A DNA stretch of 62,159 nucleotides, counting the filler. It is 5 parts of 5 records of this genome, joined end to end, with 100 filler letters (N's around TTAATTAATTAA, not from the genome) between each part and the next. Parts side by side here need not be neighbours in the genome. Positions count along the whole stretch, not along the records: positions 1 to 10,721 come from SRR31156797_3640; 4 more parts are not named here. The stretch is one strand, 5' to 3'. Shown here one piece after another: positions 1-62,159 of the stretch. The translations under genes and the position numbers were made by a program. The notes beneath the pieces are model-generated. The model had not been told where the DNA came from. It searched no databases and saw only the letters and a program-made list of their open reading frames with translations. Position 1 is the first letter of the stretch, and each line of letters begins with the position of its first letter.

Positions 1-1
1 A

Positions 2-577
2 AGAGGAATGTATGGATATACAGGAACTTACAAGGGAAAAAGAGTCTCAGTACAGGGTACCGGAATGGGTGTTCCATCAGTTTCAATATATGCTACGGAA
101 CTGATTAAAGATTATGGCGTAAAGAACTTAATCAGAGTAGGGACGTCAGGATCTTTCCTGGAAAGTGTAAAAATAAGAGACGTAGTTGTAGCTATGTCGG
201 CCTCTACAACATCGGGAGTTAATAAACTTAGATTTAATGGAGCGGATTATGCACCGACTGCTAACTTTGAACTGTTTATGAAAGCTATTAAAGCAGCGGA
301 GGAGAAAAAGATTTCTGTTAAAGCGGGAAATGTTTTAACTAATGATGAGTTTTACAGTGATGTATTTGATGACTATAAAAAATGGGCCTCTTTCGGAGTG
401 CTTTGTGCTGAGATGGAAACAGCCGGTTTATATACAGTTGCGGCAAAATACGGAGTTAAAGCATTGACACTACTAACAATATCAGATTCATTAGTAACAG
501 GAGAAGAAACGAATTCTCAAGAGAGACAAACTACATTTAGTTCAATGATAGAGGTAGCGCTAGAGTGTGTAGAGTAA
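2..577 (+). CDS. deoD: purine-nucleoside phosphorylase DeoD-type (5' truncated by window)
   Basis: [37 protein letters not shown] motifs of hexameric PNP; frame open from base 2. Confidence 0.95.
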
Positions 578-583
578 ATTAGT

Positions 584-627
584 AAAATACAAAAAGTCTG
601 TGATGAAACACAGGCTTTTTGTATTTT
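584..627 (+). terminator. intrinsic terminator after deoD
   Basis: aaaatacaaaaagtctgtg / cacaggctttttgtatttt inverted repeat. Confidence 0.8.
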
Positions 628-694
628 ATTAATAATTTGATTACTGCAAAAGTGGGTGCTATAATTATTAATAATATGTTTTTACGGAGTACTA

Positions 695-868
695 ATAATC
701 GACATTTCAAAATTAAATAATAATAGAGAAATAAAAATAATTATTGGTGCATCATCACAAGATTATGATGGCTTTATCTATAGATCAAAGAGATTTGACC
801 ATAGAAATAAAGATGGAAAGTTGGGTTTTGTTTCACTAATCATTGATATAAGAAAAAACAAAAAATAG
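695..868 (+). pseudogene. internally deleted remnant, probably of a class I SAM-dependent methyltransferase-like gene
   Basis: Open frame with no ATG reads ..REIKIIIGASSQDYDGFIYRSKRFDHRNKDGKLGFVSLIIDIRKNKK*; GGAG precedes an ATA codon at 695; resembles the joined N- and C-termini of a longer protein. Confidence 0.55.
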
Positions 869-879
869 GAGTATAGAAT

Positions 880-1695
880 ATGAAAATCATAATTGATGAA
901 CTTGAAATTAACTATGAAATAAGTGGTGAGGGAAAAGCTGTAATTATGCTTCACGGTTATTCCTGTGATTACAGATCACTTTATAATGCTACGGAAGGAG
1001 TACCTGCACTAAAAGAGGGGTATAAAAAAATCTATCTGGATCTCCCGGGAATGGGGAAATCTGATAGCGCACGTTGGATAAAAAATGCAGATATTATGCT
1101 AGAGATAGTTATAAAATTTATAGATAAAGTTATTCCAAATGAGAATTTTTTACTTGCCGGTTATTCATATGGTGGGTATTTGGCAAGGGGATTAGTGAGC
1201 AAACTGCCTGAAAGGGTAGAGGGATTATTAGCAATATGCCCGGTGATTATTCCTGAAAATTCTGATAGAGAATTACCTGATGAAAAAATAATTTTTAAAG
1301 ATGAAGAAATAAACAGAAGATTAAAAACTGAATTTTTTATAGATTTCAGTTCAGCACTAGTTATTCAAAATAAAAATAACTTGGAAAGATTGAGAGAAGA
1401 GATAGTATATGGAGTTAAAGAAGCTGATAGAGAGTTTATTAAACACTATAGAGCTAGTGGTTATGGATTTTCATTTGAAATAGATGTGGAAATATTTGAC
1501 AAAGCAAGTTTATTTTTAATGGGCAGACAGGACTCTGTAGTAGGTTATAAAGATGCTATGAATATTTTAGATTATTATCCCAGAGCAAGTTATGTAGTTT
1601 TAGACTGTGCCGGACATAACCTGCAAATAGAGCAAGAGAAGCAGTTTAATTTGTTGGTTAGTAACTGGGTAATAAGAGTAGAAGAATTAATCTGA
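880..1695 (+). CDS. alpha/beta fold hydrolase
   Basis: HG oxyanion motif, DLPGMGKS, nucleophile elbow GYSYG, catalytic D (QDSVV) and H (AGHN); RBS aggag. Confidence 0.9.
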   Translation: MKIIIDELEINYEISGEGKAVIMLHGYSCDYRSLYNATEGVPALKEGYKKIYLDLPGMGKSDSARWIKNADIMLEIVIKFIDKVIPNENFLLAGYSYGGYLARGLVSKLPERVEGLLAICPVIIPENSDRELPDEKIIFKDEEINRRLKTEFFIDFSSALVIQNKNNLERLREEIVYGVKEADREFIKHYRASGYGFSFEIDVEIFDKASLFLMGRQDSVVGYKDAMNILDYYPRASYVVLDCAGHNLQIEQEKQFNLLVSNWVIRVEELI

Positions 1696-1779
1696 AATAA
1701 AAAAGAGGAAATTAACTACTTATAGTTTATATGTTTAGTAAAGGGGTAATAATTTCTTGTTAAAAAGGGAGGCACAAAA

Positions 1780-2160
1780 ATGAAGCCATCAAAATTTTTA
1801 ATTGCAGATGATGCACTTTATCAAAGAAAAGAATTAAAAAAGATTTTGGAAGGTGAAGGTTATGAAGTTATAGCTGAAGCTATAGATGGTAATGATGCAA
1901 TTGAAAAGTATAAAGAACATTCACCTGATTTCGTATTTATGGATTTAGTAATGCCTGGAAGAGATGGGGTATCGGCAGTAAGAAAAATCATAGAGTATGA
2001 TTCAAATGCAAATATTATTATATTAAGTGCAGTAGGCCAAAAGAAAACTATATTTGAAGCAATTGAAGCAGGAGCTTTGAATTATTTATTAAAACCATAT
2101 AAACCATCAGATATTCTTGGAATAATAAATTTAACATCAGGATATCTGGAAGCAGAATAA
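1780..2160 (+). CDS. single-domain response regulator, CheY-like
   Basis: ADD, MDLVMP phosphoacceptor, LSA, LKP; no output domain; RBS ggaggc. Confidence 0.9.
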   Translation: MKPSKFLIADDALYQRKELKKILEGEGYEVIAEAIDGNDAIEKYKEHSPDFVFMDLVMPGRDGVSAVRKIIEYDSNANIIILSAVGQKKTIFEAIEAGALNYLLKPYKPSDILGIINLTSGYLEAE

Positions 2161-2168
2161 TTAAATAT

Positions 2169-2206
2169 ACAACCGTTGAGATAAATTTTACTCAACGGTT
2201 GTTTTA
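2169..2206 (+). terminator. intrinsic terminator
   Basis: acaaccgttgag / ctcaacggttgt 12-bp stem followed by T run. Confidence 0.8.
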
Positions 2207-2277
2207 TTATGGGAAATTAGAGTATCATAATAGTATGAATGTGTTTGAAAATAGAAATTATTATAGGAGTGAGTTAA

Positions 2278-3006
2278 ATGAAGAAACTGAAATTAGTACT
2301 TATTTTTTTAATTTTTAATTTTGTAGCTTTTAGTGAATCTCTTTTATTTAATACAATTAATAACTTTGCACCATTTATCTGGGAAGAAGATGGCGAAGTG
2401 AAGGGATTAGATGTTGATATTGTAGAAGAAATTGAGAAGAGAACAGGCATAGAGATCGAGATGGAGTTTTTACCATGGAAAAGAGTGCTTCTAAATATTG
2501 AAGCGGGAGTGGTTGACGGTGGTTTTGCAGGATTCAGAACATCTGAAAGAGAGCAGTATTCTGTTTTTTCTGATTATCCCATGCATTACTCGAGTTACTC
2601 TATTGTCAAAAATATTGACAGCTCAGTAAAGATAGATAATTCCATGGGAAAAACAATAGGTATGAGACTGGGATTTGTTATTAGTGATGAGTTTACGAAT
2701 TGGGTTGAGGAGAATAAAATAAGAATAGAAGAATCCAGAAGTGAGGAACAAAATTTAAGAAAATTAATAACTAATAGAGTTGATTTCATTATATCAAATG
2801 ATATAACGACACTATATACTGCGAAGCTGATGGGAGTAATAAATAGATTAGCAGTAGAAAAAAGTTTTGTGGAAAAGAAAGGCTCTTATATTATGTTATC
2901 AAAAAAATCTCCTAAGCTACACCTTTTACCAAAATTAAATAAAGTATTAAAAGAGATTCACGAAGATGGAACATATGAGGAGATTATCAGAAAATATACT
3001 GAATAA
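2278..3006 (+). CDS. extracellular solute-binding protein family 3
   Basis: signal peptide, FAPF..GLDVDI..LPWKR, C-terminal LKEIHEDGTYEEIIRKY. Confidence 0.85.
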   Translation: MKKLKLVLIFLIFNFVAFSESLLFNTINNFAPFIWEEDGEVKGLDVDIVEEIEKRTGIEIEMEFLPWKRVLLNIEAGVVDGGFAGFRTSEREQYSVFSDYPMHYSSYSIVKNIDSSVKIDNSMGKTIGMRLGFVISDEFTNWVEENKIRIEESRSEEQNLRKLITNRVDFIISNDITTLYTAKLMGVINRLAVEKSFVEKKGSYIMLSKKSPKLHLLPKLNKVLKEIHEDGTYEEIIRKYTE

Positions 3007-3010
3007 AATA

Positions 3011-3055
3011 AATATTAAATCCCGGCTTAAAGAATATAAGTCGGGATTTGATATT
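3011..3055. terminator. bidirectional terminator between convergent genes
   Basis: aatattaaatcccggctta / taagtcgggatttgatatt. Confidence 0.75.
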
Positions 3056-3075
3056 ATATAAATAATTAAGCTTTT

Positions 3076-4041
3076 TTATTGAAAAACGGCACCTTTTTTA
3101 TAAATTGGTGGTATAACAATTTTGAACTCGTCTAATTGTTTTAGATTAAAATACAGTTTTGCCTCATTATCTGTTTTAGGAAGGATATTTTTCGGAGTTT
3201 TATTGTTTTTTAGAATATCGACAGCAATCATTCCCGCAAGTTTACCATGAGTATAACCTTGAATAGTCATTGCTCCTACAGCTCCTTCATCATGGACAGT
3301 ATAATCATGATTGGTAAAAATAGGAATTTTTGAATTTTCGTTAGTCCATTCTACGACATCAGTCTCCTTGATACCCACTCCGTTTTTATCTTTTATTGAA
3401 AAAAAACCAGACAAGATTATAAAACCATACTCATTATTTAACTTCAAGATTGTTTCTTTCCAGTTTTCCCAATTATTAATAACTTTATGATCGACTCTTA
3501 AATCATCTATCCAAATACTTTCTTGATTATCAAAAATAGAAGCGTCAATTCTAGATGAAGTTGTATTTTCAAATAATATTAAGCTTTTTTTTACGTTGGG
3601 CATTATTCTTGCGAGAACTTTATTATAAAGAAGTATAGGTGGTCGCTCCAAAACACCTGTTATATTAGTATAATTAGAATTAAAGTATTTTCTAGGGTTA
3701 TTATTTATTCCGTAATATACAACGGGGGTGCTAGTTTTTCCAAATTTATTACCGAGTAATTTTAGAGCGTTATCATCTCCTAGCATAACTAAATCAGGTT
3801 TTTCTTTTAGATATATTTCCCAAGCCTGATTTGCTTTTTTTTGAAATTGCTCAGGCGGTATTCGTTTTGTATTCATGTAAAATATATTTATATCAAAATC
3901 GTTATTTAATTCGTCTAATATTCCGTTTATACATAAATTAGCCCATTCATACTCCTGACTGTAACTGGAGATAATGAGAACAGATTTTGCATAGCTAATA
4001 TTCGATATGAGGATAAAAAATATTAAAAAAAGCTTTTTCAT
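3076..4041 (-). CDS. ABC-type substrate-binding / periplasmic sensor-like protein
   Basis: signal peptide; VLIISSY..EW, YMNTKR, GDDNAL, GINN, TGVLE, GAVG motifs. Confidence 0.75.
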   Translation of the reverse strand: MKKLFLIFFILISNISYAKSVLIISSYSQEYEWANLCINGILDELNNDFDINIFYMNTKRIPPEQFQKKANQAWEIYLKEKPDLVMLGDDNALKLLGNKFGKTSTPVVYYGINNNPRKYFNSNYTNITGVLERPPILLYNKVLARIMPNVKKSLILFENTTSSRIDASIFDNQESIWIDDLRVDHKVINNWENWKETILKLNNEYGFIILSGFFSIKDKNGVGIKETDVVEWTNENSKIPIFTNHDYTVHDEGAVGAMTIQGYTHGKLAGMIAVDILKNNKTPKNILPKTDNEAKLYFNLKQLDEFKIVIPPIYKKGAVFQ

Positions 4042-4131
4042 GTAATCACCCCTTTGTATTAAAATAAGATTGTCTACTTATATATTACCTCAATTATAAC
4101 CTATTATAAAAGTATTTTTTATTTTCGAAAT

Positions 4132-4260
4132 TTATATAAAAGAAATAAGGATATAGTTCAAGAACTAGATAATGAGTTGAAACGAATGAAACAAAGTGGG
4201 GAATTAGAATTATTAAAGAAAGAAGCAGAAAGAATTGTTTTTGAAAAACATATGGATTAA
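4132..4260 (+). pseudogene. 3' remnant of a family 3 solute-binding protein gene
   Basis: LYKRNKDIVQELDNELKRMKQSGELELLKKEAERIVFEKHMD* matches the SBP3 C-terminal helix pattern; no start codon between the in-frame stop at 4060-4062 and this segment. Confidence 0.55.
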
Positions 4261-4280
4261 GTGTTTTCTAAACGATATAA

Positions 4281-4324
4281 ATTAAAGAAGCTCAGCTGTA
4301 TATTATCAGCTGAGCTTCTTTAAT
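4281..4324. terminator. bidirectional terminator
   Basis: attaaagaagctcagctg / cagctgagcttctttaat perfect 18-bp stem. Confidence 0.8.
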
Positions 4325-5069
4325 TTATATATTTATTAATGATTTTGTCATAAGTTCCATTTTCTTTTAACTCATTAATTTTTTTAGCAAATTTTTCAGC
4401 TAATTCTTTCCGGTCTCTTTTAACGGAAAAAGCTAAATATAATGGGCTTTTTTCTAGTATTGGTCTTAATATTTCGATCTGCTCTGACATATTTTCTTTG
4501 TTTGCAAAAGCGCTTATAACCAATCTATCTCCAATGAATAAATCTGTTCTATTAGCAATTAACATCTTTAATGCAATTAATTCATTTCTGGCTTCCTCTT
4601 TTTTCAAATAAGTAGCAGAATCGAATTCAGTTCCATAACTATATTGAGAAACGGTTCCTATTGAATATTGTGTTAATTCTTTTAAATCTCCTGAATAGGA
4701 AATAGGATTATTTATTTTTTTAAAAAATGAAACTTCCTCATAGGATAATATATTTCCTTCATTGAATATTAAAAACTCTTCTCTTTTTGTTGTTTTAAAT
4801 AGTGGGAAAAAAGCATCTGCTTCACCTCGTTCCATGAGAGAGAGACATCTTTTCCAAGGGTAGTTTCTATAATATTTAATCTTAATATTTAACTCCTTGG
4901 CAGCTGCATTAACTAAATCAACACATATTCCGGTTTCAATCCCATTTTCGTCATAAAAATAGTATGGAGGATAACCGGTGCTAAGCAGTATTTCAATTTT
5001 TTCAGATGAAAAACTAAGTGTAGAGAAAAGAAGAAATGTAAACATTAGTTTTATTACTTTCGAGATCAT
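4320..5069 (-). CDS. extracellular solute-binding protein family 3
   Basis: signal peptide, YPPY..GICVDL..YPWKR, ELKENGTYDKIINKY. Confidence 0.85.
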   Translation of the reverse strand: MISKVIKLMFTFLLFSTLSFSSEKIEILLSTGYPPYYFYDENGIETGICVDLVNAAAKELNIKIKYYRNYPWKRCLSLMERGEADAFFPLFKTTKREEFLIFNEGNILSYEEVSFFKKINNPISYSGDLKELTQYSIGTVSQYSYGTEFDSATYLKKEEARNELIALKMLIANRTDLFIGDRLVISAFANKENMSEQIEILRPILEKSPLYLAFSVKRDRKELAEKFAKKINELKENGTYDKIINKYIN

Positions 5070-5187
5070 TATACTCCCCCTGTATATTTATTATAGAGAT
5101 ACTCAATAAATATTTTACCATAAATTATCACACAAATATACAAAAGTTAATGTTAGATATCTTTTTATTTTCAAAAACTAAAAAAAC

Positions 5188-5265
5188 GGCTAACTGAAAA
5201 GTCCACTTTTAATTAAATAAATTTCCAAACTCAATTTATTAATTATTGGTACTTTTCAGTCAGCC
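5188..5265 (-). terminator. long imperfect hairpin, probable terminator of the nitroreductase transcript
   Basis: ggctaactgaaaagt / acttttcagtcagcc with AT-rich inner arms; T run follows on the minus strand. Confidence 0.6.
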
Positions 5266-5274
5266 AGAGTAATT

Positions 5275-5838
5275 CTATAACCAAGTAACGTTTGATTCTT
5301 TCTTTGGAACGGATTCAGGAAATTCACCCTTAGGATATCCTAAGACGATCGGACCAAATATCTCTTCGTCGTCCTGTAAACCAAGAGTATCTTTCATCTC
5401 TTCATCTAAGCATATATTACCAAACTCTACCCAGCAGCTACCGATATCAAATGATCTCGCGGCAAGCATGATGTTTTGGCATACCATAGGGCAATCTTTA
5501 GCATAGGCTAATATTTTTTTCCCTACTACAAAAATAATCGTATCAGCAGAATAATAGATTGAATCTTTGTGTAGTTCATCGATTGATTTTCTGACTTCTT
5601 TTACCGCATCCCCCATTTGATCCAGTATAGCTTTATACATTGGTTTCGCATGCTCTGCAAGTTTCAACTTTAACCCATTGTCTCTTACAACTACGAATCT
5701 CCAAGGTTGTATATTTGCCCCGGATGGAGCAGAATTTCCAGCGGAAATTATCTCATCTAATATCTCTTTACTAATCTCTTTTTCGCTAAAAAATCTAACT
5801 GATCTTCTGTTTTTAATATTGCTGATTACTTCATTCAT
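5275..5838 (-). CDS. nitroreductase family protein
   Basis: RRSVR, APSGANIQPWRF, QNIMLAA..GSCW, LGYP. Confidence 0.92.
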   Translation of the reverse strand: MNEVISNIKNRRSVRFFSEKEISKEILDEIISAGNSAPSGANIQPWRFVVVRDNGLKLKLAEHAKPMYKAILDQMGDAVKEVRKSIDELHKDSIYYSADTIIFVVGKKILAYAKDCPMVCQNIMLAARSFDIGSCWVEFGNICLDEEMKDTLGLQDDEEIFGPIVLGYPKGEFPESVPKKESNVTWL

Positions 5839-5868
5839 ATAGTTTCCCCCTTTAAATTAACATCTAAT

Positions 5869-6747
5869 CTATTCAACAGGCACATAGATATCAAACTCTA
5901 TAGTGTCGCTAAAACCAAATGGTTCTATTTTATATGCTTGTAAATTTATTCCGGTTTTTGATAATTCATACTCTGAGTTAGGCAGATACTCTTTGAAAAT
6001 ATAATTAAAAGTATCGACGACCATTCCTATTTTTCCTCTGTGAGTGAAAGCAAGATACTTTAATGGTGGTAAAATACGCAGATGCATTTCATCAGGTATA
6101 GAGTCAGCAGTACTTACTTCGATACATGCAGTATGTAAGATTCCGTCTCCATCAATATCTTCCATATCAGTTTCACAGATACCGTATTTTATTTGTTTAT
6201 TTACTACATGATCTATTTCCTTTATTCTTTGATTAAATATATTATTATGGAAATTGGCAATAGTAAATTTTTCAGCATTTTCCTGAAATCCAGTTTCCAG
6301 AGTCATTCCAATTAATTTCATTTCCTCTTTAATAATTAGTTTTGGTTGAATTCCGTCTTTTCTTTTTTTACTCATCATTCCCAGAACACTAACCTTATCA
6401 TTTAATCTAATTTTTGATTGAAGTTTTCTGTATTTACCGGGAGTTATACCAAAATATTTGCTAAAAGCTCTGGTGAATACTTCCTGTGATTCAAAGTGAT
6501 TATCAACAGCTATTTCCAAGATATTGCTATTTGTTGCATTAAGTTGGACAACAGCTCTGGCAAGTCGTCTCTTTCTGATATATCTCATGACAGGCTCGCC
6601 GACATACATTGAGAATAAGCGATGGTAATAATATTTGGATAAATATGCGATCTCTGCAAGTTCATCGAGAGAGATTTTTTTATCTAAATTTTCCTCTATA
6701 TAATCTATGGTTTTCTGAATTCGTTGAAAATAGTCCATTTTTCTCAC
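5869..6747 (-). CDS. AraC-family regulator with C-terminal GyrI-like effector domain
   Basis: N-terminal double HTH (LDELA..SKYYYHRLF..FESQEVFTRAF..TPGKYR), C-terminal YLAFTHRG..IYVPV. Confidence 0.9.
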   Translation of the reverse strand: MRKMDYFQRIQKTIDYIEENLDKKISLDELAEIAYLSKYYYHRLFSMYVGEPVMRYIRKRRLARAVVQLNATNSNILEIAVDNHFESQEVFTRAFSKYFGITPGKYRKLQSKIRLNDKVSVLGMMSKKRKDGIQPKLIIKEEMKLIGMTLETGFQENAEKFTIANFHNNIFNQRIKEIDHVVNKQIKYGICETDMEDIDGDGILHTACIEVSTADSIPDEMHLRILPPLKYLAFTHRGKIGMVVDTFNYIFKEYLPNSEYELSKTGINLQAYKIEPFGFSDTIEFDIYVPVE

Positions 6748-6836
6748 CAGCCTTTTATAGTTAACTATAAATAATTATAGCATGATATAAAATTTGGTTT
6801 TTGATGTTTTTTGCAGAATCTTATTGTATATATAAA

Positions 6837-6866
6837 AACAAGACAGAGATTTTTCTCTGTCTTGTT
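6837..6866 (-). terminator. intrinsic terminator after the chemoreceptor gene
   Basis: aacaagacagaga / tctctgtcttgtt. Confidence 0.75.
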
Positions 6867-6892
6867 AAAAAATAATATTTTCATTTCAATAA

Positions 6893-8881
6893 TTAAGCTT
6901 CAATTTGTAATCTTATTTCAGATATTTTTTGTTCATTTTCATCCATTTCATCTTTTTGCTTTGAATTGTCTTTCGCAAGTGAGTTGATCTCATGAGTTAA
7001 TTCCTGAAGAGTTGCATTGATCTCTTCTGTAGAAGCGTAGATAATTTCTGCATCTTCTAGATTCAGTTCAGATGTTGAAACTATTTTACCAAAGATACTC
7101 TCTAAGTTTGATATTTCATTGTGTATCCATTCAACGAAAGGATTTATCTTTTCTACTTCATTTTTAGTGTTTTCAGCAAGTTTTCTAACTTCTTCAGCAA
7201 CTACCGCAAAACCTTTACCTGATTCGCCGGCTCTTGCAGCTTCTATAGCTGCATTTAGTGCAAGTAGGTTTGTTTGCTCAGATATTCCCTGTATAGTAGT
7301 AGAGATTGAGTTTAATTCTTGAGCTCTGCCTTTTATTGTAGAAATATTCTTTGATGTTTTATCTAAAATATCGTTAGATGTTTTTATTTCAGAGACCATA
7401 CTCTCTACTTTTCTAATAACTGTAGAGTTTGAATCGGATAAATTATTAGCCTCAGAAGAAAGTTCATCTGTTAAACTGGATGTTGAAGCTATGTAGTCTT
7501 GTGTATTATTGGAGAAATCCTGAATTACATCAAATGATTGTTTAAGTAACTCCATTTTTTCCAATACTTCTTCATGCTTACCATAGGCAACTTTTTTGGC
7601 ATACTCTCTACAAGATTCGGGAACATTTGAACCAAGTACAATAGCTAAAGCGGCTGATTCACATGATCCGAATCCACATGCAGGACAATCATATGATTTT
7701 TCCGAATTTGTTGATTTTAATAGAGCAGTATATCCTTCATTTATATTATTTTTGGCTTGATTTACTTTGTATTGATAGTCTTTATTATGATTAGCATAAG
7801 ATACTGTATAATCATCTATGTCTAGTTTTTTATATAAAGTTTTTACAATCTCCTTAGGAGATTTTTTTCTGAATAGATTTCTTTTTTCACCTTTAATTTG
7901 CTTAGATTTTTCATTCAGGGAATAATCCATCTCGTCCATAGATGGTAAGTTGTGCATATAATCACCGTGGTATTCTGTTCCTGTTCCTACAGAACAACCC
8001 TCTGTACAATTTAAAATATCAATTAATAATGGCAATTTAGTATTTTGGTGATTTATCTCTTTTAGATAGTCTTGAGCAACTTTTGGTCCTTCGATTCTTT
8101 TGATATGGAACTCTTTTCCGAATACCTCTTCTACTGATACCATCAAACCTCCGGGAGTAGGGTACCAGAATCCAACTAATGATTCCGGAGAATCAAAATC
8201 TGAAGGAGAACTATTTCTAGAGTCTTTTCTATATGCCTCCATAAGCGTTTTGAAGGATACATTACCTTTGATGACTCCATGTGCCTGAAATTCTAATCCT
8301 TTGGAAACACAAGGGGCGATTCCCCAGATATTTCTTATTCCATGGTTATTCTGCATATATACAGCTGTACAATGCATAGGAGACCCAATCGGACTTAAAT
8401 ATTTTTGTAGATTAGGATAATATCTTTCAATCGAATATACAATACTTCTACAAGGCTGAGCTATAACGGTTTCTAGTCCTAACTCTTTCACAGCTTTAAC
8501 ATATAAAACAGTAGTGATATCAGCTCCAAAACTAACATCCCATATATATTTGATTCCTTTACTTCTTAACCAACCAAAAACTTTTTTGTATTCATTTGGA
8601 TAATTAAGTAACATAGCAGGTGCTACTACAACTGCTTCAACTCTTCCTGCATTTAATTCTGATAAAAACATTTCTGAATCATCTTGAAAATATCTTGAAT
8701 CTTGCTTACATGCTTTAATACATTCCCCGCAAGCGATGCAGTTTTCAGAACTAGCGGAAACCTTGATATCTCCGTTTTCATTCTTGTAAATTTTGTTTGC
8801 GAAATCTAATGGACAGACTTCAACACAAGCATTACATCCGATACAATTTTCAAGCTCGGTACATATCATATCTTTTCTCAT
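6893..8881 (-). CDS. soluble chemoreceptor: 2x[4Fe-4S] + [FeFe]-hydrogenase H-domain + FeS motif + MCP signalling domain
   Basis: [12 protein letters not shown] and [79 protein letters not shown]; start placed at 8881 after aggag. Confidence 0.9.
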
Positions 8882-9207
8882 AAATACACTCCTTTTCATC
8901 GTAAATCTAACATACGAATATTGTAATATTACACTAAGACAATTTTACATCTTGTATAATATATCATATTTAGAAAGCATTTCCTAAGTAAAATTATTGT
9001 TTCTGTATCCTGTTTTAATTAAGTTTTTTTACTTTTCTGAGGTTTTTTTATAAAGTGTATAGAGATGTTACTTTTATAAAATACTTAAATTAATTTTTAT
9101 ATGAAAAATAACGCGCGTTTACAAATGAAAAATTATTTTGTTACGCTATTTTAAATACAAATTATACACAAAGTGAATTAATGGTGAAAAAATGAGAGAG
9201 GATTGGT

Positions 9208-9251
9208 GAGATAAAAAAAGGATATGCCTGCGCATATCCTTTTCTTATCTC
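9208..9251 (-). terminator. intrinsic terminator
   Basis: aaaaggatatgc / gcatatcctttt, extended by gagata/tatctc. Confidence 0.75.
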
Positions 9252-9259
9252 TAAGTCTA

Positions 9260-10009
9260 TCAATATTTCAAATATTTATCAGTTATTTTCTGCCATTCAC
9301 CTGATTTTTTTAATTCCTGAATAATTCGTTTAAGATCATCTATAATATACTGAGGAGTAGATTTTGAAAATACCATCCAATGTTGATATGTTCTTAATTT
9401 TAAAGGATGAACTTTGAATTGATTCTCATAGGGAGATGTTCTTACTTTATATAATAAGCCCAAACTGTGATATGCGAAAAAATCTCCTCTTTCCAAAAGA
9501 AGTTTTTCAAGGTTTGCATCAGGTGTTTTTGCAGAATCCTCCAGCTCAAGATTAAAAGTTTCTTTTAAATAAACATTTGATCCTGCTCCGAAAACAGCAA
9601 GTATTCTTGAATTTCTAATTTTTTCTAAATCTTCAAAAGATTCTATATTATCACGATAATCTTTTCTTGAGATCAGTATAGTAGAAACATCATATAATGG
9701 TTCACCGAAACGAAATAATTTCTCTCTTTTATCATTTCTAGCCCAACCTAGATGTACATTAGTATCTCCTTTTTCCATATTTAATTGAATTCTTCTTGTA
9801 GGCATAAACTCACTTGGATAATCAAATTTATAGTCAGAATTTTTTTCTATCAATCTAATCAGTTCAACACAGAGTCCCCCAAATAAACCATTTGAATATC
9901 TTGTATACTTTGGAGTAGTGTCTTGAAACTCTGTTTTTAATGTTATTTTAGCAGATAAGTTAGTATTAATAATTAAAAGTGTTAGAAAAAAATAAATCAG
10001 TTTTTTCAT
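9260..10009 (-). CDS. extracellular solute-binding protein family 3
   Basis: signal peptide MKKLIYFF.., PKY..GLCVEL, ELKKSGEWQKITDKY; RBS ggagggg before ATG 10009. Confidence 0.8.
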   Translation of the reverse strand: MKKLIYFFLTLLIINTNLSAKITLKTEFQDTTPKYTRYSNGLFGGLCVELIRLIEKNSDYKFDYPSEFMPTRRIQLNMEKGDTNVHLGWARNDKREKLFRFGEPLYDVSTILISRKDYRDNIESFEDLEKIRNSRILAVFGAGSNVYLKETFNLELEDSAKTPDANLEKLLLERGDFFAYHSLGLLYKVRTSPYENQFKVHPLKLRTYQHWMVFSKSTPQYIIDDLKRIIQELKKSGEWQKITDKYLKY

Positions 10010-10170
10010 AATAACCCCTCCTATTTGACCGACACAATACAATACTCTATAAATATCATACTATATTATCAGGATAAAACCTTCTATTTAAATAATGGAA
10101 TTTTTACTAATTATAGTTTAAACTTAATAAAAGATAGAACATAATTTATCTAGTAGTAAAGGAGATTTTT

Positions 10171-10707
10171 ATGAGTAATTATATATTTGAATCAGCCAGA
10201 CTGGGATTTAGGAAATGGCAAGAAGAGGATAAAGAGAAGTTTGCAAAGATGAATGCCAGTAAAGAAGTAATGAAATATTTTCCGAAGTGTTTAACACGAA
10301 GTGAATCAGACGCCTTTATTGAAAGAATTAATACGCATTTTGAAAATTATGGATATAGTCTGTGGGCGGTAGAGGTAAAAGCAACAAAAGAGTTTATCGG
10401 TCATCTTGGATTTTATACAGCTAATTTTGATGCAGAATTTACACCCTGTGTTGAGATAGGATGGAGGCTGGATAATAGATATTGGAATAAAGGTTATGCA
10501 ACAGAGGGAGCAAAGAGGTGTCTTGAGTATGCTTTTAATGATTTGGGTTTAAGTGTGATATACTCATTCACAGCGGAACTAAATAAACCATCTGAAAATG
10601 TAATGAAAAAAATAGGGATGAAGCATATCAGTAATTTTAGTCATCCTAATCTCAAGGATGATGATCCCTTAAAACCACATGTACTGTATAGAATATATAA
10701 ATTTTAG
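10171..10707 (+). CDS. GNAT N-acetyltransferase, RimJ/RimL-like
   Basis: EIGWRL..YWNKGYATEGA..N.PSENVMKKIGM. Confidence 0.9.
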   Translation: MSNYIFESARLGFRKWQEEDKEKFAKMNASKEVMKYFPKCLTRSESDAFIERINTHFENYGYSLWAVEVKATKEFIGHLGFYTANFDAEFTPCVEIGWRLDNRYWNKGYATEGAKRCLEYAFNDLGLSVIYSFTAELNKPSENVMKKIGMKHISNFSHPNLKDDDPLKPHVLYRIYKF

Positions 10708-10721
10708 TTTCTTTTTGATAC

Positions 10722-10821
10722 NNNNNNNNNNNNNNNNNNNNNNNNNNNNNNNNNNNNNNNNNNNNTTAATTAATTAANNNNNNNNNNNNNNNNNNNNNNN
10801 NNNNNNNNNNNNNNNNNNNNN
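10722..10821. other. artificial contig spacer
   Basis: 44 N + TTAATTAATTAA (stops in all six frames) + 44 N. Confidence 0.99.
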
Positions 10822-10842
10822 ACCAAGCTGCTCCACCCCGCG
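10822..10842 (-). tRNA. 5' fragment of initiator tRNA-Met (truncated by contig end)
   Basis: reverse complement CGCGGGGTGGAGCAGCTTGGT is the characteristic tRNA-fMet 5' acceptor strand plus D-arm start; anticodon not visible. Confidence 0.8.
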
Positions 10843-10930
10843 TCACTGTGAAAAGGGTTCTACAGACGGGGCCGCTTCCTGTCAACAGCTATTTACAAAT
10901 TATTTAAATTTTCTTATCTCATCTCTCGAT

Positions 10931-11662
10931 ATGACAAACCAACATGAACTCTCTCTCGTAATCCCTGTTTACAACGAACAGGACAATTTACGAAAACTAA
11001 TGCAGGAAATTGATTCGGCCCTTGAACCGACCAATATCCCATATGAAGTTATATTTGTAGATGACGGCAGCAAGGACAACAGCCTTGCCGTTCTCAAAGA
11101 TATTTCCTCTAACTACCATAAGGCACGCTACATTTCCTTTGCGGAAAACCGGGGACAGTCCGCGGCTTTCTGTGCAGGATTCGATGAAGCCCGAGCACCG
11201 CGTGTTGCCACCATGGACGCTGACCTGCAGAACGACCCTGCAGACCTTCCGGCTATGTACGATCTATACAATGAAGGGCACACCATGACCATCGGCTGGC
11301 GTCAAAAGCGCAAGGATGTCTGGATCAAAAGGATCGGTTCCAAGATCGCCAACGCCATCCGCAACAGACTGACCAACGAGACTGTGCAGGATACCGGATG
11401 CTCTCTTAAAATAATGGATACCACCATGGTTCGTAATATCCCCCGCTTCAACGGCATGCACCGTTTCCTGCCCACACTTATGAAAATGCAGGGTGCTTCC
11501 GTTGCAGAAATGAAAGTCAACCACCGCCCCCGCTTCGAAGGTGAATCAAAATACGGAACCCTCGACCGAGCCATTGCCGGAGGCTATGACCTGCTGGGCG
11601 TGCGCTGGCTGCTGGGTCGTCATTTCTCATACAGTGTAAAAGAACGCAGCGACGACAAATAA
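10931..11662 (+). CDS. glycosyltransferase family 2 (polyprenol-phosphate glycosyltransferase, DPM1/ArnC-like)
   Basis: SLVIPVYNE, VDDGSKD, NRGQS, MDADLQNDP, DTGC, HRFLP, HRPRFEGESKY. Confidence 0.92.
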   Translation: MTNQHELSLVIPVYNEQDNLRKLMQEIDSALEPTNIPYEVIFVDDGSKDNSLAVLKDISSNYHKARYISFAENRGQSAAFCAGFDEARAPRVATMDADLQNDPADLPAMYDLYNEGHTMTIGWRQKRKDVWIKRIGSKIANAIRNRLTNETVQDTGCSLKIMDTTMVRNIPRFNGMHRFLPTLMKMQGASVAEMKVNHRPRFEGESKYGTLDRAIAGGYDLLGVRWLLGRHFSYSVKERSDDK

Positions 11663-12352
11663 ATGAGTGCAGTAAGCAGCGAATCAAAAGTAAGCATGAA
11701 GGCCCTGATCAAGGGGCTTGCGATGCTCAGCGTACTGGGACTTTCAGTTTATCTGATCCGCTATGCCGGACTTGCCGATGCCCTTGATACCCACTGGATG
11801 GACGAACATGTGCGTTCTCGTGGCCTTACCGGAGTACTCACCTATGTGGGACTGGCGGCATTCTTTTCGGCTGTCGGCTTTCCCAGACAGGTGATCTGCT
11901 TTATGGGTGGATACGCATACGGCTTTGCCCTTGGAACCCTGCTTGGAACCATCGGTACCGGGCTTGGGTGTGCCGGGGCATTCATCTATTCCCGACTGGT
12001 GGGACGCTCATTCATCAAACGGAAGTTCGGTTCCCGCATCCAGAAAGTCGACGATTTCCTTAGCCGCAGCCCCTTTAACATGGCCCTGACCATCCGCTTT
12101 TTCCCGTTGGGCAGTAACGTGGTCACCAACGTTCTGGCAGGCGTAACCAGCATTCCTGCCTTACCTTTCATACTCGGTTCAACTGTAGGCTACATTCCCC
12201 AAAACATGGTCTTTGCCCTCTTTGGCAGCGGCGTGGAAGTCTCCTCCACCCTCCGCATGATCATGGCTGTTGTACTCTTCGTCATCTCCACCCTGCTGGG
12301 GTTTAAAATCTACCGCAAATATCGCAATCAGGCTGAAGCGGTTGTAGAGTAA
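11663..12352 (+). CDS. TVP38/TMEM64 (DedA/VTT) membrane protein
   Basis: hydrophobic; FP..GGYAYG..GT; IRFFP; N..AG; starts immediately after the GT2 stop. Confidence 0.85.
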   Translation: MSAVSSESKVSMKALIKGLAMLSVLGLSVYLIRYAGLADALDTHWMDEHVRSRGLTGVLTYVGLAAFFSAVGFPRQVICFMGGYAYGFALGTLLGTIGTGLGCAGAFIYSRLVGRSFIKRKFGSRIQKVDDFLSRSPFNMALTIRFFPLGSNVVTNVLAGVTSIPALPFILGSTVGYIPQNMVFALFGSGVEVSSTLRMIMAVVLFVISTLLGFKIYRKYRNQAEAVVE

Positions 12353-12375
12353 TTTCTCTCCTACAAAGTGAGAAC

Positions 12376-12411
12376 TGAAAAAGCCGGATGCAAAAGCATC
12401 CGGCTTTTTCA
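12376..12411 (+). terminator. intrinsic terminator
   Basis: tgaaaaagccggatgc-aaaa-gcatccggctttttca perfect stem. Confidence 0.85.
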
Positions 12412-12422
12412 ACACTTCTTTG

Positions 12423-12451
12423 TTGACATCGAAAATCGTTTTCAATATCAA
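12423..12451 (+). promoter_or_regulatory. sigma70 promoter overlapped by Fur-like boxes
   Basis: TTGACA-17 nt-TATCAA; GACATCGAAAATCGTTTTC and GAAAATCGTTTTCAATATC each match the GATAATGATAATCATTATC consensus at 13/19. Confidence 0.7.
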
Positions 12452-12505
12452 GAGATCAACTTCTTTTCTGAAACAAGCAAAAACAACAAACCCGAGACAG
12501 ACTAT

Positions 12506-13489
12506 ATGACCCCGAAATTAATTGCTAATTCCCTACATACATTAATTAAAACCAAACAACCTACCTTTCTATGGGGCCCTCCCGGAGTCGGAAAAAGTCA
12601 GGTTGTGGCTCAAGTAGCTAAAGAAATTAACCTTGAACTCACTGACCTGCGTGCAGTTTTACTTGATCCCGTGGACCTGCGCGGTTTGCCCCGCATCTCC
12701 GATGAAGGAGATGCAAGCTGGTGCCCGCCCTCCTTTCTGCCTAAGGACGGCAAAGGTGTCCTTTTTCTTGATGAGCTAAATGCTGCCCCGCCTCTGGTAC
12801 AAGCTGCTTGCTACCAGTTGGTTCTTGACCGCAAACTAGGCGAATACACTCTTCCCGAAGGCTGGACTGTAGTCGCAGCCGGAAACAGGGAATCAGACAA
12901 GGCCGTGACCCACCGCATGCCCTCTGCACTTGCCAACCGTTTCGTACACCTTAATTTTGAAGTAAGCACGTCGGACTGGCTGAATTGGGCAGAAGAAAAC
13001 AACATAGCCGAAGAACTGCTGGCTTTTATCAAATTCAGGCCCGGCCTACTTCATAACTTCGATCCCGCCCGCAATGAAAAAGCATTCCCTTCCCCTCGTT
13101 CATGGGAATTCGTATCCGGGATTATCAAGTCCGCACCCTGCCCGGAAATTGAATATGAACTTTTCAAAGGTACAGTTGGAGAAGGTGCTGCCGCAGAATT
13201 CTACGGATTCTGCAAAATCTACCGCAAACTTCCCGATCCCGAATTTGTGCTCAAATCCCCGGACAAGGTTGCCATCCCCGAAGACCCGGCTACAACTTAC
13301 GCTCTTTGCGAATCCGTAGCATCCAAAGCCGCCCCGGAACATGCGGATTCAATCATGCTCTTTGCATCAAGACTGCCTGCGGAATTCGCCGTACTGCTGG
13401 TACGCAATGCAGTCAAAAAGGATCGCTCCATTGTGGAATCAGAAGGCTTCAACCGCTGGGCCACAGCCAACTCGGATATTCTGTTTTAG
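12506..13489 (+). CDS. MoxR-like/AAA_5 AAA+ ATPase
   Basis: Walker A GPPGVGKS, Walker B LFLDE, sensor I AAGN, Arg finger ALANRF, SPRSW; start placed at ATG 12506 downstream of the promoter. Confidence 0.9.
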   Translation: MTPKLIANSLHTLIKTKQPTFLWGPPGVGKSQVVAQVAKEINLELTDLRAVLLDPVDLRGLPRISDEGDASWCPPSFLPKDGKGVLFLDELNAAPPLVQAACYQLVLDRKLGEYTLPEGWTVVAAGNRESDKAVTHRMPSALANRFVHLNFEVSTSDWLNWAEENNIAEELLAFIKFRPGLLHNFDPARNEKAFPSPRSWEFVSGIIKSAPCPEIEYELFKGTVGEGAAAEFYGFCKIYRKLPDPEFVLKSPDKVAIPEDPATTYALCESVASKAAPEHADSIMLFASRLPAEFAVLLVRNAVKKDRSIVESEGFNRWATANSDILF

Positions 13490-13498
13490 GAATCGACA

Positions 13499-14812
13499 AT
13501 GAACGCTGACCGTAAACTGCTCAAAGCCCGTGCCGACCTGCTTTTGCAACACCCTTTCTTCGGTTCCCTCTGCCTGCGTATGGAGCCGCAGGAGGACCGC
13601 ACCTGTAACGGAACATGGACCGACGGCAAGACTTTCGCCTACAACCCGCACTTTGTGGATAAGCTCTCCCACGAGGAATTACAGGGAGTGCTGGCCCATA
13701 CCATCATGCACCCGGCCTGCCAGCATCACAAAAGACGCGGTAACCGCGATGAACGACTCTGGAACATGGCCTGTGACTACTCTATCAATTGGATTCTGCT
13801 GGAAGCAGGTTTCCAGCTCCCTGATGGTTTTCTGGATGATGAAAAATACCATGGCAAAAACGCCGAGGAAATTTTCACTGTCCTGACCAAGGAGTTCGAC
13901 CAGTCCGGCAACCCTGAAATAGGCAAGAAACAGGACGGCCCCAAACGCATTGATGTGGAGTACGAGGACGGCGACGGTGAAGGCAAAGACCTTGAATCCG
14001 GTGATGAAGACGAACGCTCACAAAGCGGTGATGACGGGGAATCCTCCGCTGAAGGTATGGACTCCGGTGAAATAGATGATTCCGAAGGCGAGACCGATCA
14101 GGATCAATCCGCAGATCCCGGCGGGACCGGGGAAGTGCGAGATGCTGACGATGCGGAATCAGGTGACGGTGATTCCGGCGAGGAAACAGACAAGGACTGG
14201 CTGTTGGTCTTAGCGCAGGCAACCAACCAGGCCCGCGATTGCGGAGACCTGCCCGGTGGACTTGAACGGCTGGTGGAGAAACTGCTTTACCCGAAACTGG
14301 ATTGGCGGGAACTGCTGGAGCGTTTCATCAGCGCACGGGCACGCAACGACTATGCATGGACCCCGCCCAGCCGCCGCCATTTGCACATGGGCCTGTACCT
14401 GCCCTCGCTCTCAACAGAACAGTTGCCCGAAGTAGTACTGGCTGTCGATACATCCGGGAGTATCGCCCCACAGGAGTTGGAACAGTTTGCAGCAGAGCTG
14501 TCCTCAATCTTAGAAGCCTATGACACCACAATCCGTGTACTCTGGTGCGACCTTGAAATCACCGGGGAACAAACCTTCACTCGCGCGGACCTGCCCCTTG
14601 AATTGCAGCCGCAGGGAGGCGGAGGAACAGACTTCCGGCCTGTGTTTAGCTTTATTGAACGGAAAAACATTAATCCGGCTTGTCTCGTATATTTAAGCGA
14701 TATGGAATGCGGGCAATTTCCTAAACGTGAACCGGATTACCCGGTGCTCTGGGCCAGAACAGGCGGCGCGGGATATCTCCCGCCTTTCGGTGAAATGATC
14801 GACGTTTGTTAA
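13499..14812 (+). CDS. DUF2201-type protein: metallopeptidase-like N-domain, acidic linker, VWA domain
   Basis: PFFG..TDG..YNP..HTIMH..WNMACDYSIN; D/E/G-rich linker; DWRELL; MIDAS DTSGS, GGGGTDF, YLSD. Confidence 0.85.
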   Translation: MNADRKLLKARADLLLQHPFFGSLCLRMEPQEDRTCNGTWTDGKTFAYNPHFVDKLSHEELQGVLAHTIMHPACQHHKRRGNRDERLWNMACDYSINWILLEAGFQLPDGFLDDEKYHGKNAEEIFTVLTKEFDQSGNPEIGKKQDGPKRIDVEYEDGDGEGKDLESGDEDERSQSGDDGESSAEGMDSGEIDDSEGETDQDQSADPGGTGEVRDADDAESGDGDSGEETDKDWLLVLAQATNQARDCGDLPGGLERLVEKLLYPKLDWRELLERFISARARNDYAWTPPSRRHLHMGLYLPSLSTEQLPEVVLAVDTSGSIAPQELEQFAAELSSILEAYDTTIRVLWCDLEITGEQTFTRADLPLELQPQGGGGTDFRPVFSFIERKNINPACLVYLSDMECGQFPKREPDYPVLWARTGGAGYLPPFGEMIDVC

Positions 14813-14829
14813 GAAAAAGGAGGTAAAAA

Positions 14830-15288
14830 ATGATTATTGAATGGAACATTACAAAAAAACGCGGCAACTTCCGCCCGATACTGACCTACGCCATAAAGCT
14901 AGAAGATTTTGAAAAAGAATTGGGACTACCACAAGTGGTACTGGAATCAACCATTCCCGAACCGCCAAAATCATGGTCTGCAAGCTGCCTGCCCGGTAAA
15001 TACGAACGGGGCGGCTGTGACTGTACCACCTACCGTCTCTATACCCCGGACCACAAAACTGGAGAAACAAGCGGCAAATGGATGCTCCCCTGGCGGGAAA
15101 ATTCCGATTACCCTGAAGTCAAGGAATCCTTCCTTAAACTCAGACAGGACTTTGAAACAGTGCTCACGGAAGCATACGACAGCCAACCAGTAGACATTAA
15201 AGGCAGGCTCGAACTTTCCGAAAACACCCGCCGCCATATTGCCAGCGGCCTTGTCTCGCAACGCTTTCTAAAGGCAGCTGGATTTTAA
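14830..15288 (+). CDS. hypothetical protein, third gene of the AAA+/VWA operon
   Basis: 152 aa ORF with strong RBS aggaggt, 17 nt after the previous stop. Confidence 0.8.
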   Translation: MIIEWNITKKRGNFRPILTYAIKLEDFEKELGLPQVVLESTIPEPPKSWSASCLPGKYERGGCDCTTYRLYTPDHKTGETSGKWMLPWRENSDYPEVKESFLKLRQDFETVLTEAYDSQPVDIKGRLELSENTRRHIASGLVSQRFLKAAGF

Positions 15289-15330
15289 TATTTCCATTAA
15301 ACTCATGCAGGTCCCTCCATCTGCATAATG

Positions 15331-15363
15331 AGGCGTGGCTGATGATAGGTCACGCCTTTTTTT
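15331..15363 (+). terminator. intrinsic terminator of the AAA+/VWA operon
   Basis: aggcgtggc / gtcacgcct followed by T run. Confidence 0.8.
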
Positions 15364-15443
15364 ATCACCGATTCCACTTAACAAACAAACGTAGTAAAGG
15401 TATGAAAACCACCTAGATCATTCAAGGGAGTCCAATCCGAACC

Positions 15444-16001
15444 ATGCCTTTTTACGAAATTTTCATTATCTCTGTGGCCCTTGCCATGGATGCCTTCACC
15501 ATTGCCGTTGCTTGCGGGCTATGTATGCCGGAAGTCAGCAAACGACAAAACTTCAGACTATCTTTCCATTTCGGCTTGTTTCAGGCCCTGATGCCGCTTC
15601 TAGGGTGGCTGGCTGGACTAACCGTTAAAAGCATGGTCGAAACCTATGCCCCGTGGATTTCCTTTTTCCTGCTGGCATTTGTAGGCGGCAAGATGATTCA
15701 GGAGTCCTTTGAAACAGACGATTCCTGCGAAACATACAAGGACCCCACCAAAGGACTTTCCCTGATATTCCTCTCTGTCGCCACCAGTCTGGATGCTTTG
15801 GCCGTGGGACTCTCCTTTTCCATTATGGACTACCCCATTGCATTTCCCTGCGTCATGATCGGGATTACCGCGCTGGTGCTGACTTCATTCGGTCTCTGGC
15901 TTGGTAAATCATTTGCCAAGGCTTCCAGCTACAGTCATATTGCCGAAAGAGTTGGCGGAGGAGTACTCATTTTAATCGGGCTGAAACTGCTTCTGCAGTA
16001 A
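15444..16001 (+). CDS. mntP: manganese efflux pump MntP family
   Basis: ALAMDAF, FGLFQALMP, ATSLDALAVG, ERVGG..LIGLK. Confidence 0.9.
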   Translation: MPFYEIFIISVALAMDAFTIAVACGLCMPEVSKRQNFRLSFHFGLFQALMPLLGWLAGLTVKSMVETYAPWISFFLLAFVGGKMIQESFETDDSCETYKDPTKGLSLIFLSVATSLDALAVGLSFSIMDYPIAFPCVMIGITALVLTSFGLWLGKSFAKASSYSHIAERVGGGVLILIGLKLLLQ

Positions 16002-16147
16002 CCCCTTGACTCTCTTGGAAAGGATATTAATTACTTTGCACATAACCCTTTTGACAGCAGGCCTTCAAGCGTATATCCTCTGCTGAATTGTAACCAACAA
16101 TCAATCGGCTTCAATTGAGCAAGCCAAAGGATGGATATTTTTACCAA

Positions 16148-17110
16148 ATGCCTTTATTGCAACCCCCTCCCTATAAACCCAATTTCCCTCTCCAATCGGG
16201 TCATCTCCAAACAATATTTCCCCGCCTCTTCCGGAAAGTAAGCCTCCCGCCTGTAGTAAAAAGAAGAATCGAAACTCCTGATGGCGACTTTCTTGATATA
16301 GACTGGCACCTTGCAAGCAGTTCACGTCTTGCTGTCATTGCTCACGGCCTTGAGGGCAACTCCCGCAGACCTTACGTGCTCGGCATGGCCCGTGCCCTTG
16401 TTCTAGCCGGATGGGATTGCATTACCTACAATTTTCGCGGCTGCAGCAAAGACCCAAATAAAAAGCCCGGAATGTACCATAGTGGTGACACCCGGGATCT
16501 GCACACCGTACTTGAATACGGCCTTGACCATGGTATTTATGACGATGCCGCCCTCGTGGGCTTTAGCATGGGTGGTAATCACGTACTGAAATATCTAGGT
16601 GAAAATCCTGATAAAGTTCCGGGTAAAGTAAAAAGGGCCATTGGTATTTCAGTGCCTTGTGATCTGGAAGCCTCTGCTATGAAACTCTGTGAAAAATCCA
16701 ATTTCATATACAGCAGTTATTTTTTGCGATCATTAAAGCAGAAAGTAAAAATAAAAAACAAACAATTCCCGGATATCTATCCTCTCGACAAACTCTCCTC
16801 CATTAAAAATATCGTCGATTTCGACAATGTCTATACCGCCCCCATCAATGGCTTCGCAGATGCATCCGACTATTACCGCCAATCATCCTGCAAACAATTC
16901 TTAAATGACATTAAAGTACCTTCCCTTATTCTGAGCGCAGAAGATGATCCTTTCCTGACCCAAGAATGCTATCCTGTTGAATATGCAGAAAAAAGCCAGC
17001 ATTTATACCTGCAAATCCCCAAATACGGAGGTCACGTCGGTTTTGCCGACCTGCCCATGGAAAAACAGCTCTGGTCTGAAGACAGAACTGTAAGATTCCT
17101 GAACACATAA
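16148..17110 (+). CDS. YheT-family alpha/beta hydrolase
   Basis: GHLQTI, TPDGDF, HGLEG, NFRGCS, YHSG, GFSMGG, FDN.YTAP..GF, DDPF, GGHVGF; start may be TTG 16115. Confidence 0.88.
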   Translation: MPLLQPPPYKPNFPLQSGHLQTIFPRLFRKVSLPPVVKRRIETPDGDFLDIDWHLASSSRLAVIAHGLEGNSRRPYVLGMARALVLAGWDCITYNFRGCSKDPNKKPGMYHSGDTRDLHTVLEYGLDHGIYDDAALVGFSMGGNHVLKYLGENPDKVPGKVKRAIGISVPCDLEASAMKLCEKSNFIYSSYFLRSLKQKVKIKNKQFPDIYPLDKLSSIKNIVDFDNVYTAPINGFADASDYYRQSSCKQFLNDIKVPSLILSAEDDPFLTQECYPVEYAEKSQHLYLQIPKYGGHVGFADLPMEKQLWSEDRTVRFLNT

Positions 17111-17111
17111 T

Positions 17112-17146
17112 AAAAAATCCCGGAGCTTTTGCCCCGGGATTTTTTT
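17112..17146. terminator. bidirectional terminator
   Basis: aaaaaatcccgg / ccgggattttttt between convergent genes. Confidence 0.8.
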
Positions 17147-17501
17147 ATTTTTCATCTGCATAATCAAGCAGGGGAATAAGTTTCTTGCGTAATCGCATAA
17201 AGTAGCAACTCAAATACAAGGGGGAGGTGCTGACTGCGGCAGTCTCTATATTCCCCGCGATCTTGCTCAATTCTTCAAGACCTAGATTAATAAGACTTCC
17301 TTTTAAAGTATGGGCACTGGAAACAACTACATCAAACTGCCCTTCATCGATTCCCTCATCAAGAGCGTCCATGATTCCCTTCAGATGGATTGATGTCTCT
17401 TTCAAAAAATCAACCTGTTTTTCTGAGGGCAGACCTACTTTTTCAAGCAGGTGCTTCTCAACGATCTCGATCAGTTCTGAATCCATGAAACCCTCCAGCA
17501 T
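17145..17501 (-). CDS. Hpt domain phosphotransfer protein
   Basis: AHTLKGSLINLG..LS..A..IE motif. Confidence 0.85.
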   Translation of the reverse strand: MLEGFMDSELIEIVEKHLLEKVGLPSEKQVDFLKETSIHLKGIMDALDEGIDEGQFDVVVSSAHTLKGSLINLGLEELSKIAGNIETAAVSTSPLYLSCYFMRLRKKLIPLLDYADEK

Positions 17502-17543
17502 AGCTTTTCATAGGGACAGAAAAATCTGTCCCTACATTTATCA

Positions 17544-19355
17544 CTACTCTTCACTACGCAATTCTTCAACCAGATTAAGAAGTTCTTGAACTTCGGTGGA
17601 AAGTGAACGGGTTCCTTCCGCAGCCAGCTGGCTGTTATGGGCATTTTCCTCAGTCATGGTATCAATTTCACCGACACTGCGGTTGATCTCGTCCGAAGTA
17701 GCAGACTGCTCTTCAGCAGCAGTTGCAATAGAACGAACCTGATCAGCCGAGTTCTTTGCAAGCTCAACTATTTCATCCAGCATATCACCGGAGGAACGTG
17801 AAAGGTCGGTTGCATTTGCCACTGCATCAACGGTGGAATCCATACCCTTTACATTTTCACGGGTAAGAGTCTGGATGCCATTGATACTGTTTTCAACCTC
17901 TTCGGTTGCACCGATAGTCTTTTCAGCAAGCTTACGAACTTCATCTGCAACGACAGCGAATCCTCTACCAGCATCACCGGCACGGGCAGCCTCAATAGCT
18001 GCATTTAATGCCAGCAAATTAGTCTGGTCAGCAATATCATTAATTACACCTAGCACATTACCAATTCCCACAGCCTGAGTATCCAGATGCTCCATGGATT
18101 CCTTAAGCTTTGCAGTACGTTCCTGAATATTACCCATAGCCGAGATTACTTCCTGCACTACCCGTGCTCCGTCACTAGCCTTTTCCATGGACATAGCAGA
18201 GCTTTCATTAGTTTCAGTGGCATTCTTTGCAACTTCAAGAACAGTCGCATTCATCTCTTCCATAGCAGTAGCAGTTTCAGTCACACGCTGCTTCTGGAAC
18301 TCGCTTCCGCGCTGGATTTCTTCAGCATTACTGGAAACCTCTGCGGTAATGCTTGATACACGCTCAACAACAGTCTGCAACTTATCTGCTGCCGCAAGCA
18401 TACCTTCCTTCTTGGCTCCCTCAGCCCTGATCTGGGCCTCGCGAGCTTCGGCAGCTGCTTCTTCGGCAATACGTGCCTGTTCTTGAGATTCGGCTTCCTT
18501 AGCCTTGATACTTTCAAGGTTGGCAGACAAAGTCTCTACCATGGTATTCAAAGCAGTCTGCAAAGTGGATATTTCATTGCGTCCTTCAGGGTTAAGGGAA
18601 ACATCAAGATTTCCCTCAGCAACTGAAGTAGCGGCCTCGGTGGAAGCAGTCAGCGGATTTACAATTGAACGGATCAGATAAATGGAAAGCGGCAAAACCA
18701 TCAACAACAAAACAGCTCCAGCACCAAAAACAATCTTCATGGTAAAAGAATTGGCACTTTCATGCATCAAAGTATCCATCTTACCGGTTTCTACTTCGAT
18801 ATTATCGATGTAGACTCCGGTACCGATCCACATATCAGTGCCGGGAATCATCATAGCGTAACTGATCTTGGGTTGTACCCCGGCTCCGGGCTTATCAAAA
18901 AAGTACTTAACAAAGCCGCCGCCAGCATGGGCAACCTTGTTGATTTCCTGGATCACGAGCAATCCATTCTTATCCTTGAGCCCAGCCAGATCCTTACCTT
19001 GCAAGGACTTCTTGGGCGGCATGACCATATTTACAGTTCCCTTATAGACAAAGAAATAACCTGAATTATCATCCTCAAAACGTACCGGATCAAGGGCCGC
19101 ACGGATGAATTCAAGTCTTTCATGTTCATCGGTTATACCCTTTATTTCCACACCAATGGAGCGGGCCATGGCAAGAGTTGCCACCTTGATCTTATCCTTT
19201 TGGTCTTGAAACATTATTTCTTCAGTATTGCTCACACCGAGATTGGTAACATCCCGAATGACTCCCATGAAAAATAGTCCCGTTACAATCAGGAAAAGCA
19301 CCATCAAAGCCAGTAGCAAGAAAAACCTTGCACCTATCGATAGATTCTTCAACAT
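17544..19355 (-). CDS. methyl-accepting chemotaxis protein, single Cache sensor + HAMP
   Basis: 2 TM helices, [49 protein letters not shown]. Confidence 0.95.
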
Positions 19356-19580
19356 AGGCCCTCCCCCCTTTTTATAGTTTTAGGAATACTGCCCTCACAC
19401 CTTGTCAGGACAAAATCCAAGTCTTATTAAAAATATACACCTTTGGTGGAGAAATTCAAAGATTTTCAGAACAATTTTGCGATTAATATTTCTTCGAAAA
19501 CATACACTACTGTATTTTTATCTCCACTCAAAGCATCTTCTTTTATAAATATAAGCATTACTATCCGAAACACCAGTAAC

Positions 19581-19615
19581 AAAAAAGGCCGAAGACTTCT
19601 CGTCTTCGGCCTTTT
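19581..19615 (-). terminator. intrinsic terminator
   Basis: aaaaggccgaagac / gtcttcggcctttt. Confidence 0.8.
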
Positions 19616-19634
19616 AAAGCGTATATAGCTATAT

Positions 19635-19937
19635 TTAAATTACATAATCGATTGCATCACGTGAAGTTACAACTTCTTTGATAAATGCAACGCATTCCTG
19701 ATGCAGAGGATGTACAGCATAAGCCTGAAGATCTTCCTTGCTGTCAAACTCAGAGTAAAGCACTAAGTCCCATTTCTGTGTAGCTTCAAAAATATCCACA
19801 CTGACTTCAACGTGCTTGAGTTCTGCAATTTTACCATTAAGAGCCTCAATCATTTCTTTGACTTTAACTCCATTTTCAGCGGCGGTTCCTCCGGCAGCTT
19901 CCTCTTTCAAATTCCACATTACGATATGCTTAATCAT
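19635..19937 (-). CDS. Dabb family (stress-responsive alpha/beta barrel) protein
   Basis: MIKHIVMW..DLVLYSEF....L.AYAVHPLH..DY; RBS ggagg. Confidence 0.88.
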   Translation of the reverse strand: MIKHIVMWNLKEEAAGGTAAENGVKVKEMIEALNGKIAELKHVEVSVDIFEATQKWDLVLYSEFDSKEDLQAYAVHPLHQECVAFIKEVVTSRDAIDYVI

Positions 19938-20041
19938 TTTTCCTCCGTTCCTTAAGTGCATATGAAGAACAGGACAATGGATTCTGTATTTCGAAGCTGC
20001 ATTAGAGCCTATTTTTACAAGCTCTACAAGTTCAAATAAGT

Positions 20042-21847
20042 CTAACTTCTAAGTTCTTCCACCAAAGCCACCAATGCATCAACCTCACGGGAAAGATCAG
20101 TTGCAGCTTCGGCTGCGAGCATACTATTGCGAGCATTATCCTCAGTCATGGAATCAATCTCAGAGATACTGCGATTGATCTCATCAGATGTCGCGGACTG
20201 CTCTTCAGCAGCTGTGGCGATAGACTGAACCTGCCCTGCGGCGTTAGCGGCCAGATTTACAATTTCAGAAAGGACTTCGCCGGAAGCTCGGGAATGATCA
20301 GTAGCCCCGCCAATGGCCTCAACTGCGGTACGCATGCCTTCAATATTCTGCTTAGCAAGGCCCTGAATGGAAGTAATAGACTTATCGACTTCATCAGTAG
20401 CACCGATGGTCTTTTCAGCCAGCTTACGCACTTCGTCTGCAACAACAGCAAATCCTCTACCAGCATCCCCCGCACGTGCGGCCTCAATGGCTGCGTTCAA
20501 CGCCAGCAAGTTGGTCTGGTCCGCAATATCATTAATTACGCCCATGACGGTACCGATCTCAATGGACTGGGTATTGAGCTGATCCATAAGCCGTTCCAGT
20601 TCGTTAGTCTGATCCTGAATACCAACCATAGATTCAATGGTTCCCAGAACAACACTTTGTCCTTCAGTAGCTTTATCTCGGGTCTGTTCAGTATCTTCGT
20701 TGGTCTCGGTGGCGTTCTTTGCAACTTCCAGAACGGTGGCATTCATTTCTTCCATGGCTGTCGCAGTCTCAGCAATACGTTCTTTCTGGAACTCACTGCC
20801 GTTCATGATTTCGTTGGTAGACTTTTCAACATCGCGGGAAATTTTTACTATATTATTTAGAACTGTTTCAAGCTTGCTGGCAGCAGCAAGCATACCTTCC
20901 CGCTTAGCCCCTTCCGCTTCCTTACGGGCTTCTTCGGCTTCGGCTGCCATCTTCTGGGCCACGCGAGCCTGTTCAGCGGACTCCGCTTCCTTACGTTTAA
21001 TGTCAGTAAGGTTTTCATCAAGAGTTGTGGTCATGGTATTAATGGCCCGCTGCAACGTGGAAATCTCACTTCTACCGGTCGGATTAAGGGTAACTGTCAG
21101 ATCACCCTCAGATACATTAACTGCAGCCTCTGTCGCATCCTGAACAGGACGTACAATGGAGCGAACAATGACAATACAGAGCGGAGTGAGCGCGAAAAGA
21201 AGCAAAGCAAGCATGATCAATACAATCTTAGTTGTATCGGCTTTAACGGCGTCATCAATGATTGTTCCGACACGCAATTTTTCCGCCTCAATGTTATCAA
21301 TATAAACACCGGTACCAATCCACATATCAGTGCCGGGAATCATGGTAGCATACCCGAGTTTGGGCTGAAGTCCCTTTCCAGGCTTATCAAACACATATTG
21401 TACAAACCCACCGCCATTACGCGCGACGGAATCAAGTTCCCTAACAAAGTAAACACCATTTTTATCTTTAGCACCGCTGAGGTCTTTACCTTGTAAAGAT
21501 TTTTTGGGAGGCAAAGCCGCAACGACTGTCCCCTTATAAACAAAGAAGTATCCTGATCTATCATCTTCAAATCTAAAACTATCGATGGACTTACGAATGA
21601 ATTCAATCTTAGCTTTGTTACCGTCTACAGACCTTAACTGAACCCCCAGCGATTCAGCAGCAGCACGGGTGGCAACCTCTACCTTATCCTTCTGACCCTG
21701 CAACATAACATTTTCGATCTCAGTAAGACCGATAGTCTCAACCTGTCTGATTTCTGCAAGAAACATTGCCCCGCAGATAATCAAAAACACTAAGACTGAA
21801 GCCAGCAAAAGGACAAAACGTCCGCCGATTGACAGATTTTTCAACAT
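20042..21847 (-). CDS. methyl-accepting chemotaxis protein, single Cache sensor + HAMP (paralogue of 17544-19355)
   Basis: same architecture; start placed at ATG 21847 (MLKNLSIG) after ggagag. Confidence 0.95.
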
Positions 21848-22006
21848 ACATCTCTCCAATTTTTTTATTAAAAACTGCTACGAAGACCCCACACGTTGCA
21901 GTTTAACATTCACAATACACACATATCGAAAGCATAACAACAAAAGTTACCACTTTAAACGTTATACTCGAAGTATAAGAAACATTCCTGCTCTGAATTT
22001 TGCAAC

Positions 22007-22047
22007 AAAAAAGGCTTTTCCATCGGGCGAGCGAATGGAAAAGCCTT
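22007..22047 (-). terminator. intrinsic terminator
   Basis: aaggcttttccat / atggaaaagcctt with T run on the minus strand. Confidence 0.8.
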
Positions 22048-22131
22048 AGATGTGCGGCCTGTAACCGGTGTTTTCAGTTGCGAGGTGAAGGTACCGGGTT
22101 TGGAGGCATTATTACATGCCGCAGCTTAAAC

Positions 22132-22168
22132 CACTGTCCGCGACCGGCAAACAAAGTCGCGGACAGTG
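22132..22168. other. GC-rich hairpin without a U tail just downstream of the lactate dehydrogenase gene
   Basis: cactgtccgcgac / gtcgcggacagtg perfect 13-bp stem. Confidence 0.7.
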
Positions 22169-22183
22169 AGCGTGTGTCATGTT

Positions 22184-24343
22184 TTATTTTCTGCGATCAG
22201 CCATGTATTCTGCAATGTGCTTGACTTCAAGGTCAGCACCCTGCTTCTTGGCACCACCGCGGATCTGCATTACGCAACCGGGGCAGTCGGTCAGCAATAC
22301 TTTAGCACCGCTTTCCTTCGCATTATTGATTTTCTTCTCAAGCAACTGCTCGGAAATCTTGGGGAACTTCACAGAGTAGGTTCCACCGAAACCGCAACAG
22401 ACTTCTTCTTCAGCACTTTCCTTGTAATCCAGTCCGGCTTTAGCCATCAGTTCGCGAGGAGCGGCTTTAACATCCAGACCGCGACAGAGGTGGCAGGGAG
22501 CGTGGTAAGTTACCGCATCACCAGCGGAATCAAGGAAGTCTTCTTTTTCAACACCGAGTACATCATTCATGAAGGAGCTATAGTCGATAACCTTGTCAGC
22601 AAATTCCTGTACACGAGTTGCGTACTGGGGATCTTTGCCGAGCATCTTCATGTAGTTATGCTTCAGGTGGGAAGCGCAGGAAGCACACATGGTCAGAATG
22701 TAATCGCAGTCAGTTCCTTCGAAAGCTTCCATGTTCTGGATTGCAACGTCCCTTGCGGCAGTCACTTCACCCATCATCTGCAGCGGCAGACCGCAGCAGG
22801 ACTGATCCATAGGGAATTCGAGGTTAACATCCTTATTACGCATGCTTTCCACGGTAGCAACGGACTGTTCGGGATATACGAAGTCCTGCACACAACCGGA
22901 GAAAAGCGCAACCTTGTGCTTGGGAGCTGCAACCTTTGCAGGCTGAACCTTAGCCCACATGTCACGGAAGGGAACTTCAGCAACGGTAGGCAGTGCCCTG
23001 AAATCATGATCAGGCATGAAGATCATGGGCAGATGACGCATAAAGCCGTCTTTAGCTTTCACAGGCTTCTGAGCAGTTTTAGCAATGCGCAGGAACTTGT
23101 GGAAGAGTTTGCGGTTCTTCATCATTTTCGCGAGGAAGGAGGAATACATGGGATGTCCCTCTTCTTCCAGAATGCGGGCCTGAATGTCTTTGATCAGACC
23201 GGGCAGGTCAATTCCACCTGCACAGATTTCCTTACATGCTCCACAATTGATGCAGTTCTGAACAAGGTTCTTAGCCTTCTCAGTACCGTGGTAGAAGTAG
23301 GTAAGAATGAGGCCGATAGCCCCGATATAGATATGGCCCATTTTGTGGCCGCCGACCATACGGTAGACAGGACAAACGTTGGCGCAAGCGCCACAGCGTA
23401 CGCAACGATGAACTTGAGAGAACACCGGGTCCTTTGCGAGAGCGCGTCTTCCATTGTCCAAAAACACGAAGTGCACTTTCTTCCTGTCATCCTCAGCCGC
23501 AGCACACTCGTTGGACCCGGTGATCCAGGTAACATAAGAGGTGATTGCCTGCCCGGTAGCGTTACGAGGCAGTGCTTTCAGTACGCGCAGAGCGTCATGC
23601 AGTTTGGGGGTCAGTTTATCAAGCCCCATGAGAGCTACATGAACTCTGGGAAGTGTGGTTGCCAGACGGGCGTTACCTTCGTTAGTAACAAGACCGATGG
23701 AACCGGTTTCGGCGATAGCAAAGTTACCGCCGGAGATGCCCATATCGGCATCAACAAAAGCCTGACGAAGCTCGCGGCGAGCAACCTTAACGAGAGCCTG
23801 AACATCATCACCCTGCTTCTGTCCAGTCACGTCAGAAAAGAGATCGCTGACCTGATGACGGGAGAGGTGAATTGCAGGCATAACCATGTGGGAAGGTCCT
23901 TCCTTACGCATCTGGATGATCCACTCACCGAGGTCGGTTTCGACTACTTTGAGGTTCAGGTCATCTTCAAGATGGTGGTTAAGCAGAGTTTCTTCCGCTG
24001 TCATGGACTTGGATTTAACGATGGTCTTGCAGTTTTCTGCCACAGCGATGCGACCAATGATTTCATTGGCTTCTTTAGCATCTTTGGCAAGGTGAACTAC
24101 TGCACCGCGCTTTTCTGCTTCTTCTTTGAACTTAGCGAAAAGTTCATCAAGTCTGGATGCAGCAGCATCTTTAGCATCGGCTATTTCACGGATCAGAGCT
24201 TTTTCATCCATGTCCTTGAACGCATTGGCACGGCTGCCGCGGTAAGCCACAGCAAATTTGTCCATTGCAGTTCTAAGAAAATCGTTATCAAGGGATTCCC
24301 TGATCTCTTTCCTGTATTCTTTAAGATTCTTAGCGTCCTGCAT
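22184..24343 (-). CDS. L-lactate dehydrogenase large FeS subunit (LUD/LutB domain fused to CCG domains; LldH/Ldh1b-like)
   Basis: KSKSM, ETDLGE..PSHMVMPAIH, TNEGN, CVRCGACANVCPVY, CINCGACKEIC, CCG motifs, YHAPCH. Confidence 0.92.
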   Translation of the reverse strand: MQDAKNLKEYRKEIRESLDNDFLRTAMDKFAVAYRGSRANAFKDMDEKALIREIADAKDAAASRLDELFAKFKEEAEKRGAVVHLAKDAKEANEIIGRIAVAENCKTIVKSKSMTAEETLLNHHLEDDLNLKVVETDLGEWIIQMRKEGPSHMVMPAIHLSRHQVSDLFSDVTGQKQGDDVQALVKVARRELRQAFVDADMGISGGNFAIAETGSIGLVTNEGNARLATTLPRVHVALMGLDKLTPKLHDALRVLKALPRNATGQAITSYVTWITGSNECAAAEDDRKKVHFVFLDNGRRALAKDPVFSQVHRCVRCGACANVCPVYRMVGGHKMGHIYIGAIGLILTYFYHGTEKAKNLVQNCINCGACKEICAGGIDLPGLIKDIQARILEEEGHPMYSSFLAKMMKNRKLFHKFLRIAKTAQKPVKAKDGFMRHLPMIFMPDHDFRALPTVAEVPFRDMWAKVQPAKVAAPKHKVALFSGCVQDFVYPEQSVATVESMRNKDVNLEFPMDQSCCGLPLQMMGEVTAARDVAIQNMEAFEGTDCDYILTMCASCASHLKHNYMKMLGKDPQYATRVQEFADKVIDYSSFMNDVLGVEKEDFLDSAGDAVTYHAPCHLCRGLDVKAAPRELMAKAGLDYKESAEEEVCCGFGGTYSVKFPKISEQLLEKKINNAKESGAKVLLTDCPGCVMQIRGGAKKQGADLEVKHIAEYMADRRK

Positions 24344-24345
24344 TA

Positions 24346-24429
24346 TTAGTCCTCCAGAAGAAGAATATGAAGTTCAAGGGGACCGTGTACGCCGATGGCG
24401 AGCACACGCTCAATATCGGCAGTACGGCT
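24346..24429 (-). CDS. LutC/LldG-like lactate utilisation protein, C-terminal fragment
   Basis: SRTADIERVLAIGVHGPLELHILLLED*, immediately upstream of the large subunit. Confidence 0.9.
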   Translation of the reverse strand, partial: SRTADIERVLAIGVHGPLELHILLLED

Positions 24430-24529
24430 NNNNNNNNNNNNNNNNNNNNNNNNNNNNNNNNNNNNNNNNNNNNTTAATTAATTAANNNNNNNNNNNNNNN
24501 NNNNNNNNNNNNNNNNNNNNNNNNNNNNN
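24430..24529. other. artificial contig spacer
   Basis: 44 N + TTAATTAATTAA + 44 N. Confidence 0.99.
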
Positions 24530-25405
24530 ATTGCCGATGCGGCCGGCAACAATGCCACTTTGACCCTGGCAAGCCCCGGGGCTGCAAACTCCTTAGGAGA
24601 CAACAAGGCCATTGTCATTGATACCACGGCTCCATCCATAAGTTCCGGAGGAACAGCACCAGCCATTGACGAGAACAGCGGGGCACTTCAGGATATATAC
24701 ACAGTCACCTCCGACGATCCCGGGGCCAGCTACAGCTTGTCAGGGGCTGATGCGGGCTCTTTCACCATCGATGCCGGCACAGGAGTGGTGACTCTGAAGG
24801 GCAACCCCGACTACGAGTCCAAAAGCAGTTATGCATTCACCGTGGAGGCCACAGACGATGCAGGCAATAACGATCAACAAGCCGTCAGCCTTGCCATCAA
24901 CGATGTTGCTGAAGGGCCGGCCACTGTCCAGATTGTGTTCGATCTTGTAAACGGCACGTCTTCGAATTACAATGGCCGGGTATTCGAGGAAAACGTTATC
25001 TATGATATTTACATCCGCGTGGACAGTGCGCAAGGTCGCGTGATGACACTTGGCGCCGCTCATAAATGGACGTCTTATGACAAACTGGGTAGTGACGACA
25101 CAGTTACATTGGCTGGAACCGGGAGTGATATTATAGGGTCGGGTAATAATATCGACCGATATAGCGGTAATCCCGGTCATCTTCAATGGTATTCAGTAGA
25201 TACCTCCTTTTTCTATTTATACGACTACGGTCAGTTCAGTTATCAGACCACGTCGTTGTCTTCTAAGACCGAAACTGCTAGGCTCTGGGGGAGCACTGTT
25301 AACCACAAATGGGGATCCGCACCGAATAACGGCCTTGCTTTTAATGATGTATATGTAACCAAAGTTCCAACCTCTGCGATGACTGCACACACGTTCAACC
25401 CCTAA
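24530..25405 (+). CDS. C-terminal part of a large secreted adhesin (Ig-like + cadherin-like domains), probable T1SS substrate
   Basis: DAAGN..IDTTAP Ig-like repeat end; IDEN..DDPG..GADAGSFTID..TG..PDYE..Y.F.V.ATD..IND cadherin; frame open from contig start. Confidence 0.8.
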   Translation: MADAAGNNATLTLASPGAANSLGDNKAIVIDTTAPSISSGGTAPAIDENSGALQDIYTVTSDDPGASYSLSGADAGSFTIDAGTGVVTLKGNPDYESKSSYAFTVEATDDAGNNDQQAVSLAINDVAEGPATVQIVFDLVNGTSSNYNGRVFEENVIYDIYIRVDSAQGRVMTLGAAHKWTSYDKLGSDDTVTLAGTGSDIIGSGNNIDRYSGNPGHLQWYSVDTSFFYLYDYGQFSYQTTSLSSKTETARLWGSTVNHKWGSAPNNGLAFNDVYVTKVPTSAMTAHTFNP

Positions 25406-25564
25406 AGCCACACGCCAGACAATGGAAAAGGGGTTGTGAGGGCGGCTTTACCGCCCACTGTATCAGGGCTAATTTGTTTTAATACAGCGGGCAATAATAC
25501 AGAAACAGACTTAGCGAGGTATCGTCTTGTCACTATCCGTCACCCGGCTTAACAAAATGACACC

Positions 25565-28243
25565 ATGAATCAATTAGAGCACCTAAGACAATATGTCTCG
25601 TATCAACAGTTTGACTCGCTTGAAGGGGCGGCTCAAGACTATTGGATTGAAACAGGTCATCCTTCGGCGCTGCCGCTTTTGCTGCTGGCCTATGGGCACC
25701 TGGGACGCCGCAGAAAGGCCCGGGAGACCCTGGCGCGAATCGAACCCTATGAATCCGGGTTTGACGCCGATGCCCTGGTGGACTACGGCGGGGCGCTGAT
25801 GGTGATGTTGCGGACTGATGATGCCATAAAGAAATTAAGAACTGCCCTGGGCCGTCAACCGGACCACAGTCTAGGCTTAGCCCGGCTGGCCTGGTGCCGA
25901 ATGGCTCTGGGCGAACTGGATACGGCCCGGGAACTTTTTGTCCGGGCTGCCAAGCTTGCGCCCGGGCGCATACCCATCCTGAGCAACCTGGCAACGGTCT
26001 ATCTTCTTCAAGAAAAACCTCAAAAAGCCCAGCAGACTGTGGATTTTGCTTTGCGTACCTTGATACGGCTGGAAAGTGGGGCAGCTCCCCCCCCTGATTT
26101 TGTCATGGCCCAGCATCACCAGGCCCTGGAACAGATTCAGCTGCAGATTTGGGTGAATAAAGAACAATTTGCCATTGCCGAGGAATGGATAGGGGAACTG
26201 GATTCCGGCCAGGAAACCGAAACCATTGCCCGGGCAGGCAACTACGCCCGGTTGCTGGCCGAGGCAGATCACCATGACCAGGCCACCGACATATTGCAAA
26301 AATACCTCGAACAATTCCCCAAAAGTGTTGATTTACGCCGCTATTTAGCGGAGCTGGCCCAGGTTCAGGGCCGGTTTATGCAGGCAGTGACTTTGCTGCG
26401 CCGTGCCATCAGGTATGACGGAGACAATATCAGCCTGTGGGTGCAGCTTTCTAGCGCATGCCTGCATAGGTTTGACAAACAGGCGCGAAGAGCGGCAAAA
26501 AAGGCAATTGCCCTGGCAGAAGAATTAACCGAAAGCAGCCAATTGCCGTCCTGGCAAATCAAGATGCAGCGCATCCAGGCTAAAAATGCTCTGGCCCAGG
26601 TGGAGAGCCATGGACAGAACTATGACGCAGCCGAAAAAATATTCAGGGAAATATTGGCCGGACACCCTTACTTTATACCAGCCTTAAAGGGACTGGGTCA
26701 GCAACAAATGCAGCGGGGAAACATTGATGAGGCCGTAGAACTGTTTGAAAAAATACGGCAGATCGACCCCATCAAGGGTCAATCGGTGTTGATCAATGCC
26801 CGACGTTTTCCTGAAGATGAACAGACCCTGTACAGGATGGAGAAGGCTGCTGAAAGACCCAGTCTTGAGGGCCGGGTCTGCTCTGGTATTCTGTTCAATC
26901 TTGCCGCAGCCTGGGAGAAACGTAGTGAATATGACCGGGCCATGAACTTTGCCCGCCGGGCCAATGAGGCAACCGCTCGTTTTTTACACTACGATGCCAG
27001 GGCGTACCGTAACAAATGCGCCCGCATCAGGGATGTGTTCAGCACAGCACTTTTCAGCCTCCGCAGGGAATGCGGCCATGACGCCACTCTGCCGGTCTAT
27101 GTGTTGGGCATGCCCCGGTCAGGCACCACCCTGGTGGAACAGATCATCGCAGGACACAGCAAGGTGTTCGGTGCCGGGGAGCTTGGGGTTATTCCCTCAC
27201 GGATTCAAGGCCTGAACCGCTGGGAGCGTCATGTGGGCTCGGGAAGACAATATCCCGACAGCATTGATGACCTGAATCCATACATCACCAAGGGTATTGC
27301 CAACGGTATTCTGGAAGAACTGCGCGAAATGGCGGAAGAAGACAAGCCTGGAGCCGAATATGTTGTAGACAAGCTGCCGCATAACTTCGAGAATATAGGT
27401 TTTATTAAATTTTTGTTCCCCAACGCCAAAATCATTTCAGTCCGGCGTGACCCCCGGGACATTGCCATGTCAAACTATTTTACCGATTATCAGGCCAAGC
27501 ACAGCGGCATGGGGTTTGCGTACGACCTGACTCACATCGGCGAGCAATTGGCAGATCACAATCTACTGATGCACCACTGGCATCAGACCTTTCCCGGCCA
27601 AATCCTGGAAATAAGCTATGAAGAGGTGATCGACGACCTGGAACAAGCGGCCCGCAAGATGCTGGACTACATCGGGATTGAATGGGAGCCATCAGTACTC
27701 AAATTCAACGAACTGGAACGGCCTGTGAAAACGGCCAGCCTTTGGCAGGTGCGCCAGCCGATCTACAAGACGTCAAAGGCCAGGTGGAAAAACTATGAAA
27801 AACACCTGGCCCCCCTGATCAAGGGTACCAACGCCAAAATTCAATGGGACCCCATTGACAACACCATTACCCTGCCGGAACCAGCCCTTTTACAGGATGG
27901 CGTGGCATTGTATAAAAAAGGAGACCTTGCGGCAGCTGAGCTAAATTTTAAAAAGATGCTGCACCATAACCCGGAACACGCGGCCTGCAATTATATGGTG
28001 GGTTTAGTCTATTGCAGCATCGGCCATATTAACGATGCCATCCCACTGATGGAAAAAGCCCTGGCAAAATGCCCCTGGCAAAAAGAGTGGCGACAAAATC
28101 TGATCCGGGCCTGCGAAGAAACCGGTCAGGAAAATAGGATAAAAGATCTGCGGCAAAAGTTAAAACCGGAAGGTGAGTTGCCCTTGTCTGAAGTTCTGGG
28201 GTTTGAGGATAGCACAACCCAACCCACAACAAACTTGCTGTAA
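25565..28243 (+). CDS. TPR-containing PAPS-dependent sulfotransferase (TPST-like)
   Basis: many TPRs; 5'-PSB GMPRSGTTLVEQI, GAGEL, DKLPHNF, 3'-PB RDPRDIAMS, SYEE, TASLWQVRQPIY; C-terminal TPRs. Confidence 0.92.
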   Translation: MNQLEHLRQYVSYQQFDSLEGAAQDYWIETGHPSALPLLLLAYGHLGRRRKARETLARIEPYESGFDADALVDYGGALMVMLRTDDAIKKLRTALGRQPDHSLGLARLAWCRMALGELDTARELFVRAAKLAPGRIPILSNLATVYLLQEKPQKAQQTVDFALRTLIRLESGAAPPPDFVMAQHHQALEQIQLQIWVNKEQFAIAEEWIGELDSGQETETIARAGNYARLLAEADHHDQATDILQKYLEQFPKSVDLRRYLAELAQVQGRFMQAVTLLRRAIRYDGDNISLWVQLSSACLHRFDKQARRAAKKAIALAEELTESSQLPSWQIKMQRIQAKNALAQVESHGQNYDAAEKIFREILAGHPYFIPALKGLGQQQMQRGNIDEAVELFEKIRQIDPIKGQSVLINARRFPEDEQTLYRMEKAAERPSLEGRVCSGILFNLAAAWEKRSEYDRAMNFARRANEATARFLHYDARAYRNKCARIRDVFSTALFSLRRECGHDATLPVYVLGMPRSGTTLVEQIIAGHSKVFGAGELGVIPSRIQGLNRWERHVGSGRQYPDSIDDLNPYITKGIANGILEELREMAEEDKPGAEYVVDKLPHNFENIGFIKFLFPNAKIISVRRDPRDIAMSNYFTDYQAKHSGMGFAYDLTHIGEQLADHNLLMHHWHQTFPGQILEISYEEVIDDLEQAARKMLDYIGIEWEPSVLKFNELERPVKTASLWQVRQPIYKTSKARWKNYEKHLAPLIKGTNAKIQWDPIDNTITLPEPALLQDGVALYKKGDLAAAELNFKKMLHHNPEHAACNYMVGLVYCSIGHINDAIPLMEKALAKCPWQKEWRQNLIRACEETGQENRIKDLRQKLKPEGELPLSEVLGFEDSTTQPTTNLL

Positions 28244-28396
28244 AATGGTACTTGCAATTGCCTTTGGTATGATCTAACGTGACTGCATCGCTCAATGGGA
28301 ATCTGTATTTTTCATATCCGTTAAGCGGGTCATATGATTCGACAGGCTGTTATAAAATGAGGTTACCTCGATCTTTAGGAAGGTTCTTACAAATCT

Positions 28397-29710
28397 ATGA
28401 TTACTCTCAATGACAATAGGATATGGCCGTTACTTTCAGTTGTTTTAACTGGATTGATATTGACAGGGTTATGGCTGGTGCCGGTATCGGCCGCAGAGAA
28501 AACAGACCCCACCCCAGTCACATCCGGGGCCCTTGATATTGCCCAGCAAGGGTTGGCCGCGGCCCTGCAGGCTGTTATTAAACGGCACCCGGCTGCAAAG
28601 GGTAAGCAATTTGAAGTCAATGCCGGACAATTTGCCATAGACAGTGCCAAAGCCGGTCGATTTCCCTCGCTTGCAGTGCTGGCCAGCAATCTTAATAATA
28701 ACTATGACCAGAGCACGGTACAATTATCACAACCTTTGTGGGCGTTTGGTAAAATTGATTCAGGTATTCACTTGGCCAAGGCAAATTATAAAGCAGATCA
28801 AATGAAACTGTTACAGGTGCATCGTGAATTAATAGAAAACACTGCAGTGGCATATGCAATGGTGGAGGGTATCAAAAGCCGTCTTGATGTGGCCCGGATC
28901 AATATTGATGAGCATGAACAGCTTTACAGCCGGATTAAACGAAGAAGGGCAGGACAATTGGCATCTGATGCAGACGAACGCCTGGCCCATTCACGTACCA
29001 TACAGGCAAGGGTTCAATATACCAGAATTCAGGGAGAACTGCGCATCGCACTGAGCGATCTGTATAATTTAACACAAATAAAGGTGGATACCGACCTTCC
29101 TGTTGACAGATCCCTTGCAAATTTGCCCCCATTATCTGAAGTTGAAGCACTGGCCTTGAAAAACAATGCCAAAACCGCCTTTAAACGGGAAATGCAAAAT
29201 GTGGCTGAACTGAATATTAAACAAGAAAAAGTGGCTTTTTTACCAACCCTTTACGGTCGGGTCGAGTACAATATCTTAGATGTGCCTGACAATACGGACC
29301 GCATCCATTCCGGTTTTGTACTGGAGGGTAATCTTGCCGGGCTGGGATTTACTGCCAGAGGACGGATAAAAGGTGCCTGTGCACATTTAAATGCAGCCCG
29401 GGAGGATTTGAATTCCACAATAAATGATGTGCGGCAACAGGTAAATGTCCTGATGACCAACCGCAAGGTGCAGCACATACTCATTGATTCACAAAGAGAA
29501 GCCGTGACGATTGTCGAGCAGACACTTTCCTCTTTTATCAGACAGTATGAATCCGGTAGAAAATCCTGGCTGGATGTATTGAATATCCAACGGGAATTAA
29601 CCGAACTCAGGTCCGAACTTACGCAAATCCAAACCGACTGGCTGATTTCCTCCCTGCGTATTACAGCACTGACCGGAGGGCTTGACCAGCATGCCGGAAT
29701 TAAATCATGA
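28397..29710 (+). CDS. TolC-family outer membrane protein of T1SS
   Basis: signal peptide; HP..FPSL..QPLWAFG; QYESGRKSWLDVLN. Confidence 0.9.
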   Translation: MITLNDNRIWPLLSVVLTGLILTGLWLVPVSAAEKTDPTPVTSGALDIAQQGLAAALQAVIKRHPAAKGKQFEVNAGQFAIDSAKAGRFPSLAVLASNLNNNYDQSTVQLSQPLWAFGKIDSGIHLAKANYKADQMKLLQVHRELIENTAVAYAMVEGIKSRLDVARINIDEHEQLYSRIKRRRAGQLASDADERLAHSRTIQARVQYTRIQGELRIALSDLYNLTQIKVDTDLPVDRSLANLPPLSEVEALALKNNAKTAFKREMQNVAELNIKQEKVAFLPTLYGRVEYNILDVPDNTDRIHSGFVLEGNLAGLGFTARGRIKGACAHLNAAREDLNSTINDVRQQVNVLMTNRKVQHILIDSQREAVTIVEQTLSSFIRQYESGRKSWLDVLNIQRELTELRSELTQIQTDWLISSLRITALTGGLDQHAGIKS

Positions 29711-31986
29711 TGCAAGACACCAAAACGCAAAAGGCAGAATCCGACATAACCTTCTCAAACCATTCACCAGACAAAATTGACCCAGGTTTTCTGCAGCACA
29801 GCCTGCCAGCAAACTTGTTAAAAATGCTGTTTGACCGTCTTGATATTTCTGTACAGACAGGCGCGCTCAACCATGCCTGCCTCGCTTCGCAAAAAAACCT
29901 GGCAGAGGTGCCGCCGGTACAGCGTATGGGGCTGATTCTTAAAACATTGCGTATTGAAAGGGTCCAGGTCGCCCAGCTGCATTGGCACAGGTTTGATCAG
30001 CGCCGTTTGCCGGCACTGCTGTTTCATGGCGGGCAATGGCAACTGATTGAGCGTGGACCGGACGGGCAGTTAACCTTAACCGGCGAATCCGAAAAATCCA
30101 GTGAGTATACTGAAGATCAGCTCGGGGACGGTATTGTTCTCTGGTTAAAAGCAATTGCCCGGCAAAAAGAATCCTTTTTTACCTTAAGGGGAAATATTGC
30201 CGCCCGTATGGTATGGCAGGCCATTTTTAAAACCCATAGCTGGTTATACAGTGTGGTGATAGCAACGCTGATTATCAACCTTTTGGCCATCTCCACCTCC
30301 TTGTTTGCCCTGCAGGTATACGACCGTGTGGTCCCCACCCTGGCCTATGATACATTAAAGGCCTTGGTCGCGGTTATGGTGATTATGGTCAGTCTGGACT
30401 GGGTGCTGAAAACCTGCAGAGCAAGGATTCTTGACAGTCTTTCCTGTGATGTTGACAAATCCGTGTCCTGCCAGATTTTTGACCATGTGATGCGCCTGCA
30501 ACTGGATACAAGACCCCGCAGCCTTGGAACACTGGCAGCCCAGGTTGGCGGCCTGGATTCGGTTAAAAATTTTTTCTCATCAGGCATAATTTTCGCCTTG
30601 GTCGATATGCCGTTTGCCTTGATGTTCATAGGTTTTATTGCCGTTATTGGCGGACCAGTGGCTTTTGTTTATCTGTTTTTATTACCGGTGGCCGTGGCGT
30701 TAGGCTGGATAACCCAAAGACGGCTACGCAGCCTGATGAAACATCAGATGATCCGTTCCAATGAACGCCAGGGGGTATTGGTAGACGCCATTCAGGGAAC
30801 AGAATCCATTCGGGCCAACAATGCGGCCTGGCGGTTTTCAGAACAGTGGAAAGAGATCACCTCCTCGATTTCCCAATATAATATTCAGCAAAAAGCCATA
30901 GGTAATTTCGGCATGGTTACCACGGGAAGCCTGTCCACCATCGCTTATGTGAGTGCGCTTGTGGTTGGTGTAGGTCAGATTGAAGCGGGTAATATGACCA
31001 TGGGGTCACTCATCGCCTGCAGCATACTGGGCGGCCGGGTCATCGCCCCTGTTGCCCAGAGTGTTCAATACCTTACCCAGTGGCAGAATGTGTCACAGGC
31101 GTTACAAATGGTGAATCAGGTGTTATTGCTTAACACGGAACGGCATCCTGACCAGCACCTGCTCATGCCTGATGAACCGCCAGGCTATATGGGATTGGAA
31201 GGTGTTCGATTTTCATATCCTGAATCCCCGGTATTGCAGTTAAATATCCCATTGCTGAGCTTTGAATCCGGTGACCGGGTGGCGGTTTTCGGCCCGGTCG
31301 GATCGGGTAAATCAACCTTGTTAAAAGTGCTTGCAGGCTTATACCGGCCTTCGGAAGGCAGGGTTCGTCTTGGACACGGGGATCTGTGGGAGATTGACCC
31401 GAATGTAGTGGCAAATCATATCGGATATTTACCCCAGAATGTACATCTGTTCAAGGGCACATTGCGCAGCAACCTTGCCTTATCAGGCATTACCAATGAT
31501 TCGCATATGCTGCATATAATCAGGCAGCTGGGCATTGACAAAATTGCTGCGGACAGCCCCCAAAGCATGGAACTTGCCATCAGTGAAGGCGGGGAAGGAT
31601 TGTCAGGGGGACAACGGCAGCTGGTGGGTCTGGCACGGGTTTTTTTAGCCCAACCTCGAATATGGCTTTTGGACGAACCCACAGCATCCCTTGACAATGA
31701 CAGTGAAAGCCAGGTGATCGCCGCAATCTTGGACCATGTAAAACCCGAAGATATTTTATTGATTTCCACACACCGGCCGGCCATGGCCGCCCGATTGGCA
31801 AACAGAATCCTTGTCATGCAGCGCGGTACGATTATAAAAGACGATAAACCAGATCATGTGTTTCCCCAGATGATGAAAAATTTTTCAAAGCGCTTTGGTA
31901 CAAAAGGTAAAGTGCCCAAGGCTGATGTACAATTACCTGATGGCCATCCTGAATTCGAAAAAAAAGGGCCTATCAATGTTATTTAG
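29707..31986 (+). CDS. T1SS ABC transporter (LapB/LssB-like)
   Basis: INLLA..LQVYDRVVP, Walker A GPVGSGKST, LSGGQ, LLDEPT, STH. Confidence 0.93.
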   Translation: MMQDTKTQKAESDITFSNHSPDKIDPGFLQHSLPANLLKMLFDRLDISVQTGALNHACLASQKNLAEVPPVQRMGLILKTLRIERVQVAQLHWHRFDQRRLPALLFHGGQWQLIERGPDGQLTLTGESEKSSEYTEDQLGDGIVLWLKAIARQKESFFTLRGNIAARMVWQAIFKTHSWLYSVVIATLIINLLAISTSLFALQVYDRVVPTLAYDTLKALVAVMVIMVSLDWVLKTCRARILDSLSCDVDKSVSCQIFDHVMRLQLDTRPRSLGTLAAQVGGLDSVKNFFSSGIIFALVDMPFALMFIGFIAVIGGPVAFVYLFLLPVAVALGWITQRRLRSLMKHQMIRSNERQGVLVDAIQGTESIRANNAAWRFSEQWKEITSSISQYNIQQKAIGNFGMVTTGSLSTIAYVSALVVGVGQIEAGNMTMGSLIACSILGGRVIAPVAQSVQYLTQWQNVSQALQMVNQVLLLNTERHPDQHLLMPDEPPGYMGLEGVRFSYPESPVLQLNIPLLSFESGDRVAVFGPVGSGKSTLLKVLAGLYRPSEGRVRLGHGDLWEIDPNVVANHIGYLPQNVHLFKGTLRSNLALSGITNDSHMLHIIRQLGIDKIAADSPQSMELAISEGGEGLSGGQRQLVGLARVFLAQPRIWLLDEPTASLDNDSESQVIAAILDHVKPEDILLISTHRPAMAARLANRILVMQRGTIIKDDKPDHVFPQMMKNFSKRFGTKGKVPKADVQLPDGHPEFEKKGPINVI

Positions 31987-33178
31987 TGACGATACCGGCA
32001 TAAATGAAAAACAGGTGGCGCGCCTGGCAAACTATCATAACCACCCGTATACCTTATTGTTACTAAGTTTGCTTTTAGGGATAATTACATTTGTCTACTG
32101 GGCTTACAACTTCCAGCTGGACCAGGTGGTTCGCGGTCGTGGTGAGGTCATTGCCAGCAGCCGTGTTCAGATTATCCAGGCTGTGGATGGCGGAGTCCTT
32201 GCCAGGCTGAATGTTAAAGAAGGCCAGATCGTAAAACCGGGGCAGATTTTGGCAAGCCTTGATCAAACACGGTTTGGTGCATCAGTAAAAGAAATAGAAG
32301 CCCGGTTATCCGCATTAAAAGGCAAGGCTGTGCGTTTGCGCGCTGAAGTTACAGAGGCCAAAACACTTGTTTTTCCCAAAAACCTACTGGAGTTTACCGA
32401 TATGGTGAAAGTTGAAAAGACATTGTTTCAGCAAAGGCGGACCGGGTTAAACAGAGAGCTTGCCACACTTAAAATTTCAATCCAATTAGCCAAAGAAGAG
32501 CTTGCTCTGGTCCAGGACCTTCAGCAATCAGGTGATGTGAACAGGTCAGAGGTGATTCGTACAAAAAAAGCCTATAACGATGCTGCTGCCAAATTGATCA
32601 TACGCAAAAATAAATACCTGGAGGAAGCCGGCACTGAGCTGACCAAAGTTGAAGATGGTATTGCCCAGAATGAACAGATACTGGCCCAGCGCAGCCAGCA
32701 ATTGAAAGCCAGTGTGTTTAAGGCGCTGGTGCCGGGAATTGTAAAAAATATCAGAATTACGACAGTGGGGGGCGTATTACGGGCTGGTGAAGAGCTGATG
32801 CAGATTATCCCTATTGGCGATGATTTAATTATTGAAGCCCAAATAAGCCCCATGGATATTGCTCTGGTGCGACCGGAACTTGAGACAACCATCCGGTTTG
32901 ACCCATTTGACTACACCATCTACGGCGGTGTTAAAGGCCGTGTGGAATATGTCAGCCCGGATACCCTCAAAGAAAGAACCGCCAGGGGGGATGAAATTTA
33001 CTATCGGGTACACGTAACCACAGGAACCAATCCTGTCATGACCACCACAGAAAAAAAACTGGATATCTTACCGGGCATGACAGCACAGATAGATATTAAA
33101 ACAGGCTCCCGCAGTGTCCTGGAATATATGCTCAAACCCATACGCAAAACCTTATTTAACGCCTTTGGAGAAAGATAA
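31976..33178 (+). CDS. HlyD-family T1SS membrane fusion protein
   Basis: single TM, VQIIQAVDGG, coiled coil, GGV, DYTIYG, PGM..DIKTG.RSVLEY..KP; start placed at ATG 31976. Confidence 0.93.
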   Translation: MLFSDDTGINEKQVARLANYHNHPYTLLLLSLLLGIITFVYWAYNFQLDQVVRGRGEVIASSRVQIIQAVDGGVLARLNVKEGQIVKPGQILASLDQTRFGASVKEIEARLSALKGKAVRLRAEVTEAKTLVFPKNLLEFTDMVKVEKTLFQQRRTGLNRELATLKISIQLAKEELALVQDLQQSGDVNRSEVIRTKKAYNDAAAKLIIRKNKYLEEAGTELTKVEDGIAQNEQILAQRSQQLKASVFKALVPGIVKNIRITTVGGVLRAGEELMQIIPIGDDLIIEAQISPMDIALVRPELETTIRFDPFDYTIYGGVKGRVEYVSPDTLKERTARGDEIYYRVHVTTGTNPVMTTTEKKLDILPGMTAQIDIKTGSRSVLEYMLKPIRKTLFNAFGER

Positions 33179-33226
33179 TTGTATTGTGCGCTTGCGCATC
33201 CCAAATAATTTTTATAGAGTCTTTTT

Positions 33227-33627
33227 ATGAAAAATTCAAACAAAGTTCCCTCTATCGCATTCCGCGCAATCACTGACCAGGATCTGGAGTTTTTATACCA
33301 GGTATATGCCTCTACCCGCCTGGAAGAACTGGCCCAGACAAGCTGGTCCCAGGAACAAATCCAAACGTTTTTGCGCCAGCAATTTGATTTCCAGCATAAC
33401 GACTATACCGAAAATTATACATCAGCCGAGTTTAATCTCATTTTAAGGGACAACAAGCCCATAGGCAGGCTGTATGTGGACAGGCGAGACAAAGACATTC
33501 GCATCATTGATATTGCCCTGCTTCCTGCCCATCGCAGAAAAGGTATCGGATCGACAATATTCAAGGATTTAATTGCTGAGGCAGATAAGCATCAGGCCTG
33601 TCTCAGCCTTCATGTTGAAACCAATAA
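33227..33627 (+). CDS. GNAT N-acetyltransferase (3' truncated)
   Basis: YASTR.EEL..FL.QQF..Q, IGRLY, IIDIALLP.HRRKGIGS, LHVE.N. Confidence 0.88.
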
Positions 33628-33727
33628 NNNNNNNNNNNNNNNNNNNNNNNNNNNNNNNNNNNNNNNNNNNNTTAATTAATTAANNNNNNNNNNNNNNNNN
33701 NNNNNNNNNNNNNNNNNNNNNNNNNNN
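33628..33727. other. artificial contig spacer
   Basis: 44 N + TTAATTAATTAA + 44 N. Confidence 0.99.
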
Positions 33728-34280
33728 CGGAGGGGGGTGGGATCTGTTCCACAATGGCTGCCAGAACATCATCAATGCCGGTGCCCTCTTTGGCGGAACA
33801 GAGGATCGCCAGGTCCGAATCCAGGCCCAGATCCAGTTCAATCTGTTCTTTGGTCCGTTCAATATCGGCCGATATAAGGTCTATCTTGTTGATGACGGGG
33901 ATGATTTCCAGGTCATGTTCCATGGCGGCGAACAAATTGGCCATGGTCTGGGCTTCAACGCCCTGGGCCGCATCCACCAGCAGAAGCACCCCCTCGCAGG
34001 AGGCCAGGGCGCGGGAAACTTCGTAGGAAAAGTCCACATGCCCGGGGGTGTCAATGAGGTTCAGGGCATATTCCCGGCCCTCACCGTCCACATAGGGCAG
34101 CGTGATGGCCTGACTTTTGATGGTGATGCCCCGTTCCCTTTCAATATCCATGTTATCCAGGAGTTGATCGCGAAAATCCCGATTTTCCACCAGGCCTGTT
34201 GCTTGAATCATGCGATCGGCCAGGGTCGACTTGCCATGATCAATATGCGCGATGATGCTGAAGTTGCGAATCTGTTTCAT
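33728..34280 (-). CDS. lepA: elongation factor 4 (3' truncated)
   Basis: [47 protein letters not shown]. Confidence 0.97.
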
Positions 34281-34462
34281 TTTTATTCCTTCAAATCCAG
34301 TTTCTCATCGTAAAATTACGACAGCTTACATATATGAAAACCGGGCCGGGATGTCAATGACCAGGCGACAGGCGGTCCCCGAATGGATTCCAAGAATACT
34401 TGACGTGATAATTCAGGTTGAGATAAGATGGATGCAAAAGAATGAATGAAAGGGGCGTTCAT

Positions 34463-35254
34463 ATGGAAATGAAGAAATGGATGCGGTGTCTGTTGTCAGC
34501 GGCGTTTTTGCTAATGGTCTTTTCTCCTGCGGCGTATGGTGATCTTTATTGGGAATCCGTTGAAGTACGCGGTGGTGCGCCGAAAGGACTACCGAAACTG
34601 CCGGAGGGCTTGCCAAAAGGTTTACCTGAAGGGATGCCGAAAGGTTTGCCCAAAGATCTTCCGAAACCGCCACCACGACCGGGTATGGGCTATTCCAGGA
34701 GCAGCGGCCCGGAAACAATCAAGAATTACCTGACCTCCTATGGAAGCCGAATCGATACCAAAGATGATATTACCATCATTTTATTTGATGACCTGACCAT
34801 TTACCAGCTTGATCCGTCCACCAAGACCTATATTAAGATAAACATGGCGGAAATGGAAAAATCCATGGGCCCCATGGCGAAGAAAATGGCCGAGGATACA
34901 AAGGTCACGGCGACGGGTGAAACAAAAACCATCAAGGGCTTCAAATGCGAAAAATATATCATGACCTTCATGGGGGTTGAAAATGTGCAGTGGCTTAGTA
35001 AAGATGTGACCGGTTATGACGAATATGAAAAAATAAGCGGTAAGATCATGAAGGATTCTCCCCAGTTCAGAAAGATGGGGCTTTCCGGTAACCTTGCAGG
35101 AAAAGGATTTCCCGTAAAGATGGAGAGCGGCGTGATGGGGATGACCACGACCACCACATTACAGAAAATTGAGAAAACCGACCTGAGTAAAGACTTGTTC
35201 AAGATCCCGGAAGGGTATGTTCAGAAACCATTGAATATCCCGCTTCATAGATAG
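34463..35254 (+). CDS. secreted protein, DUF4412-like, with N-terminal PxGL repeats
   Basis: signal peptide ending AAYG; TGETKTIKGFKCEKY, W, GFP, LFKIPEGY; start may be 34442 or 34469. Confidence 0.75.
   Translation: MEMKKWMRCLLSAAFLLMVFSPAAYGDLYWESVEVRGGAPKGLPKLPEGLPKGLPEGMPKGLPKDLPKPPPRPGMGYSRSSGPETIKNYLTSYGSRIDTKDDITIILFDDLTIYQLDPSTKTYIKINMAEMEKSMGPMAKKMAEDTKVTATGETKTIKGFKCEKYIMTFMGVENVQWLSKDVTGYDEYEKISGKIMKDSPQFRKMGLSGNLAGKGFPVKMESGVMGMTTTTTLQKIEKTDLSKDLFKIPEGYVQKPLNIPLHR
34580..34680 (+). repeat. degenerate ~12-bp coding tandem repeat (PKGL/PEGL/PEGM/PKDL)
   Basis: ccgaaaggacta..ccggagggcttg ccaaaaggttta cctgaagggatg ccgaaaggtttg cccaaagatctt. Confidence 0.75.
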
Positions 35255-35321
35255 CAGGGCCTGTGGTACCCGGATTTGCGTGGCTTTTGGTGAAGGACAA
35301 TGGCTTTTTCAGGAGAAAATT

Positions 35322-35822
35322 ATGAAAAAATGGGTGGCGTTCAGTTTTTGCATCCTTCTGTCCACGGCATGTGCCGGGATCGGTTCACACGATTCCAAAA
35401 TAACGGAAATCGGCTGGTCAGAGCGGTTTGTCGCCTATGACAACGGAACCGTTAAAGATCTGACCACCGGCCTGATGTGGGCGGCTTTGGACAATGGCGG
35501 CCCCATCAGCTGGTCCAAAGCCAAAACCTACTGCAAAAATTATCGGGGCGGCGGCCATAACGACTGGCGAATGCCCACAAACGAGGAATTAAAGGCCATT
35601 TATAACCCCCAATTCATCAATCCGTACCCCGTTTCAGAAGGGTGCAGGGGGGGTTGTCACATCACCCGGTTCATCCATCTCTCCTGCTGCCCCGTCTGGT
35701 CCTGGAACGGTATTACGGAAGTGGAAACTTTTTTTCATTTTGACCATGGCCCCAAAGACTGGCGGGATAAGTCTCTTGCCACCAATCATCCCCGGGCCCT
35801 GCCGGTGAGGGACGACCGGTAG
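35322..35822 (+). CDS. DUF1566 (Lcl C-terminal-like) domain lipoprotein
   Basis: lipobox STAC; NGTVKD..TGLMW, W..A..YC, DWRMPT.EEL; RBS aggag. Confidence 0.82.
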   Translation: MKKWVAFSFCILLSTACAGIGSHDSKITEIGWSERFVAYDNGTVKDLTTGLMWAALDNGGPISWSKAKTYCKNYRGGGHNDWRMPTNEELKAIYNPQFINPYPVSEGCRGGCHITRFIHLSCCPVWSWNGITEVETFFHFDHGPKDWRDKSLATNHPRALPVRDDR

Positions 35823-35855
35823 CCTCACCCGTTTTCCATTCGAAAGAGGGTAAGC

Positions 35856-36785
35856 ATGGGACCGAGCCTCTATTCTCCCATTGCGGAAAACAGCATCAAC
35901 GTCTTTCTCCTCCTGGGCCTGGGGAGTTCCGTCGGTTTTTTCTCCGGGCTGTGCGGTGTCGGGGGCGGTTTCCTCATGACCCCCCTGTTGACCATGATCG
36001 GCATCCCCCCCACCATTGCCGCCGCTTCCGATTCCAACCAGGTGGTGGCCTCAGCCGCATCCGGAACCTATGCCCATTCCCGCTTGGGCGGTGTGGATTT
36101 CAAGATGGGACTTTTCCTTTTTGCGGGCGGTATGGCGGGGAGCACCCTGGGCGTCAGGATCGTTGAATCATTAAGGGCTGAAGGGCACATCGATTTCATC
36201 ATCAGGATTCTCTATGTGGTGCTGCTCGGGGGCGTGGGAGCCTACATGATGGTGGAAGGCGTGTCGTGTCTCAGGAAAAAAGCGGTTCCGGATCCGTCTG
36301 ATAAACCCTTGAATTCATCCGCCTGGGACCGTTTTCTCGGCGTTCTTCCCTGGCCCGTTCGTTTTGGGAAATCCGGCGTCTCCCTTTCCCCCATCCTTCC
36401 TCTGGTCGCCGGATGTCTGGTGGGCATGGTGGCGGCCATCCTCGGGGTCGGCGGCGGGTTCATCATGCTTCCAACCATGTGTTATGTGCTGCGCATGCCC
36501 ATACGGGTGGTGGTGGGCACCAATCTTTTCCAGGAACTGCTGGTCTGTACCAATGTGACCATCCTGCAAGCCGCCGAAAACCATACCGTAGATCTGGTTC
36601 TCGCCCTGATGCTGCTTACGGGATCCACCGTGGGCGCCCAGTTCGGCGCGAAATTGAGCCACAGGATAAACGCGGATACCCTCAAAATTATTTTTGCATC
36701 CGTGGTCCTGATCATCATGGTGAAAATTTTTCTGGAGTTGGTCATGGCACCGGATCTGATGCTGTCTTTAAAGGGGGACCAGTAG
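35856..36785 (+). CDS. TauE/SafE sulfite exporter family membrane protein
   Basis: duplicated G.GGGF motifs (GVGGGFLMTP, GVGGGFIMLP), VD, GAQFGA. Confidence 0.9.
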   Translation: MGPSLYSPIAENSINVFLLLGLGSSVGFFSGLCGVGGGFLMTPLLTMIGIPPTIAAASDSNQVVASAASGTYAHSRLGGVDFKMGLFLFAGGMAGSTLGVRIVESLRAEGHIDFIIRILYVVLLGGVGAYMMVEGVSCLRKKAVPDPSDKPLNSSAWDRFLGVLPWPVRFGKSGVSLSPILPLVAGCLVGMVAAILGVGGGFIMLPTMCYVLRMPIRVVVGTNLFQELLVCTNVTILQAAENHTVDLVLALMLLTGSTVGAQFGAKLSHRINADTLKIIFASVVLIIMVKIFLELVMAPDLMLSLKGDQ

Positions 36786-36786
36786 G

Positions 36787-37569
36787 ATGAGGTGCGTTGG
36801 TTTCAAAAGGTCAAAAGCCTGGCTGTTGTGCGCGGGATTTCTGTTTGTGACGCTTTGGAGCGTGGTTTCGGCGGCGTCTGCCGGACTTACCGTCAGTCCC
36901 CACGTGGTCCGGATCGGCGCCTGGTATGATGGTGTAAAAATCCGTGTGCGGGGCCTTATCCCTCAAGGCTGCCAGGCCGTCCTTGAGCTACGAGGCGAAG
37001 CGACCCAAACCAGGCTCATGCGAAAAGAACGGTATTGGGGCATGTGGAAGAACGGGGAGGAAATCCTTGAACAAGGTGCTCCCGCGCTCTACCTGGCCAT
37101 GAGCACGGATCCGAAATTATTGAGCCGTTCGAACAAGACACCTTCCTGGGGTTATGAAGCTATTTCAGGGAGGATTTCTTTTACGGGTGACGTTGGGAAC
37201 ATGGCACACCGCCAATTGTTCGACGAATTCCTGCGTCTCAAAGAGAACCGGGGCCGTTATGGGATTTTCCCGGGACGCGCCAGCATACGGGTGTTACCTG
37301 AAAGCGGGCGACTTGTGGAAGGGGTTTTCAACCTTCCTTCCCGTTTGCCCCGGGGAAGCTACCATGTGCTCCTGTCCGTGGTGAAGGATGGGCGGGTGGT
37401 ATTCCAAGAAATACGGCCGCTTATGGTTGCGTTGGTGGGTTTCCCATCTACAATTTTCGACCTGGCCCACAAGCACCCATTGGCCTACGGTATTTTGGCA
37501 GCGGGAATTGCCATATTAAGCGGTTTTCTGGTGGGGTTGATCTTTCAATTTATTGGCAAAAATGATTAG
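36787..37569 (+). CDS. TIGR02186-like membrane-anchored protein, TauE partner
   Basis: signal peptide, RKER..G.W.N..P..Y, G.Y.V, C-terminal HPLAYG TM helix; starts 1 nt after tauE stop. Confidence 0.75.
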   Translation: MRCVGFKRSKAWLLCAGFLFVTLWSVVSAASAGLTVSPHVVRIGAWYDGVKIRVRGLIPQGCQAVLELRGEATQTRLMRKERYWGMWKNGEEILEQGAPALYLAMSTDPKLLSRSNKTPSWGYEAISGRISFTGDVGNMAHRQLFDEFLRLKENRGRYGIFPGRASIRVLPESGRLVEGVFNLPSRLPRGSYHVLLSVVKDGRVVFQEIRPLMVALVGFPSTIFDLAHKHPLAYGILAAGIAILSGFLVGLIFQFIGKND

Positions 37570-37624
37570 AGAGATTTTTCAAAGGTCTCTAAGTAGGGGA
37601 TGGGGTACAAATGTGCTTTCAATC

Positions 37625-39610
37625 TCACGCATTGGGTCTGAGCAATCTACCCAGGCCTGATGCCCGATAAGTTCTTCGCCTCACGGCTTCCCCCAGGATT
37701 TCATGCTGTTTACTCACCAATGTAAACCATGCGCGTGATCGCGTAATGGCGGTGTAGAGCAATTCCCGGGTCAGTACCGGGGTCATGCGGTCGGGCAGGA
37801 CCAGGGCCGTGTGATCGAATTCCGATCCCTGGCTTTTGTGAACGGTCATGGCATAAACGGTTTCCACATGGTTGAGCCTGGACGGCAGCACTTTCTTTAG
37901 TGAACCGTCCGGCATGGGGAACACCGCTTTAAGGGTTCTTTTGTTGGGGCTTTTATCATCGGTTACCGGCAGAACAATACCCGTATCCCCGTTCATTAAT
38001 CCCAAATTGTAATCGTTGCGGGTGATCATGACCGGACGGCCGGGATACCATCCCTCTCTGGCACTGATAAGGCCTGATTCAAGAAGGATATCAGCCGTTT
38101 TTTCATTCAGACCTTTCACCCCCCAGGACCCTTTTCGCAATGGGGACAGCAGTTGAAAAGCGCCAAAATCCTCGATTACCGCTCGGAACCACATATCTTC
38201 AGGTCCGTTTCCGGGGCCGGATCTTATGCGTTCCAGATATGGGCGGTAGCCTGTTTTAGATTGCGGATTTGTATTGTCAGAATGGCAATGGCCGTTCAGA
38301 ACCAAGTGGGCAAAGGATTCATCGTCAGAGCCGTTGATAGGTAGACGCCGGATGTCCTCAAAACCCATTTGCCAGATGTCTTCCACCCCTTGCGGATTTC
38401 CCTCGTTGACGGTCCGGGAAAGGGCCCCGATCCCGCTGGTTTTTCCAAAGCGGTGATTCTTTCTTAACAGGGTGATGTGTTGATCCAGTTGGGCGCCGTC
38501 TCCCTGAAATTCCCGGATGTTGTACCCCGTGTGCTTTCGGATCCATGCGGCGGTTTCCGGTTGGTAATTGCTTTGATCCCCATATTGACAGATATCCCCC
38601 AGTACTGATCCTGCTTCCACCGAGGCCAGCTGATCCTTATCCCCCAGCAGGACGAGGCGAGCCTTTTCGGGTAAAGCGTCCAGAAGCGCCGCCATAATTT
38701 CGAGATCGACCATGGATGCTTCATCCACCACCAGAAGGTCCACATGCAGAAGATTGTGTAAATGATGCACGAAATGACGGGTATTGGGTCGGCTTCCCAG
38801 CAGGCCATGGAGGGTGCTGACATCCCGGGGGAGGGCTTCACGTATGTTTTGCGGCAATGTTTCCACTGCGTGACCCAGGGCTTCCGTCAGGCGGGCTGCG
38901 GCTTTTCCCGTGGGGGCTGCCATGCGGATGCGCAATTTATACCCCCTTTCCAACGACAGTTGCTGCAGAAGGGCCAGCAGGTGAACCACGGTGGTTGTTT
39001 TTCCGGTTCCGGGTCCCCCTGAAATAACGCTGAACGAACTTTTTGCCGCAATGGCTGCCGCCACACTCTGCCAGTGTACCCGGGTTTTGGCTTTTTCTCC
39101 TTTGTCTCTGAGCGGTTCGAAAAGTGTATGGAGGCGGCTTTCTAAATCATCGGGTAGGGGGAATACATGGGACAATCGTGTCCGAATGTGCCGGCCCACC
39201 CGTTGCGTGTATTCCCAGTAACGCCGAAGGTATAAAAGCCCGGAACAGAGTACCAGGGGGGTGTTTCCGGGGCCGGAGGCAACTAGAGGGGATGCTTCCA
39301 GGTGATGCACCAGGTGTGAAAGGGGAATGGTTTTAAGGACATTCGGGGAGTGGGCAGGCATTTGTTCACCGCCTGTCTCCTCGGGTGGCAAAGAAAGGGC
39401 TTTTTCAGGTGCCCTGAGCAAGTCTTCAAGGTCCAGGCAGATATGGCCTCTGCCCAGTTGATGGCTGACAAGGGCCGCCATGAGCAATACCGGTTCAGGG
39501 GTATCCGGCGCCTGCGATTTTAAAAATTCCGCAAAACCGCCATCCAGGGGTCTCAACCAGCCCACCGAAACCCAAGTCTCCAGCAGACCTGACAAAAAAG
39601 GGCTTATCAA
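37625..39610 (-). CDS. recD: exodeoxyribonuclease V alpha subunit
   Basis: GHICL, LYLRRYW, GGPGTGKTT, APTGKAAARL, DEASM, GDKDQL, NGDTG, MTVHKSQGSEF, YTAITR. Confidence 0.96.
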   Translation of the reverse strand: MISPFLSGLLETWVSVGWLRPLDGGFAEFLKSQAPDTPEPVLLMAALVSHQLGRGHICLDLEDLLRAPEKALSLPPEETGGEQMPAHSPNVLKTIPLSHLVHHLEASPLVASGPGNTPLVLCSGLLYLRRYWEYTQRVGRHIRTRLSHVFPLPDDLESRLHTLFEPLRDKGEKAKTRVHWQSVAAAIAAKSSFSVISGGPGTGKTTTVVHLLALLQQLSLERGYKLRIRMAAPTGKAAARLTEALGHAVETLPQNIREALPRDVSTLHGLLGSRPNTRHFVHHLHNLLHVDLLVVDEASMVDLEIMAALLDALPEKARLVLLGDKDQLASVEAGSVLGDICQYGDQSNYQPETAAWIRKHTGYNIREFQGDGAQLDQHITLLRKNHRFGKTSGIGALSRTVNEGNPQGVEDIWQMGFEDIRRLPINGSDDESFAHLVLNGHCHSDNTNPQSKTGYRPYLERIRSGPGNGPEDMWFRAVIEDFGAFQLLSPLRKGSWGVKGLNEKTADILLESGLISAREGWYPGRPVMITRNDYNLGLMNGDTGIVLPVTDDKSPNKRTLKAVFPMPDGSLKKVLPSRLNHVETVYAMTVHKSQGSEFDHTALVLPDRMTPVLTRELLYTAITRSRAWFTLVSKQHEILGEAVRRRTYRASGLGRLLRPNA

Positions 39611-42600
39611 TGATTTTCCTCTCTTCCCGAAAAATTTCTATCCAACTGTTCAATGAGCGCCTGGGGCGGTTTATCCCCGTAGACGCCGTTTTGGTTTCGG
39701 TCAACCCCTCGTAAGAAGAGGTATATGGCTCCTCCCATATCCCTTTGGTACCGGTAATGGGGGAGCCGTGCTTTGAGGAGGCGGTGGAGGGCAAGGGTGT
39801 AGAGAATATATTGCAGGTCATAACGGTGCGTCAGTATGGCACCGGCCATTGACCTTGAACCATAAGCCAAGGCGCTCTCCCCCAGGTGGTTGGATTTATA
39901 ATCCAGTAGGTAGTATTGTCCTTCAAACTCAAAAACCAGATCAATAAACCCTTTCAGCATACCGTTCATGTGAATTTCTTGAAGTGGCGGCCTTTTTGCA
40001 CCGGGCAGTACCCCACGGTTCAGTGCATGATCCAATGATCCCGTGTTGACCCTGTGGGCGGCAAATAGAAATTCCAATTCCGGCCGGCAGCGGGAGGGAG
40101 GCAGGTCCGCCAGGCGCATCCGTACTTTTTGATGGGGCAGGGTGAAGGGCGTTTTAAGGAGAGCCTGAAACCATCGGGCCAGGGCATGGATCCAATTACG
40201 CCAGGCTGAAGGGCTGCATCGCATTTCGATCTGGTCATGAATCCGTTGACGGTCATGGGCTACTTTGTCGAAACCTTTATCCGCAGCCCATTCCAATAGC
40301 CCATGGAGAAATGTTCCAGGCTCCGGTCCCCGGGGAAAGTTATGAATGGAGGGTTTAAGGGGCCCGGTTTCAGGGGATAAAACCGTTTCTTCACCCGGCT
40401 CCCGCAACTGGTCTTCAATGGCCGAACCCGGGGAATCGAAAGGTATTTTAGACTCTTCCGGTTTCCCTTCCGGTGAAGTATAATCCGTTGCCTCCTTTAA
40501 TATTCCGGAATAACTTGTAATTTTCCAATCCCGGAACACCGGGGTGTTATACGTCAGGGCGGGCATGAGGGAATCGGCCACTTCCTTTGGTTTATAAACA
40601 TCAGCCCGGGGCTCAGGCAGCGGTTCAATGGTTATATGCGGGCAATCACCTTTCAAAAAATGCAGCTTTTCGGAAAGATTCCGGGTGGGTATCATTTTCC
40701 CGGCGGAGAGCAGGTAGCCGAAAGCCGATTGATGCAGGGTGCTTTTTTCTTTATTACGTGTGGTCCTGCCCATGACGCCGATGCCCATCCAACAGGCATA
40801 TTGGGCACGGGTTACCGCCACATAGAGCAGGCGAAGGTCCTCCGCCAGCCTTTCCCTGTCCGCCGTCTCAACATCCCCTGCCTCGGAAGAATTCACCCCC
40901 GTGATGAGGCCCCGTTCATCACGAAAGGTGGCCATGACGACATTTTTTCGGGTCGCCTGGCGGAATGAGCAGATAAAGGGTAAAAAAACCAGCGGATATT
41001 GCAACCCCTTGGACTTGTGGATGGTGATGACCCTGATCAGTTCTTCATCGCTTTCCAGGCGAAGGACCTGTTCCGCCGATCCGGTGGGATGCTGTTGTAG
41101 CTGTTCCTCCAGCCAGCGGATCAACCCCTGTGCCCCCTCCCTCTCAAGGGATTTTGCCTGCAGGAGTTCGGCCAGGTGAAGAAAATTGGTTGCAGCACGT
41201 TCACCTCCCGGGGTGGTCAGAAGCCCCCATAACACGCCAAAGTCCTGCAAAAGGTTCCGCAACATGGGTAGAACCCCCCGGTGCTGCCAGACAAAATGAT
41301 AACGGCTGAAACGTTCAACCTCAGCTTCCCAGGCCGCTTCATCGTGGTTTATATGGTCCAGATGCGTCAACGGCTGCCTTAAAATCGGCGTGGCCAGGGC
41401 GGCTTTGAGGGTGCGTTCCCGTCCCGGGAACGCACAGGCCCGCAGCAGATAGAGTATTTGCCGGGCTTCATGGGAATCAAAAACAGACGTTTTATCCGAC
41501 AGGTAAACACTCTGCAACCGCCGTCTATCCAACGCTTTGCGAATGATGTCCGCTTCCTTGCCACTGCGTACCAGGACTGCCATATGCGCCGGACGAAGCG
41601 GCTTCAATGGTTCGCCGGGACTATTTCGGAAACCGGCCCGGGAGGGTTCCTGTTCCGCCAGATTCAAGAGCCGTACGATTTCATGGGCAAAGGCATCGGC
41701 CATTTTGACCAGATAACCATTGCCCCCTGTTTTTAGAACCGGTTCGGTTTGCAGCAAGTGCCGCATGTGCAGGCCGGAGCACGGTTGATCTTTTATCATG
41801 AGCTCCCCTTGGGGGCCTTTTGCCGAAACCGGTTCAAAGGGGATGTTGTCCTTGAAGAGAAAAGGCCCATCGGGATATGAATTCGCCGATCCGAACATTT
41901 GATTGACGGATTTTACCAGCTTTTCGGTGGCCCGATAATTGGCGTCCAGGGTATACGGTTTATCCCCGGTATCCCTACGGGCTTGCAGATAGGTATGAAT
42001 GTCCGCACCGCGAAAGGCGTAAATGGCCTGTTTGGGGTCGCCGATCATCAACAGGGCGGTCCGGGGCCGGCGACCATAGATTCGGCTGAAAACGGCATAT
42101 TGAACGGGGTCCGTGTCCTGAAACTCGTCAATCATGGCCACCGGGAATTGATCCGCGATGAGTTGTGCCAGGTTTTCGTTTCCGGGGCGCTGCAATGCGT
42201 TGTTTAGACGGGTGAGCAGGTCGTCAAAGTCCACGAGTCCCTGCCGGTCTTTTTGTCGCTCATGGCGGTGTCCAATCTCCTTTGCCGCGTGAAGAAACAA
42301 GGCTTTGTCAATTTCGAATCGGCTTAAAATGCCATTGAGCCTGTCAAACGCCTCAAAAGCGGGATGTGCGGGCGGTATTTTGTGATTGTTGGTTCCCTCT
42401 TGAAGACCTGTCAGTGAAAATTTAAGAAGTGTTTGCTCATCCGGCAGCGGGCCGTTTTCATGAACCCAACGTTCCAGTTGATCGATCCATTTTTTTAATG
42501 ACGGGGCGCCGTATTTTTTACCATTCAGGGTTTTATCCGCCTTGGCCTGCTTAACCTTTTCAATTGCGGTTTTAAAATCAACGGACCATTCCCGCCGCGC

Positions 42601-43275
42601 GGTCAGAATGGCTTGATGGCGTTGTTCCAGCATTTCGAAAGGATCCCCCTCCGAACACAGATCCGGGTTTAAAATCGGTTTCACCCGGTTCAGCAAGGCC
42701 TGGGGTGTGTTGCATTTGATCAGGCCCAAAAGTTCCGCCAGCTGTTCGGGGGGAAGATGATAAAAATGGGAACGCCAGTAATCGCAGGCAGCCTCTTCCA
42801 GCAGTTCCCGGTCTTCGGGTGCCAATTCCAGGTCAAAGGGGCTGCCGCATTCAAAGGCGTACTGCCGCAGCATGCGATTGCTCCAGCCGTGAATGGTATG
42901 GATGGCCGCTTCATCCATCCAAAGGGCTGCTTGTTCAAGAATCCCGGCTTGCTCAAGCCATGATTCTTGAGGAAACCCATGGCATAGGCCGTCAAGAAAT
43001 TCATCCCCATTTTTTTCCCCACGAAAAAATGCGGCGGCTTCAACCAGGTTTTTACGGATCCGGTCCCGCAATTCCTCCGTGGCGGCATTGGTGAAGGTGA
43101 CCACCAGGATTTCCGGGGGCTTGAGGGGTCTGTGGAACCCATTGTCCCCGCCGTGCCCCAGCACCAATCTTAAGTAAAGGGCCCCGATGGTATAGGTTTT
43201 GCCTGTTCCCGCGCTGGCTTCCATGAGACGGGGGCCGCGGATTGGAAAGGTCAAGGGCTCAAGATGATTGGCCAT
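39607..43275 (-). CDS. recB: exodeoxyribonuclease V beta subunit
   Basis: EASAGTGKT, TFTNAATEEL, DEFQDTD, GDPKQAIY, HKSKGL, nuclease GFIDL..DYKSN..YDLQ. Confidence 0.96.
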   Translation of the reverse strand: MANHLEPLTFPIRGPRLMEASAGTGKTYTIGALYLRLVLGHGGDNGFHRPLKPPEILVVTFTNAATEELRDRIRKNLVEAAAFFRGEKNGDEFLDGLCHGFPQESWLEQAGILEQAALWMDEAAIHTIHGWSNRMLRQYAFECGSPFDLELAPEDRELLEEAACDYWRSHFYHLPPEQLAELLGLIKCNTPQALLNRVKPILNPDLCSEGDPFEMLEQRHQAILTARREWSVDFKTAIEKVKQAKADKTLNGKKYGAPSLKKWIDQLERWVHENGPLPDEQTLLKFSLTGLQEGTNNHKIPPAHPAFEAFDRLNGILSRFEIDKALFLHAAKEIGHRHERQKDRQGLVDFDDLLTRLNNALQRPGNENLAQLIADQFPVAMIDEFQDTDPVQYAVFSRIYGRRPRTALLMIGDPKQAIYAFRGADIHTYLQARRDTGDKPYTLDANYRATEKLVKSVNQMFGSANSYPDGPFLFKDNIPFEPVSAKGPQGELMIKDQPCSGLHMRHLLQTEPVLKTGGNGYLVKMADAFAHEIVRLLNLAEQEPSRAGFRNSPGEPLKPLRPAHMAVLVRSGKEADIIRKALDRRRLQSVYLSDKTSVFDSHEARQILYLLRACAFPGRERTLKAALATPILRQPLTHLDHINHDEAAWEAEVERFSRYHFVWQHRGVLPMLRNLLQDFGVLWGLLTTPGGERAATNFLHLAELLQAKSLEREGAQGLIRWLEEQLQQHPTGSAEQVLRLESDEELIRVITIHKSKGLQYPLVFLPFICSFRQATRKNVVMATFRDERGLITGVNSSEAGDVETADRERLAEDLRLLYVAVTRAQYACWMGIGVMGRTTRNKEKSTLHQSAFGYLLSAGKMIPTRNLSEKLHFLKGDCPHITIEPLPEPRADVYKPKEVADSLMPALTYNTPVFRDWKITSYSGILKEATDYTSPEGKPEESKIPFDSPGSAIEDQLREPGEETVLSPETGPLKPSIHNFPRGPEPGTFLHGLLEWAADKGFDKVAHDRQRIHDQIEMRCSPSAWRNWIHALARWFQALLKTPFTLPHQKVRMRLADLPPSRCRPELEFLFAAHRVNTGSLDHALNRGVLPGAKRPPLQEIHMNGMLKGFIDLVFEFEGQYYLLDYKSNHLGESALAYGSRSMAGAILTHRYDLQYILYTLALHRLLKARLPHYRYQRDMGGAIYLFLRGVDRNQNGVYGDKPPQALIEQLDRNFSGREENH

Positions 43276-46200
43276 GAATCGTATCCGTTAAAATGGTGTT
43301 CACGAGTGGGCCGTAGATGTGTTCCGCCAGGATTTTGAAACAATGCTGTTCAGCCTGCCAGAGGGCATCAAAATCGGGGTAACATCGTTTTAGATAGATA
43401 CCGTCGGCGTATCCCAGTTCTCCTTGAAAATTGTACCCATCCCCCTCATAGGCTTTTCGGGCCGCTTCCCGTGCTTTTTCAGGAGCCCCTTCCCCGTCAT
43501 CGGAAAACAATAATTTCACATAAGCCAACGCCGTTTTCGCCGTTACGGGAAGGGGCTTCTGAAGCCCCCGCCACCGGAATGTCGTGAGTTGGGTCAGCCA
43601 TTCACCTGCTTTTTCCGGATGAAGCGGCGGCAATTCCGCCAGACCGTCAGGGGCTACCAAGATGCTGGTGAGTGTCATCTTCTGGGCACATCCCGCCAGA
43701 TGCCTGACCCACAGATCCACCAGGCTGTCAAGACGTGAAATCCGATTTTTGCTGTCCAGGATATTTTTGGGATAAAATGTCCAACGTGTATATTGTCCGG
43801 ATTCTTTGGTTCGTAAACCGTCCAGCCAGTCCTCCAGTACTTGGCAGTTACCTCCCCGGATCGGAAAGCGAATTTCCACGGGGGGGGATGGATGGGGATA
43901 ATCTTGGGCCAGCCGGCGATGATGTTTCAGCATTTGCAGAACCGGTTCCGTGAGCGCTTTGGCGCATAGGGGGCCGAAACCGCCGGGCGGCAATTCACCC
44001 GTATGTTGCAGCCTTTGGGCTGCCCGGTGAACCGCCTGGCAGACCGCTTCCGGGCCATCCGAATCCGGAACCGCCAGACCGGCGTTCAACAGTATCTTCC
44101 CCTGGTTGAAAGGCGAGAGCCCGTCCAGGGCAAAGGGTTCCCGGTTTCGGGTAATGGTCCCGGTGTCGTCAAAATAGACGTTCAGCCGCTCATTGAAGAA
44201 AGACTTTACGGGATTTTTAAGGCATCGGATCAATGGGTCCAACCCCGGCGCGGCATGGATTTGTACCGGACCGAGCTTGTCCGTCTCCGATTCCCGGGGG
44301 TCCAACATTTTTCGCCATTCAACCGCATGGGTGAACAGATCCCGGGACCCATTGGGCCGAAAGTAAGCCTTGCTGAAGGGTTGCAGGGGATGCAGCCGAG
44401 CCAGATGATCCAACAGGTCCGGAGCGCTGCCCCCCTCTTTTTTATTCCGTAAGGTGGTCTCAAGTTGCCACCCCCCCGCCAGATAATCCCGCAGTTGGCT
44501 CACCAAAACCGACGGCATCCGCTCAGTGTTGTCATTCACATCGCGGGCGATGTAGCTGATATGGAGTTTTTCCCGCGCCGAGAGCAATGCCTCAAGGAAC
44601 AGGTACCGGTCGTCTTCTCGACGGGATCGATCGCCCGGGCGGTAAAGACCGGGCGTGGCCATCAGATCAAAATCCTTTGGGGGTGTGCTGCGGGGGAATT
44701 CCCCGTCGTTCATACCCAACAGACAGACCACTTTAAAGGGGATGGCCCGCATGGGCATGAGGGTGCAGAAATTGACCATGCCCACCAGAAAACGTTGGGA
44801 CATGTTTTGGTCTTTGAGGGTGCCCAGCAAAGTGTCCCGAACCACCGCAACGCTCAGGGGTTCTTCTAGACCGGCATCCATACAGTCATTTCGCCATGCG
44901 GCGGTGATGTCTTCCAGAAGTCGCCGGATGAGCTGATCGTTGCTGTCGGTGGGCAGGAAAAAATCGTTTAACAACGCCATAATGCGGTCGTACCAGACTT
45001 GCGGAAGACCGGGTTCCTTGAGTGTCCGCCAGTGATTTTCCAAATGACCGATAATGAGATGCAAAGGGCCCATCAGCTCAGCTTCCAACCCGCCGATTTC
45101 CCCGTAGGGCTCAATGTCCCGCCATGGTTCACCCGTACCGACGGCATATCCCAGCAACATCCGGCGGAAACCTGATGCCCAGGTGTTTTCATCAATGCCC
45201 CGGGGCAGGTCAAAAGCTGTCCGCTGCGCACCATCGAAGCCCCAGCGGATACCGGCGCCATCAATCCACAGCTGTAGTTTTTGCAGATCATTTTCCCCCA
45301 GGCCGAAGCGATGGCGAAAGGCGGGGACCTGCAGAAGGTCCAGAAGATCGCTTTGGGTCAACCGTGAGGTGGGCAGATGAAGCAGCTTTTCCAGAGCTCG
45401 CAGCATGGGAAGCCCGGCCCGGTCAGGTCTGTCGGCGATGGCAAAGGGAACAAAACGGGGGTCCTGTCGCGAGAGGTTGCCGAAGACGGATTCAATATGG
45501 GGTGTATAGACATCTATGTCCGGGGTCATGACGATGATGTCTTTTGGTTTCAGGTCCGGGATCCGTTTGAACAGGTCGAGCAGTTGGTCCTGCAGAATTT
45601 CCATTTCCCGTTGGCGGCTGTAGGCCATTTGAAAGGTGATGGAATGATCTTCAATGGATATGATCGATTTTTTTTCATGGGCCTCAGGCAATGGCGTCAG
45701 ATCAAGGATCGCCTGCTGCACCCGGCTCAACAGGGGGACATACTGTTCTTTGGGGGCAAAATCATCAAAAAGATCAATTTCCTCAAAGCGCTTCCGGTAT
45801 GCTTCGGGGCGGTCGTATCCATACAGGAGGCCGATATAGTCCCGGCCCTGTTTCCCCCAGGAAGCCAAAAGCGGATTAACCGTGTGGTGTAGGGATTCAT
45901 GAGGTGTTTTATTGGAGGCCCCGGTATGGGTAAGATGGCGGATCTGTTCAAACTTCAGCAGTTCACGGTCTTCCATGATATCAGCCCAGTAGAACCGGCA
46001 GGGGTTGTGCACAAAAAAAAGTACCTGGCAGTGTCCACTGAGTGCATGAAATGCTTCAAGGGCCTGTCCGGGCAGGGTGCTGATACCGAAAACAATGATA
46101 CGTCTGGGCAGGGTATGGGGACTTCCCGAAAGGTTCCGGGTTGCTTTCAGAAACCGTCCATGCAAGCTGGAACGGTCGGTATGTCGCACCGGGCCAGGCA

Positions 46201-46885
46201 TATCCGATTGTATCAGGCGCCATAGTTCAGCCTGCCAGCGTTGTTGGCGGGGCAGTGGTTCCGGCTTTCCATGGGCATTTCTGATCCGGTCCCGGCCGTG
46301 GGTCCAATCCGCCAGCCAGTCCGCCCGGTAAACCTGATACTGGTCGTACAGATCCGCCAGGCGGCAAGCCAGCTGGTACCGTTTGATTGAGTCGGGGTCA
46401 TGGGACAAAAACCGTGAAATGGCCGAAAAACCGTTCTTATTGGACACTTTTTTCAGTAACCGCAATAACCGCCATTTGAGTGGCGCTTTGTCATAGGGGG
46501 AACTTTGCGGTATTTCCTCCGGTCCCAATACGGCCCGATAGGCCTGCCATAAAAAGCGTGCGGGCAATTGAAAAGAGACCGCCGCACTGATGCCGCAGCC
46601 GTCATTTTCCGCCAGGGCCAGCTTGAGCCATTGCGCCATACCGTTGCTCTGAACGATGAACACTTCATCTTCCAGGGGAGCGAGGGGATGCCTCAGGACC
46701 CACTGGACAGTGAGCCTTCGTAAATCCTCCATGCGGTTTGAATGAATGACGGAAAAACCTGGAGGCAGTTCCGTTTTTTTCCTATCTGACGGGCAGGACA
46801 AAGGTTTTCTCCCAGCGGCTCTTGCTGAAACCATCACGGCATTCACCTGAATGTTTATCCTTTTATGTTGAAAAAGGTAAAGCAA
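43259..46885 (-). CDS. recC: exodeoxyribonuclease V gamma subunit (true start probably downstream of 46885)
   Basis: HSNRMEDL, MAQWL, DQYQVYR, NPC..YW.D, NPLLASWGKQGRD, FCTLMPMRAIPF, DDRYLFLEA. Confidence 0.95.
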   Translation of the reverse strand: MLYLFQHKRINIQVNAVMVSARAAGRKPLSCPSDRKKTELPPGFSVIHSNRMEDLRRLTVQWVLRHPLAPLEDEVFIVQSNGMAQWLKLALAENDGCGISAAVSFQLPARFLWQAYRAVLGPEEIPQSSPYDKAPLKWRLLRLLKKVSNKNGFSAISRFLSHDPDSIKRYQLACRLADLYDQYQVYRADWLADWTHGRDRIRNAHGKPEPLPRQQRWQAELWRLIQSDMPGPVRHTDRSSLHGRFLKATRNLSGSPHTLPRRIIVFGISTLPGQALEAFHALSGHCQVLFFVHNPCRFYWADIMEDRELLKFEQIRHLTHTGASNKTPHESLHHTVNPLLASWGKQGRDYIGLLYGYDRPEAYRKRFEEIDLFDDFAPKEQYVPLLSRVQQAILDLTPLPEAHEKKSIISIEDHSITFQMAYSRQREMEILQDQLLDLFKRIPDLKPKDIIVMTPDIDVYTPHIESVFGNLSRQDPRFVPFAIADRPDRAGLPMLRALEKLLHLPTSRLTQSDLLDLLQVPAFRHRFGLGENDLQKLQLWIDGAGIRWGFDGAQRTAFDLPRGIDENTWASGFRRMLLGYAVGTGEPWRDIEPYGEIGGLEAELMGPLHLIIGHLENHWRTLKEPGLPQVWYDRIMALLNDFFLPTDSNDQLIRRLLEDITAAWRNDCMDAGLEEPLSVAVVRDTLLGTLKDQNMSQRFLVGMVNFCTLMPMRAIPFKVVCLLGMNDGEFPRSTPPKDFDLMATPGLYRPGDRSRREDDRYLFLEALLSAREKLHISYIARDVNDNTERMPSVLVSQLRDYLAGGWQLETTLRNKKEGGSAPDLLDHLARLHPLQPFSKAYFRPNGSRDLFTHAVEWRKMLDPRESETDKLGPVQIHAAPGLDPLIRCLKNPVKSFFNERLNVYFDDTGTITRNREPFALDGLSPFNQGKILLNAGLAVPDSDGPEAVCQAVHRAAQRLQHTGELPPGGFGPLCAKALTEPVLQMLKHHRRLAQDYPHPSPPVEIRFPIRGGNCQVLEDWLDGLRTKESGQYTRWTFYPKNILDSKNRISRLDSLVDLWVRHLAGCAQKMTLTSILVAPDGLAELPPLHPEKAGEWLTQLTTFRWRGLQKPLPVTAKTALAYVKLLFSDDGEGAPEKAREAARKAYEGDGYNFQGELGYADGIYLKRCYPDFDALWQAEQHCFKILAEHIYGPLVNTILTDTIHGQSS

Positions 46886-47042
46886 AAGTTGTCAAAAAGT
46901 GATCCTTTACCCCCCTTATGGCCATTTCTTGACATCTGGATCTTCTTGGAACACCATGGGGTTTAAATCCTGAATGCAGAGGAAAAAAAGCATTTTTGAA
47001 ATTGCGGCTTCAGAGAAGCGTTAAATTACCTGGAGGAAAAGA

Positions 47043-48173
47043 ATGGAAAGCTGGCAGGCATTCTGGAATGTTGTCATGGATGTGTGGAAAAACGGTCTTT
47101 ACGGTATCGATATCGGGCGGATTACGGTGGCTGTTCTCATTTTCCTGGGATTTCTGATTGTTCGGCGCGTATTTTCCAGAGTCCTGGTTCACCGGATCAG
47201 CCTGCTGACCCGGAAAACATCTACCCCTCTGGATGACAAAGCGCTGGAGGTGGTTCAGAAGCCGGTGAGTTTTATTCCGGTGGTGATGGGCGCCTACTTT
47301 GCAATGGAGCACCTAAACCTTTCCGGAAACCTGGAAATCTTTGCAGACCGGCTGGTCCGCTCCCTCATTGTATTCGTTATCTTCTGGGGTCTGGTCAGGC
47401 TGGTACAGCCCCTTTCAGTGTTGTTGCAAGGCTTGGAAAGGGTTTTATCAACACCCATGGTGGAATGGTTTATCAAGACCGTCCGCATTGCTTTCGTCTT
47501 CATCGGCGGCGCCACAATCCTGGAGACCTGGGGCATCAGGGTCGGCCCCATCATCGCGGGTCTCGGTCTTTTCGGGGTGGCCGTGGCTCTGGGGGCCCAG
47601 GATCTTTTCAAAAATCTTATTTCAGGGATTTTGGTGCTGGCTGAGAAGCGTTTTCATCCGGGGGACTGGATCCGGGTCAGGGGTGTGGTGGAGGGGACCG
47701 TGGAAACCATCGGGTTTCGATCAACCGTGGTCCGCAGATTTGACAAGGCCCCGGTCTATGTGCCCAACAGCAAACTTTCGGACGACTCACTTATCAACTA
47801 TACCGCCATGACCCACCGGCGGATCTACTGGATCATCGGTGTGGAATACCGAACTACCATTCAACAGCTTAGGCGTATCCGGGATCGGGTCGAAGCGTAT
47901 ATCCTCCAGTCGGAGTCATTCGCCCATCCGCCGGAGGTCCCCACCTTTGTGCGTATCGACCGTTTCAACGATTCCTCCATCGACATAATGCTCTACTGTT
48001 TTACCCTCACCATCGATTGGGGGGAATGGCTCGAATTGAAGGAACAGCTGGCTTACAGGATCAAGGAGATCGTGGAAGAGGCGGGAACGGGTTTCGCCTT
48101 TCCCAGCCGGTCCTTGTACGTGGAAACCCTTCCCGACGAAAAACCGGAGGTTTTTGTGCCGCCTGAAACCTAA
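47043..48173 (+). CDS. small-conductance mechanosensitive channel, MscS family
   Basis: AGLGLFGVAVALGAQD..N..SG, F..GDWI, GFRST, VPNS, FAFPS. Confidence 0.93.
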   Translation: MESWQAFWNVVMDVWKNGLYGIDIGRITVAVLIFLGFLIVRRVFSRVLVHRISLLTRKTSTPLDDKALEVVQKPVSFIPVVMGAYFAMEHLNLSGNLEIFADRLVRSLIVFVIFWGLVRLVQPLSVLLQGLERVLSTPMVEWFIKTVRIAFVFIGGATILETWGIRVGPIIAGLGLFGVAVALGAQDLFKNLISGILVLAEKRFHPGDWIRVRGVVEGTVETIGFRSTVVRRFDKAPVYVPNSKLSDDSLINYTAMTHRRIYWIIGVEYRTTIQQLRRIRDRVEAYILQSESFAHPPEVPTFVRIDRFNDSSIDIMLYCFTLTIDWGEWLELKEQLAYRIKEIVEEAGTGFAFPSRSLYVETLPDEKPEVFVPPET

Positions 48174-48330
48174 AATTACGATGGTGTCAGATATTTGGGC
48201 GGAAGCTTGTTCTCTGCGTTAATTTCAAGGGTATCAAGCACCATGTGCGTTGCCGTTCCGTGGGCCAGCATCTTTTCTTTATCATCAAAGATTGGGAAGA
48301 CACAATCAAACCATAATCTTAAACTGTACT

Positions 48331-48359
48331 TTGACACGGGAACCCCAATACCCTATACT
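48331..48359 (+). promoter_or_regulatory. near-consensus sigma70 promoter of the STAS/anti-sigma genes
   Basis: TTGACA-17 nt-TATACT, about 88 nt before the ATG. Confidence 0.65.
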
Positions 48360-48446
48360 GCACCCGCTACCCGTTATGGGAATACGGGATCATCACCCCA
48401 TCCATTTTCAATCCTTCAGTGATCTGAAACAGTGGAGGCAAAGTTC

Positions 48447-48782
48447 ATGAAGATTCATCAGATCGGTCAGAAAAAAGAATACCATGTGGTTGCGGTGGAA
48501 GGACGTATGGACGCCGTATCCGCGCCGGAATTCGAAAAATCCTTAAATACTCTTATTGCCGACGGTGTGCTGAAGATCATCGTTGATTTTGAAGGTCTCG
48601 ATTATATCAGCAGTGCGGGTCTTCGAAGCGTTTTGATTATCGCCAAAAAGATACAAAGCAAGGATGGCAGCATTCTGGTTGTCTCCCTTCACGGTACGGT
48701 CAAGGAAATATTTGAAATTTCGGGGTTCAGCACCATTATCCCGATCCATGGATCCGTGGATGCAGCACTTGAAACCGCTTGA
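48447..48782 (+). CDS. STAS-domain anti-sigma factor antagonist
   Basis: GRMD, DYISSAGLR phosphoserine motif, EISGF; RBS ggagg. Confidence 0.92.
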   Translation: MKIHQIGQKKEYHVVAVEGRMDAVSAPEFEKSLNTLIADGVLKIIVDFEGLDYISSAGLRSVLIIAKKIQSKDGSILVVSLHGTVKEIFEISGFSTIIPIHGSVDAALETA

Positions 48783-48856
48783 GACAAAAATCCAATGTCG
48801 ATTTTTAAGGGTTAACCACACAGGAAAGAATGGCGTTTAAGGGACGGTTTCAAACC

Positions 48857-49270
48857 ATGGCGAAAATCCGGCTGCCCGCCAAAATGGAAAATCTAGAAGA
48901 ATTTCTCGATTTTGTTGTCAAAGAGGCCGGCAGGGGAAGGTTTCCGGCGCGCCGGATTTCCGAAATTCGACTGGTTGCGGAAGAAGTCCTGGTTAATATT
49001 TTCTGTTACGCCTACCCTGAGGCGGGGGGGGATGTGTCCATCAATTGTTCCGGGGGGGGAGATGTTTTCGTCCTGGAGATTCTGGACAGGGGAACCCCTT
49101 TCAACATTATGGCGTCTCCAGGCCCGGATCTCTCGTCCTGCCTGTCTGACCGTTGCATCGGCGGGTTGGGAATTCACTTTGTAAAGAAAATGACAACAGA
49201 GGCGCGGTATGTTCGGGAAAAAGAGCAAAATCGCTTAACACTGGTTTTTGAAAAGTGTCGTCACGAATAG
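48857..49270 (+). CDS. RsbW-like anti-sigma factor / Ser kinase (HATPase_c_2)
   Basis: EEVLVNI..YAY, DRG.PF, GGLGI; start may be 48830. Confidence 0.88.
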   Translation: MAKIRLPAKMENLEEFLDFVVKEAGRGRFPARRISEIRLVAEEVLVNIFCYAYPEAGGDVSINCSGGGDVFVLEILDRGTPFNIMASPGPDLSSCLSDRCIGGLGIHFVKKMTTEARYVREKEQNRLTLVFEKCRHE

Positions 49271-49294
49271 CTCCTGTTATGAAAGGAATGAGAA

Positions 49295-50008
49295 ATGGCG
49301 GTTGTAGAATTTAAGTTGGATGAAAAGGTGGCCATGGTCACCCTAAATGATGGTGAAAATCGCTTTAACCCGAGGTTCCTGGAAGGCTTTCTGGGGGTTC
49401 TGGACCGGATTGAAACGGATACGGATGCCGATGTCCTGGTGGTGACCGCCTCCCATGAAAAGATTTTTTCAAATGGGATTGACCTGGATTGGTTGATGCC
49501 CCACGTTCAAAAGGGAGATATTGAAACGGCAAAGGGCTTTTTTTACACCATGAATCGGCTTTTCAGGCGGCTCCTTCTTTACCCCATGCCCACGATTTGT
49601 GCCATTTCCGGTCATGCTTTTGCAGGCGGTGCCATAATGAGCTGCGCCTTTGATTTTCGCTTCATGCGTTCGGATCGGGGGTTTTTCTGTTTTCCGGAAG
49701 TGGATTTGGGGATCCCGTTTCTGCCCGGCATGATCGCGCTCATGGGAAAAGCGATACCCCAATACAAATTTGAGGAGCTTCAGTATACGGGCAAACGGGC
49801 TACGGCTCAAGAGTGCGAAGCCCACCATATTATTACCAAAGCCTGCCATATGGATGATCTGATGGATGAGGCCTTAGGTTTTGCCGGAGGGCTCCATAAG
49901 CGGAGGGAGATCATAACTGAAATGAAAAAGCGGATGTATAAACAGATTGTTCACGCCTTTGACGTGGAGGATCCCCCGGTGATTGATTCGGGTCGGTTCC
50001 ATGTGTGA
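49295..50008 (+). CDS. enoyl-CoA hydratase/isomerase (probable delta-isomerase type)
   Basis: FSNGIDL, GHAFAGG, D.R.M, FPEVDLG. Confidence 0.88.
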   Translation: MAVVEFKLDEKVAMVTLNDGENRFNPRFLEGFLGVLDRIETDTDADVLVVTASHEKIFSNGIDLDWLMPHVQKGDIETAKGFFYTMNRLFRRLLLYPMPTICAISGHAFAGGAIMSCAFDFRFMRSDRGFFCFPEVDLGIPFLPGMIALMGKAIPQYKFEELQYTGKRATAQECEAHHIITKACHMDDLMDEALGFAGGLHKRREIITEMKKRMYKQIVHAFDVEDPPVIDSGRFHV

Positions 50009-50023
50009 TCAATTCCCGTCTTA

Positions 50024-50662
50024 TCATAAAAAATCGGTGATATAGGGATTGGTATCTCTCTCATGGGCCAGGGTGGAAAAAGGGGCTTCGCCATAGTCAT
50101 GCCCCGGCCAGACTTTGGTTTGAGGGGGAAGGGAAAGCAGATTCTTTACCGATAGCAGGAGGGTGCCCAGGTCACCCCCACTGAGGTCGGTCCGGCCCAC
50201 GGCCCCCACGAACAGGGTATCGCCGGTGAACAGGTTCCCTGTCCCGTACAGGCATACGGAACCGGGGGAGTGGCCAGGGGTGTGGATGACTTGAAGTGTT
50301 TCCCTTCCGATGACGAGTGAATCTCCCTCTTTCACCAGCATATCCGGTTTGGGGGATGGTTTTTTCCCCAGCGCCAGGGAAAATGCCTGGTTCTTGCCGC
50401 TTCTTACCTGGTCCGCATCGTCTTCGTGGACCACCAGTTGCGCGTCCGTTTTAGACAGGATCGCACGGTTGCCGCAGGTGTGGTCCGCGTGGGCATGGGT
50501 GTTGACCACGTATTTCAGGGTCAACCCAAGGGCTTTCACCCTGTTCAGGATTTTTTTCTCAGAGCCGGCAGGGTCTATGACCAGGGCTTCTTTTTCCGTG
50601 TCGCAGTACACCATATAGGCAAATACCGCCATGGGGCCGACCTTCATCTGTTCTATGCGCAT
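50024..50662 (-). CDS. MBL-fold metallohydrolase (glyoxalase II-like)
   Basis: THAHADH, HTPGHS, TGDTLF, GRTD, PGHDY. Confidence 0.92.
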   Translation of the reverse strand: MRIEQMKVGPMAVFAYMVYCDTEKEALVIDPAGSEKKILNRVKALGLTLKYVVNTHAHADHTCGNRAILSKTDAQLVVHEDDADQVRSGKNQAFSLALGKKPSPKPDMLVKEGDSLVIGRETLQVIHTPGHSPGSVCLYGTGNLFTGDTLFVGAVGRTDLSGGDLGTLLLSVKNLLSLPPQTKVWPGHDYGEAPFSTLAHERDTNPYITDFL

Positions 50663-50676
50663 TATTCGTTCCCTTT

Positions 50677-51216
50677 TTAATCGGGTTGGGTAAAATGTTC
50701 AAGTTCTTTCATGAGTCTGGGAATCAGTTTCCGGACAACCCCCTCTTTTTCAAAGGTGGTGACGGAGAAAAATTCTTTTGAACCCGAAAAGCCCGGGTTC
50801 ATCATGGGAATTTGTCCCTGAAGATTGGGCGCCAGGATTTCAAATCGGGTAATCATTTCCACCATGGGAATCTCCTCTCCGGGATAATGTTTTACCCAAC
50901 CCAACCGTTTCATGCCTTCATAGCGGATACGGTCCAGTAAAAAGAGATACTGGTCAATCACCCGCATTTTATTCTTGGGCGACAGTTCATTAAATTCAAA
51001 CCCCGATCCGAGGTGATTGAGGCCCATAATCAGATCATAGAGATAAAAAGTGCTTTTGCCTTTGCCCTGGGCCAGAAATGAAAGGGTTTCAAGGGAAATA
51101 TGTCCCAGGCAGGTTTCCGGGGTGAAGTCTTCCTTGAACCTGCTTTTCCAGTTTCGGAAGGCCTTTTTTGCCAATATCCTGGCTTTGCCTTTTTCCAGGC
51201 TGATCACCTGCGTCAT
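50677..51216 (-). CDS. hypothetical protein
   Basis: 179 aa ORF tightly packed in a minus-strand operon (3-nt and 14-nt gaps). Confidence 0.75.
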   Translation of the reverse strand: MTQVISLEKGKARILAKKAFRNWKSRFKEDFTPETCLGHISLETLSFLAQGKGKSTFYLYDLIMGLNHLGSGFEFNELSPKNKMRVIDQYLFLLDRIRYEGMKRLGWVKHYPGEEIPMVEMITRFEILAPNLQGQIPMMNPGFSGSKEFFSVTTFEKEGVVRKLIPRLMKELEHFTQPD

Positions 51217-51219
51217 GGT

Positions 51220-52026
51220 TTACCGGCCTTTAAACTCAGGTTTTCGTTTTTCCATGAAGGCCCGCCTTCCTTCCCGTAAATCCTCGCTCGCCAATGAGTT
51301 GGCAAACAGCGCGGCGAGTTCCGATTCTTCCCTTCGGCTCAAGGCGGGGTTTTCGGCCATTTTATACAGTGCCTGTTTTGTTCCCCGTAAGGCCATGGGC
51401 GCATTTTCCGAAATCTCCATTGCCATATCATCGGTAACGGTTTTCAAGGCTTCAGGAGCCACCAGTTCGTTTAAAAGGCCCATGGACAGGCAGCTTCGGC
51501 TGTCATACCGATGGCCTGTCAAAAACATTTCGAGGGTTTTGGCAAAACCCAACACATTGAGAAATCGCCGAAAACCCGCAGGTGGGTAGACAATGCCCAG
51601 TTTTGCCGGGGGCATTCCCATGGTAATCCCGTCTCTGCCGATCCGGATGTCGCAGGCCACGGCCAGTTCGCAGCCGCCGCCAAAGGCGTGGCCGTTTACC
51701 ATGGCAATAACGGGATAGGGAAACCGCCGAATGGACTGAAGGGCTTTTTCCAGGGGCGATATATTATAGATGGGGGTTTCCGGGTCATGGTCGTTTATTG
51801 CCGGTATTGCTGAGATGTCATATCCCGCGGAAAAGGAGGCGTTTCCCGCACCCCGGATGACGAGGACTCTTATCTCCGGATCACAACCCAGTTCGGTCAC
51901 CATCATTGCCATTTCCTCAAGAAGCCCGGATGTGAGAAAATTGTGTTTTTCAGGCCGATTGATGGTCAGGGTGCAGATATTTTTGTGGCGCTTTGCGAGA
52001 AGTTGGGTTTTGCTCTCATATGCCAT
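51220..52026 (-). CDS. enoyl-CoA hydratase/isomerase (crotonase) family
   Basis: INRPEKHN, FSAGYDI, GGGCELA, MPPAKLG, EGRRAF.EKRKP.F.GR. Confidence 0.9.
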   Translation of the reverse strand: MAYESKTQLLAKRHKNICTLTINRPEKHNFLTSGLLEEMAMMVTELGCDPEIRVLVIRGAGNASFSAGYDISAIPAINDHDPETPIYNISPLEKALQSIRRFPYPVIAMVNGHAFGGGCELAVACDIRIGRDGITMGMPPAKLGIVYPPAGFRRFLNVLGFAKTLEMFLTGHRYDSRSCLSMGLLNELVAPEALKTVTDDMAMEISENAPMALRGTKQALYKMAENPALSRREESELAALFANSLASEDLREGRRAFMEKRKPEFKGR

Positions 52027-52035
52027 AAGGGTCGC

Positions 52036-53925
52036 TCATCGGTTTTCCGGTGTGCTGTTTTCATCGGTATCCAGCGGAATGCTCAATTCATAAATGCCGC
52101 TGTCCATGACGGCCTGGATGGGTGCATCCGAAGCGGATTCGAACACCTTGAGCATGCCTTTGTTGGTGGCCAGTACATCCGCTTTGAAGCCACGGATGCC
52201 ATTTTCTTTGGCAATTCTCTTGAGGGACCGAAAGAGAAAAGAAGCGATCCCCTTCCCTTGGAAATCTTCATCCACCACAAAGGCCACGTCCGCCAACGGT
52301 TTGTCCGGAAGGCGCACATATCGCGCTTCGGCAACGATACGCCCGGTGCCCGGTTCTCCCATGAGCCCCACGATGGACATGGTTTTGGTGTAGTCTATGG
52401 TGGCATATTCCTGCATCTTGGCGTGCGGCATGGTCTTTATGGGGGAGAAATAGCGATAATAGACCGATTTGTCGGAGAAACGATAAAAAAGACGCCGCAT
52501 CTCATCCACGTCCGATGGCTTGATGGCCCGAAACCGGATGGTGATATCCCCGGAAAAGATTTTTTCACAGGCCAGGTCCATGGGATAGAGAGCCCCGGAT
52601 TCAGGGAGGTATAGCTGATCCGGGTACAGAATGTTTTTCTCCTTGGCGAGACGGACCAGTTGCGCCCGATCATCGGGATGGGCGATGTCAATGAGCGCCA
52701 ATGCCCTTTCGCGAATGGTTCGCCCGGTCATGGCAGCCACGCCGTATTCGGTTACCACCAGATCCAGGGCTTCCCGAATGGAAAATTGGTTTGGGTATTC
52801 TTCCAAAGAAATTAGAATGTTGGACTGATTTTTCAAGTTACGGCTGGGAAGGGCGATAATGGTTCGGCCCTTTTTTGAAAAGCGTGCGCCTTTAAAGAAC
52901 TCCTGGGCTTCGCTGGGGCCGTCCCCCACGTTGCCCTTGCCGCTGTGCAGGGCGACGTTACCGCTGAGATCCACTTTACGAACCGGCAGGACCACCACAG
53001 TGCGATCGTTCCGCCCGATCCGTATGGGATCGGCGACCACGTCGATGCTTTGAAATTCAATCAGGGGGTTTCGATGAAGCCAGTAAAGCAATTCCGGGGT
53101 TCCAATGGCATAAGATGTCAGGGATTTTCCCAGGAAATGCCCTTTTTTCCGATTTGAAACGGCACCGCTTTTGACCAGGTCCATGACGGCGTCGGTAAAA
53201 GACGGGGAATGGATACCTAAGTGCCGTTTGTTCTGCAGATGACGTGCAAGGGCTTCAAAAACCGGACCCGCTGAAAAGGCCAGGCAACTGCCGTTCTCGA
53301 TAAGGGAGGCCACGTTGGCACCCACCTTGTCAAATACCGGATCAAAAGGCGGACGTTTAAAATAGATGGGATGCTCTTCGGACTTTACCAGAAAATCAAA
53401 ATCATTGATGTGAACAAAGGTGTCTCCCATTGTTCTGGGGGCATCGTGGTTTATTTCGCCAACCACCAGGGATGCGTGTTCCATGGCGTGCCGGGCCACA
53501 TCAATGGCGGGGCCGAGACTACAGAAGCCCGACCGGTCCGGCGGTGTGATCTGAATGAATGACGCATCAATTTCGATAACACCGGATTGAATCAGGGCGG
53601 GAATTTCGGAAAGAGGGGTCGGGACCATGTCAACACGGCCGGAAGTGATTTCCTCACTGGCCACCCACCCCGAAAAAAAGGTTTTGAGCCTGAATTTATG
53701 ATTCTGCGTTTTTGTGATGGAAATGGCAGGTCCAAAGCTCATCAGCTGGATGAATTCAAGGTCCCGCAAATTGCCGGCGTCAGAATCAAGCAGGCTTTTG
53801 ACCAGGGTACACGGCTCAGCAACGCCGGTTCCAAGAAAAATGCTCATTCCGGGTTTTATCTTGGAAAGGACTTTCCGGGGAGCAACCAGTTTTTGTTTCC
53901 ATTCCGTAGCTTCGTTGGATGACAT
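52036..53925 (-). CDS. acetyl-CoA hydrolase/transferase-like domain fused to a C-terminal GNAT
   Basis: GVAEP, PPD..G.CSLG, PRT.GD, VTEYGVA..G..IRERA..LI.IAHP; GNAT YYRYF..ADVAFVV..FQGKGIA..N.GM. Confidence 0.9.
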   Translation of the reverse strand: MSSNEATEWKQKLVAPRKVLSKIKPGMSIFLGTGVAEPCTLVKSLLDSDAGNLRDLEFIQLMSFGPAISITKTQNHKFRLKTFFSGWVASEEITSGRVDMVPTPLSEIPALIQSGVIEIDASFIQITPPDRSGFCSLGPAIDVARHAMEHASLVVGEINHDAPRTMGDTFVHINDFDFLVKSEEHPIYFKRPPFDPVFDKVGANVASLIENGSCLAFSAGPVFEALARHLQNKRHLGIHSPSFTDAVMDLVKSGAVSNRKKGHFLGKSLTSYAIGTPELLYWLHRNPLIEFQSIDVVADPIRIGRNDRTVVVLPVRKVDLSGNVALHSGKGNVGDGPSEAQEFFKGARFSKKGRTIIALPSRNLKNQSNILISLEEYPNQFSIREALDLVVTEYGVAAMTGRTIRERALALIDIAHPDDRAQLVRLAKEKNILYPDQLYLPESGALYPMDLACEKIFSGDITIRFRAIKPSDVDEMRRLFYRFSDKSVYYRYFSPIKTMPHAKMQEYATIDYTKTMSIVGLMGEPGTGRIVAEARYVRLPDKPLADVAFVVDEDFQGKGIASFLFRSLKRIAKENGIRGFKADVLATNKGMLKVFESASDAPIQAVMDSGIYELSIPLDTDENSTPENR

Positions 53926-53963
53926 GGATGAGGCCTCTTTCTCTTATTAACGATCAAAAAAAA

Positions 53964-54857
53964 TCACGGTGAATTGTCATTTGATTTCAGCTGGGCCATG
54001 ATAACCCGTTGACGATGGCTGTAATCCTCGATCTTTGTTTCGTTTTGGTAAACGCCGGTCTCGGCCAGGGTAAAAAGGGCATTTTCCACCTGATATGGGG
54101 ACATCTCCAACAAAAGCCAGCCCCCTGGACACAAAAATTCCGGCGCCTGGTATATGATTTTTTTCAGGAAATCCATGCCGTCCTTTCCACCGTCCAGCGC
54201 TATCTTTGGTTCATGAAGGGCAACTTCCGGAAGGAGCCCCTGGATTTCGTGGGTACACACATAGGGTGGGTTTGACGCAATCAGATGGAATACCGGTTTT
54301 TCAGGCATCAAAGGCTCGAAAAGGTCTCCCCGAAGAAGGGCTATCCTGTTTAAAACACCATGATTCTGAGCGTTCTCACGAGCCACGCCAAGGGCTTCTC
54401 CGCTGATGTCCGTTGCAAGTATAAGGGCTTCTGGAATCTCTTTTGCCACGGAAACGGAGATGATGCCGCTACCGGTCCCCAAGTCCAGGACACGCAGGGG
54501 GGCTTCATGGAACGATCCTGCCAGCGTCAGGGCCTGATCCACCAGAATTTCCGTTTCGGGCCTTGGGATCAGTACATGGGGATTGACCTTGAACGTAAGG
54601 GACCAGAATTCCTGGGTGCCGGTAATGTACTGCAGGGGTTCGCGTTTGAGACGTCGTCTGATGAGGAAGCGATAGCCTGAGACCTCCTTTTCGGTAAGCG
54701 GTTGATCAAAATTGAGATATAGTGATATCCGTTTAACATGAAGTTGGTGGGCCAGCAGCACTTCTGCGTTCAGTCGAGCGTTTTCGATCCCTTTCTCTGC
54801 CAGATAATCGGTTGCCGTCTCAAGCAGTGTTTTGATGCACCACACCTTGGGGGTCAT
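53964..54857 (-). CDS. prmC: release factor glutamine methyltransferase
   Basis: EPLQYI, LIPRPETE, DLGTGSG, NPPY, ALDGG. Confidence 0.95.
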   Translation of the reverse strand: MTPKVWCIKTLLETATDYLAEKGIENARLNAEVLLAHQLHVKRISLYLNFDQPLTEKEVSGYRFLIRRRLKREPLQYITGTQEFWSLTFKVNPHVLIPRPETEILVDQALTLAGSFHEAPLRVLDLGTGSGIISVSVAKEIPEALILATDISGEALGVARENAQNHGVLNRIALLRGDLFEPLMPEKPVFHLIASNPPYVCTHEIQGLLPEVALHEPKIALDGGKDGMDFLKKIIYQAPEFLCPGGWLLLEMSPYQVENALFTLAETGVYQNETKIEDYSHRQRVIMAQLKSNDNSP

Positions 54858-54876
54858 AATTGAATTTGCCTGGGGA

Positions 54877-55953
54877 TCAATTGCCGCCGGAATTCTTGAG
54901 GGCTTCGGTCTGAAAATGGGTAATCAGCGGTTCAATGACGAGGTTCAGATTTCCTTGAAGAAAATTCTCAAGTTTGTAAAGTGTCAGCCCGATGCGGTGA
55001 TCGGTGACACGCCCCTGGGGAAAATTGTAAGTTCTGATCCGTTCACTCCGGTCGCCTGAGCCAACAAGGGTTTTACGTTCTTCGGAAATTCGTGAGTGCT
55101 GCTGAGCCGTCTCAAAATCCAGCATGCGCGATCTCAGAACTTTCATGGCTTTTGCTTTGTTTTTATGCTGTGATTTTTCATCCTGGCACGTGACCACCAG
55201 ACCGGTGGGGAGATGGGTAATCCGAACAGCTGAGTCGGTTGTGTTCACATGCTGGCCCCCATGCCCCGATGATCGGTATACATCGATCCGAAGGTCTTCA
55301 GCCTTGATTTCCACGTCCACTTCTTCTGCCTCCGGGAGCACCGCCACGGTGACCGCCGAGGTGTGGATCCGTCCCTGGGTTTCGGTTTCGGGTACCCGCT
55401 GGACCCGGTGGACCCCGCTTTCATATTTCAGCCGACTGAATACCATGTGACCTTCCACCAGCAAAATGACCTCTTTAAGTCCACCGATGCCGGTCAAGTT
55501 CTGGGACAGGACTTCAGTTTTCCAATGCCTAAGCTCCGCATAGCGGCTATACATCCTGAACAGATCCGCCGCAAAAAGGGCTGCCTCGTCCCCTCCGGTA
55601 CCGGCCCTGATTTCAAGCAGGGTATTTTTTTCGTCGTTTGGATCTTTGGGCAGGAGCAGTATTTTGAGTTCGTTTTCCACCGCTGCTAGATGGGAGTTCA
55701 GAGTTTCCATCTCTTCTCTGGCCAGTTTCTTTATTTCAGGGTCCGGGTCTTCAAGAAGGGATCGGTTTTCGGAAATTTCATCCTGAAGGGACTGATAATG
55801 ATGCAGAACCGTGATGATAGGGGTCAGGACACTATGTTCCTTCGCATACTTCCGGTAACGTTTCTGATCTTGAAGAATCTTGGGCTGCCCGAGAAGGGTT
55901 TCCAGCTCATGGTAGCGATCTTCGGTCTCTTTTATTTTTTCAAACATTGCCAT
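54877..55953 (-). CDS. prfA: peptide chain release factor 1
   Basis: [14 protein letters not shown] motif, [12 protein letters not shown]. Confidence 0.97.
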
Positions 55954-55997
55954 GAGTCCAGAACCCCGTTTTCTCCGACATTATATGCCCCAACGAC

Positions 55998-56207
55998 TTA
56001 AGCCTTATTATACTTGGCGTATTTCTGCTTGAATCGTTCTATTCGACCGGCAGAGTCGACCAGTTTCTGTTTTCCGGTAAAAAACGGATGACATTTGGAG
56101 CATATTTCAATGTTAATATCTTGAACCGTGCTTCCGGTTTCAAATTCGTTGCCGCAAGCGCAACGTACGGTTGTTTTATAATATTTCGGATGAATGCCGC
56201 TTTTCAT
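55998..56207 (-). CDS. rpmE: 50S ribosomal protein L31 (Zn-binding type)
   Basis: [24 protein letters not shown]. Confidence 0.97.
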
Positions 56208-56247
56208 TTTAATCTCCTCAATTTGTTGATAATCCCATAACCGCAGT

Positions 56248-56830
56248 CTATTGGCTCATGGAATTAAGAAAATTCTTATTATCCTTTGTTCCTTTTATTT
56301 TTTCAAGCAGGAATTCCATGCTGTCCACGGGGGTCAAGGGCGCCAGCAGCTTGCGAAGAATCCATATGCGATTAAGATCCGCCTGTTCCAGGAGGAGCTC
56401 TTCTTTTCGGGTGCCGGACCGGTTGATGTCGATGGACGGGAAGACGCGTCGGTCGCTCAGTTTTCGATCCAGGTGGATTTCCATATTGCCCGTCCCCTTA
56501 AATTCCTCAAATATGACCTCATCCATTCTGCTTCCGGTGTCAATCAAAGCTGTGGCAATGATGGTCAGGCTCCCCCCTTCTTCTATGTTTCTGGCCGCGC
56601 CAAAAAACCGTTTGGGTTTATGAAGGGCATTGGAGTCAAGACCACCGGATAGAATTTTACCACTGGGCGGAACAACGGAGTTGTAAGCCCTTGCCAATCG
56701 GGTAATGCTATCCAGCAGGATTAAAACGTCCCGTTTGTGTTCAACCAGTCTCTTTGCTTTTTCAATGACCATTTCAGCCACCTGCACATGGCGTTGAGGC
56801 GGCTCGTCAAAGGTTGAACTGATCACCTCG
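56248..56830 (-). CDS. rho: transcription termination factor Rho (5' truncated)
   Basis: [41 protein letters not shown]. Confidence 0.97.
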
Positions 56831-56930
56831 NNNNNNNNNNNNNNNNNNNNNNNNNNNNNNNNNNNNNNNNNNNNTTAATTAATTAANNNNNNNNNNNNNN
56901 NNNNNNNNNNNNNNNNNNNNNNNNNNNNNN
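56831..56930. other. artificial contig spacer
   Basis: 44 N + TTAATTAATTAA + 44 N. Confidence 0.99.
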
Positions 56931-57264
56931 CGGCCGTTTGGAACGACCTCGTCAATATCGCCACCCACACCCTCGTGGTGTTTTTAAGTTCTATTCTTCC
57001 TCATAACGTGTATTGAATAAAAAAAACGCGGTGGAGGTTGGATATTGGCCGCCGAAATAACCATTTTAAAGAGTATCGGGGGAGAAGCGACAGGAACCGT
57101 TGTTCCCGTTTCGTATCGTTAATGCGACAAACGTGTGACAGGAGTGGACATTCTCCATTAAAAAACACACTATCATGACCAATAAACGATAAGGTTCGCC
57201 AAGGGGGTGCTGCGGTACACGGCGAACAAAAACCGCACGGGTAAAACAGCACAAAAGGTGGGAT

Positions 57265-57702
57265 ATGAAAAAGAAAAGAATCCCTAAGGGTACTCCCAAT
57301 TTAATCGATAAGTTTGTCGGGTCGCGGGTTCGGGCGCGTCGCGTTGGTCTTCGGCATAGTCAGACCAATCTTGGCCAGGCAATTGGGGTGACGTTCCAGC
57401 AGATCCAAAAATACGAAAACGGGTCAAACCGGGTCGGTGCCAGCAATCTCTTTAAGATTGCAAATGCGCTTGGCGTCGACGTTTCCTTTTTCTTCGAAGG
57501 CATGCCCGATGACGTTGCCAAAGTCGGATTGATTCCGCGTGGGCAGGGTCTGGCGGAAACCGCTTCGACAGACTTCGAGCATGACCCGATGAGTTCTCGT
57601 GAATCCATCGAGTTGATGCACAACTATTTCCGGATCGACGACCCGTTGGTCCGCAAAAGGTTGTTTCAGTTCGTCAAATCGCTGGCGGATTCGAGCGGAT
57701 AA
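57265..57702 (+). CDS. XRE-family HTH transcriptional regulator (alphaproteobacterial type)
   Basis: D..VG.R.R.RR..SQ..LG..IGVTFQQIQKYENG.NR..FFFEG. Confidence 0.9.
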   Translation: MKKKRIPKGTPNLIDKFVGSRVRARRVGLRHSQTNLGQAIGVTFQQIQKYENGSNRVGASNLFKIANALGVDVSFFFEGMPDDVAKVGLIPRGQGLAETASTDFEHDPMSSRESIELMHNYFRIDDPLVRKRLFQFVKSLADSSG

Positions 57703-58079
57703 CGGCAGCGAAGGGCTCGACAATCGACTAAAATTCGGCAGGGCGAAAACCTGCCTGCAGTTCCGCAAACGATCGACACGACGACAAAAGGCGTTGTTGG
57801 CCATTGGTCGGTCGGGTACGAGCGCGAACCTGCCTTGTGCGGGGGGTCAGTGGCCATGATATCGAATGGCCATGGCCCCCCGTCGGGGTTTGCTCCCTGG
57901 CGACCCGCCCTTGAAATGGCTTTACTGCCGTTTTCGTAGCCCCACCGGGAGCTTGAATCTCCATAAATACGATTAGTTTTTCAATTATTGGCCGGATGGC
58001 ACCGCGGTATAATAAATCAATCCGCGAATATGTGCTGGAGCGAGCGTACTAAAAGATCAGCCTGGGGAGGCGATCCGTT

Positions 58080-58877
58080 TTGGGGGAGGGGCATACGGCA
58101 TTCGACGATGTCGTCCGTATGGAGGCGATAACCGTCTCCTTCGGAAACGTGCATGCTTTGCGCGACATCGATTTTCACGTCGGGCGCAACGAAATCGTCG
58201 GTCTGATCGGCGATAACGGCGCCGGCAAATCGACGCTGATCAAAGCCATGACCGGCGTGCTGCGGCCGACCAGCGGCAGCTTGTATATCCGCGATCAAAA
58301 GGTCGATTGGGAGAATTTCTCGGTCCGCCAGGCCCACGATCTTCGCTTCGAAATGGTCTACCAGGAAAAATCGCTGGGCGAACAGCAGCCGCTTTGGCGG
58401 AACTTCTTTGTCGGCCGCCAGATCACCAACCGGCTGGGCTTCATCAAGGTCAAACAGCAAAAACAGATCGCCAACGACATCCTCAAGAAGACCATCGGCT
58501 TCCGCGGCGTCGGCATCGATGCCGACAGCCCGGTATCGCAGTTGTCGGGCGGCGAAAGACAGGGCGTCGCCATCGGCCGGGCGATGCATTTCGATGCCGA
58601 CCTGATCGTGCTCGACGAACCGACCGTCGCGTTGGCCATCAAAGAGGTCCGCAAGGTTCTGGATTTTGTTCTCAAGATCAAGGAAACCGGCGGCGCCTGC
58701 GTCTATATCGAACACAATCTGGCTCATGTTCACGAACTCGCCGACCGCATGGTGGTGCTGGATCGCGGACGGATCGCGGCCGAAATCGCGGCCGGGCAGA
58801 TGACGCTGAAGGAACTCACCGAATTCCTGATCGACCTGCAGAAAAAGAAAGAAGTTGAAACGGCTGGTGCGCCATGA
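58080..58877 (+). CDS. sugar (CUT2) ABC transporter ATP-binding protein
   Basis: GDNGAGKST, LSGGE, LDEPT, EHN; TTG start 9 nt after GGAGG. Confidence 0.92.
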   Translation: MGEGHTAFDDVVRMEAITVSFGNVHALRDIDFHVGRNEIVGLIGDNGAGKSTLIKAMTGVLRPTSGSLYIRDQKVDWENFSVRQAHDLRFEMVYQEKSLGEQQPLWRNFFVGRQITNRLGFIKVKQQKQIANDILKKTIGFRGVGIDADSPVSQLSGGERQGVAIGRAMHFDADLIVLDEPTVALAIKEVRKVLDFVLKIKETGGACVYIEHNLAHVHELADRMVVLDRGRIAAEIAAGQMTLKELTEFLIDLQKKKEVETAGAP

Positions 58878-59869
58878 GCACACGGCCTCCCCTTCTCCGA
58901 CGCATCGAGGGGCTGCCGGTCATCGGCGTGTTTATCGTCCTGATCGGCCTGTTCATGGTGATGGCGCCGAACGTCTTCCTCGGCTACCGGATCTACATGT
59001 CGTTCCTGTCGACCGTGCCGCCGGTGCTGGTACTGGCGCTCGGCCTGACCCTGGTCATCGCGGCGGGCGAAATCGACCTGTCCTTTCCTTCGGTTATCGC
59101 CTTTTCCGGGTTCATCTTCGCCTATCTTTTCCGCGAGCACGGCCTGACCTGGGTCGCCCTGGCCGGCGCCTTGGCCGGCGGCGCCCTGGTCGGTTTCGTC
59201 AACGGCCTGCTAGTCGCCGGACTGGGCATCCCGTCGATAATCGCGACCCTGGGAACCCAGTTCTTCTGGGGCGGCATCACGACGGTGCTGACCGGCGGGC
59301 TTTCCTACAACATCCGCATGGTCAAGGACGAGCTGATCTGGGACGTTTTCGTCGGCCGCATCGGGCCGGTGCCGGTGCAGTCGTTCTGGGCGCTGGCGCT
59401 GGCGGTGCTGTTGTGGTTCGTGCTGAACCGCCACCGGTTCGGCGAACATATCTTGTTTATCGGCGACAACGCGGACGTGGCGCGGGTGCTTGGCGTCAAC
59501 GTCGATCGCGAGCGCATCAAGGTATTCGTCCTGATGGGCGTCCTGGGTGGCTTCGCCGCGGTTCTGCTGACGCTGGAGAACAAGAACTTTTTCAACACGC
59601 AAGGGTCCGGCTTCCTGCTGATCGCGCTGGCCGGCGTGTTCATCGGCGGCACTTCCATATTCGGCGGCAAGGGCGCGATCATCGGGTCGTTTTTCGGGGC
59701 ATTCATCATCGGCATGATCGAGGCCGGGCTGGTGGCCAGCGGCATCCAGGGATTCTGGGTGCGGGCCGTCGTCGGCATCGTCTTTGTCGTCGCGGTCGTG
59801 TTCCACCTGACGATGGAACAGCCGCACCGGCTGACCGCGCTCAAACGGTTCATTCTGCCGGGTCGCTAG
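58874..59869 (+). CDS. sugar ABC transporter permease
   Basis: GEIDLS, NG..GIPSIIATLG, FG..IGDN...A..LGV, IGGTS..GG.G; ATGA overlap. Confidence 0.92.
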   Translation: MSTRPPLLRRIEGLPVIGVFIVLIGLFMVMAPNVFLGYRIYMSFLSTVPPVLVLALGLTLVIAAGEIDLSFPSVIAFSGFIFAYLFREHGLTWVALAGALAGGALVGFVNGLLVAGLGIPSIIATLGTQFFWGGITTVLTGGLSYNIRMVKDELIWDVFVGRIGPVPVQSFWALALAVLLWFVLNRHRFGEHILFIGDNADVARVLGVNVDRERIKVFVLMGVLGGFAAVLLTLENKNFFNTQGSGFLLIALAGVFIGGTSIFGGKGAIIGSFFGAFIIGMIEAGLVASGIQGFWVRAVVGIVFVVAVVFHLTMEQPHRLTALKRFILPGR

Positions 59870-59964
59870 TTCGTTATCACGAAGAAGAAAACGGTCAACG
59901 TTTCGATGAAATTCGACGCCGTCAGACGCGTCGAATCACAGGTGAAGGTTGAACGGAGGCTTCT

Positions 59965-60957
59965 ATGTTAAAGCGCATCTTGTTATCCACACTTATAACC
60001 GCGGCGGTTGCCGGTGTCGGCACCGCCCAGGCCCAGTCGTTCGACGGGATGCTGGGCGATGGCATGACCATGTACATGCAGATGGGCGGCAAGGCCGGCG
60101 ACGGCGCCACCCTGGCCCGCACCACCGGCGCCCGCGATGCCGCAAAAGCGTTCGGGATCAAGCTGATCGAGCAGTACTCGCTGTGGCAACCCGAAACCAT
60201 GTTGAACCACTTCAAGGAAGGCCTGGCCGCCCAGCCGACCTGCATCGGCATCATGGGCCATCCCGGCAACGACGCGTTCCTCGATTTGGTTGCACAGGCC
60301 CGTAAGGACGGCGTCATCGTAACCAGCGGCAACGCGCCGTTGACGAAGCTGTACAACATGTACCAGGCGGATGGTTTCGGCTATGCCGGCGTCGACCTCT
60401 ATACCGGCGGCTACATCACCGGCAAGGCGATGATCGCCCAGGGCCTTAAAAAAGGCGACACCGCACTGGTCTACGGGCTGCTGTCCGAGGCCGAACGCGG
60501 CCAGAGCACCAAAGGCCTGAAGGAAGCGCTCGAGGACGGCGGCGTCAAAACCAAGTACCTCGAGATTTCACCCGAAGCGAACGCGGATTCGTCGCTTTCG
60601 GTTCCGATCCTGACGGCGTTCCTTGCCAACAATCCCGACGTCAAAGGCATCGGCACCCAGCACGGCGGCATCACATCGTTCATTCCCAAGGCGCTTGAGG
60701 ATGCCGGCAAGAAGCCGGGCGAAGTCATCGTCGGCGGTATCGACCTGGCACCGGCGACCATCGACGGCCTGCAGGGCAAGTGGATCACGGCGGTGCTGGA
60801 CCAGCAGCTTTACCTGCAGGGCTTCCTGCCGGTAACCCAATGCGTGCTGTCGGCCAAATACGGGTTCACCGGCCTGTTCGTCAACACCGGTTCGGGAACC
60901 GTTACACCGGCCACCATCGACAAGCTGGTGCCGCTGATCGAACGCGGCATTCGCTAG
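59965..60957 (+). CDS. sugar ABC transporter periplasmic binding protein
   Basis: signal peptide ending AQA, GIDL, DQQ.YLQGF, NTG; RBS ggagg. Confidence 0.9.
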   Translation: MLKRILLSTLITAAVAGVGTAQAQSFDGMLGDGMTMYMQMGGKAGDGATLARTTGARDAAKAFGIKLIEQYSLWQPETMLNHFKEGLAAQPTCIGIMGHPGNDAFLDLVAQARKDGVIVTSGNAPLTKLYNMYQADGFGYAGVDLYTGGYITGKAMIAQGLKKGDTALVYGLLSEAERGQSTKGLKEALEDGGVKTKYLEISPEANADSSLSVPILTAFLANNPDVKGIGTQHGGITSFIPKALEDAGKKPGEVIVGGIDLAPATIDGLQGKWITAVLDQQLYLQGFLPVTQCVLSAKYGFTGLFVNTGSGTVTPATIDKLVPLIERGIR

Positions 60958-60968
60958 TCCCATCGATG

Positions 60969-61011
60969 CGGCGTGCGCCCTACTCCCTCCCGGGCGCACG
61001 CCGGCTTTTTT
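60969..61011 (+). terminator. intrinsic terminator with C-rich loop
   Basis: cggcgtgcgccc-tactccctccc-gggcgcacgccg then T6. Confidence 0.8.
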
Positions 61012-61015
61012 GTGA

Positions 61016-62158
61016 CTAAACCGGCAGGCAGCTCGGTCCGATCGGTTCGAAGCTCTTGTAACCGAGGATGAATTCCTGATGGCCCATCGCCTCGGACTTG
61101 GTTTCTTCGCCGGCCGCCACCCTGAGAACCAGATCGAAGATCTCCTGTCCGACCCCGTCCAGCGTATCCCTGCCCTCGAGCACGCGCCCGGCATCGACGT
61201 CCATGTCGTCGGTCATGTGCCGATAGGTGTCCGGATTGGCACAGACCTTGATGACCGGCGATATGGCCGAGCCGACGACAGAACCGCGCCCGGTTGCGAA
61301 CAGGTTGATGTGAGCGCCGCAGGCGATCAGTTCGACGATTTCGGCGTTGTCGCTGATATTCGGAAAACCGAAGCGCACCCCGCCGTCGGGCACCACGTCC
61401 AGCAGATAAAGCCCGGTCCCCGGCGGCACGTCGCCCGGTTTGATCAGGCCGGATATGGTTGAGGCGCCGCTTTTGGCATAGGCCCCCATGGATTTTTCCT
61501 CCATGGTCGTCAGGCCGCCGTCGGCGTTGCCCGGCGCGAAGCTGCCATGGCCCAGCACCTGGTAATATTCCGCCGCCTTGGCGACCGAACCGATAATTTC
61601 ACGAGCCAGTTCCGGCGTCGCCGCGCGCTTCGCCATATGATGTTCGCAGCCGATCAATTCGCCGGTTTCCTCGAACACGCAAATGGCGCCGGCGTCGATG
61701 AACTTATCGAAGGCGCGGCCGATGGCCGGATTTGCCGACAGGCCGCTGGTGCCGTCCGAGCCACCGCAAATGGTGCCGACGATCAATTCCTCGATGCCCA
61801 TCTCGGCACGCGGCACGTCGGCAATCTGGCGTAGGGTCGTTTCGATCCAGGCCTGGCCGGCCTCAACCGTCTTGCGGGTGCCGCCGGTTTCCTGAATGAC
61901 CAGGGTTTCCGAGGGCCGACCCGATTCCCGGACATGTTCGCCCAGGCCGTTGCGATCGAAACCTTCGCAGCCGAGCGACACCAGCAAGGCGCCGCCGACG
62001 TTCGGATGGGTGCACAATTGCCGCATGACCTTGTCGGCGTATTCGTTGGGAAAGCAGCCCGGGAAACCGATCACGTGGACGCCCTGATCGGAATACGGCC
62101 GGGCGATTTCGTTGGCGACATGGCGGGCGCATTCGACCAGATGGGCGACGACGATGAC
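61016..62158 (-). CDS. UxaA-family (altronate/galactarate-type) dehydratase, 5' truncated
   Basis: VECARHVA, HPNVGG..LGCE, CGGSD, ETGE, PGN.DGGLTT.EEKS.G, TGRG, DMDVDAG. Confidence 0.9.
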   Translation of the reverse strand, partial: VIVVAHLVECARHVANEIARPYSDQGVHVIGFPGCFPNEYADKVMRQLCTHPNVGGALLVSLGCEGFDRNGLGEHVRESGRPSETLVIQETGGTRKTVEAGQAWIETTLRQIADVPRAEMGIEELIVGTICGGSDGTSGLSANPAIGRAFDKFIDAGAICVFEETGELIGCEHHMAKRAATPELAREIIGSVAKAAEYYQVLGHGSFAPGNADGGLTTMEEKSMGAYAKSGASTISGLIKPGDVPPGTGLYLLDVVPDGGVRFGFPNISDNAEIVELIACGAHINLFATGRGSVVGSAISPVIKVCANPDTYRHMTDDMDVDAGRVLEGRDTLDGVGQEIFDLVLRVAAGEETKSEAMGHQEFILGYKSFEPIGPSCLPV

Positions 62159-62159
62159 G

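Follow-up and report, generated by a model that had tools for sequence, protein, structure and literature searches.

A cytoplasmic chemoreceptor built on an [FeFe]-hydrogenase-like domain, a candidate H2 sensor of the group C2 kind

What would a chemoreceptor respond to when its input part resembles an [FeFe]-hydrogenase, and is H2 itself the signal? Interspecies H2 transfer underlies syntrophy, acetogenesis and gut fermentation, and for this reason a cytoplasmic H2 chemoreceptor would account for the way in which motile anaerobes locate sources of H2 or keep away from them. A methanogen has been shown to move toward H2 (PMC3817446), and the literature searched yielded no description of a bacterial H2 receptor. 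The class of proteins to which this locus points is not new: in HydDB (Sondergaard, Pedersen and Greening 2016), [FeFe] group C2 is entered as "chemotactic (putative)", with an H-domain plus an MCP domain and a proposed role in H2 sensing (PMC5037454), so that the class has been catalogued since 2016 and the protein described here adds a member. The search for MCP-linked hydrogenases found no experimental work and no tested function, in agreement with the earlier note on this DNA, which knew of no demonstrated function for the subgroup. Papers on Pelobacter, Syntrophobacter and C. thermocellum that came up among the matches were set aside as mere co-occurrences of terms.

The gene and the layout of its product

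The window, that is, the whole stretch of DNA analysed (62,159 nucleotides, filler included), is made up of five contigs with N-run spacers enclosing TTAATTAATTAA at the joins; the gene lies on the contig at positions 1-10721, which has 30.6% GC and a composition that differs from that of the other four (Table 1). The interval 6893-8881 given in the earlier note stands, as exactly one open reading frame, and its strand is corrected to minus; plus-strand translation of the same interval meets many stops. An alternative start, the in-frame ATG at 8899, would lengthen the protein by 6 residues, and the ATG at 8881 is preferred because the alignments of relatives begin at residue 1 (P0015, 1-443 against 1-441 of the query). 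The gene seems to be monocistronic and has a terminator-like hairpin of its own; the promoter-like site upstream is kept as a candidate only, since in the consensus scan such sites were no commoner than in shuffled sequences. Rfam and tRNA scans of the gene's contig gave nothing above chance, the chemotaxis-type genes elsewhere on this 10.7-kb contig are confined to a single-domain receiver at 1780-2160, and the locus of the closest relative (L048 of genome G382) has nothing in common with the window contig beyond the gene itself.

From the letters alone, a cytoplasmic protein with two ferredoxin motifs, an H-domain, an extra Cys motif and an MCP signalling hairpin had been read, and each part of this layout is confirmed. 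Family comparisons rest on an alignment of 121 sequences, namely the window protein and the 120 best of 367 matches, at 32-55% full-length identity. The F-domain is recognized by the Pfam Fer4 dicluster model, and each of its eight Cys is present in 118-120 of the 121 sequences. The H-domain matches Fe_hyd_lg_C (PF02906) at 64.6 bits (E 1.4e-17, cut-off 22.1), and all the Foldseek matches listed at E <= 1e-12 are [FeFe]-hydrogenases, with some 430-460 aligned columns each, the best among those listed being 8a6t_A (E 9.6e-17). The extra Cys motif is exactly Cx2Cx4Cx16C, with all four Cys present in 121/121 sequences; the corresponding PF04060 FeS match (residues 397-424) is sub-threshold in the window protein (19.2 bits, cut-off 23) and above threshold in relatives. 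C424, the last Cys of this motif, is the residue just before the MCP signalling helix: both the sequence and the AlphaFold2 model place it next to the start of a long unbroken helix, the N-arm of the hairpin, and the model contains no HAMP domain between the sensor and this helix.

The MCPsignal model (PF00015) covers residues 479-656 at 103 bits (E 1.8e-29, cut-off 34.6), and in the AlphaFold2 model, with a mean pLDDT of 87.6 and mostly above 90 in the sensor part, a helix of residues 425-550 leads to a tip near G551-G552 and a return helix of residues 552-661. The tip columns from I533 to L568 are invariant or nearly so in the family alignment, and in phmmer alignments the stretch is near-identical to those of 2ch7 and 6s18. 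Candidate methylation sites can be proposed, by pattern only, at 518 (GRAQELNS) and 616 (ASTEEINA). No membrane helix was found by Kyte-Doolittle analysis (maximum 19-residue mean of 1.36) or in the AlphaFold2 model, which agrees with the cytoplasmic location previously proposed.

Table 1. Coordinates in the window of the gene, its signals and the parts of its product
Feature	Positions	Strand	Residues	Basis or remark
CDS, soluble hydrogenase-like chemoreceptor	6893..8881	-	662 aa	ORF list, translation, Pfam architecture, AF2 model; stop codon 6893-6895
Ribosome-binding site AAAGGAG	8889..8895	-		Read directly from sequence; 7 nt upstream of ATG at 8881
Candidate promoter-like site TTTTCA-18-TATAAT	9161..9190	-		Consensus scan; in 330-bp AT-rich upstream region
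Terminator-like hairpin, 13-bp stem + T run	6837..6866	-		27 nt past stop codon
F-domain, two CxxCxxCxxxC [4Fe-4S] motifs (C13/16/19/23, C48/51/54/58)	8699..8857	-	9-61	Pfam Fer4 dicluster
H-domain, Fe_hyd_lg_C	7985..8632	-	84-299	Pfam and Foldseek
P1-equivalent, AQPCRS against TSCCPG	8444..8461	-	141-146	phmmer to CpI
P2-equivalent, APCVSKGLE against MPCTSKKFE	8291..8317	-	189-197	phmmer to CpI
P3-equivalent, against IEVMACHGGC	7979..8014	-	290-301	phmmer to CpI
C-terminal Cx2Cx4Cx16C [4Fe-4S] motif (C399, C402, C407, C424)	7610..7687	-	399-424	Sequence reading
MCP signalling hairpin	6899..7609	-	425-661	Pfam MCPsignal, AF2, phmmer matches to solved MCP chains
Hairpin tip, CheA/CheW-contacting region of MCPs	7178..7285	-	533-568	Conserved columns
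Contig-junction spacer, N runs around TTAATTAATTAA	10722..10821	.		End of gene-bearing contig

Conservation of the H-cluster pocket

Residues of the H-domain were mapped by phmmer alignment to CpI chains carrying CpI numbering. In the P1-equivalent motif, C144 corresponds to CpI C300 and is present in 121/121 family sequences, and the position of the proton-relay residue C299 is taken by Pro143 (119/121), as expected from the earlier reading that the proton-transfer Cys is lost. In P2, the residues C191, K194 and E197, equivalent to C355, K358 and E361, are all found in 121/121 sequences, and in P3 the same holds for C292 (C499), for C296 (C503, the bridging Cys) and for Leu290, which replaces M497. 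The four H-cluster Cys and the P2 Lys, previously described as kept in variant motifs, are thus without exception in the family. The equivalents of S323 and P324 are equally invariant (121/121), those of A230 and P231 are found in 120/121 sequences with one gap, and the same columns, with those of the four C-terminal Cys, are also invariant in a wider second set of 48 representatives. In the CpI alignment, the path by which protons leave group A enzymes is not retained, with E279 falling in a gap, E282 replaced by Leu or a gap, and R286 by Ala. Judged from these alignments, the H-domain keeps every residue needed for holding an H-cluster, and the group A proton exit is missing.

Of the 111 columns conserved to 90% or more, the window protein is off-consensus at 5; the family median is 2, and eleven other family sequences deviate at more of these columns. 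Two of its deviations fall at otherwise near-invariant polar positions, Ser189 to Ala and Glu248 to Val: position 189, which corresponds to M353 at the diiron site, is Ser in 120/121 sequences and Ala in the window protein only, and Glu248 is presumably close in sequence to pocket residues. Either Ser189Ala or Glu248Val may weaken or retune reactivity.

H2 and other candidate signals

The gene product is, on balance, probably a cytoplasmic chemoreceptor of the group C2 type that senses H2 through an H-cluster and delivers its output to CheA; the earlier note had proposed an H2- or redox-taxis receptor, and we infer such a role as far as the sequence allows, which is in support of that interpretation. 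[quoted passage not shown] A bolder version, plausible but held tentatively, is that the proteins form a true H2 chemoreceptor family in which the trapped reduced state would be relayed through the Cx2Cx4Cx16C domain by mechanical means and not by the passing on of electrons; the C-terminal cluster of TamHydS is reported to stay oxidised under 1 atm H2 (PMC13104023), which makes a relay by the redox state of that cluster doubtful. If the family signals in this way, Ser189Ala and Glu248Val, a pair unique to the window protein, would point to a variant whose affinity for H2 is shifted or whose ligand is a different one.

Chemotaxis partners are widespread among relatives, with CheW/CheA in 14 of the 15 genomes that have one, and in genome G142 a relative is part of a complete che operon (CheY-MCP-sensor-CheA(REC)-CheW-CheB-CheR-CheY). 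Chemosensory systems whose output is something other than flagellar motility typically have a CheA with a receiver domain, and the receiver domain carried by the CheA of this operon is counted against a swimming output.

The distribution of maturases was examined in genomes sampled from the class to which two weak loci, matched by the single protein, belong. According to family models, HydE, HydF and HydG are all present in 9 of the 15 genomes with relatives, among them G382, the closest genome, whose sensor is 61% identical, and none of the three is found in the other 6. This proportion (60%) is close to the background of 242/399 genomes with HydG (61%), so that the maturases cannot be predicted from the sensor. 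Since the six maturase-less genomes also carry canonical catalytic hydrogenases (TSCCPGW/TSCSPGW, MPCxxKKxE, MACPGGCxxGGGQ), the co-occurrence test says little, and since at least 88 of the 330 sampled genomes with a group A hydrogenase lack HydG too, the absence is not peculiar to genomes with the sensor and may be due to assemblies that are incomplete.

These data bear differently on the alternatives, among which a redox- or energy-taxis receptor, unlikely but the most serious, would have its FeS clusters, with or without the H-cluster, report the ferredoxin or NAD(P)H pool, with H2 sensed at most indirectly. The two-cluster relay domain kept in 118-120/121 sequences would fit this idea, as a pure gas sensor has no obvious need of it, and so would the failure of the sensor to track the maturases (9/15 against 242/399) and the cytoplasmic location of the protein, other energy-taxis receptors being cytoplasmic as well. 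On the other hand, a purely FeS-based sensor would have no need of the residues that line the diiron subsite, invariant across the family (K358, S323, P324, the bridging C503, the family-specific Leu at M497, and Ser at M353), and the related HydS proteins are reported to bind an H-cluster and to react with H2 (PMC8163306).

Improbable is a sensor of O2, CO or another small ligand, in which the fragile H-cluster or FeS centres would act as a switch set by damage or ligand binding and repel an anaerobe from oxidants. The hosts of relatives include Sporomusa and Proteinivorax, and these and other such hosts are anaerobes, in keeping with such a role. H-clusters do react with O2 and CO, and TamHydS is described as forming a stable O2-derived state, but the same source presents the sensory-type relatives as unusually CO-tolerant (PMC8163306). 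No direct evidence for such a sensor was found, and the sensing of irreversible damage would fit poorly with a chemotaxis receptor that adapts.

A Nar1-like protein, equally improbable, would hold the [4Fe-4S] part of the H-cluster alone, with the [2Fe] unit never inserted and the hydrogenase fold serving as a scaffold. In Nar1/NARF-like proteins, which have no [2Fe] subcluster, the diiron pocket is correspondingly relaxed, and the strict conservation of the pocket residues in this family argues against such a condition. The six of 15 genomes without HydE, HydF and HydG (by family models; five also by a HydG protein query) could be read in favour of an FeS-only protein, and a screen of Clostridium acetogens is described as having dropped group C2 matches as non-validated hydrogenases (PMC9431212); however, the catalytic hydrogenases of those same six genomes certainly need maturases, and the group A-bearing genomes that lack HydG weaken the point further. 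Finally, a copy that is decaying or has lost its function, on a stray contig of metagenomic origin, to which the five deviating conserved columns (family median 2) and the contig's composition, unlike that of the remainder of the record, might point, is very improbable in view of the intact 662-codon frame with its ribosome-binding site and terminator, the retention of all cofactor ligands and the eleven sequences that deviate more.

The family offers a clean test case for signalling by sensory hydrogenases, as CheA activity and swimming bias are easily measured, and the joining of sensor to signalling helix without an intervening domain adds to its value. The window's own copy contributes little here, as the metagenomic contig that carries it is unplaced, and experiments are better begun with cultured hosts such as Sporomusa species.

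Relation to known hydrogenases and receptors

By its layout, its motifs and a quick tree, the gene product is judged a member of the HydDB [FeFe] group C2 kind, with the same layout and no difference in kind, although it is divergent, its best full-length identity to a relative being 55% (65% over the sensor). For the sensor module by itself, there are 478 cluster representatives at E <= 1e-30. In the quick tree, the window protein belongs to a sensor clade of 47 rows (SH-aLRT 100), separate from ORFs of group A-like and B-like type, and forms fused to kinases or to GGDEF/HD-GYP domains are nested within the MCP-fused clade. A 1-in-3 sample of the representatives from the exhaustive search (48/144) associates the sensor module with MCPsignal in 21 cases, HisKA+HATPase_c in 16, GGDEF in 4, SpoIIE in 2, and EAL and STAS in 1 each, a range of outputs that counts in favour of a sensory role.

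The putative sensory hydrogenases TmHydS and TamHydS are reported to bind an H-cluster, to turn over slowly and to stabilise Hred, and groups C and D are described as having lost the proton path of group A (PMC8163306). TmHydS from Thermotoga maritima (group C, M2f) resembles the window protein in its two N-terminal [4Fe-4S] motifs, in an H-domain that lacks both the C299 relay and the proton path of group A, and in a C-terminal Cx2Cx4Cx16C motif that precedes a signalling domain, which is a PAS domain in TmHydS and the MCP hairpin in the window protein; the M497 and M353 positions are Ser and Gly in TmHydS, and Leu and Ser in the window's family, with Ala for Ser in the window protein itself (PMC8163306). 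C299 is replaced by Ala in both TmHydS and TamHydS (PMC10407848), and by Pro in the window protein. TamHydS from Thermoanaerobacter mathranii (group D, M2e) has the same three cofactor-binding parts and, as in the window's family, Leu at M497 and Ser at M353 (PMC8163306). Unlike the window protein, TamHydS has no fused output domain. Group D has an alternative proton path through E252/E289.

The group A enzymes (CpI, DdH and the HydA of HydABC) share with the window protein the fold, the F-cluster domain, the four H-cluster Cys and K358, but identity is only 16-20% (Foldseek), TSCCP becomes AQPCR, and the window protein adds the C-terminal cluster and the MCP domain. NCBIfam scores are far under their cut-offs (96 against 450; 68.5 against 406 for TIGR02512), and the features of group A catalysis, the TSCCP relay Cys and the E279/E282/R286 path, are lacking in the window protein. 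Among receptors, the Aer2-type transducers are soluble chemoreceptors with cofactor-based sensing, and the NF041847 match in the window protein spans its MCP part only. Like these, the window protein is a cytoplasmic MCP that would read a bound cofactor and not a periplasmic ligand; unlike them, it carries an FeS/H-cluster sensor instead of a heme-PAS or FAD-PAS one, joined to the signalling helix without HAMP.

Gene, domains and setting

The sensor-MCP gene reads as a single minus-strand open frame, many stops interrupting the plus-strand reading, and an AAAGGAG 7 nt upstream of the ATG, together with the alignments of relatives, which begin at residue 1, places the start at that codon and gives a product of 662 residues. 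With its own terminator-like hairpin, a second hairpin 3' of the upstream gene and an AT-rich leader of 330 bp, the gene is predicted to stand alone and not in an operon; its neighbours encode solute-binding proteins, an AraC/GyrI-type regulator, a nitroreductase and a GNAT acetyltransferase.

Positions of features in the window and in the sensor-MCP product
Feature	Position	Strand	Remarks
Sensor-MCP gene	6893-8881	minus	single ORF, ATG at 8881
Ferredoxin-type dicluster domain	residues 9-61		Pfam
Fe_hyd_lg_C	residues 84-299		Pfam, 64.6 bits
PF04060, putative Fe-S cluster	residues 397-424		Pfam, sub-threshold match
MCPsignal	residues 479-656		Pfam, 103 bits
Strong terminator-like hairpin after the stop codon	6866-6837	minus	hairpin scan
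Single-domain response regulator	1780-2160	plus	126 aa, CheY-like in size; sensor gene's contig, 4.7 kb from the gene
N-run spacers enclosing TTAATTAATTAA	10722-10821, 24430-24529, 33628-33727, 56831-56930
Two Cache-HAMP-MCP chemoreceptor genes	17544-19355, 20042-21859	minus	47.9% GC contig; possibly another organism
Open frame, 727 codons	22166-24349	plus	no Pfam match of the product at E <= 1e-5
Open frame, 719 codons	22184-24343	minus
TPR-sulfotransferase protein beside TolC-like/ABC/HlyD export set	25565-33178		another contig
RecC-RecB-RecD operon	37625-46885		another contig

The five pieces have, in order, GC contents of 30.6, 47.9, 49.2, 52.4 and 59.6%, and this spread and the spacers suggest that the record is a mixed bin or a metagenome; since the gene's contig (30.6%) is unlike the other four, sequence past 10721 is unusable as context. 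The export set and the RecC-RecB-RecD operon are typical of diderm bacteria, unlike the low-GC sensor contig.

The NCBIfam hydrogenase models score far under their cut-offs (for example, 96 against 450 bits); the protein is not itself a catalytic hydrogenase but distantly related to them. An AlphaFold2 model built from an 80-sequence alignment (mean pLDDT 87.6, pTM 0.70, the sensor part mostly above 90) retrieved with Foldseek, among the PDB matches listed, [FeFe]-hydrogenases only, the best being 8a6t_A (E 9.6e-17), followed by CbA5H, TmHydABC, DdH and CpI, each with some 430-460 columns aligned and 16-20% identity. In the model, an unbroken helix (425-550) begins one residue past the last cluster cysteine, C424, reverses direction at the conserved tip and runs back as helix 552-661, in line with the MCP signalling hairpin read in the earlier note; neither a HAMP domain nor a linker is predicted to separate the third cluster site from the signalling coiled coil. 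The hydrophobicity scan found no membrane helix, the highest 19-residue mean (1.36) being too low for one, and the cytoplasmic location proposed in that note is thus upheld.

Output domains and the link to chemotaxis

A word-indexed search with the protein returned 367 relatives, the top full-length identity being 55% (65% for the sensor part alone), and the best 120 of them have nearly all the same architecture and 630-650 residues. When residues 1-442 were used as query in an exhaustive HMMER search, 478 cluster representatives of 434 to 1693 residues were retrieved at E <= 1e-30. A one-in-three Pfam sample (48 of the 144 new representatives P0154-P0297, six previously known being left out) contained Fe_hyd_lg_C in 48/48, MCPsignal in 21, HisKA with HATPase_c in 16, a Response_reg receiver in 13, PAS_9 in six, GGDEF in four, SpoIIE in two, and EAL and STAS in one each, with the cofactor-binding columns invariant here too. 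A quick maximum-likelihood tree was built on 57 rows (40 MCP forms, one in three; seven special forms; ten other H-domain ORFs). In it, the 47 rows with the sensor module group as a single clade on a long stem (SH-aLRT 100), and nested among the MCP-fused rows are both the kinase-fused pair P0123 and P0128 (705 aa, 37% identical to the window's sensor) and P0030 (787 aa, 58% identical), which joins the module to GGDEF and HD-GYP. A single input module traded between every main kind of bacterial output is the hallmark of a sensory domain.

The hairpin tip is invariant or nearly so within the family and nearly identical to those of solved receptors. In a sample of 399 scored genomes, all from one class, a sensor relative was detected in 15 (E <= 1e-40), and 14 of these encode CheW-domain proteins, the exception being a 1.4-Mb assembly. 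In genome G142, the relative (727 aa) lies within a complete same-strand chemosensory operon (locus L051, G142:C23:4000-16000, 1172-11403) in the order CheY, MCP, sensor-MCP, CheA with CheW and receiver domains, CheW, CheB, CheR and CheY. A receiver domain on CheA points to outputs other than flagella, and the pathway of this operon may therefore control something else.

Cofactor pocket and maturases

In phmmer alignments to solved chains of CpI, the catalytic group A hydrogenase whose chain numbering is used here, C300, C355, C499 and C503 correspond to C144, C191, C292 and C296, and K358 and E361 to K194 and E197, while A230, P231, S323 and P324 are kept. The proton-relay residue C299 is replaced by Pro143, E279 is aligned to a gap, E282 to Leu or a gap, and R286, M353 and M497 are Ala130, Ala189 and Leu290. 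Downstream of the H-domain lies C399-x2-C402-x4-C407-x16-C424, the Cx2Cx4Cx16C spacing by which PMC8163306 describes the C-terminal cluster in groups C and D, both putatively sensory. The map and the cysteine spacings bear out in every detail the earlier reading of ferredoxin, H-cluster and extra cysteine motifs, including the retention of four H-cluster cysteines and the P2 lysine and the loss of the proton-transfer cysteine.

Across the protein and its best 120 of 367 relatives, the four H-cluster cysteines, the equivalents of K358, E361, S323 and P324, Asp at the E495 and Leu at the M497 position, and the four C-terminal cluster cysteines are present in 121/121, Pro at the C299 position in 119/121, and Ser at the M353 position in 120/121, the sole exception being the window protein itself (Ala189, codon GCC, 8315-8317). 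It also has Val248 (8138-8140) against Glu in 115/120 relatives, each codon being one base away from the family residue. At 111 columns conserved at 90% or more, it deviates at five (H60Q, A62S, V110I, S189A and E248V), against a family median of 2 and an upper quartile of 3, and is somewhat atypical, not degenerate.

Presence of the maturases, set beforehand as a refutation test, was scored in the 15 relative-bearing genomes. HydG and HydE exceeded the cut-offs in the same 9/15 genomes, and HydF in eight, with a further one divided between the ends of two contigs; all three are present in G382, the genome of the closest relative (61% identity over the sensor). Cut-off searches found none of the three in G001, G007, G097, G154, G233 and G360, and a HydG protein query from the closest genome gave nothing convincing in five of these six, which counts against a simple maturase dependence of the sensor. 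The HydG rate in sensor-bearing genomes (60%) is that of the background (242/399). The six genomes, however, have catalytic hydrogenases of canonical type with every motif in place, and at least 88 of the 330 sampled genomes with a group A hydrogenase lack HydG; since HydG is also missing beside catalytic enzymes, its absence is not sensor-specific and cannot decide the sensor's cofactor content. Of the six, G154 has nine H-domain ORFs and long contigs. In several high-scoring group A-type hydrogenase ORFs at six loci (L027, L028, L029, L037, L008 and L002) ITSCSPGW takes the place of CpI TSCCPGW, with Ser for the second cysteine of the pair.

Proposed function and comparison with characterised sensors

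Strict conservation of the diiron pocket, a proton exit that has been taken apart, the modular outputs and the behaviour of the group C enzyme TmHydS and the group D enzyme TamHydS, both putatively sensory, for which PMC8163306 describes slow turnover and a stabilised Hred, moderately favour, as the likeliest reading, a chemoreceptor that responds to H2, or to H2 versus redox poise. A sensor of the redox pool is a less probable reading, and one of O2 or CO is improbable; a scaffold binding FeS clusters only is just as improbable, given the strict conservation of the diiron pocket residues in the 121-sequence alignment. A dead copy is very unlikely.

The weakest part of the H2-chemoreceptor reading is the relay from the H-domain to the signalling helix. 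Since H2 does not reduce the C-terminal cluster in TamHydS (PMC13104023), this relay would more likely be conformational than redox, and the direct junction between C424 and the helix from 425 in the model would suit a conformational one.

The MCP-linked class within group C was defined by HydDB in 2016 (PMC5037454) and is mentioned in later genome surveys; no experimental study of a member was found in the open-access and bioRxiv literature, a scope in which subscription papers could be missed. The window protein is thus a fairly divergent new member of an already known, experimentally uncharacterised class, whose function is a genuine question that experiments could answer and that does not hinge on this gene. 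The subtypes that HydDB distinguishes in group C (kinase-linked, chemotactic and phosphatase-linked; PMC5037454) agree with the range of outputs seen here. At the residue level, the Leu at M497 and Ser at M353 of the family are the same pair as in TamHydS, unlike the Ser and Gly of TmHydS (PMC8163306), whereas the Pro at the C299 position differs from the Ala reported for both enzymes in PMC10407848.
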